The position numbers were made by a program, and so were the translations under genes. A model generated the notes under the pieces. That model worked only from the letters and a program-made list of their open reading frames with translations. It was not told the origin of the DNA and ran no database searches. This document shows positions 1 through 26,171 of a stretch of DNA of 26,171 bases, in pieces. The first letter of the stretch is position 1. Each line of letters opens with the position of its first letter. Source of the stretch: a virus (lineage: Duplodnaviria > Caudoviricetes); IMG/VR virus record IMGVR_UViG_3300010398_000038, positions 1 through 26,171 of that record; one strand, given 5' to 3'.

Positions 1-66
1 CGCACATTGCTGCGCGAAGAGTTCAATCTGCGCAACATCGGCAAGAGGTATTCCAATTATGGCTAG
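1..66 (+). CDS. 3' end of an upstream late gene (partial, ...RTLLREEFNLRNIGKRYSNYG*)
   Basis: Open frame 1 from the window start to TAG at 64-66, overlapping the ATG at 59, as in the rest of the operon. Confidence 0.4.
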   Translation, partial: RTLLREEFNLRNIGKRYSNYG

Positions 67-346
67 AGAACGTGAGAGGCGCGACGAGCGCCGTTCCGGC
101 GAGATGCGCGGCGAGCACCGGCACCACGACGGTCGCGATCCGTGGACTGAAAGCCACGAACGGCACCGTCGCGGCGGCGGCAGCTACGACGCCGGGCCAG
201 GTCGCGAGGGGTTGCCCGATTCGATGATGATGGACCGGCCGCGCACGCGCTGGGCCTCGGGCGCCTATGCGCGAACGGGCGAGGCGCGGCGCGGCTACGA
301 CAGCGAGCAGCCGAGAATCCAGGAAGCCGACCGCCGCGGAACCTGA
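59..346 (+). CDS. Hypothetical R/D/E/G/H-rich, probably disordered protein (95 aa)
   Basis: AAGAGG SD-like sequence upstream; fits tightly before the next gene. Confidence 0.55.
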   Translation: MARERERRDERRSGEMRGEHRHHDGRDPWTESHERHRRGGGSYDAGPGREGLPDSMMMDRPRTRWASGAYARTGEARRGYDSEQPRIQEADRRGT

Positions 347-349
347 TGC

Positions 350-1150
350 GTGCTCGTCCAGGATCTCATCTCCCTGGCGATGCGCACCTCGGGGATCCTC
401 GGGGTGGGGCAGGTCGCGCTGCCGCAGGATCTCGCCGACACGCAGATGATGCTGCAGCTGATGATGCAGCAATGGCGGCAGAAGAGATGGCTGGTCTTCA
501 GGCTTAATTACACGATCCAGCCGCTCGCGGTCGGCAAGATGTCCTATCAGGTCGGGCCTGCGGGCTCGACCCCGGCACCCGATTTTGTCACCGATGGCGA
601 TTTCCGCCCGGCCAACATCCAAAGCTGTTTTCTGAGACAAAACGTCGGCAGTGGTCCTAACAGCTACCCGATCGACTTCCCGATGAACGTGCTGGGGAGC
701 CGGCAGGAATACGACGCCATCCGGCTCAAATTCCTGCAGTCGTGGCCGGCCTCGATCTACTACGATCCGATCGTCCCGGTCGCCACGCTCTACATCTGGC
801 CCATCCCGGTGCAGACCTTGTTCTCGCTCTATATCGCCTGGCAGCAGGCGATCGACTTTAGCGTCGAGGGCAGCCAGAGCCAGGAGCTCGATGCGGTGCT
901 GCCGGCCGAATCGCAGCTCGCGATCATGTACAACCTCGCGCTCCTGACCGCGGTCAATTACAAGCTGCCGCCCGATCCCGAGCTGCAGGCTTCGGCCCGG
1001 GCCTCGCTCAACACCATGCGCAATACAAACTACGCGCTGCAGCCGCTGGCGATGCCGCGAGCGCTGGCTTCCAACCCGCGGTGGAAAAACCCGATGGGGG
1101 GTTTCTATCCTGAGGTGAGTGCTGGCGTGCCGTTTACAACCTTGGGGTGA
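350..1150 (+). CDS. Head-to-tail adaptor, P22 gp4-like
   Basis: N-term 'QDLISLAMRTSGILGVGQ...LQLMMQQW' and C-term 'AIMYNLAL...Y' are typical of podovirus adaptors; lies upstream of the gp10-like gene. Confidence 0.75.
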   Translation: MLVQDLISLAMRTSGILGVGQVALPQDLADTQMMLQLMMQQWRQKRWLVFRLNYTIQPLAVGKMSYQVGPAGSTPAPDFVTDGDFRPANIQSCFLRQNVGSGPNSYPIDFPMNVLGSRQEYDAIRLKFLQSWPASIYYDPIVPVATLYIWPIPVQTLFSLYIAWQQAIDFSVEGSQSQELDAVLPAESQLAIMYNLALLTAVNYKLPPDPELQASARASLNTMRNTNYALQPLAMPRALASNPRWKNPMGGFYPEVSAGVPFTTLG

Positions 1151-1154
1151 TGCG

Positions 1155-1784
1155 ATGGCTCATCTCAACGGCCAAGCGCTGCAGACCTGGAACAAGGGCG
1201 ACAGCCTGACGGCTGACGCCCTGAACGGCAATTTTCAGATCATCGCCGACCGCCTCGAGCGGGTCATGGCGCAGGCGCTCTTGCCCGATGCGGCGAACAC
1301 CAATCTGCAGATGCGCATGCGCGCGATCGTCGAGCGGATCGGGCGCCTCGAAGACCTCACCGCGATGCATGCGCGGCAGCGCAACGAGCGCGAATGGGCG
1401 CCCTTAAGCCATGTCGGCGCGCTCGTCACCATGGTCAACGAGGTGAACCGCCGCTTTGAAGACGCCTGCCGGCGCATCGACGAGATGCACGCCGGCAAGG
1501 CGATCGAGCACGAGGATCTCGACCGCCGACTCCAGCGGCTCGAGCAGCAGCCGGATGCAGCACGAGAGGAGGACTTCGCCGCCCTCGCCCGTGACCACGA
1601 CCGGCTCGCTCTCAAAGAACATATGCTCCTCTCCCAGATCATCGCGCTCAGGGCAGAGGTGAGGATCCTGCGCGAATTGGCGATGGGTCACGATCGCGAG
1701 GCCAACCGCAAGGAATATGCCCCGCTAAGCACCGTCGCTCATCTCCTCGAGCGCATCATGAAGCTCGAAGCGCGCGATGGCTAA
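1155..1784 (+). CDS. Coiled-coil virion-associated protein with an internal duplication (210 aa)
   Basis: ATG at 1155; N-term 'WNKGDSLTADALNGNF' resembles tail-attachment motifs; heptad-rich. Confidence 0.65.
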   Translation: MAHLNGQALQTWNKGDSLTADALNGNFQIIADRLERVMAQALLPDAANTNLQMRMRAIVERIGRLEDLTAMHARQRNEREWAPLSHVGALVTMVNEVNRRFEDACRRIDEMHAGKAIEHEDLDRRLQRLEQQPDAAREEDFAALARDHDRLALKEHMLLSQIIALRAEVRILRELAMGHDREANRKEYAPLSTVAHLLERIMKLEARDG

Positions 1785-3240
1785 GCTCGCTCTTCACCAA
1801 GGCAGCTACAATGCGCGCTCGCCGATCGCCAACGCGCAAGTGTGCCTCAATCTCATTCCCGAGCCGAATCCCCCCGACGCGCCCTTCCCGGTGACGCACT
1901 ACCCCGGCCCGGGCCTTAAATTGTGGGGCGACCTCTCGGGCGCCTCGCCGGGCGCCACCGGCGGCGTGCGCGGTCTCTACGTCACCTCGTCCAACGCGGT
2001 CGTCGCCGTCATCGGCGTCGCGGTCTACACCCTCACCGTGGCGCAGCCGGGCCAGGCGGTCCTCGTCGGCAACATCGGTGGCCCGAGCAGCCAGCCGGTC
2101 GTCTCGATGTGCGACAACGGCACCACGCTCGTCATCGTCGACGGCAGCCCCAACGGCTGGATGGTGCCATTGGGCGCCCTCCTCACCCCGAACAGCCTTG
2201 TGCAGATCAACGACGCGGCCTTCTACGGCGCGAACCGGGTCGACTTCATCGATACCTTCCTCGTCTTCAACCAGCCCGGCACGGGGAATTTCTACACCAC
2301 GACCTCGAATGTCGTGACCCCGTTCGATCCCACTTATTTCGCGGCCAAGGAAGGCTGGAACGACCGCCTCGTGTGCTGCGCCTGCCTGCACGACAATATC
2401 TGGCTCCTCGGCAACCAGACCGTCGAAATCTGGTTCAACGCCGGCGGCGCGACCTTCCCCTTCGCGCGGATGCCGAACTCGATCCTGCAGCAGGGCTGCG
2501 CCGCGGTGTGCAGCCCGGTCGTTGCCGACAATGCGCTCTATTGGCTTAGCCAAGACCGCTGGGGGCACTCGATGATCATGCGCGGCGAGGGCTACGCCGC
2601 GCGCCGCATCAGCAACTTCGCGGTCGAGAACGAGTGGAACCAGTACCCTTACGTCACCGACTGTGTCGGCATGTCCTACCAGATCGCCGGCCACGAGATC
2701 GTCGCCTGGTATTTCCCGGCGGGCGGCGCCTGGTGGGCTTACGACGCCTCGACCCAGATGTGGCACAAGCGCACCTATGCCGGCACGACGCAGCCCTGGC
2801 TGCCGCTCACCTCGGCCTTCTTTGGCACTGTCGTCGGCGAAACGCCGTTCACCCCGGTTGTGCTGGCCGGCGACCGCAGCTCGGGGCGGATCTACGAAAT
2901 CGACCGCTCGACCTATACGGACAACGGCACCGCGATCACCCGCCAGCGCTCGTGGACGCACCTGCAGCAGGACGGCCAGCGCATCGCCTATCAGCGCTTT
3001 GCGCTGTCGATGGCGGGCAACCAATTGTCGCCCGACACGCTCGCGCTCGACTGGTCGGACGATGCCGGGTTCTCTTACGGCAGCGCGGTCAACCAGACGG
3101 CCAACAACCAGTCGAACGGCCAGTATCTGTGGCGCCGGCTCGGCTACGGGCGCGACCGCGTCTACCGCGCGACCTGGAGCGGAGCGGGCGAATTTGCCTT
3201 GAACGGGGCCTACAGCGACGGGACACCGCAGGGGACATGA
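1777..3240 (+). CDS. Packaged-DNA stabilisation / tail hub protein, P22 gp10-like
   Basis: 'LLGNQTVEIWFNAGGATFPFARMPNSILQQGCAA', 'WAYDASTQMWHKR', 'WSDDAG', 'WRRLG' motifs; 487 aa. Confidence 0.9.
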   Translation: MAKLALHQGSYNARSPIANAQVCLNLIPEPNPPDAPFPVTHYPGPGLKLWGDLSGASPGATGGVRGLYVTSSNAVVAVIGVAVYTLTVAQPGQAVLVGNIGGPSSQPVVSMCDNGTTLVIVDGSPNGWMVPLGALLTPNSLVQINDAAFYGANRVDFIDTFLVFNQPGTGNFYTTTSNVVTPFDPTYFAAKEGWNDRLVCCACLHDNIWLLGNQTVEIWFNAGGATFPFARMPNSILQQGCAAVCSPVVADNALYWLSQDRWGHSMIMRGEGYAARRISNFAVENEWNQYPYVTDCVGMSYQIAGHEIVAWYFPAGGAWWAYDASTQMWHKRTYAGTTQPWLPLTSAFFGTVVGETPFTPVVLAGDRSSGRIYEIDRSTYTDNGTAITRQRSWTHLQQDGQRIAYQRFALSMAGNQLSPDTLALDWSDDAGFSYGSAVNQTANNQSNGQYLWRRLGYGRDRVYRATWSGAGEFALNGAYSDGTPQGT

Positions 3241-3509
3241 TCGAGCGCTCGAAATCCCTCGACCGCCGGCTCGAAGCCGAATGCGTGCGCTACGCCGGCA
3301 GTCAGGCGGTGCTGGTCTTCTACAAGGGCACAAAACCGCTCGCCTGCGAGCTCGTCGCCGATGGCGAGCGGATCGAGATGAGCCAGGCACGCGAGCACAC
3401 CGTGCGCGCCTTCTATCAGGGGATCGCGCCCGAACTGCCGGCCGGCGCCGATTACTGGCGCCTCATCGACGCCGGCGGCAACGTCGTGATGCAGGGCGAC
3501 GCGACATGA
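3237..3509 (+). CDS. Hypothetical protein (90 aa, MIERSKSL...)
   Basis: ATGA overlaps at both ends; C-terminal part of track ORF 2634..3509. Confidence 0.65.
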   Translation: MIERSKSLDRRLEAECVRYAGSQAVLVFYKGTKPLACELVADGERIEMSQAREHTVRAFYQGIAPELPAGADYWRLIDAGGNVVMQGDAT

Positions 3510-3724
3510 GCAGCCCGCCGCCGCGCAGCGGCATCGGTGTTGTGCCGACTGCGAGCCACCGCTACGCGACGCAGGGCATGGTCAGTCCGACCGACCCGCC
3601 CTTTGTCGATCCGACAACCGGCATCATGACGCCGATCTCGTTTCGCTTTCTCCACGGTCTCTTCCAGCGTATCGCCAAAATCGAACAGGCGCTCACCAAC
3701 GCAGGGATCCCGATCCCGCCATGA
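3506..3724 (+). CDS. Small virion protein (72 aa) at the P22 gp26 position
   Basis: ATGA overlaps at both ends; 'PFVDPTTGIMTPISFRFLHGLFQRI' resembles small proteins that follow gp10-like genes. Confidence 0.6.
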   Translation: MSSPPPRSGIGVVPTASHRYATQGMVSPTDPPFVDPTTGIMTPISFRFLHGLFQRIAKIEQALTNAGIPIPP

Positions 3725-4284
3725 GATACTTCAATTCGGTCGGCACTTTCGACATGACGCCCTTGCAGCTGGCGCTGCAGGTCAACCCGCAGCTCTGGGA
3801 CGAGCACTGCTACCGCACGAGTTTCGAAGGCACGCCGTTTTTCGGCATGTCGGACATTCTGCTGCGCTACTCCCGTCCCGAGGTTCACCAGCAGACGTGC
3901 GATCCCGACGCCTGCATCGATTCGCTCGACCTGGTGAATTACCCGGCCTGGGCTCTTCTGCCGCAGTGCCACGACCTTGTCTTCAACCTGATGCGCGCCT
4001 TTCACGGCGTCGCCTTGGGGCGCGTCATCATCGCCCGCCTGCCGCCCGGCGGCGTCATCAAGCCGCACGCCGACGATTACGGAAAATACGCGCTGGCCGA
4101 GGGCGGCAAGCGCTTTCACGCCTGCATCTCGGCCGCGCCCGGCGTGCTCTTTCACTGCGGCGACGAGACGATCCAGATGCGCACGGGCGAGGTATACTGG
4201 TTCCGCCACACCGCAGTGCACAGCGCCGAGAACAACAGCGCCGACGAGCGCATTCACCTCCTCGTCGATCTGATAAGCGGCTGA
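3721..4284 (+). CDS. Aspartyl/asparaginyl beta-hydroxylase-family 2OG-Fe(II) oxygenase
   Basis: 'RVIIARLPPGGVIKPHAD' (HxD), 'GEVYWF...HSAENNSADERIHLLVD' (distal His and Arg). Confidence 0.88.
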   Translation: MRYFNSVGTFDMTPLQLALQVNPQLWDEHCYRTSFEGTPFFGMSDILLRYSRPEVHQQTCDPDACIDSLDLVNYPAWALLPQCHDLVFNLMRAFHGVALGRVIIARLPPGGVIKPHADDYGKYALAEGGKRFHACISAAPGVLFHCGDETIQMRTGEVYWFRHTAVHSAENNSADERIHLLVDLISG

Positions 4285-4289
4285 AGCCG

Positions 4290-4754
4290 ATGGAACACCT
4301 CTCGCTCCAGGTCGAGCCCTTCCGGGCCTTCTGCGAAGAGGTGCGCCCGCTCCTGCCGCAGCACTGGGAGGATCTCGCGCTCGACAAGGACAAGGTGCCG
4401 CTGGCTCCCGATTGGCAGCGCTACGCCCTGCTCGATGCGCAGGGCGCGCTCTCGGTTGTCACGGTGCGCGAGAAGGGGCGCCTCGTCGGCTATTCGATCA
4501 TGGTGGTGATGCCCGGCCTCCACTACGTGACCTGCCTCGAGGCGCGGATGGACATCTTCTGGCTGGCGCCCGAGGTGCGCGGCCGCATGGGCGGCCTCAG
4601 GCTCTTCCGTACGCACGAGCGTGAGCTCGCGCGGCGCGGTGTCAAGCGCATCTACGCCGGCTCGAAACTGCACAAGGATTCTTCGCGCCTGTTTCTCGCG
4701 ATGGGCTACAAGCCGGTCGAGCAGTGGTTTTCAAAATGGATCGCGGAGGACTGA
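4290..4754 (+). CDS. GNAT-family acetyltransferase (154 aa)
   Basis: 'GRLVGY...DIFWLAPEVRGRMGGLRL' acetyl-CoA motif A; 'LFLAMGYKPVE'. Confidence 0.85.
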   Translation: MEHLSLQVEPFRAFCEEVRPLLPQHWEDLALDKDKVPLAPDWQRYALLDAQGALSVVTVREKGRLVGYSIMVVMPGLHYVTCLEARMDIFWLAPEVRGRMGGLRLFRTHERELARRGVKRIYAGSKLHKDSSRLFLAMGYKPVEQWFSKWIAED

Positions 4755-4755
4755 G

Positions 4756-5616
4756 ATGGTAGCTGCGGCGGTCGTCGGCGGAAGTGCCATTTCCGGCATC
4801 GGTGGTCTCATCGGCTCTTCGCAGGCAGCTTCCGGCGCGCAGCAGGCGGCGGCAACCGAAGCTGCAGCGCAGGACCGCGCGACCCAGGCTCAGCTGCAGA
4901 TGCAGCAGAACGCCATCGCGCAGGAGCAATTGGGCTTCAGCGAAGCGCAGTTTTACCAGAACCCGTTCTGGGACACCGGGCTCGGCAATTATCTCGGGCT
5001 GTCGAAGGAAGTGGGTATCGGCGCCCTCGGCGCGCAGCCTTCCCTCACCGACATCACGCAGCTTCCCGGCTATTCGTTTACGTTGCAGCAAGGTCTTAAC
5101 GCGACGCAGAACGCTGCGGCGGCGCAGGGGCTGGGCGTTTCCGGCCCGGCGCTCAAAGGCGCCAGTACTTACGCCGAGAACCTCGCTAACACGTATTACA
5201 ACAACTACTTGCAGAACTATTGGACGAACCAGAACAACCGCTTCAACATGCTCTATAACCTCGCCGGTTTTGGCTCCGGCTCGGCCAATGCGCTGACCTC
5301 GGCCGCGGTCGGCGCCGGCAATACCGGGGCGCAGGCCTCGACCGCCGCGGGGGCGCAGATCGGCAGCACCATCGCCAACACCTCCGCCGGCATCGCCCAG
5401 GCGCAGCAGAGCGCGGCCAATCTGCAGGGCGCGGGAATTACCGGCGCCGGCTCCTCTCTCGGCAATGCGCTGACCTCGGCTGCGCTCCTCGGCGGCGGCT
5501 CGACACTCGGTGTCACGCAACCGACCGGCTACTCGGGATTGAATGCGGCGCAGGCAGCTGCGGTGAACAATCAGGGCTTTTATTTCAGCCCTGGCGCCTC
5601 TATCGGGACGGGGTAA
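4756..5616 (+). CDS. DNA ejection/pilot protein 1 (P22 gp7/gp20-like, 286 aa)
   Basis: GGAGG SD; G/A/Q-rich; hydrophobic N-term; 'LPGYSFTLQQG...AAAQG..SG.ALK' motif. Confidence 0.8.
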   Translation: MVAAAVVGGSAISGIGGLIGSSQAASGAQQAAATEAAAQDRATQAQLQMQQNAIAQEQLGFSEAQFYQNPFWDTGLGNYLGLSKEVGIGALGAQPSLTDITQLPGYSFTLQQGLNATQNAAAAQGLGVSGPALKGASTYAENLANTYYNNYLQNYWTNQNNRFNMLYNLAGFGSGSANALTSAAVGAGNTGAQASTAAGAQIGSTIANTSAGIAQAQQSAANLQGAGITGAGSSLGNALTSAALLGGGSTLGVTQPTGYSGLNAAQAAAVNNQGFYFSPGASIGTG

Positions 5617-5619
5617 GCC

Positions 5620-7614
5620 ATGGGCAGCAGCATCGATGTCTCCTCGACCGGGCAGCTCGTCAACCGGCTGCTCAATCCGCCCAACCCGATGGATCAGCTC
5701 GGCAAGACGATCGAGGGCGTCAACGCGCTGAAGAGCTTTCAGGCAAACCAGGCAAGCGCGGACGCGTACCGGCAGAGCGTCGATCCGCAGACGGGCGAAG
5801 TTGATCTCGGCAAGTACAAGGCAATCATGTCGCAAGGCCCGGGTGCCTGGAATTTCGGCCCGCAGACGCAGCAGGCGGGGCAGGCGGTCGGTGCCGTGGG
5901 GCAGGGCACGACGGCAGATGTCAACGCCAAGATGGCGCAGTTGGGTGCCATGGGGCAGTTGATGTATCCGCTGCTGAAAGCCGGCGCCGACAACAATAAC
6001 CAGATCGATCCCGCTGCGGTGCAGACGCAGCTCGACCGGGCGCACGCGGCGCATCTCGTCAGCGATCAGCAATATCAGGTGTGGTCCGGGCAACTGAAAG
6101 GCATGACCCCAGGCGATGCCTATGGTTTTGTGCTCGGCGCGAATATGGGAAATCAAGAAGCTTACCGGCAACTCGGCGGTAATGTGACTGGGATCAATAC
6201 CGGGCCGCAGACTGTCTTTAAACAGACCTCTCCGCTCGGCGCGCAGCCGCCGGCCAGTTCTACGACGCAGATGGGCCTCTCGCCCGAGGGCGCCTTGAAA
6301 CTGCAGTCCTACCTCGCCGAGCCTTACGACTACACCGACAAGAATGGCGTCGAGCACAGGGGCGGCACCAAGGCCGATTTCTATGCTTCTCTTGGTATCA
6401 ACCCGTTTAAAGCCTTTACCGACGGCACAGTGCCGGCTCCGGGAAGCCCCCCCGCAATCCCGCAGCCACCTGCACCGCCGCAGGGAGGCGGGGGCGGCTC
6501 AACGCCTGGTGCTGGCAATTGGGAGGTTCAGCACAACAACTTTGCCGGAATGCGCAATCCCAATGTTCCGGCGGCCGGCGGCCCAAACACCAATCCTGCC
6601 GGCTGGCAACAATTCGCAACGCCAGAGGAAGGCATCCAGGCAATCTCGAACCAACTCGACCGCTACGCGTCTGGCGCGACGACAGGGAAACCGCTCAACA
6701 CACTCAACGGCATCATCTCAACCTGGGCTCCCCCGAGTGAAAACAATACGGCACTCCTGATCCGTCGCGCCTCGCAGATCATGGGTGTTTCGCCCGATCA
6801 GCCGCTCGACCTTGCCAACCCACAGGTCAAGGCCAAGCTCGTCGAGGCGATGATCCGCAACGAGCAAGGCGGCGCCCTGCCGCCGGCGGCGGCTGCTGCG
6901 ATTCCCAAGGTATTCCCAGCCGAGGGCGCGATATCGCAGGGAAGGGCGACGACTGGCGCGACTGAGGCAGTTCCTGCAGCGGTCGCCAAAGATAGTGGAG
7001 AACAGTTCAAAGCGGCCCGTGCGAACGCGACACAGTTCGAGGCACGGACCTCGGGACTCAGTCAGGCGCTCGGTCTCTTGCGGCAGAACGAGAACCTAAG
7101 CACCGGGCCAGGTACCCAAGACCTGCAGAACCTTCAAGGCATCGCCAATGCCTGGGGGATCGATCTGCCAAAGGCGATGAAGGACAGCAACACCGCTTTT
7201 TCCGAGATCAACAAAGACCTTGAGCGCTACTACATGACATTGCCCGGCGCGCAGCGCAGCGACCTTGCGCAGGCCGAGCAGAAGATGGCGAACCCCAGCG
7301 CGCAGACCCAACAGCGCGAAGCGTTGGATGACCTCATTACTCGCACGATCGGCCTAGAGCGGATGAACAACGCCGCTTACCTGAACTTCGAGCAGGCGCA
7401 CGGGCGGCAGGCCAGCATCTACGCACCGCAATATGCGGATGAGAGCGCGCAATACATGCAGAACCTTGATCCGGTTGGCTTTGCTTTCAATCTGATGACG
7501 CCAGCCGAGCGCACCACTTACCGAAATAGTCTCAAGGGTTCGGCACTCGCCAACTATTACAAGTCGATCAAGGAGGCGAGCCGCCTTTACAACCTACCGA
7601 TTGCGGGGGAATGA
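5620..7614 (+). CDS. DNA ejection protein 2 with an internal lysozyme-like (muralytic) domain
   Basis: 'HNNFAGMR...FATPEEGIQA...L.RY...TLNGIISTWAPPSENNT...AMIRNEQG' after a Pro/Gly linker; position in the ejection module. Confidence 0.75.
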   Translation: MGSSIDVSSTGQLVNRLLNPPNPMDQLGKTIEGVNALKSFQANQASADAYRQSVDPQTGEVDLGKYKAIMSQGPGAWNFGPQTQQAGQAVGAVGQGTTADVNAKMAQLGAMGQLMYPLLKAGADNNNQIDPAAVQTQLDRAHAAHLVSDQQYQVWSGQLKGMTPGDAYGFVLGANMGNQEAYRQLGGNVTGINTGPQTVFKQTSPLGAQPPASSTTQMGLSPEGALKLQSYLAEPYDYTDKNGVEHRGGTKADFYASLGINPFKAFTDGTVPAPGSPPAIPQPPAPPQGGGGGSTPGAGNWEVQHNNFAGMRNPNVPAAGGPNTNPAGWQQFATPEEGIQAISNQLDRYASGATTGKPLNTLNGIISTWAPPSENNTALLIRRASQIMGVSPDQPLDLANPQVKAKLVEAMIRNEQGGALPPAAAAAIPKVFPAEGAISQGRATTGATEAVPAAVAKDSGEQFKAARANATQFEARTSGLSQALGLLRQNENLSTGPGTQDLQNLQGIANAWGIDLPKAMKDSNTAFSEINKDLERYYMTLPGAQRSDLAQAEQKMANPSAQTQQREALDDLITRTIGLERMNNAAYLNFEQAHGRQASIYAPQYADESAQYMQNLDPVGFAFNLMTPAERTTYRNSLKGSALANYYKSIKEASRLYNLPIAGE

Positions 7615-7615
7615 G

Positions 7616-9298
7616 ATGGCGGATTCGCCGCCCCTGACAGACGAGGAAATGCGGGCGCTCTTTGGCGACGGCAACGCGCCGGCTGCGCCTGCCTCGTCGG
7701 CGCTGCCTGCAGCTCCATCGCCACTGACGCCGGAACAGGAGAGAACACTTTTCCCACCAGCGGCGGCAGCGCCGGCAAAGCCGCCAGGTGTGACGCCTGC
7801 AGACGCGCTGGAGGCATTCCAGGCCGGAACGCTGCAGGGCATGGGCAATGTCGCGGGCGGTATCCAGCGCCTCTTCGGCTACGATCCGAGCCTGACTGAC
7901 CGCACCAATGCGCTGCTGACGCCTGAGCAAAAGGCCGGCATGGCGGCGCATCCCTGGGCGGCGGGCGGCGGTCGCATCCTCGGCGAGACCGCGGCAACCG
8001 CGCCGGTGATGATTGTGGGCGGCGAGCTGCTGCCGACCTTTGGCGCGGCTTCGGTGCCGGCTCTGGTCGCCCGCGGCGGCCTCTATGGCGCCGCATCTGG
8101 TGCCCTAGGAAACATGCTGACCTCGGGCGGCGCACCGGATGAGAGCCTCGGACACCGCGCGCTCACTGGCGCGGAATGGGGTTTGCCGTTCGGTATGCTC
8201 GGCGGCTACGCCGAGGCTGCTACCGGTGCGGGACAGAAGGTTTCGGAAGCGACGCAGGCCGCAGGCAAGGAAATGCAGGAGGCTGGTGTCGATGTTGCGC
8301 CTGGCAATCTGCCGCGTATTGGCGGCACCAAGGCGGGCGGGCCGCCGACCGATGCACAGGCAGTTCAGATCAACAAGGCATTCGGCAACATCATCGGCCA
8401 GGACACACCTAATTTTTCCTCGGATACGCTCAATAAGGTAATCCCCGATCTCGGCAAGGATGTCGGCAATACGGTTCGCGCCGGCAAGATCGACTACGAT
8501 ATCCCGACCAGCAGCGGGCAGACTTTCGAGGATCGGCTCGCCGATATCGAGGCCAACACTGACCGCCGACAAGTCAAAAACATCATCAACAAGATTGTTC
8601 AGAAGGTTGATGCCAGCGGTGAAATTTCTGGAGCCGATCTCGGCGATCTCCTGAAGACTAATAACCCGCTCGATAGTGCGACGCGCAGCCGCGTACCGGA
8701 GATTTCCGAGCCGGCGATCGAGATCGAGCAGGCTATCCACGACGCGTTTACGCAATCGTCATCGCCCGCCATATCGCAGGCTTACAGCCTGGCGCGTGAG
8801 AAATACAAGCTTGCCTTGGCTGGCGAGCAGGCTGCCGATCCGGTCTCGGGCAACATCGATCCTTCGCGGATCATGCAGGTTTTCACGCGGATGTATCCCG
8901 ACGCGAAACGCATCGGTTCGGGTACATCGATGACTGACCAAGCGGTTAATTTTGCGCGCAATACTGCGCGCACTTTCGGCGGCACTGCGAGTGCATCACC
9001 GGTCTACAGTCACGGCGGCTGGCTGGCACCGATTGCGACAACAGCGGTCGGTGCGGCTGAAATGGCGCCGCATGTCGTCCCGTTTGCATTGCCTCAAACC
9101 CTTAGCAATCCCCTCATGGCCGGCACGATGCTCGCAGCGCCGTTCGCCATGCGCGGCATTCGGGAATTAGGGCATGCGTATCAAGGGACGCCGAGCTTTG
9201 CTAACGCTCTTCTGGCGCGCGGCCCGCAGGTCGGTGGTCCTTATCTGTCGACATTGGGGGCCGATGTGGGCGCCTCGATTGGGGATCAGCTCCGATGA
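7616..9298 (+). CDS. DNA ejection protein 3 (560 aa)
   Basis: A/G-rich with glycine-zipper-like segments ('GGLYGAASGALG'); last gene of the ejection cluster. Confidence 0.7.
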   Translation: MADSPPLTDEEMRALFGDGNAPAAPASSALPAAPSPLTPEQERTLFPPAAAAPAKPPGVTPADALEAFQAGTLQGMGNVAGGIQRLFGYDPSLTDRTNALLTPEQKAGMAAHPWAAGGGRILGETAATAPVMIVGGELLPTFGAASVPALVARGGLYGAASGALGNMLTSGGAPDESLGHRALTGAEWGLPFGMLGGYAEAATGAGQKVSEATQAAGKEMQEAGVDVAPGNLPRIGGTKAGGPPTDAQAVQINKAFGNIIGQDTPNFSSDTLNKVIPDLGKDVGNTVRAGKIDYDIPTSSGQTFEDRLADIEANTDRRQVKNIINKIVQKVDASGEISGADLGDLLKTNNPLDSATRSRVPEISEPAIEIEQAIHDAFTQSSSPAISQAYSLAREKYKLALAGEQAADPVSGNIDPSRIMQVFTRMYPDAKRIGSGTSMTDQAVNFARNTARTFGGTASASPVYSHGGWLAPIATTAVGAAEMAPHVVPFALPQTLSNPLMAGTMLAAPFAMRGIRELGHAYQGTPSFANALLARGPQVGGPYLSTLGADVGASIGDQLR

Positions 9299-9531
9299 AG
9301 CCTTCGGCGCAGCAATCGTACAATCCCCAGGCTGATGTTGACGCCCAAAAAGGCAATGATCCCGCCAATAATAACCTGGCCGGCTATCTCGGGATTGACG
9401 GCGCTGTTGAACCAAGGAAGGGCCGCGCCATAGATCATGAACAGCGCTGGAAACCACACACCTTCCGCGCCGTACATCGAGCCCATCAGCACGAACCAAA
9501 GAACCAGTCCGGCAATCCAGATAACAATCAT
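9286..9531 (-). CDS. Array ORF F: small integral membrane protein (about 3 TM, 81 aa)
   Basis: Highly hydrophobic with a basic C-tail; starts 3 nt (GCG) after the previous stop. Confidence 0.65.
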   Translation of the reverse strand: MIVIWIAGLVLWFVLMGSMYGAEGVWFPALFMIYGAALPWFNSAVNPEIAGQVIIGGIIAFLGVNISLGIVRLLRRRLHRS

Positions 9532-9534
9532 CGC

Positions 9535-9765
9535 TTAGATCCACTTAAAGCCGTGAGCCATCGTGGCGAGCATCCCGCCAAAGCCTGCGAGCATGATGGT
9601 CAGCACGATGTAGAATTGCCGGTCCTGGCGCGTAATAAGCAGCCGAAAGTCTTCGCGCAGATCCTTGCGCAGGCCGCCGATTTCGCTGCGAAGTTCTCGA
9701 ATATCCTCGCGGAAATCCTGACGCAGACCACGCAGTTCGCTCACCAGGTCGTTTGTGTCCGCCAT
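9535..9765 (-). CDS. Array ORF E: coiled coil plus C-terminal TM (76 aa, ends MAHGFKWI)
   Basis: Internal repeat LRGLRQDFREDIR/IGGLRKDLREDFR; hydrophobic tail; AGGAG SD within the linker. Confidence 0.8.
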   Translation of the reverse strand: MADTNDLVSELRGLRQDFREDIRELRSEIGGLRKDLREDFRLLITRQDRQFYIVLTIMLAGFGGMLATMAHGFKWI

Positions 9766-9777
9766 CGCTCAGCGCTC

Positions 9778-9882
9778 CTAACCCAATGCGCCGACTTTGG
9801 CGGCAACCCGCAGCAGCAGGAACAGCGCGAGCGTGCCTTCCGCGATAATCGCACCGAAACATATCATTCCGAATGTGTGCAT
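9778..9882 (-). CDS. Array ORF D: 34-aa single-TM peptide MHTFGMICFGAIIAEGTLALFLLLRVAAKVGALG
   Basis: Translated by hand (below the ORF-track cutoff); bounded by two exact linker copies. Confidence 0.65.
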   Translation of the reverse strand: MHTFGMICFGAIIAEGTLALFLLLRVAAKVGALG

Positions 9883-9885
9883 CGC

Positions 9886-10134
9886 TCAGCGCTCCTCGAG
9901 CAATGTGCGGATTGCCCGCAGGTCTTCGCGCATCTCGCGGGTGTCCTCGCGAACCTCGATGCGGAAGCGGTCGAACTGGCTGCGCAGCGCCCGCAATTCG
10001 ACAGCGATGTTGCTGATCGACGTGTCGTGCCGCTCGAGCATCGATATCATCACCGTGCGGTCATCGCGCATGTCAGCCAGCTCGCGCTGAATTTCACGCA
10101 ACAGCCGCTCCGTCGCGCTCACTGTGTCGCTCAT
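9886..10134 (-). CDS. Array ORF C: soluble coiled-coil protein (82 aa)
   Basis: Heptad pattern; ends LEER within the linker. Confidence 0.8.
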   Translation of the reverse strand: MSDTVSATERLLREIQRELADMRDDRTVMISMLERHDTSISNIAVELRALRSQFDRFRIEVREDTREMREDLRAIRTLLEER

Positions 10135-10137
10135 CGC

Positions 10138-10368
10138 TCAACCTCGGCTGGCGTTGATCGCCGCGGCAATCGCCGCCACCTGGGCGCCGACCTCGGCCCG
10201 CTGCGCGCGGAACTCCTCGGCCAGGTCATGGCGCAGTCCGGTGAACCCGCTGTCGATCTTTACCTCAAGTCGGCGGATTTCGCTGAACAGCAACACAAAG
10301 CCGCCGATGACAAACGCGGCGAAGATGCCAAAGCTGGCGGTGAAGACGGTTACAAGGTCGGCGCTCAT
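10138..10368 (-). CDS. Array ORF B: N-terminal TM plus coiled coil (76 aa)
   Basis: Hydrophobic 'VFTASFGIFAAFVIGGFVLLF' followed by heptads; GAGGAG SD within the linker. Confidence 0.8.
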   Translation of the reverse strand: MSADLVTVFTASFGIFAAFVIGGFVLLFSEIRRLEVKIDSGFTGLRHDLAEEFRAQRAEVGAQVAAIAAAINASRG

Positions 10369-10371
10369 CGC

Positions 10372-10614
10372 TCAGCGCTCCTCCTCGACCAGATCGAGAC
10401 GGCGCTCGATGCGCCCAAGGCGCAATTCGATGCGGTCCATCCGCACCGAGAGCATCGCAAAATCATCGTGCAGATTGGCGACTTCGCGCTCAAGGCGCCC
10501 GGTGCGCTGCTTCAAATCAGCAATATCGGTTCTGATCTCGGCAAGCTGCGTGTCGACGCGGTTAAACCGCTCTCGCAGGTAATCGAGGACATTGATAGGA
10601 TTTTCGGTAGCCAT
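10372..10614 (-). CDS. Array ORF A: soluble coiled-coil protein (80 aa)
   Basis: 'MDRIELRLGRIERRLDLVEEER' heptads; AAAGGGA upstream; first gene of the array. Confidence 0.8.
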   Translation of the reverse strand: MATENPINVLDYLRERFNRVDTQLAEIRTDIADLKQRTGRLEREVANLHDDFAMLSVRMDRIELRLGRIERRLDLVEEER

Positions 10615-10684
10615 AGCAGAGCTCGTCCCTTTGCTTGGTCAGGAGCGGGAGCGGTGTTTGCGCACCCTCCCGTCTCCGCATTTT
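10607..10684 (+). ncRNA. Candidate cis-antisense RNA, SymR/ptaRNA1-like, covering the start codon and leader of array ORF A
   Basis: Extended -10 TG-A-TAGGAT at 10593-10601; begins GTAGCCAT (anti-start codon); GGTCAG, then hairpin 10642-10677 with a GGTGTTTGCGCACC apex, then TTTT. Confidence 0.55.
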
Positions 10685-10708
10685 AGCGGAGTCGCCGATG
10701 CCTGACGA
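10680..10708 (-). promoter_or_regulatory. Candidate sigma70 promoter for the small-ORF array
   Basis: Minus strand TCGTCA (10708-10703), 17 bp, TAAAAT (10685-10680); the -10 is flanked by inverted repeat CTCCGC/GCGGAG. Confidence 0.5.
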
Positions 10709-10880
10709 GATAATAACGATACCCCTTCCGGCGAGCGATTGGCCGACGATCCAGGCCGGGCTGCTCGAGCTGCCGGGAAAATTCGGCATCCCCGTCATCA
10801 ACCGGCTGAACCAGGCGCTCGCCGAGGCGCAGAAACCAGCGGAAGACACCGTAATGCCGATCCGCGGGAGCAAAGGCTGA
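10698..10880 (+). CDS. Small hypothetical late protein (60 aa, MPDEIITIPL...)
   Basis: GGAG SD 6 nt upstream; 'LLELPGKFGIPVINRL' resembles small tail-associated phage proteins. Confidence 0.65.
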   Translation: MPDEIITIPLPASDWPTIQAGLLELPGKFGIPVINRLNQALAEAQKPAEDTVMPIRGSKG

Positions 10881-10882
10881 TG

Positions 10883-11752
10883 CTAATCGGGGCGCAGAAA
10901 CACGCCTCTCATTTTGTCGACATACGCGAGCCACGCAGCGTGCGCTTCTTCCGGCGTGTCATAGGTGCCGATGTAAACAAGCTTTCGTTTCCCAAGAGAA
11001 GCGCGCGCCATGAAACGACCTGGACTGCGCTGACTTGGGACAACGCCGCGTGGCAGCTTACCCGTATGGCGACGATTCCACTGGTTCTGTTGGTTGGTTG
11101 TCTCTCGCAGGTTTTCCCAACGGTTATCTGCGGGATTGCCGTTTTTGTGATCGATAGCTTCCGTTGGCCATTTGCCGGTCTGCATGACCCAAATCAGACG
11201 ATGTGCGGTAAATTGGCCGCTATTTACGAGAAGGCGAATATGGCCATCGCGGTTAGGCAGTCCCGCCGCTCTGCCGGCCCATCGCGTGTTCCAGACGCGT
11301 TGCGCTTTCTCGTTCTTAAAATGGTGCAATGGCCGGAATTTCCAAATCAGTATTCCAACGGTTGGCTCATATGCGAAGCATTCATGCAAATACGCAGCGC
11401 TAGGCCGCGGCAATTTATTTCTCGGATTTGGATTGTCTTGAGGACGTTGCAGGTTGTCCCATCGGTTATCCGATATGTCTCCGTTCTTGTGTTCAACGAC
11501 CTTTGCCCGCGTGCCGGTTTGCATAATCCAAATCAAACTATGCCCAGTGAAGATGTGTCCATTTACGTGCACCCGGCTTTTACCATCGCGTTGAAGCAGA
11601 CCGACGGTTTTGCCGGCCCATCGCTTATTCCAACAGCGCTGGGTTGCCGTATCCTTAAAATGATCCAGCGGACGCGCTTTCCATTTGAGAACGCCAGTCT
11701 CGTGATCATACGAAAAACACTCACACAAGTAAGCTTGTGAAGGGGGCAACAT
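10883..11752 (-). CDS. HNH homing endonuclease with two tandem HNH modules and a C-terminal AP2-like domain
   Basis: 'EHKNGDISDNRWDNL' and 'DHKNGNPADNRWENL'; 'YIGTYDTPEEAHAAW' AP2 motif; lower GC than the flanks. Confidence 0.88.
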   Translation of the reverse strand: MLPPSQAYLCECFSYDHETGVLKWKARPLDHFKDTATQRCWNKRWAGKTVGLLQRDGKSRVHVNGHIFTGHSLIWIMQTGTRAKVVEHKNGDISDNRWDNLQRPQDNPNPRNKLPRPSAAYLHECFAYEPTVGILIWKFRPLHHFKNEKAQRVWNTRWAGRAAGLPNRDGHIRLLVNSGQFTAHRLIWVMQTGKWPTEAIDHKNGNPADNRWENLRETTNQQNQWNRRHTGKLPRGVVPSQRSPGRFMARASLGKRKLVYIGTYDTPEEAHAAWLAYVDKMRGVFLRPD

Positions 11753-13832
11753 GGGCTCACCGATACCAACACAGACGCCGCAAGGCGCTGTTGTTGCTCT
11801 AGGAATTCCAAATTCTCAGGATTATCCCAGACTTGTTCTGACAAGTCCATACTTTGAAGGGGTGCCGCTCGCCGAATTGATCGAGCCGAGCGTCATCGAG
11901 GCGGTGAACAACGTGCTGCCATCGCTCGTCCCGCCCTATGTCGACCAGGCGGCGCAAGCCGCAGTACAGCAATTAGCCGTGCTGCTCACCGGCTCGACGA
12001 TGACGGGGCCGCTCTTCCTCAATCCCTTGATGCCTACGGCTGATGCTCAAGCTGCAACTAAAGCGTATGTTGATACGATGCTTGCAACCGCCGGTATCCC
12101 CGAGGTGCCCCCGGTTCCATCCGGCCAGGTCTGGGGCCGCGAGACCGGGCAGTGGGTGCCGATCAGCCAGACCGGCGGCACCTTCCTGCCGCTGACCGGC
12201 GGCACGATGCAGGGCAACATCGCGATGTCCGGCAACACCATCACCAACATGGCGGCGGTGCCGGCGATGCCCAACGGCGCTGCACCCGCGCAGTGGGTGC
12301 TGAACCAGATCGCCAGCGTCTCGCTCTATCAAGGCACCTGGAACGCCGACACCAACGTACCCGACCTGACGCAGCTCAGCACTCACGTCAACGGCTACAC
12401 ATGGTTCGCACTGACGACGAGCCCCTCGGGCGTCGTCATCGGCGCCGCGATCCCGGGCCTCCAGGGCACCACCGTCTTCAATGGCGATACGATTATCTAC
12501 AGCACGGTCGCCGGGGCCTTTCAGGCGATCCATGCCGGCGGTCTGACCCTGGCCGAAGCCGATGGGCGCTATGTCCAGCTCGCCGGGTCGCAAATGTCCG
12601 GTGCGCTGCTCTTGAACGCCAACGCCAGCCAACCGCTGCAGGCCGTCACACTTCAGCAGCTCGACGCTGCGGTCGCCAATACCGTCACCCCCGACGCCCC
12701 GGCTGACGGCCAGGCGTATCTGCGGGTCGGGGTCGGCGCTCCCGCTGCCCGCTGGGTGCCCGGTCTGCCGCTCGCCGGCGGCATCCTCACCGGGTCGCTG
12801 ACGCTCGCGGCAAATGCCGCAACCGCGCTGCAGGCGGTGCCGCTGCAGCAGATGAACAGCGCCATCACCGCAGCGACCGCAGGGTTCCTGCCGCTTGCCG
12901 GCGGCGCGATGACCGGACTCTTCACCCTCTCGGGCAATGCCACGGCAAACCTCAACCCGGTACCGCTGCAGCAGGTGACGGGAATGCTGGCGACCTATGC
13001 GCCCTTGGCAAATCCCGCCTTTAGCGGCGTGCCCACGGTGCCGCTTGCCGCTCCTGGCACCAATACCGGGCAAGCTGCTTCGACCGCCTTTGTGCAGGCC
13101 GCGACGGGGAACTATCTCCCGCTTTCGGGTGGGACGCTGACCGGGGCGCTTGTCCTGCCAAACGGCACCTCTGCCGCGCCCGCGCTCAATTTTGCCGGCA
13201 ATGGCGGGTTCTACGTCAGCTCCCCGAACCTCGTTGCTTTCACCCAATCGCTCAATGTCGCTGGGTCGGTCAGCGCCACCGCGGGGGTAAACGGAGGCCC
13301 GGGCACCATTGGCGGCGTTATTCTCAACACAAACGTCACCCTGCCGGCGAACGGCGCGCTGATTTTTCACACAAGTCAGATTTCCTCGATCATTTTCGAT
13401 ACGAACTATTCGCTGCAATATCGCAACACCGACGGCACCTGGCATTTCATCTCGCCGACCGGCAATGCGATGTCGCTCGACTTTGCCGGCAACATGACAG
13501 TCAACAGCCTGACCCAGACAAGCGATGAGCGGACAAAAGGCAACATCGCCGCTTATGCGCCGGGAGTAAGCATCATCGGCCAATTAATGCCCAAGACATT
13601 CACTTACAACAGCGACACCGCCTCGCCTCAGGTGATGCACCTGGGGTTCATGGCGCAGGACGTGCAGCCGGTGTTGCCCGAGGCCGTGTCGGGCAGTCTC
13701 GACACGATGCTCGGGCTGGACACGACACCTGTCATTGCGGCCCTGGTCAATGCTGTAAAGCAACTGATCAGCCGCATTCAGGCGCTTGAATCGAACGCCA
13801 ACATCACTCCCAGCGCGGCAGAAACAGCATGA
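11751..13832 (+). CDS. Tail fibre/spike with a C-terminal peptidase S74 intramolecular chaperone
   Basis: Repeated 'LPL.GG.(M/L)TG.L.L' shaft motifs, 'ATKAYVD', 'ASTAFV'; 'SDERTK...LGFMAQDVQPVLPEAV' plus a terminal coiled coil. Confidence 0.88.
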   Translation: MGSPIPTQTPQGAVVALGIPNSQDYPRLVLTSPYFEGVPLAELIEPSVIEAVNNVLPSLVPPYVDQAAQAAVQQLAVLLTGSTMTGPLFLNPLMPTADAQAATKAYVDTMLATAGIPEVPPVPSGQVWGRETGQWVPISQTGGTFLPLTGGTMQGNIAMSGNTITNMAAVPAMPNGAAPAQWVLNQIASVSLYQGTWNADTNVPDLTQLSTHVNGYTWFALTTSPSGVVIGAAIPGLQGTTVFNGDTIIYSTVAGAFQAIHAGGLTLAEADGRYVQLAGSQMSGALLLNANASQPLQAVTLQQLDAAVANTVTPDAPADGQAYLRVGVGAPAARWVPGLPLAGGILTGSLTLAANAATALQAVPLQQMNSAITAATAGFLPLAGGAMTGLFTLSGNATANLNPVPLQQVTGMLATYAPLANPAFSGVPTVPLAAPGTNTGQAASTAFVQAATGNYLPLSGGTLTGALVLPNGTSAAPALNFAGNGGFYVSSPNLVAFTQSLNVAGSVSATAGVNGGPGTIGGVILNTNVTLPANGALIFHTSQISSIIFDTNYSLQYRNTDGTWHFISPTGNAMSLDFAGNMTVNSLTQTSDERTKGNIAAYAPGVSIIGQLMPKTFTYNSDTASPQVMHLGFMAQDVQPVLPEAVSGSLDTMLGLDTTPVIAALVNAVKQLISRIQALESNANITPSAAETA

Positions 13833-13999
13833 CCATGGACCCCGCGACCGATACTTTCGACCAGCCCTTCTATGACGGGTTGCAGCCGCCGCGCCGCCCG
13901 GTGCGCCATCCCGATCCGCGCGGTCCGCTGCACGATTTTTATGACCACCACGCCCCTGAGCCGAATGGGCCGGATGATGTCGAGCAGCGGATGCCATGA
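13829..13999 (+). CDS. Small hypothetical protein (56 aa, P/D/H-rich)
   Basis: Translated by hand; ATGA overlaps at both ends. Confidence 0.45.
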   Translation: MTMDPATDTFDQPFYDGLQPPRRPVRHPDPRGPLHDFYDHHAPEPNGPDDVEQRMP

Positions 14000-14112
14000 C
14001 CACCGCTGACCTCATCGAGCACATCCTGCGGTCGTTCGACGAAGTCCTCTTCCCGGCGCTCACCGCCTACGCCGTCTGGCTCCTGCGCCAGTGGGTGCAG
14101 CCAAAGAAATGA
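13996..14112 (+). CDS. 38-aa peptide with one hydrophobic segment (holin/antiholin candidate)
   Basis: MTTADLIEHILRSFDEVLFPALTAYAVWLLRQWVQPKK; ATGA overlaps at both ends. Confidence 0.5.
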   Translation: MTTADLIEHILRSFDEVLFPALTAYAVWLLRQWVQPKK

Positions 14113-14510
14113 GCGTAGAGCCTCCCGCCTTTCAGAGAGGCCTGGAGGCGCTCGAGGGGCATCGCGAGTTCACCGACATCCCGCCGCCGGTCAACCCGCT
14201 GCAGGCGCAGACCGCATTCGAGCGCCGGGCAGCGCGCGAAGACATCGTCGCGCATGCCATCGCGCTCATCCAGACAAGCGGGTTCTTCTTATTGGCCTTC
14301 GCTGCGCTCTTGGGATACGTCAACCTCGGGAACGCCGCGACCGCGACCTTTCTCGGCACCGTCATGGGCTACGCAGTCGGCAAGGTCGACCCGATCCTGA
14401 CACGCTATTTTCACGCCAGGGTGAACACCATGGGAGCAAAGCTGGCCGAAACCGCACCGCCAGCCGCAGCGCAAACACCGTCTGCAACTACGGGGCAAAC
14501 AAGCGTATAA
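14109..14510 (+). CDS. Two-TM membrane protein, holin candidate (133 aa)
   Basis: Two hydrophobic stretches; upstream of the endolysin. Confidence 0.6.
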   Translation: MSVEPPAFQRGLEALEGHREFTDIPPPVNPLQAQTAFERRAAREDIVAHAIALIQTSGFFLLAFAALLGYVNLGNAATATFLGTVMGYAVGKVDPILTRYFHARVNTMGAKLAETAPPAAAQTPSATTGQTSV

Positions 14511-14543
14511 TTTGCCGCATCCTCCTTTGAGGGAGACACAGCC

Positions 14544-14798
14544 ATGAGCGACCCAGCGACGACCGATCCCGCGACCCCCGCTTCCCCCGGTGACGCGGCT
14601 CCCGCCGCCACCGATCTGCCGGCCGCTGCACCGGCCCCGGCAGATCCTGCTGCCGCTCCCGCGGCAGACCCTGCACCCGATACGCCACCGGCCGACCCGC
14701 CGCCGAGCACCGAGGACCGGCTCGCTGCCCTGGAGGAGATGGTGTACGAGACGCTGCTGCCGCGGCTCGTTGCGGTCATCGGCGAAATCGAGACATGA
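14544..14798 (+). CDS. Pro/Ala/Asp-rich low-complexity protein with a C-terminal helix (84 aa)
   Basis: GAGGGAG SD; PA(A/D) repeats. Confidence 0.65.
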   Translation: MSDPATTDPATPASPGDAAPAATDLPAAAPAPADPAAAPAADPAPDTPPADPPPSTEDRLAALEEMVYETLLPRLVAVIGEIET

Positions 14799-14811
14799 GC
14801 GCCTAGCCGCG

Positions 14812-15624
14812 CTATTTAATGCGTTTGGTGGTGAAGAGTTGCGGAATGAACCATCGCTCTTCCGGCCAACCGAGCCGGATGCGGGCATGAACTACGCTAT
14901 ACGCGACCCCGCTTCTTTCCGCTGCTTCTGCCAACGCCATGCGGGTACCTTGATACGTGACAAACCGACTATCGCTCTTGTTTCTCGCTTGCTCGGTCAT
15001 GGTTGCCCATCGGCAATTTTCCGGGCCGTAGCCCTTGTCGTTATCGATGCGCTCAAGTGCCGAGTGTGGCGGTCTCCTGCCCATATCGGCAAGGAAGTTT
15101 TCAAACGCGAGCCATTGCTCGCAGACCTTGATGCCGCGGCCACCATAGCGCGCAAAGCTATTGTTATTTGGATTGCCACAGCGTGCCAGCATTGCGCGCC
15201 ACACATCGTATTCGACCATGTGCTTACCGCCGCGCGTCGCGCCGTGCGTCGTTTTGATTTTGGCCGTAACCTCAGCTCGCCTGCATCCGCAACTTTGCGT
15301 ATGGCCGGCAGACAATGTCCAGCTCACCACATTGCGTTCCGTGCCACATTCGCACTTGCACCTCCAAAATGTACCACCCTTGCCGAGGTGCGATTTCTCA
15401 ATAACGCGCCAACGACCAAAAATTTGACCCGTAAGATCTTCGCTTTTCAGGCACCCGCAGCTTCGTACGCGACCTTGACGCAACCTGTCGCCGCGTGTGG
15501 TGCATTGATTGCCGCATTGGCATTGGCAAAGCCAAAACGAACGCTCGCTTCCTGGCTTGTAGACCCGATCAAGTACGGTCAAGCGTCCGAACGTTTGACC
15601 GGAAATATCTATGGAGCGATCCAT
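14812..15624 (-). CDS. HNH-type homing endonuclease with duplicated CxCxCG...SCGC N-terminal repeats
   Basis: 'YGGRGIKVC..W..FENFLADMG', 'ERIDNDKGYGPENCRWAT..EQARN'; start chosen at MDRSIDISGQ (alternative 15648). Confidence 0.85.
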   Translation of the reverse strand: MDRSIDISGQTFGRLTVLDRVYKPGSERSFWLCQCQCGNQCTTRGDRLRQGRVRSCGCLKSEDLTGQIFGRWRVIEKSHLGKGGTFWRCKCECGTERNVVSWTLSAGHTQSCGCRRAEVTAKIKTTHGATRGGKHMVEYDVWRAMLARCGNPNNNSFARYGGRGIKVCEQWLAFENFLADMGRRPPHSALERIDNDKGYGPENCRWATMTEQARNKSDSRFVTYQGTRMALAEAAERSGVAYSVVHARIRLGWPEERWFIPQLFTTKRIK

Positions 15625-16162
15625 GCCCGACACTGTGTTTGACACCATAATGTCGATTGTTATAGGTCATGAGGGCGGCTATGTCGATAACGCGTCCGAC
15701 CCCGGGGGAAGGACAAAATACGGTATTTCGCAAAGGTCCTATCCTGACGTGGATATCGCCCAACTGAGCCTTGAGGGGGCGAAGGCGATCTACAAGCGGG
15801 ATTATTTTGATCGCCTCTCGCTCGATGTAGCAGACCCCGGGCTCGCCCTCGTGGCGTTCGATGCCGCCGTCAATAATGGTGTAGGTCAAGCTGCGCGCTG
15901 GCTGCAGGCGGCGCTTGGGGTTGCTGTGGATGGCGTTATCGGCAATCAGACAAAGGCGGCTCTTGCGGCTTGCACTGGCGATAAGGCGCAAGAAGTGCTC
16001 ACCGCGATGCATGCCGCGCGCATCTACATGATGGCAAATTTGAGCACCTGGCAGACTTTCGGTCGGGGATGGTCGAAGCGTCTCGCGCAGATCCCGTACC
16101 AAGCTGCAGGCCTGACCAACAACGACACGCCGACGGCGACCGACCAGCCGCCAGCGGGATAA
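15623..16162 (+). CDS. Endolysin, glycoside hydrolase family 108, with a peptidoglycan-binding region
   Basis: 'HEGGYVD...DPGGRTKYGIS', 'FDAAVNNG', 'VDGVIGNQT', 'FGRGW..R'; GGAG SD. Confidence 0.92.
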   Translation: MPDTVFDTIMSIVIGHEGGYVDNASDPGGRTKYGISQRSYPDVDIAQLSLEGAKAIYKRDYFDRLSLDVADPGLALVAFDAAVNNGVGQAARWLQAALGVAVDGVIGNQTKAALAACTGDKAQEVLTAMHAARIYMMANLSTWQTFGRGWSKRLAQIPYQAAGLTNNDTPTATDQPPAG

Positions 16163-16174
16163 GGAGGGCGAGAG

Positions 16175-16414
16175 ATGGCACGACTGACCACGGAACGCCG
16201 CAAGGAGCTTCCGAAAAAGGATTTTGCCGTACCATCGCGTGGTGAAGGAAAGGCGCGCCGGGGCGGATATCCGATCCCCGATAAGAGCCATGCGCGCTCA
16301 GCACTTCAGAGAGCAAGCCAATTTGGTTCGCCAAAGGTCAAGGCTGAAGTGCGATCAGCTGTCGAGAGGAAGTTTCCGGGGATCAAGCAGTCAAAGGGCA
16401 AGGAGAAGCGCTGA
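16175..16414 (+). CDS. Small basic phage protein (79 aa)
   Basis: AAGGAGG SD; 'RKELPKKDFA.P...YPIPDKSHARSAL.R' is a recurrent phage motif (possibly DUF6582-like, from memory). Confidence 0.75.
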   Translation: MARLTTERRKELPKKDFAVPSRGEGKARRGGYPIPDKSHARSALQRASQFGSPKVKAEVRSAVERKFPGIKQSKGKEKR

Positions 16415-16635
16415 TGGCGATCGGAACCCGTTACCGCGACATGCGCGACACCACCGACCAGCTCGACGCCAAGCTGCGGCGCGGCGTCGAAATGGTTCAG
16501 GAGCAGTATGACGATAGATTCCCCTGCCGCGGCCAGGCCAATGTGCGCCGGACGAACGAGTATCTGCCGCTCGACATGGTCTCCCGGCAAAACCGCCTCA
16601 CGCCCTATCGGAAATACCCGAGCGAGAAGGGTTGA
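16414..16635 (+). CDS. Hypothetical protein (73 aa)
   Basis: TGATG overlap, AAGGAG SD. Confidence 0.65.
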   Translation: MAIGTRYRDMRDTTDQLDAKLRRGVEMVQEQYDDRFPCRGQANVRRTNEYLPLDMVSRQNRLTPYRKYPSEKG

Positions 16636-17065
16636 GAGACGCAGCAGACCATCGTGCGTAGGTGAATGCCTTGGTGATTACCTGCGCGATCTTGACGCGC
16701 TCTAACCGCTCCCTTTCCGCGTCTTGCTTTGTTAGCCATGAAGCAAGCACATCGTCAGGGCTAGGCGGTTTTGGTTTGAAAGAGATACGCGGAAAGTTTT
16801 CGCGGAACTCTATCTTGCCCAGCAGTAGTAGGAGCATCGCCCTTGTGCTCGGCGTATCGTGAAACCATTCGCCCGTCGCACGGTGCTGTGCCAGGGCAGC
16901 AAGAATACGACGTTCCTCGCTGCCCCGTCCTTTGAAATAGCCGATCAGGATGACGGCGCATCGCCGTTCATTGCACAACGCCCGACGCCTCACGCGGGGA
17001 TGCTTTGAGCGACCGATTTTGATAAATCCATCGGCCGATTGCATCACGTAAAGATGGTCTTTCAT
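16598..17065 (-). CDS. GIY-YIG/T5orf172 (MUG113-like) nuclease-domain protein
   Basis: 'LYVMQ...IKIGRS..P..R...L...E...HRATGEWF'; start reassigned to ATG 17065. Confidence 0.78.
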   Translation of the reverse strand: MKDHLYVMQSADGFIKIGRSKHPRVRRRALCNERRCAVILIGYFKGRGSEERRILAALAQHRATGEWFHDTPSTRAMLLLLLGKIEFRENFPRISFKPKPPSPDDVLASWLTKQDAERERLERVKIAQVITKAFTYARWSAASLNPSRSGISDRA

Positions 17066-17100
17066 CGCACTCGCGCGCCAAGGGATATAGCGGGAACACT

Positions 17101-17285
17101 TCCCCACATTCTCCCCACGTTTTCCCCACAACGAGGGGCATTTTGAGGCCTGTTGTTCCTGTTTCTGTCTTTGTAAGTCATTGAAGTTATTGATTATAGG
17201 TGGCCCGGAGATGCCCAATTACGGGTGTGTCTTTCATGCTCTGTCAATAGCTTACGAAGCTCTCCCCACGATTTTAGCGTGGGGA
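17101..17285. other. Putative attP: arm-type repeats, IHF-like sites and a core
   Basis: TCCCCAC at 17101, 17112 and 17123 (11-bp period) and 17263, inverted at 17279-17285; TAAGTCATTGA and TCAATAGCTTA IHF-like sites; AT-rich; at the 3' end of int. Confidence 0.75.
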
Positions 17286-18250
17286 AGCTTGACGCGGTTG
17301 ATCGCGCCGCGAACCATCTCGACATCGGCTTTCTGATATCTGAGCGACATCATCGGAGTCGTATGACCCAAGGTCTGCATGATCGCCTTCAAGGGTTCGC
17401 GGTTGAGAGCCATCATCGTTCCCAGCGTGTGCCTCGCCATATGGGCGGTGAAATAGATGCCGGTCCTCGCGTTTAGCTTTTGCAGCGCGCGATAGAACTG
17501 GGAATAGTTGGTGTAGGGAAACACCTTGCCGTCGCCCTTGGGTCCTAAGAGGGCGATGAAGTCGTCGTGGATCGCGAAGGTTTCCCATCGCTCGCCCTTG
17601 GCGTTGAACAGCCTGAAGGTGAACCGCTTGAGGTCGATCTGATCCCAGGTCAGATCCAAGGTCTTGCGGATGCGCGTGCCGTGCAGGAAGAGAAATTTCA
17701 ACAGCCGGTACATTTGGGGATCGGCGGCGGAAATCACCTCGGCGGCCGTGTCGGCATCGAGTGCGCGCGGTTGCGGCTCCGGTTCCTTGAATGTCTTGAC
17801 CCGTATCCAGTGGTCCCACAGTTCAGCGTGATAGGCATAGTGCAGCACGCTGATGATCGGGCGCATGATATTGCGGTTGCGCGACTGTGGTTCTAGCCGG
17901 GCGCCGATCTCGTTGGCGACGGCATGAATGTCGGTTCCCTTGATCTCCCGGAAATTGCGCTGGCCGATGACCGCAATCACCCTCTCAAGCCGTCGCCGAT
18001 CCTCGCGAGTGGGGTTGCGGAACTCGATATAGCGTCGCGCCAGTTGCTCAAAGGTTATGATTCCTCGGGAGCCGATGGCCTGCGCGACGGCTCGTTGGAT
18101 GTCCGCTTCCAGTTCTTTCTTACGTCGCTCAGCAGCCTTTTGGTCTGTCGTGTCCGTGCTGATCTCGTAAAGCTGCCCGGCAATGCGACCACGTGCGAGG
18201 AAGAACTTATTGCCCTTGCGTTGACCCGGAGCGATGAGGTGGAGCGGCAT
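17252..18250 (-). CDS. int: Tyrosine integrase
   Basis: Catalytic R (HGTRI), HxxR (HMARHT), LGH and Y (SLRY). Confidence 0.93.
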   Translation of the reverse strand: MPLHLIAPGQRKGNKFFLARGRIAGQLYEISTDTTDQKAAERRKKELEADIQRAVAQAIGSRGIITFEQLARRYIEFRNPTREDRRRLERVIAVIGQRNFREIKGTDIHAVANEIGARLEPQSRNRNIMRPIISVLHYAYHAELWDHWIRVKTFKEPEPQPRALDADTAAEVISAADPQMYRLLKFLFLHGTRIRKTLDLTWDQIDLKRFTFRLFNAKGERWETFAIHDDFIALLGPKGDGKVFPYTNYSQFYRALQKLNARTGIYFTAHMARHTLGTMMALNREPLKAIMQTLGHTTPMMSLRYQKADVEMVRGAINRVKLPHAKIVGRAS

Positions 18251-18435
18251 CGTGTCGCCTCGATGAGTTGCAAGAGGTCAGCCTCGGTCAACATAACCGC
18301 ACGTCCGGGCCGCGGCAAAACGAGACCCGCTTCGCTGATCCGGCGCTTGACGGTGCGCGTCGTAACGCCCAAGCGATGAGCTGCTTCGCTGAGCGACATG
18401 AGATTGATGCGTCGGCGATCGGGGGAATCGCTCAT
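18055..18435 (-). CDS. xis: Excisionase-like HTH protein overlapping the int 5' end
   Basis: 'SLSEAAHRLGVTTRTVKR' HTH; GAGAGG SD; directly upstream of int. Confidence 0.72.
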   Translation of the reverse strand: MSDSPDRRRINLMSLSEAAHRLGVTTRTVKRRISEAGLVLPRPGRAVMLTEADLLQLIEATRCRSTSSLRVNARAISSSSHVVALPGSFTRSARTRQTKRLLSDVRKNWKRTSNEPSRRPSAPEES

Positions 18436-18443
18436 GGAACCTC

Positions 18444-18761
18444 TCATCGTGTCGTGTAACACCGTGCGTGGTGGTGCGGGCAATAGACCGAGCCGGGCTC
18501 GGTGCGCGCGTTGCACCATTGCGGCAGGCGCCGCTTCCATGGCCCGTCATCGATAATGTAGCGGCACTCGTTCTGCGCCGGGACGCCGGGTGCTTCTGTC
18601 ACCGGCGGCCGCGGCGCCGGCGTGGTGTAGATGCCGTGGCGGATCCGCGCGCCGGCGACGGCGTTCTTGCTGACGCCAAAGGCATCGGCGATGCGCGACA
18701 TCGGGATGCCGAGCGCGGAGAGCTCGCGCAGCCTGGTGATCGCGGGCTCGTCCCAGGTCAT
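18444..18761 (-). CDS. gcrA: GcrA-like cell-cycle regulator (compact, 105 aa)
   Basis: 'MTW......LREL...G.....IA...GVSKNAVAG...R' and 'ECRY...WC......GSVYCPHH'. Confidence 0.85.
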   Translation of the reverse strand: MTWDEPAITRLRELSALGIPMSRIADAFGVSKNAVAGARIRHGIYTTPAPRPPVTEAPGVPAQNECRYIIDDGPWKRRLPQWCNARTEPGSVYCPHHHARCYTTR

Positions 18762-18842
18762 GTGCCAAGTGGGTCAATTTGTGGGTCGGCGCGGCACATC
18801 ATTCGGCTAATCCTCCGTCCTGCGCGGATGTCCTCTCCTCAC

Positions 18843-19412
18843 TCATAGCAATGAAATCAACAGGTCACGAAAAGCGGGCGGTGTCCGTCTGCGCTCAGAC
18901 CGGCCCATGTTGCCAATCATCCCGACGCGTCTGGCGTGATCGTATCCGTAGGTTTCAAGCTGATGCCGAGGCAAGCGCTGCGGGGACGGCCCCCAGATGA
19001 GCGGCGGCGGCATATCGGGCCGCACCAGAAGCAGCCACGTCGCCTTGCGCGCTCTGTGTCCGTAGTGCCCTTGCTCGACCTGGCATGTCCAGCCTTCAGC
19101 GGTGATGAGCCAGCCGCCCGCAGGATCGGGATGGGGTATGCGGAAGTGCTTCCATGCCAGTGAATTTGCCGGATGCTCGATAATGCCCCCGTACTTGCGA
19201 ACCGCTGTAAGGGCGGCAGCGAAGCATTCCTTATCGTCACCAGGGAGGTTGTCGTTTGCCGTGGCATAGCGGCCCCAGCGTTCGCACGGCGGATGCGCAA
19301 TCACCGGCCAAGGGCCAGCGTAAAGCCGCGCATCACGCGCCTCGTCCCAGAGGTCGATATTGTCCAGACCGGCATAGCATCCGCGTGGGTCGCAAAAGAG
19401 CGCGGCGATCAT
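18843..19412 (-). CDS. Compact C5-cytosine methyltransferase-like protein (start uncertain)
   Basis: 'AALF..G', 'IAHPPC', 'IEHP', 'Q..YGH...KAT', 'RRRTP..F' resemble MTase motifs I, IV, VI, VIII and X. Confidence 0.55.
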   Translation of the reverse strand: MIAALFCDPRGCYAGLDNIDLWDEARDARLYAGPWPVIAHPPCERWGRYATANDNLPGDDKECFAAALTAVRKYGGIIEHPANSLAWKHFRIPHPDPAGGWLITAEGWTCQVEQGHYGHRARKATWLLLVRPDMPPPLIWGPSPQRLPRHQLETYGYDHARRVGMIGNMGRSERRRTPPAFRDLLISLL

Positions 19413-19498
19413 GGGTGAGGATGGCGTATCCTTCACGAATCGTGTTCTCTCAGTGTTTTGCATCCGGGTCGTCATCCTACCCACAAATTCACCCACGT

Positions 19499-19933
19499 TT
19501 ATGCCGCGATCCTCGTACCTGTGTGCGCCAGCAGCTCGTCGATCGAGCAGCCGCCCATCACCTCGTCGCAGATCACCCGGAACGCCGCATCGTAAAACGC
19601 CTGCGCCTCGTCCTGCGTCATTGCGTCGAACGCGGTCGACTCGGGCACCAGCACCCGGCGCCCGTCGATGAGGCGCACGATGTCGACATGCCCGGTCGCG
19701 ACCTTGAGCGCCAGGTGCAGCTCTTCCGCGGTCCGCCATCTGCCCGTCGCCTCGACGACCTTCTCGAGCACGCTCCAGTACATCGCTAGCTGCGCGTGGC
19801 TGCGGCTGCGCATGATGCGCACCGCGACGGCGCTGCGCTGCGGGATGTGCGAGAGCATCTCGCCCGCTCTGCCGTCCGCCGGCCACAGCGCACCGCCGAT
19901 CCGGCGGCAGAGAATGATCGATGGCCGCATCAC
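19499..19933 (-). CDS. DUF1367/NinB-like protein
   Basis: 'RS..Q...YW', 'LK..TG', 'P.S.AFDAMTQDE...FY'. Confidence 0.7.
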   Translation of the reverse strand: MMRPSIILCRRIGGALWPADGRAGEMLSHIPQRSAVAVRIMRSRSHAQLAMYWSVLEKVVEATGRWRTAEELHLALKVATGHVDIVRLIDGRRVLVPESTAFDAMTQDEAQAFYDAAFRVICDEVMGGCSIDELLAHTGTRIAA

Positions 19934-20091
19934 TCCTCAGGGTTATGGTTGGCGTGGAGGCGCACCACCTGGACACGGCGCCGCTCCAGTTCGCGCAGCA
20001 CCTCCTCGGCGATCGCCTGGCTCATCTCGCGCACGCGGCGCTCGACCTCGCGCTCGATCAGCCAGCGCAAGAGCTCGCCTTCGTCGGTCAT
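19930..20091 (-). CDS. Small helical hypothetical protein (53 aa, MTDEGELL...)
   Basis: ATGA overlaps at both ends. Confidence 0.55.
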   Translation of the reverse strand: MTDEGELLRWLIEREVERRVREMSQAIAEEVLRELERRRVQVVRLHANHNPEE

Positions 20092-20816
20092 TGCGCCGCC
20101 GGCATAAAGTCGGCCGGGAACTTCTCCCGCATCGCTTTGATATTGGCAGCAATGCGCTCGTAAATCTTCGGCACGTCGGCTTCCGCGTTCTTTAGCCCGG
20201 CGGCATTGGCCGCAACCCACGCCTCGCCCTCGGCGAGGCTCGTCGCATGCTGCACCATCGCCACCAATTGCCCACCCCAGCCGATCCAGTCGGGCTTGGT
20301 GCCGGCCATCATCACCGGGAGCGCGCGCGGCCCCGCTTCCCCGGTCTCTGGGTCGTAGACCGGCGCCTTGGGCAGCGGCCCGGTCTTTGGCCGGTTGCCG
20401 TTGGAGGCAACCGGCTTGCGATCGTGCACGGTCACCGGATTGCCCTCGGCGGCGTTGTTGTCGTCGTCGTCCTCGGGCGCCAATCCGAGCAGCGAGCAGA
20501 TGCCGTAACGCCGTGCGAAGGTGCCGCCGCCTGCGTGCTTCTGCGCGCCGCGCTCGGTGACGATCATCGGCCAGTGGTTCTCCAGGAACGCCTCGCCGTG
20601 ATAGACGCGGGTGCGCACGCATTCGCGCTCCTCATGGGTGACGATGTCCTGGGTGAGGAAGAGGCCGTATTTGCCCAATGCCGGGCGCACCGCCGCCAGC
20701 ACCTCGTCGAGCGGGGCATAGGCAAAGGTGTAGGCGCCGCGCACCTCCTTGGTGCGTTTGGGTGTGGTGAACTCGGCCTGCGCCTTGGCAAGCTGGGTGA
20801 AAAGGTTTTCGGTCAT
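20088..20816 (-). CDS. erf: ERF-family single-strand annealing protein
   Basis: 'LAKAQAEF', 'YAPLDEV...VRPAL.KYGL', 'TFARRY...LLGLAPEDDDD'. Confidence 0.88.
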   Translation of the reverse strand: MTENLFTQLAKAQAEFTTPKRTKEVRGAYTFAYAPLDEVLAAVRPALGKYGLFLTQDIVTHEERECVRTRVYHGEAFLENHWPMIVTERGAQKHAGGGTFARRYGICSLLGLAPEDDDDNNAAEGNPVTVHDRKPVASNGNRPKTGPLPKAPVYDPETGEAGPRALPVMMAGTKPDWIGWGGQLVAMVQHATSLAEGEAWVAANAAGLKNAEADVPKIYERIAANIKAMREKFPADFMPAAQ

Positions 20817-21610
20817 CAATGTGCTCCTTCTCTGATCGTGAGCGCGCCGGCGCGGCTGCGGCTGACGAGGACGCCGTGCCCGAAGGCCTTTGCGACATCC
20901 TCCTCGACCATGCCTTTGAGGGCCTTTGCCGCCTCGGCATTGGTCTTGGCCGCGTCCCGGGTGACGAGCCAGCCATGGGCGAAGGTCGCCCACTCGTTCG
21001 AGCCTTGCATGTTCACTGAGCGCACCGCCGGCACCGGCACCTTGGCCGCGGGAATGGCGCAGGGCGGCTGCAGGCTTTCGACCCGCTGCCAGAACCAGTC
21101 GATGCGCGACCACACCTCGCCCTCGTAGGCGTCGTCCCAGCCGACCTCGTATTCCTTCGGCTCGTCGCCGCCATGCACCACCAGCAAGGCCGCGCGGCGG
21201 GCCTGGGTGCAGGCGCGCTGCACCACGAGCTGGCCCGGGTAGTAATCGATCACGTCCTCGAGCTTCCGCCAGCGCCCCGGCGCCTTGCAGTCGATGACGC
21301 TGTCGTCGTCGGTGCGGTAGGCGTCGAGCGTCGAGCCGACATGCGGCAGCCCGGGATGCGGGACCCAGAGACCGCGGTGAGTGAGCGCCTGGCCGGTTTT
21401 CATCTGGTGCCAGTCGAGTGCGAAGGCTTCGATGTAGTTGCCGAACTGCACCGGCCACACGCCCGAGAGATCCTCGGCGACATAGTCCGGATGCTCGACG
21501 ATGCGCATCCACTCGGAGAGGATCTTTACCTCGTCGCCCGCCATCAGCGCCGGGATAAAGGAGGCGGTGATGCGGCCTTCGCGCAGCTTCTGCTGCTCAG
21601 GGGTTAACAT
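20816..21610 (-). CDS. YqaJ-like / lambda-exonuclease-family recombination nuclease
   Basis: 'R.GRITAS', 'G..IE', 'STLDA', 'DCK', 'Y..Q...Q'; adjacent to ERF. Confidence 0.82.
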   Translation of the reverse strand: MLTPEQQKLREGRITASFIPALMAGDEVKILSEWMRIVEHPDYVAEDLSGVWPVQFGNYIEAFALDWHQMKTGQALTHRGLWVPHPGLPHVGSTLDAYRTDDDSVIDCKAPGRWRKLEDVIDYYPGQLVVQRACTQARRAALLVVHGGDEPKEYEVGWDDAYEGEVWSRIDWFWQRVESLQPPCAIPAAKVPVPAVRSVNMQGSNEWATFAHGWLVTRDAAKTNAEAAKALKGMVEEDVAKAFGHGVLVSRSRAGALTIREGAH

Positions 21611-21777
21611 TCTTCGATCTCCTCAAGCAGCTGGTCGGCCTTGTCCTCGAGGCGGATCAGCATCTTTTCGGCATAGGCGAGGGCGAGCGGATGCGGGGCA
21701 TGCGCCGCCGCCGCCCTCCAGAAAATGATCGCGTCCGCGACCTCCTCGAATTCGGCGAGCAGTGGATCGGTCCTCAT
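21604..21777 (-). CDS. Small early hypothetical protein (57 aa, MRTDPLLAEFEEVADAIIFW...)
   Basis: Translated by hand; high-GC3 codons; overlaps the start of the exonuclease gene. Confidence 0.55.
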   Translation of the reverse strand: MRTDPLLAEFEEVADAIIFWRAAAAHAPHPLALAYAEKMLIRLEDKADQLLEEIEEC

Positions 21778-21964
21778 GGCCGCCCGCCCGCTGCGGCCAG
21801 TGCCGAATCGTGGTTAATAAATTTGCAAGCCAAACGTAAGCACGCTCTTGACGTGCATGGTTCCCCTTTTGTTTGATGGGGGGCGAGCTCGCGTAGCACG
21901 TTCCAATCGGACAGGGAGGTGTTGGTGTGGGGCATCCGAAAAATCCAAACAATCGACCCCATGT

Positions 21965-21988
21965 GCTTACAACAGGTAAGCGACTTAC
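21965..21988. promoter_or_regulatory. Candidate leftward operator GCTTAC-N5-GTAAGC
   Basis: Perfect palindrome 21965-21981 overlapping GTAAG-CGA-CTTAC; the same motif recurs at 22486. Confidence 0.6.
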
Positions 21989-22052
21989 GCAAGCAGAAAA
22001 GTTTCCTCAGGGAAGCAGGACGCTTACACCGAGCGGTGCAGACCCGGAACGG

Positions 22053-22409
22053 CTACGTTGGCTCGGACTCCAGCTCGATCTCGTTTCGAGCCTTGACGGC
22101 CTCGGCGATGAACTCCGCAAGGCGCTGTTGCTGGAGGATGCTCATGCGCCGGAACGCGAGGATCAGCTGCACTTCGCGTTCGACTGAGATTGTCAGGACG
22201 CGTCCCATTCCGGCGCTGGTGCCCTGAAGGTATTCCATTGATACGCCGCACAGACCGGCGATTTTAGCGAGGTTGTCGCGCCCCGGTTTCTTTTTGTGGC
22301 TTTCCCATTGGCCGACCAGGCCACGGCTCACGCCGAGCGCTGTCGCAAAGACTTGTTGCGACGTATATCCCGCTGCGATGCGGGCGCGGGCGATGCGGTT
22401 GCCGATCAT
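22053..22409 (-). CDS. cI: CI-like XRE/HTH repressor with no S24 peptidase domain (118 aa)
   Basis: 'IARARIAAGYTSQQVFATALGVSRGLVGQWES...P'; divergent from cro. Confidence 0.85.
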   Translation of the reverse strand: MIGNRIARARIAAGYTSQQVFATALGVSRGLVGQWESHKKKPGRDNLAKIAGLCGVSMEYLQGTSAGMGRVLTISVEREVQLILAFRRMSILQQQRLAEFIAEAVKARNEIELESEPT

Positions 22410-22449
22410 CGTCACTCGTCGAAGCTTACCGACAACACGTATTTTTTTG

Positions 22450-22502
22450 GGTAAGCGATTGCCTACCAGCTTGCTTGCCATGCGTGCCTACTCGTGGTAA
22501 GC
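22450..22502. promoter_or_regulatory. Candidate rightward operators between cI and cro
   Basis: GGTAAGC-N4-GCCTACC (22450-22467) and GCCTAC-N5-GTAAGC (22486-22502). Confidence 0.6.
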
Positions 22503-22509
22503 GTTAGGC

Positions 22510-22779
22510 ATGGGCATTTTGATTGGCATGGATCGCATCCGCGCACATCCCGGCCTGCAAGCCGAGCTTGCCAGAGCCTTGGGGATCACCCGTGGTGCGG
22601 TTGCCAAATGGAAATCAATTCCTCCGTTGCGGGTGCTCGAGATCGAGAGGCTCACGGGCATTTCCAAGCACGATCTACGTCCCGACATCTACCCCCCTCC
22701 GTTGAGCGCCGCTGCTGACCATAAGTTAGCGCAAGATAGACAAAAGATAAAAGCCAATACATTGCCTGCGGCAGGCTGA
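22510..22779 (+). CDS. cro: Cro/YdaS-like HTH regulator (start may be 22528)
   Basis: 'QAELARALGITRGAVAKW..IP..RV..IE..TG.....LRPDIY'. Confidence 0.88.
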   Translation: MGILIGMDRIRAHPGLQAELARALGITRGAVAKWKSIPPLRVLEIERLTGISKHDLRPDIYPPPLSAAADHKLAQDRQKIKANTLPAAG

Positions 22780-22782
22780 CCC

Positions 22783-23253
22783 GTGACCGTCTATTTCCTG
22801 CGCGCGGGCGACACGGACATGATCAAGATCGGCTGGACAAACGGTCTCGTTGAACACCGCGTCGCTATGATGCAGCCCGGATGCTGGGAAACTTTGCAGA
22901 TAATCCGTGCGGTTGCTGGTAATCGCGCGGTCGAGAGCTGGCTCCATAAGCGTTTCGCGCATTGCCGGATTGAGCGCGAATGGTTCCGCTTTGACGCTGA
23001 TATGCTGACGGTCAAGCCTCAGGTAATGGACCCCGGAAGAGAGATCAGCTGGCTCGATCGGCTGAAAACCCAGCCCTGCCTTGCTTACGTCGTGAGAGCG
23101 CTTTGCATACCTGAGCGAAGCATTGCGCGATGGGCACAAGTGCCGGAGGAGTATCTCGACGAGGTGTGTCGGCTCACGCGTACCGGGAAATGGTTTTACC
23201 GTCCTGACCTCTTTGCGGTGCCTTGGCGGAAGCCGAGACGCGGGACTCTCTGA
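22783..23253 (+). CDS. GIY-YIG/T5orf172 domain fused to a C-terminal Cro-like domain
   Basis: 'VYFL......IKIGWT....R...Q...E..LHKRF..CRIEREWF'; C-term aligns by eye with the adjacent Cro. Confidence 0.78.
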   Translation: MTVYFLRAGDTDMIKIGWTNGLVEHRVAMMQPGCWETLQIIRAVAGNRAVESWLHKRFAHCRIEREWFRFDADMLTVKPQVMDPGREISWLDRLKTQPCLAYVVRALCIPERSIARWAQVPEEYLDEVCRLTRTGKWFYRPDLFAVPWRKPRRGTL

Positions 23254-23396
23254 GGTGCGGGGCGTGGTCAATGCCCTCGTGCTCATGCTGGGCCTCTATG
23301 CGCTGACCTGGTGGCTGGTTTGTGTGCCGCACACCAGGTGCGATCCCTTGAATGCGCTGCCGTGGCTCAATTGTCGCGAATTGGGGGGACGTGGTT

Positions 23397-23540
23397 ATGC
23401 CTCTGCACACGCTGCAGCTCGGCCGGGTGCGCTCGCGGCAGAGCCGCATGCGCCGGGCCGGGCTGCCGCCCGTTGAGTATTTTGTCGGTGGTGTCCTAGG
23501 CGCGCTCGCAGCGCTCCTCGTCATCCGGTGGCTCGCATGA
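23397..23540 (+). CDS. Small membrane peptide (47 aa)
   Basis: C-terminal TM; ATGA overlap with the next gene. Confidence 0.45.
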   Translation: MPLHTLQLGRVRSRQSRMRRAGLPPVEYFVGGVLGALAALLVIRWLA

Positions 23541-23755
23541 GGAAGCCTGATCTGTCACGGCTGGTGTCGCTCGATCTGTCACCGAGCGAGGCGGCGGTGC
23601 TGGTCGGGCTGCTCGAGGGGCTCCTGGTGCTGCGCGGCAAGGTGCTTGGTGCGCAGGAACTGGCGCTGGTCAACGGTGCGATCGGCCATCTGCGGCTGCA
23701 GCTGCACCAGCTTGCCTGGCCCGAAGGGCAAAACCGCGCACCCTTCCCGGTGTGA
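23537..23755 (+). CDS. Hypothetical Leu-rich protein (72 aa)
   Basis: ATGA overlap; high-GC3 codons. Confidence 0.6.
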   Translation: MRKPDLSRLVSLDLSPSEAAVLVGLLEGLLVLRGKVLGAQELALVNGAIGHLRLQLHQLAWPEGQNRAPFPV

Positions 23756-23756
23756 G

Positions 23757-24176
23757 ATGGCAAAGGGACGCGCTGCTACCTTCAGGCTGACCGCGCCGAT
23801 CTTGCGCGAACCTATCATACATAAACAAATCGCCGATACGTTGCGCCTCGAGCTGTGCCCGCCGGGGCGCATTTCACGCGATGGCGTCACCTGGTGGTCG
23901 GTCGACATGGCGGCCTATGCCGGCACGGTGCCGGGCATCCGCACGGCACGCGGCTGCATCGCCGGGGTGCCCGACATGGTCATCCTTTACCGCAGCGCCG
24001 CATATTTTCTCGAATTGAAGGCCGATGACGGCAGCCTCTCGCCCGGGCAGCAGGTGGTCGGCATCGCCATCCTCCTGGCGGGGGCGCGCTACGCGATCGC
24101 GCGCAGCCCGCTCGAGGCGGTGCAGCACCTTGACGCATGGGAGATCCCGCGGGCGCACCGCATTCGGGGGCTATGA
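23757..24176 (+). CDS. VRR-NUC domain nuclease (Holliday junction resolvase-like)
   Basis: 'AGVPDMVIL...FLELK...G.LS..Q' PD-(D/E)xK signature. Confidence 0.85.
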   Translation: MAKGRAATFRLTAPILREPIIHKQIADTLRLELCPPGRISRDGVTWWSVDMAAYAGTVPGIRTARGCIAGVPDMVILYRSAAYFLELKADDGSLSPGQQVVGIAILLAGARYAIARSPLEAVQHLDAWEIPRAHRIRGL

Positions 24177-24179
24177 ATC

Positions 24180-24938
24180 GTGGCGCGTAAAATCCGCCGA
24201 ATTGACCTTTCGCCGGACGAATGGATCGCCGGAACGCAGGGCTTAACCCTTGAAGAAGAAGGATTCTATACGCGCATCATCATGCGCTATTACAGCCGTG
24301 GCGAAGCGCTTCCCGACGATGCTTTAGAGATTGCTAAAATATGTAATGTTAACAAGCAAGTAGCACGTCGCCTCCTGCCCAAACTCCTGTCAAAGTTCGA
24401 TCAAAGTGGCGGAAAACTCCTGTCAAACCGCTGCGAAACCGAGCTCAAACTGGCGTCAAAGCGTCTTGAAAGTGCCAGATTAAATGGGGCAAAAGGCGGT
24501 CGCCCCAAGGACTTAGCAAAACCGGGCGGTTCTGCGCGCGTTAAAGCTCACGCGCGCGTACCATCAACCATCAACCATCAAAGAGAGTCTTCTTCTTCAC
24601 TTCGTTCAGAAGAATCCTCCCGGCCTTCGGCCGGCGCGGGCAAAGCCCGCTCGGCTGCGCCGGATGTTTTTTTAGAAAAAGGGTTAAGGCTTCTCGGCCA
24701 CCGCAAAGGCGCGCTCCTGCGCCAGATGCGGGTGCGCCACGGCGAGGAGCGCGTCAGCAAAGCCCTTGATGCCGTCGAGCGCAAACACCCGGCCGAGCCG
24801 ATCGCTTTCTTCCTCGCCTGCTGCGAAGACCGCAAAGGCCCCGAACCCGGCCCGCTCGTGCTCGGTCGCCCGCCCCCCGACTACGGCCCGAAAACCCCGC
24901 CACCACGCCCCGAAGACCTCTGGCCCCGAGAGGAGTGA
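24180..24938 (+). CDS. DUF1376/YdaU-family replication initiator-like protein
   Basis: 'DEWIAGTQGLTLEEEGFY..I...YY.....LPDD', 'N.RC..E', 'NGAKGGRP'. Confidence 0.82.
   Translation: MARKIRRIDLSPDEWIAGTQGLTLEEEGFYTRIIMRYYSRGEALPDDALEIAKICNVNKQVARRLLPKLLSKFDQSGGKLLSNRCETELKLASKRLESARLNGAKGGRPKDLAKPGGSARVKAHARVPSTINHQRESSSSLRSEESSRPSAGAGKARSAAPDVFLEKGLRLLGHRKGALLRQMRVRHGEERVSKALDAVERKHPAEPIAFFLACCEDRKGPEPGPLVLGRPPPDYGPKTPPPRPEDLWPREE
24381..24479. repeat. Nine 11-bp units each starting AAA (origin/iteron candidate)
   Basis: AAA at 24381, 24392, 24403, 24414, 24425, 24436, 24447, 24458 and 24469; AAACTCCTGTCAAA occurs twice exactly. Confidence 0.75.
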
Positions 24939-24941
24939 GCC

Positions 24942-25400
24942 ATGCCCCTCAAACTCATGCTGCTGAGCGAGATCAGAAGCGATGCCGACAGGTGGCGCTA
25001 CTACGCCGAAGACTACGCCTGGCGCGTCATCCGGCTCTACGACGAGGAACGCACATCGCCCATCGATCCCAAGGGCGAGTGGTACGACGAGGTGCTCGTC
25101 GCCGATGCCCTCAACCGCTTCCGCCGCCAGATCGCCGCCGAAAACCATCGCCGCGCGGAAGCCGAAAGTCGCGATCCCGATATCCAGGCGATGAACCGTC
25201 GCTATGCCCGCAGCGCCGCGTGGCGCGCCGGCAAGCTCGACGCCTACGACGCCGTCCAGCACCCTGAGCGGCTCGCGGAGCGGCAGCGCAACGCCCAGGA
25301 GCCGGCGCCGCAGCCCTTCAGCACGCCGAGCCGCTCGATCGGCGAGGTGCTGCGAGAAATGGGCATCACCGCATCCGAAGCCGCTGATCACGCCAGTTGA
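24942..25400 (+). CDS. Hypothetical protein (152 aa)
   Basis: GAGGAG SD; high-GC3 codons. Confidence 0.7.
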   Translation: MPLKLMLLSEIRSDADRWRYYAEDYAWRVIRLYDEERTSPIDPKGEWYDEVLVADALNRFRRQIAAENHRRAEAESRDPDIQAMNRRYARSAAWRAGKLDAYDAVQHPERLAERQRNAQEPAPQPFSTPSRSIGEVLREMGITASEAADHAS

Positions 25401-25456
25401 TTAAAAATCGCAGTCGCTTATGCTCGCTTGCACCTCCACGTTAAGACGTGGTTCGC

Positions 25457-25813
25457 ATGGCCGGTAATCTCGCCAACCTCAGACACTTCAAGCCCGGCAA
25501 CAAGGCGCACCGCCCGTCGCCTTACCCCGAACGCGCCCTTGGCATCGCCCGCAGGCATACCGTGGAAGCCGTCCAGCACGCCATCGATTGCATGCGTGAT
25601 GCCGGATTGCCATGGTCCGATCGCCTCGCCGCGATCAAGATCATCCTCGGCGAGGGGCTGCCCAAAAAACGCGACGCCTTCGAGGCGCTCTTCGCCGCGG
25701 CGCAAACCGGCGAAGGCTTTATCGAGGTGCGCTTTGTCGCGCCCGGCGCGCAACCGGTCGATGTCACGCCAAACGAGGGCGATACCTTCCGCATCGAGTA
25801 CGACGCCGAATGA
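25457..25813 (+). CDS. terS: Terminase small subunit (putative)
   Basis: 'NLRHFKPGN' N-terminal motif; helical core; ATGA overlap with terL. Confidence 0.7.
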   Translation: MAGNLANLRHFKPGNKAHRPSPYPERALGIARRHTVEAVQHAIDCMRDAGLPWSDRLAAIKIILGEGLPKKRDAFEALFAAAQTGEGFIEVRFVAPGAQPVDVTPNEGDTFRIEYDAE

Positions 25814-26171
25814 GCATCGCCGACTTCCCCATCGCGCTGCAGCCGCTCTTCGAGCCGCATCGCTACAAGATCGCCTATGGCGGGCGCGGCGGCTCAAAGT
25901 CCTGGTCGATCGCCTCCTACCTCGCCCTCGAGGCGGCAAAGAAACCGACCCGCGTGCTGTGCTGCCGCGAGTTCCAGGCCTCGATCCGCGAAAGCGTGCA
26001 CCGCCTGCTCTCCGATCGCATCCGCTCTCTGGGCCTCGCTGAGAAGTTCGATATCCTCGATACCGCAATCAGAAGCAAAACCGGCTCGGGAAGCGAATTT
26101 ATCTTTGAAGGTTTGCGACATAATGCCGGCAAGATTAGATCGCTTGAAGCAATCGATAAGGTCTGGGTGGA
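25810..26171 (+). CDS. terL: Terminase large subunit, PBSX/Terminase_3 type (partial, runs off the window)
   Basis: Translated by hand: 'RYKIAYGGRGGSKS' Walker A, 'CCREFQASIRESV', 'FIFEGL...KIRSLEAIDKVWV'. Confidence 0.93.
   Translation, partial: MSIADFPIALQPLFEPHRYKIAYGGRGGSKSWSIASYLALEAAKKPTRVLCCREFQASIRESVHRLLSDRIRSLGLAEKFDILDTAIRSKTGSGSEFIFEGLRHNAGKIRSLEAIDKVWV

Follow-up and report, generated by a model that had tools for sequence, protein, structure and literature searches.

Tandem phage mini-genes joined by a short stop-GCG-start linker: probable cassette shuffling at the sieA-like position of a P22-like phage

Linker or boundary sequences reportedly belong to the modular theory of lambdoid phage evolution as set out by Susskind and Botstein in 1978 and by Clark et al. 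in 2001. Passages of PMC3233612 state the linker/boundary-sequence model of lambdoid module exchange, name illegitimate recombination filtered by selection as the second model, and describe a long-standing debate over whether mosaicism is guided by linkers or reflects random joints filtered by selection. In T4-type phages, the PeSL (promoter-early stem-loop) cassettes, as presented in part of Arbiol et al. 2010 (PMC2839356), are repeats some 100 bp long, each containing a sigma-70 promoter together with a terminator stem-loop, so that every gene forms its own transcription unit. The start-associated sequences (SAS) of cluster K mycobacteriophages are a different, 13-bp sequence present in 11-19 copies across the non-structural half of the genome; the sections of Pope et al. 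2011 (PMC3203893) that treat them propose a role in translation initiation and none in shuffling. With regard to genomic position, the closest counterpart is the sieA/immI interval of P22, treated in part of Leavitt et al. 2024 (PMC10883804), where the gene order is gene 16 (+), sieA (-), gene 9 (+) (BK000583) and SieA is a single 162-164-aa protein that has three TM helices and a conserved motif and blocks DNA entry by superinfecting phage.

The window analyzed here, a 26,171-nt stretch of DNA from a tailed virus (Caudoviricetes; IMG/VR record IMGVR_UViG_3300010398_000038), carries six head-to-tail open reading frames (A-F; 9286-10614, minus strand; ORF list and letters), present at the lengths given in an earlier note on this sequence (80, 76, 82, 34, 76 and 81 aa). 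All six share one reading frame, their spacers are 3 nt long except for one of 12 nt (D>E), an SD-like AGGAG or GAGG lies within the 3' end of the preceding gene, and the array is predicted to form a single, translationally coupled operon. Downstream lies a gene in the position of the last ejection protein (7601..9298, plus strand; gene order), which is convergent with the array and whose 3' end F overlaps by 13 nt; upstream lies the tail fibre gene (11751..13832, plus strand; family matches and synteny). The comparison with the P22 interval drawn in the earlier note is sound with regard to location and orientation: like sieA, the array lies on the strand that does not carry the late genes. 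A conserved 60-aa ORF (10698..10880, plus strand), divergent from the array and without a family match, directly precedes the tail fibre gene in relatives, and in the window an HNH endonuclease gene (10883..11752, minus strand; PF13392 9.6e-26, phrog_99 3.3e-64) is inserted between the array control region and the fibre gene; it has no homologue at any of the 9 related loci. Upstream of the array on its own strand there is just one promoter-like site, TCGTCA-17-TAAAAT before cassette A (10680..10708, minus strand, with the -10 at 10685-10680; consensus scan). Promoter-like sites in the region are no more numerous than expected by chance, but the -10 box is conserved, reading TATAAT in 6 relatives and TAAAAT in the window across seven aligned upstream regions.

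The junctions of the array are marked by a repeat. The identical 17-mer claimed for three of them, AGGAGCGCTGAGCGATG, is indeed present in three copies on the minus strand, each at a junction: A>B (10366..10382), where it comprises the SD AGGAG, a TGA stop, GCG and ATG, C>D (9880..9896), and D>E (9763..9779); no shuffle out of 100 reached three copies (mean 0.28). At B>C (10132..10140, TGAGCGATG) and E>F (9529..9537, TAAGCGATG), also on the minus strand, the linker is a 9-mer. The form T[GA]AGCGATG occurs six times in the window, at the five array junctions and at 11619-11627 (mean 0.65 in 100 shuffles, with at least 6 copies in 0/100), and has just one copy outside the arrays in the window and another in 43.2 kb of related contigs. 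The earlier note had all five junctions reading TRA-GCG-ATG, and the 9-mer is present at 5/5, but a true stop-GCG-start is formed at only 4/5: D terminates at its own TAG 12 nt ahead of the ATG of E, so the D>E copy is a non-coding relic whose TGA is a second in-frame stop. A non-coding 17-mer is also retained after B in two related arrays (L027 and L003).

The products differ in type. By hydropathy, the proposed N-terminal TM segment of B, C-terminal TM segment of E, hydrophobic D and F, and TM-free A and C were all borne out; the description of the ORFs as mutually dissimilar applies overall, though weak coiled-coil-type similarity does exist, for example between A and E, C and E, and B and E. 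Cassette A (80 aa, 10372..10614, minus strand, as are all cassettes) is a soluble coiled coil ending in EEER, with 565 representatives among its relatives at E<=1e-3, mostly of about 75 aa. It falls below threshold on XhlA (PF10779; 22.1 bits versus a cut-off of 34.7) and on the GTA rcc01685 family NF048001 (19.1 bits versus 50), and among 30 relatives DUF7310 was matched by 22 and NF048001 by 21, weakly in both cases (best E 1.6e-7 and 2.7e-5). Cassette C (82 aa, 9886..10134) is the most widely conserved, with 101 protein clusters at E<=0.001 from 105 candidates, and contains the invariant segment ELADMRDDR...RALRSQFDR; AlphaFold2 models it as a single long helix (residues 2-81, mean pLDDT 95.4). 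Homologues of C are also found singly in phage regions unrelated to this one and, in cellular chromosomes, following release-factor genes, and a search of genome contigs returned only 3 distant homologues, in alphaproteobacterial MAGs without the array. Since A homologues are very widespread and C homologues occur in other contexts, the soluble A and C are not specific to this locus. Alignment of the A and C family profiles with hhalign gave a probability of 53%.

Among the membrane cassettes, B (76 aa, 10138..10368) combines an N-terminal TM segment with a coiled coil and has an invariant C-terminal stretch of 30 aa, while E (76 aa, 9535..9765) has a coiled coil followed by a C-terminal TM segment and the end MAHGFKWI; relatives of E (7 clusters at E<=0.001 from 13 candidates) range from 69 to 110 aa, with repeat-unit indels accounting for the differences. 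Cassette D (34 aa, 9778..9882) is hydrophobic and shares 60% identity over 25 aa with the C-terminus of a 71-aa ORF adjoining a C homologue in L052, which suggests that D is likely the leftover TM tail of a once longer coiled-coil protein; no diverged copy was found from which dN/dS could be calculated. Cassette F (81 aa, 9286..9531) has two TM windows in a hydropathy scan, or about three hydrophobic stretches by manual reading, and a basic tail, RLLRRRLHRS. Its relatives fall into 2 clusters at E<=0.001 from 14 candidates, F itself being one, and none were found among viral contigs. Purifying selection acts on cassettes B, C, E, F and J (dN/dS 0.09-0.55 overall; 0.16-0.55 for B, 0.09-0.19 for C, 0.24-0.40 for E, and 0.41 for F versus F2 of L030). 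No cassette reached a curated family cut-off in Pfam or NCBIfam, PHROGs gave only weak matches to families of doubtful or unknown function, and in the protein Atlas C and B fall in unnamed clusters, with DUF2730 and DUF6674 rows scoring below a useful level.

The array had no blastn match in 50,697 phage records, and a 17-mer search of viral contigs gave 9 matches, 2 of which are related arrays. In metagenomes, a C relative is encoded at 39 loci, including the window's own contig. Ten non-redundant soil-phage arrays, drawn mostly from one family of soil metagenomes, were kept for comparison, leaving out L024 (the same as the window), L028 (as L029), L031 (as L030) and L010/L015 (on the same contig as L032). 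All ten occupy the same locus, from the last ejection-protein gene to the tail fibre gene, and share its synteny, with a divergent fibre gene on the upstream side and a convergent ejection gene on the downstream side; ejection gene homologues lie downstream of the array in L023, L027, L030 and L031, and no relatives of the 565-aa ejection protein were found among viral contigs. The arrays hold 3-7 cassettes in differing sets and orders, end in a small TM protein in 10/10 cases, and vary in content between phages with C genes of 88-100% identity. An exact T[GA]AGCGATG occurs at 25 of their 36 junctions, linking 16 different module pairs, and the remainder comprise 3 stop-NNN-ATG variants, 6 ATGA overlaps and 2 TGAAATG, counts that do not represent independent events since many junction instances are orthologous.

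Breakpoints between the arrays cluster at these junctions: of 262 internal blastn HSP ends, 136 are no more than 12 nt away from a junction ATG, whereas random positions gave a mean of 18.0 and at most 33 in 2000 trials; some breakpoints fall within B. Contigs from other soil runs contain rearranged joints, with C lost between two linkers (9889>10142, two runs), E followed by C (10126>9528), and B fused to the linker preceding E (9780>10145). The earlier note's modular, expandable cassette system is supported, in that these contigs show cassettes gained, lost and reordered at linkers. The same note had named a fixed order of the six ORFs in related phages, with no conserved linker, as an observation that would count against it; instead, the six ORFs are in no fixed order and the same linker joins varied sets.

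The array is a variant of known linker/boundary-sequence and PeSL-type phage module shuffling, and its billing as an undescribed system was overstated, given that linker/boundary sequences, PeSL cassettes and SAS are in print in the passages cited (PMC3233612, PMC2839356, PMC3203893). As in the lambdoid model, a short conserved sequence marks the boundaries of non-homologous modules, breakpoints between relatives coincide with it, and the genome belongs to a P22-like temperate phage that encodes a Rad52-like recombinase (ERF); here, however, the joint is a fixed 9-nt stop-GCG-start with 17-27-nt end-tags in the upstream coding end, confined to one mini-gene array in at most five tandem copies, with a single frame kept. 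PeSL cassettes, on the portions of the Arbiol et al. account that describe them, likewise have repeated regulatory sequences that flank small ORFans in a hypervariable region, gain, loss and replacement at the repeats, and expression signals for the adjoining gene in each repeat, but the joint described here has 9-27 nt and carries translation signals inside one operon, and with spacers of 3 or 12 nt no repeat has its own promoter and terminator. The SAS, in the sections noted above, are similarly short, conserved, AGGAG-containing repeats a few bases before the ATG of unrelated genes, sometimes spanning the upstream stop, whereas the present repeat is limited to one locus and marks exchange points. 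The array does not resemble an integron, which has attC imperfect inverted repeats between its cassettes and an IntI integrase with attI beside them: spacers of only 3-12 nt leave no room for attC, and the tyrosine recombinase closest to the array (17252-18250) is 6.6 kb off and matches phage integrase families. With the P22 interval the locus has in common a putative promoter of its own, predicted membrane proteins, and content that varies among P22-like phages, but it encodes 3-7 unrelated mini-proteins without sequence similarity to SieA: searches of 24 cassette proteins and of the window with P22 SieA (BLASTP and TBLASTN) found no homologue (best E 0.033), and the SieA motif FxRYPxEAxxFNK is absent.

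We favor, with a probability of roughly 0.55, a reading in which a P22-like temperate soil phage carries a row of mini-genes whose cassettes are exchanged at the 9-nt joint and whose products would act in exclusion or defence at the inner membrane of the host. The joint T[GA]AGCGATG would be the site where relatives swapped, lost and reordered cassettes, and together with its extended end-tags of 17-27 nt it may couple the translation of neighbouring cassettes and also supply the short homology for crossovers, possibly via the phage's ERF annealing protein. The ERF invoked in the earlier note does occur in the window, as an ERF-family single-strand annealing protein (20088..21512, minus strand; PF04404 1.6e-12, phrog_2324 1.1e-25), and is a candidate agent of short-homology exchange. 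According to parts of PMC3945230, Erf-type and other Rad52-like recombinases act on short, diverged homologies, and the minimal pairing segment of Red-beta is quoted as 23-27 bp; the exact shared joint, at 9 nt or 17-27 nt with end-tags, is at or under that minimum. The positive-inside rule would place the B and E coiled coils in the cytoplasm, with TM anchors at opposite ends, and A and C could be soluble partners. The array products would likely act at the host inner membrane. A prophage-expressed superinfection-exclusion or defence role, suggested by a location and strand like those of sieA, a sigma-70-like promoter of its own, the membrane character of the products, and the hypervariability among close relatives, is tentative, and we place it somewhat short of even odds. 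Any function proposed for the array, whether exclusion, toxin or heteromeric complex, would draw on position and sequence features in the same way.

Alternatively, the linker may be conserved simply as a good coupling signal, with random illegitimate recombination generating joints and selection retaining those at gene boundaries. Selection alone predicts boundary-located breakpoints, as passages of PMC3233612 have it, 9 nt is short for homologous pairing, and the ATGA and TGAAATG coupling forms coexist in the same arrays (8/36 junctions). Yet the unconstrained GCG spacer is identical at 25/36 junctions across 16 unrelated pairs while the adjoining C gene shows dS of 0.3-0.6, the 9-mer is not used at the same phages' other gene junctions, the 17-mer is retained where it is non-coding (after the TAG of D and after B in the two arrays named above), and in contigs of two runs the loss of C extends precisely from one linker copy to the other. 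We consider coupling without guided exchange unlikely, and linker-addressed shuffling of a real operon very probable.

Other explanations concern what the products do. The array could control lysis, with small multi-TM proteins such as F and J as holins or antiholins and the membrane-anchored coiled coils B, E and L as helpers of a releasin-, spanin- or XhlA-like kind. The window and three related portal-to-integrase contigs yielded no recognizable endolysin, holin or spanin, and the interval where P22 keeps its lysis genes, between the replication gene (24180-24938) and the terminase (25612 onward), spans about 670 nt and contains one 110-aa ORF without a family match; F and J carry hydrophobic stretches and a basic tail by hydropathy, and weak leads come from the matches of A and its relatives to XhlA (13/30 members, below cut-off) and from the nearness of B to a DUF2730 'releasin' cluster (Atlas score 0.79). 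However, the array has no adjacent endolysin, runs on the other strand from the late genes behind a sigma-70-like -10 box of its own, and differs in content among phages with 88-100% identical C genes, as would be unusual in a module essential for lysis. Matches to holin or spanin families all had E of at least 0.03 (best lysis-annotated PHROG match, E 0.035), and lysis genes may hide among unmatched ORFs elsewhere. A lysis role is improbable. Hydrophobic products such as D and F might instead be membrane toxins, with the coiled coils as antitoxins or regulators, so that the array would work by addiction or abortive infection and not by blocking entry. Short length (34-91 aa) and hydrophobicity of the peptides fit this view, a small TM protein ends every array, and C homologues in other phages have HTH-type neighbors, but no toxin-antitoxin family similarity was found in Pfam, PHROGs or NCBIfam, neither an antisense RNA nor an antitoxin fold was identified, and D resembles a truncated remnant. 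A toxin module is very unlikely.

The locus is an unusually clean natural test bed for linker-guided mosaicism, as it combines a tandem 9-nt joint that links at least 16 module pairs and is absent from other junctions with an ERF in the same genome. It also reveals unexplored mini-proteins where P22-like phages keep exclusion genes, among which A and C represent widespread, highly conserved one-helix families without annotation; should the mini-proteins block DNA entry, they would constitute a new, combinatorial form of superinfection exclusion. A bolder and rather doubtful extension is an integrase-free array dedicated to generating diversity in phage-phage warfare, in which the linker address, the ERF and double-strand breaks by neighbouring HNH homing endonucleases would deal out new sets of membrane-anchored coiled-coil and peptide modules. 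Each combination could then be a distinct exclusion specificity against the ejection-protein conduits of rival phages and, since the linker preserves frame, modules would be joined into new proteins wherever a stop codon was lost or read through.

The frame shared by the six ORFs also accounts for a 463-aa ORF on the plus strand (9295-10686), which was rejected as a gene: it is an antisense shadow with a GC peak at codon position 1, mirroring GC3 on the minus strand. An alternative genetic code was likewise rejected, as TGA, TAA and TAG are all in use as stops and GC3 follows a normal pattern. In the stretch separating the -10 from cassette A, RNAalifold predicts a leader stem-loop (10642..10677, minus strand) in which 6 of 12 predicted pairs are preserved by two-sided changes in an alignment of 8 sequences, with L003 misaligned.

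The array at 9286-10614 on the minus strand contains six small ORFs, cassettes A to F, of the lengths given in an earlier note (80, 76, 82, 34, 76 and 81 aa), and the observed array of linker-joined mini-genes is confirmed as real. The repeated linker described there was also found: an exact 17-mer is present in three copies and the 9-mer T[GA]AGCGATG, a stop-GCG-ATG unit, in six across the window, including one copy at each of the five array junctions (5/6 copies), while neither count was attained in any of 100 shuffles. The copy between D and E differs: D already stops at a TAG 12 nt ahead of E's ATG, which leaves the 17-mer there outside coding sequence and makes its TGA a further stop in frame. 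Spacers between cassettes are 3 or 12 nt; each is a multiple of three, so all six cassettes lie in one frame, and stop loss or readthrough would fuse adjacent cassettes. A hypothetical C+D fusion would resemble the coiled-coil plus transmembrane (TM) build of E. The shared frame also gives rise to a 463-aa antisense ORF on the plus strand (9295-10686), which was rejected as a shadow because its G+C is highest at codon position 1, mirroring minus-strand GC3.

Comparison of related arrays, which the earlier note had proposed, supports the reading of this locus as a set of cassettes and linkers. A search with the C family recovered 39 loci in metagenome contigs, including the window's own contig, and seven in viral contigs, and a 17-mer search matched nine viral contigs, two of which (L003 and L007) carry related arrays. 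Ten non-redundant arrays were kept after removal of duplicates (L024 is the window, L028 equals L029, L031 equals L030, and L010/L015 are the contig of L032). Besides the window's A-B-C-D-E-F, these read A2-G-B-C-D-E-F (L023), O-B2-C-I (L026), E2-B-C-J (L027), A-B2-C-K (L029), L-M-C-J-F2 (L030), L-B2-I' (L003) and L-B2-D-E-P-I (L007), with C-D-E-H (L025) and E-C-N (L032) missing their 5' ends. Relatives thus carry differing cassette sets and orders joined by the same linker. Module P of L007 is a 54-aa HNH-type endonuclease fragment (2126-2290, minus strand), a "cassette" between linker variants. Wherever flanks are present, the fibre gene lies upstream and divergent, and an ejection-protein gene downstream and convergent.

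Our comparisons indicate that the linker is the address of module exchange, since junction census, match breakpoints, specificity of the 9-mer and joints in other soil runs agree. Among the 36 junctions of the ten arrays, 25 have the exact 9-mer, joining 16 different module pairs; three deviate from it by one or two bases (TGAGCTATG in two cases, TGATTGATG in one), six are ATGA overlaps and two are TGAAATG. In the aligned junctions, upstream ends fall into three types: ...GAGGAGCGC-TGA (A and C, and the relic copy 3' of D), ...GGCTTTAAGTGGATC-TRA (E, G, E2, M) and ...GCCAGCCGAGGT-TGA (B, B2). These pair with ten unrelated starts on the downstream side, where similarity ends directly 3' of the ATG. 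Internal ends of blastn matches between arrays are 12 nt or less from a junction ATG in 136 of 262 cases, against a mean of 18 and a maximum of 33 for random positions (2000 trials), though these ends do not represent independent events, and B itself contains some recurrent breakpoints. Beyond the arrays, the window has a single copy of the 9-mer and three related contigs (43.2 kb) have one between them; these phages therefore make no general use of it. When contigs from four further soil DNA runs were compared with the window at ≥85% likeness, several joints emerged. One leads from the B>C linker straight to the C>D linker (loss of C), one from the start of C back to the end of E (E then C), and one connects B's end with the linker preceding E; each of these was present in two runs.

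A linker of this form could alternatively be maintained by selection for translational coupling, and the shortness of a 9-nt joint favors this explanation. However, coupling by itself is probably not a full explanation: the GCG spacer is without coding constraint yet identical across unrelated module pairs, while synonymous dS in the adjoining C gene is 0.3-0.6; the 17-mer is retained even at non-coding sites; and the remaining gene boundaries of these phages have other junction forms. Together with common end-tags, the joint reaches 17-27 nt, near the minimal pairing segment of 23-27 bp described for Red-beta in PMC3945230, which also describes Erf recombinase as equal to Red-beta in recombining diverged sequences. 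Homology-guided exchange at the array would then involve the window's own ERF recombinase (20088-21512, minus strand), which we infer would recombine such short joints. Homing-endonuclease breaks might also raise recombination at this locus. The window's first HNH gene (10883-11752, minus strand) had no homologue in any of the nine related loci searched and is thus an insertion in the window.

The principle behind the array has precedents in print. It matches the model of modular phage evolution through linker or boundary sequences described in PMC3233612 and the PeSL cassettes of T4-type phages as described in PMC2839356, and the array's joint is alike in form to the start-associated sequences of cluster K mycobacteriophages described in PMC3203893. 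Relative to these three as described, the array differs in being joined by a translational stop-start unit (9-27 nt) that recurs in tandem, preserves the reading frame and is limited to one locus. An integron was also considered and rejected: the spacers are too small for attC sites, and IntI is absent beside the array.

The window contig (64% G+C) follows the gene order of P22-like temperate podoviruses. On the plus strand, a head-tail adaptor (350-1150) and head-closure protein (1777-3240) precede three genes in ejection-protein position (4621-5616; 5620-7614, with a transglycosylase domain; and 7601-9298), and the tail fibre gene (11751-13832) lies beyond the array. Two HNH genes and a MUG113/T5orf172-like gene surround the fibre (10883-11752, 14812-15648 and 16598-17218), all on the minus strand, as are the tyrosine integrase (17252-18250) and an excisionase-like gene ahead of the ERF gene. 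The right part holds a repressor-like gene, a replication gene and, at the right end, the start of the large terminase. The contig begins within the virion gene block (1-346) and stops within the large terminase gene (25612-26171), so the window is without roughly the terminase-portal-scaffold-capsid segment seen in related contigs. The virion block also includes an aspartyl/asparaginyl beta-hydroxylase-like (cupin) gene (3721-4284, plus strand; PF05118, 2.5e-14); related contigs have an acetyltransferase-like gene at the corresponding part.

As the earlier note's comparison with P22 implied, the place and strand of the array equal those of P22 sieA; the cassette proteins have no sequence similarity to SieA. 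A promoter-like site lies ~70 nt upstream of cassette A, with a -10 box of TATAAT in 6/6 aligned relatives and TAAAAT in the window, at 10685-10680. Directly 3' of this box, a leader hairpin (10642-10677, minus strand) preserves six of its 12 predicted pairs through two-sided changes and retains pairing in three sequence versions among relatives, and a conserved divergent 60-aa ORF begins in the same region. Because these elements sit upstream of cassette A, the array appears to have its own predicted control region, apart from the opposing late operon. This separate promoter, together with position, the membrane character of the encoded proteins and hypervariability among close relatives, points tentatively, at somewhat below even odds (roughly 0.4), to a prophage-expressed exclusion or defence role. 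Alternatively, the array could serve in lysis, as F and J have holin-like features, and neither in the window nor in the three related contigs spanning portal to integrase (G001-G003, L066-L069) could an endolysin, holin or spanin be recognised. We regard a lysis role as unlikely. Only ~670 nt (24939-25611) separate the replication and terminase genes, the place of P22's lysis cassette.

None of the 24 compiled cassette proteins reached curated cut-offs in Pfam or NCBIfam, and their PHROG matches are weak and to families without assigned function. Hydropathy agrees with the mix of protein types noted earlier: A and C are without TM segments, B has an N-terminal and E a C-terminal TM, and D and F are hydrophobic. 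Codon-based dN/dS, measured against diverged copies from relatives, was 0.09-0.19 for C, 0.16-0.55 for B, 0.24-0.40 for E, 0.41 for F versus F2 and 0.21 for J; A and D stayed outside this comparison, their copies in array-bearing relatives being identical or near-identical. The cassette families are very unequal in spread: E (seven clusters) and F (two) are restricted to this phage group. Among relatives, E varies from 69 to 110 aa and B from 76 to 87 aa via indels of coiled-coil repeat units, with the TM end and C-terminal 30 aa invariant (alignments A2 and A5), which looks like adjustment of spacer length. Cassette D is probably a leftover of a longer tail-anchored protein, because it shares 60% identity over 25 aa with the TM at the C-terminus of a coiled-coil ORF (71 aa) that adjoins a C homologue in L052.

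At E≤1e-3 the cassette A family counts 565 representatives, most of them ~75 aa long and alignable over their full length; its consensus terminates in RL.RIERRLDL.EA (alignment A6), and of 30 members, 21 have weak matches to NCBIfam "GTA head formation protein, RCAP_rcc01685 family" and 22 to Pfam DUF7310. For cassette C, AlphaFold2 (23-sequence alignment) predicts a single helix spanning residues 2-81 at a mean pLDDT of 95.4, which, given its length, would have to find partners in other helices. The C family comprises 101 clusters with an invariant ELADMRDDR...RALRSQFDR. As single genes, C homologues also turn up in unrelated phages, close to integrase and HTH genes, and on chromosomes, where they follow release-factor genes; these cellular contexts make C a conserved small protein of cells besides a phage cassette. 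At three loci (among L043, L044, L049 and L061), C homologues lie directly 3' of RF-1 domain genes (E 4e-19 to 2e-44), and another sits beside an aminotransferase on a 195-kb alphaproteobacterial MAG contig.

Follow-up and report, generated by a model that had tools for sequence, protein, structure and literature searches.

Positions 10593-10684 (+) of the 26,171-nt virus record analysed here (the window, by which we mean the whole of that stretch) are probably the gene for a cis-antisense RNA of about 75 nt, which would hold down translation of ORF A, the first of six small ORFs on the opposite strand. Comparison of the sequences places this element in a family with at least 87 members, found in phage contigs, on plasmids and in alphaproteobacterial chromosomes. 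By the same comparison the family is distantly SymR-like, and no curated RNA family was matched at its threshold. The layout seen in the window is not the product of chance, as is evident from the 87 copies, the covariation, the strand bias and the positioned -10 box.

The gene layout of the record is that of a temperate P22-like phage. The element lies in a minus-strand block that separates the last ejection protein gene from the tail fibre gene and holds an endonuclease gene, a short plus-strand ORF and the six small ORFs. In P22, the region between the ejection proteins and the tail fibre is a spot for accessory genes. A blastn search with positions 9200-11000 of the window against cultured phage records gave no match, and a tRNA search found nothing. 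The endonuclease gene adjoins the array, begins with ATGCTA and is without a copy of the antisense element; many of the comparable endonucleases in other contigs have one. A gene for a cupin of the Asp/Asn beta-hydroxylase-like type (Pfam PF05118, 53.8 bits) stands at 3721-4284 (+), amid the virion and ejection genes. The features needed in the following are listed here by position.

1777-9298 (+): head-closure and ejection proteins, from family and profile matches
9286-9531 (-): ORF E
9535-9765 (-): ORF D
9778-9882 (-): ORF C', 34 aa
9886-10134 (-): ORF C
10138-10368 (-): ORF B
10372-10614 (-): ORF A, 80 aa, a coiled coil and the putative direct target, with its ATG and Shine-Dalgarno sequence under the predicted RNA
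10593-10601 (+): extended -10 TGaTAGGAT (TG 10593-10594, TAGGAT 10596-10601), read from the sequence, inside codons 5-7 of ORF A
10607-10614 (+): GTAGCCAT, in which CAT (10612-10614) is the complement of the ORF A ATG
10609-10684 (+): predicted antisense RNA, about 72-76 nt, from the covariance model and the alignment with SymR
10610-10639 (+): stem-loop 1, from folding, GCCA/UGGU plus AGCAGAG/CUUUGCU
10636-10643 (+): TGGTCAGG (UGGUCAGG in RNA letters), which contains GGTCAG, closes stem-loop 1 and opens stem-loop 2
10642-10677 (+): stem-loop 2, GC-rich and terminator-like, GGAG-CGGGAG-C-GGTG / TTTGCG / CACC-CTCCCG-T-CTCC
10678-10684 (+): GCAUUUU tail with a weak U tract, GCA and then TTTT
10680-10708 (-): promoter-like site for the array mRNA, TCGTCA, 17 nt, TAAAAT; weak (1 site found, 0.5 expected)
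10698-10880 (+): 60-aa ORF (MPDEIITIPLP...), 13 nt past the RNA tail, with its own GGAG
10883-11752 (-): HNH/AP2 endonuclease, two HNH_3 stretches plus AP2
10889-10918 (+): terminator-like hairpin and T run, 3' of the 60-aa ORF
11751-13832 (+): tail fibre gene
15611-16162 (+): endolysin gene
17252-18250 (-): integrase gene
22053-22481 (-): CI-type repressor gene

Anatomy of the element

An earlier sequence-only reading had proposed that an extended -10 opposite the first codons of ORF A starts an RNA at GTAGCCAT, antisense to the ORF A ATG. Both parts are present, CAT lying within ORF A, and a read-out of 10593-10684 (+) found all the letters in their places. If the annotated 5' A of the AGUCAU of SymR is taken as a guide, the RNA would begin with A10609, and its 3' end would fall within GCAUUUU. 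GGTCAG followed by a long hairpin, also described in that reading, was found as well. The TTTT that it placed after the hairpin is there too; GCA separates the run from the stem, and the run is short.

Stem-loop 1 had been overlooked. It is formed by GCCA (10610-13) pairing with TGGT (10636-39) and AGCAGAG (10615-21) with CTTTGCT (10629-35), and its loop CUCGUCC is complementary to the Shine-Dalgarno sequence of ORF A (GGACGAG in the mRNA). In stem-loop 2 the unpaired C and T make two offset bulges. The predicted fold of the plus-strand RNA has an energy of -39 kcal/mol and a z-score of -3.98, equalled or bettered by none of 200 shuffled sequences; for the minus strand of the same stretch the z-score is -3.09.

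The family and its targets

With ORF A as the query we found two viral contigs, L002 and L003, which have the same leader with different stem letters, and the 60-aa ORF led to near and distant relatives (L092, L093, L095, L100, L113-L115). Common to the ten copies found first are, on the plus strand, a -10-like box, 6-7 nt, AGCCAT, 21-25 nt including an anti-Shine-Dalgarno sequence, TGGTCAGG, a hairpin of 30-34 nt and CCGC; the letters of the hairpin stem differ from copy to copy. Four of these relatives (L114, L115, L092 and L095) encode a different protein behind the ATG, the first codons of which still give TGnTAGGGT, TGnTAGGAT or TGnTATGAT on the opposite strand. The homology between the window and L113 ends exactly at AGCCAT. 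L003 has a second site at 2700-2760, where GATATAAAGC, a short GC hairpin, AAGGAG and ATG precede another small gene.

A collection of viral contigs was scanned with the pattern AGCCAT-N18-30-TGGTCAGG-N28-40-CCGC. This gave at least 120 stretches from 8 of the 64 parts of the collection, and the program's estimate for the whole was about 1000. The scan and the earlier loci together made 126 distinct matches, 87 of them with a strong hairpin, defined as a folding energy of -17 kcal/mol or lower on the better strand; the other 39 were used as chance-like controls. Scaled up from one eighth of the collection, the hairpin-bearing copies would number roughly several hundred. As the pattern was derived from the window's own group and the copies were also picked by hairpin energy, the method itself accounts for the fixed letters and for some of the pairing percentage given below. 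Nothing in the scan pattern prescribes the hairpin, stem-loop 1, the promoter box or the tail.

The fold was assessed in an alignment of 86 sequences (A3), from which L145 was omitted for lack of flank. Seven of the nine basal pairs of stem-loop 2 vary, each with both sides changed in 29-44 of the 86 sequences; covariation of the hairpin among homologues, whose absence the sequence-only reading would have counted against its proposal, therefore exists. The cells changed on both sides numbered 233, compared with 82 after shuffling (none of 500 shuffles as high). The proportion of stem-loop 2 cells that were paired was 94.6%, against 72.8% after shuffling (again 0/500 as high) and 27-49% with slid partners; the selection by hairpin energy inflates this percentage, and does not affect the register beside the anchors or the slid controls.

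The two strands are not equivalent in this family. Of the 87 copies, 69 have the more stable stem-loop 2 on the plus strand and 18 have it on the minus strand, and among the 30 weakest matches the plus strand is the more stable in 10 and the minus strand in 18. In 84 copies the plus-strand folds contain 146 G:U pairs and the minus-strand folds 37, a count which is biased because these 84 were chosen on the plus strand. Stem-loop 1 has a mean z-score of -2.6 across the family (below -1 in 80/86) and is more stable on the plus strand in 83/86, partly through the fixed G:U of GCCA/UGGU. In 58 of 86 copies an anti-Shine-Dalgarno-like tetramer stays mostly unpaired.

A TAnnnT box is found 5-8 nt upstream of AGCCAT in 48 of the 87 copies and in one of the 39 controls; at offsets of 6-24 nt from there the count falls to 0-3 of the 87. 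The longer box, TGn plus TAnnnT, was counted in 18/87 copies versus 0. On the other side of the hairpin, the first and second bases past CCGC are T in 50 and 60 of 86 sequences, respectively, and the next five are enriched in T; the seven nucleotides past CCGC contain on average 3.29 T, against 1.79 in the controls and 1.53 further downstream. The U tract is absent in L092 and L095. Since it is weak, and missing in these two relatives, termination may be poor, and for a tail so weak as an intrinsic terminator read-through is likely. The window has all the features of the family: the -10 box 5-8 nt upstream of AGCCAU, stem-loop 1 with the anti-Shine-Dalgarno loop, UGGUCAGG, stem-loop 2, CCGC and the T-rich tail.

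Copies were also found outside the viral collection. A blastn search of plasmids with a family member returned short hits only, one of which led to a copy on the Enterobacter cloacae plasmid pCY-VIM. This copy scored 43.5 bits with R1, a covariance model built from A3, carries UGGUUAGG and covers the beginning of the gene that opens a transfer operon. R1 also found three copies in two of the five alphaproteobacterial genomes searched. In a Methylobacterium genome (L239/L241, G003:C1:1603312-1604926) two copies on one strand are separated by 1.5 kb, and each covers the start of its own ORF beginning with MAT.

The proteins encoded behind the element are of many kinds. Among the 71 target ORFs of at least 40 aa, 20 have nuclease or homing-endonuclease domains, and most of the others belong to no family; 14 additional targets are shorter than 40 aa. 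The nuclease targets comprise HNH_3 (10), HNH (3), endonuclease VII (2), GIY-YIG (2, one of them below the Pfam cutoff), AP2 alone (1), NUMOD4 alone (1) and DUF559/REase (1). Because the targets are so diverse, we regard the element as a general head-piece of accessory or selfish genes and not as the marker of a toxin. In one viral contig (L133) positions 276-530 hold a group I intron that exceeds the cutoff of its Rfam model (RF00028) with 87.6 bits, about 1 kb from a copy of the element.

Likeness to SymR and other antisense RNAs

The sequence-only reading had likened the element to SymR and ptaRNA1 and suggested a comparison with Rfam. A search of 701 nt of the window (10300-11000) at E<=10 gave no hit to symR, PtaRNA1, R1162 or sar. 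When a 98-nt stretch was scanned, symR (RF01809) matched over its full length on the plus strand with 16.6 bits (E 0.31), below its cutoff of 61, and Plasmid_R1162 (RF00043) matched on the minus strand, also with 16.6 bits and below its cutoff of 55; PtaRNA1 (RF01811, cutoff 47) had no hit at E<=10 in either scan. With no hit at a gathering score, formal membership of the window element in any Rfam family is unsupported.

The relatives score higher. In 17 of 40 family loci a full-length, sub-threshold Rfam hit fell on the element, the best scores being 44.2 bits for symR, 42.5 for Plasmid_R1162, 29.2 for PtaRNA1 (its lowest being 20.1) and 30.3 for asX6. The commonest of these sub-threshold matches is Plasmid_R1162, which matches in the sense orientation; symR, PtaRNA1 and asX6 match in the antisense one. 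In Rfam these are four separate families, joined by no clan.

The comparison was also made with our own models. R1 scored the window at 55.4 bits. A second model, R2, was built from 72 copies, leaving out the window, its nine relatives and the doubtful rows L169, L187, L211 and L232; it found the window element at 10607-10687 (+) with 46.6 bits (E 9e-12), the next best hit having 13.1 bits. On 8 kb of E. coli K-12 (L237), R1 picked out SymR at 3834-3919 (annotated at 3836-3912) with 21.1 bits, the next best being 6.8, and R2 gave 25.3 bits at the same place. UGGUUAGG of pCY-VIM and UGAUUAGC of SymR align to UGGUCAGG. Of the likeness claimed by the sequence-only reading, the SymR half holds, with models that match in both directions at sub-threshold scores; PtaRNA1 fits some of the relatives, not the window. 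The SymR-type layout that it described is borne out: the promoter in the first codons of the target, the AGCCAU start, the covered ATG and Shine-Dalgarno sequence and the long hairpin at the end.

Two papers (Kawano 2007, PMC1891008; PMC4147584) describe SymR as an RNA of 77 nt that lies across from the 5' end of symE, has its promoter within the symE reading frame and represses the synthesis of SymE. The window element shares with it the antisense position over the 5' end of the target and a promoter inside the target's coding sequence. It also shares an AGYCAU start over the start codon, a first stem closed by GYCA/UGRU, and UGRUYAG followed by a GC-rich hairpin topped by GUGUU..GCAC. The differences concern target and host: SymE has the AbrB fold, and the window target is a coiled coil at the head of six phage ORFs; SymR belongs to the E. 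coli chromosome, and the window element to an uncultured temperate phage.

The R1162/RSF1010-type RNA is likewise a 75-nt element, and it covers the ribosome site of its target together with the AUGGCU start. The N-terminus of that target, RepA (MAT..), resembles the MATENPIN of ORF A. Unlike the window element, the R1162 RNA has a replication gene and the copy number of the plasmid under its control, and its Rfam model matches in the sense orientation. Another small antisense RNA over a ribosome site, the sar RNA of phage P22, belongs to immI, between the ejection-protein genes and the tail spike; it resembles our element by general description and genomic place only. PtaRNA1 and asX6 are, similarly, small antisense RNAs of mobile elements with full-length, sub-threshold matches on the relatives, but PtaRNA1 is directed at a predicted membrane toxin and asX6 at a plasmid gene, and their models gave no hit on the window. 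asX6 (RF02239; PMC3300014) is a 93-nt RNA seen in Northern blots, antisense to XCVd0099 of the Xanthomonas plasmid pXCV183, and long read-through forms of it were reported.

The likeness to SymR, R1162 and PtaRNA1 may reflect common descent or a design that was found repeatedly, and sub-threshold scores cannot distinguish the two. A search of a limited literature collection found no paper linking the symR, R1162, PtaRNA1 and asX6 families or describing phage members. SymR-type cis-antisense RNAs are usually viewed as rare, narrowly distributed curiosities; our comparison suggests that one architecture connects symR, Plasmid_R1162, PtaRNA1 and asX6 and extends to a large group below all Rfam thresholds. 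As a tentative generalization, which may well prove too broad, we propose that the RNA gene, the target leader and the first codons form one portable control cassette, which would share a superfamily with SymR, PtaRNA1, asX6 and the copy-control RNA of IncQ. This cassette would be set by phages and plasmids before unrelated risky genes (homing endonucleases, accessory arrays, replication and transfer operons), with the RNA body AGCCAU...UGGUCAGG as the joint at which genes are swapped. If the RNA is made, this offers a simple, testable rule for how temperate phages silence accessory and selfish genes, and the covariance model of the family gives annotators a means to find the element.

Possible action and alternative readings

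If the RNA acts as SymR does, its promoter in codons 5-7 of ORF A would be constitutive and would start it at about A10609, loop 1 (CUCGUCC) would make the first contact with GGACGAG of the mRNA, and a duplex of about 65 nt would then hide the ribosome site and the ATG and block the ribosome, in the way published for SymR. The loss of ORF A translation could lower expression of the five downstream ORFs. What points to this is the form of the junctions: four of the five read stop-GCG-ATG, and the fifth, between C' and D, is TAG followed by 12 nt. Because the stop-GCG-ATG junctions are tight, it is plausible that one RNA gates all six ORFs, as the sequence-only reading had suggested. The array (9286-10614) looks like a tandemly built series of translationally coupled coiled-coil and membrane proteins. 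A sequence ending in GAGGAGCGCTGA at the array junctions yields both the EER end of one protein and the Shine-Dalgarno sequence of the next, and the C'-D junction keeps a relic of an EER-type end after an earlier TAG.

The sequence-only reading had gone further and seen in the array a polycistronic switch of the type I toxin-antitoxin kind that fires when host transcription is disturbed, serving abortive infection or prophage addiction. In such a switch the array would encode toxic membrane proteins, released when the unstable RNA decays. ORFs B to E, including C', are coiled-coil and/or membrane proteins, and hydrophobic segments occur in four of the six ORFs, which would suit such a switch, as would the accessory-gene spot known from P22 and the classification of SymR and PtaRNA1 as antitoxins in Rfam. 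The four ORFs with hydrophobic segments are, however, all downstream ones (B, C', D and E); the direct target, ORF A, is a charged, soluble coiled coil and not the usual small hydrophobic protein. A comparison of ORFs A-E with protein family models gave no match to a toxin, holin or defence family, and the same RNA heads nucleases, unassigned proteins and a plasmid transfer operon. With no toxin signal, a soluble first protein and such diverse family targets, we consider the switch rather unlikely, unsupported except by the Rfam labels of distant relatives, and do not follow the earlier reading on this point. The array was also considered as a lysis cassette, which was rejected because the endolysin gene is located elsewhere (15611-16162).

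The antisense reading leaves a place for the 60-aa ORF. This ORF is kept behind the element in the aligned relatives L091, L092, L093, L095, L113, L114 and L115 (alignment A4). The tail is weak, the conserved ORF begins 13 nt downstream and a terminator-like site follows it, and for these reasons the ORF is likely to be fed by read-through of the antisense RNA's terminator; such read-through would reach it at 10698. The predicted model of the protein (pLDDT 71) has an extended N-terminus and two helices; a Foldseek search of the PDB found no fold match, and there was no family match. By eye the protein gave the impression of a ribbon-helix-helix repressor, which we do not claim, Foldseek having returned nothing from the PDB.

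The same facts could be read in another way, with the plus-strand transcript as a mere leader of the 60-aa ORF mRNA, the hairpin as an attenuator and the overlap with ORF A as a by-product of divergent promoters. The ORF's own GGAG, its conservation, the terminator-like site behind it and the weak U tract all agree with this, as do the long read-through forms reported for the relative asX6 (PMC3300014). Across the 87 copies, however, no particular ORF stands 3' of the element on the same strand, whereas the anti-Shine-Dalgarno loop and the overlap with the start of the opposite gene are general in the family, and the studied relative, SymR, is described in PMC1891008 as an antisense repressor. 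We therefore hold it unlikely that the transcript is a leader and nothing else; the leader and antisense readings are not mutually exclusive.

The fold might instead act on the sense strand, as a structure in the 5' leader of the array mRNA that affects stability or the display of the ribosome site, and an antisense RNA would then be unnecessary. The minus strand folds too, 18 of the 87 hairpins fold better there than on the plus strand, which speaks against the antisense reading, and the Rfam match to Plasmid_R1162 is in the sense orientation. There is also the promoter-like site just upstream, which would begin the mRNA inside stem-loop 2 and give an overlap of about 65 nt with the antisense RNA; close relatives have TATAAT where the sense -10 of the window reads TAAAAT. 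This array promoter is nevertheless a weak match to the consensus, and its -10 is not conserved in the family as a whole. As a conserved feature the sense-strand -10 was rejected, most copies reading TT after CCGC and not ATTATA. The G:U pairs and the folding energies favour the plus strand, and it is on the plus strand that the positioned -10 box and the T tail are found, which makes a purely sense-strand role very unlikely. That the element is a site in the DNA, either a joint for recombination or an operator whose inverted repeat serves the 60-aa protein, would accord with the inverted repeat in a divergent control region and with the break of the window-L113 homology at AGCCAT, but is highly improbable given that the stem letters vary freely with compensation, that G:T is tolerated on one strand only and that neither the fold search nor the family search matched the 60-aa protein.

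The antisense RNA is no regular companion of the ORF A family. A search of Pfam, PHROGs and NCBIfam gave ORF A weak matches of the coiled-coil type only and none to the SymE family (AbrB fold), and its homologues are small proteins without names. At the 80 loci found in bacterial genomes these homologues mostly have housekeeping genes as neighbours and lack the antisense element; model R1 detected no copy at 14 such loci, and it is from this that the independence of RNA and protein follows. Homologues with the C-terminal RIERRLDLVE are common in Alphaproteobacteria (loci L011-L090), and many of them, in a reading of the upstream translations by eye, lie directly 3' of the end of a nuoF-like or ATP-synthase-gamma-like gene.
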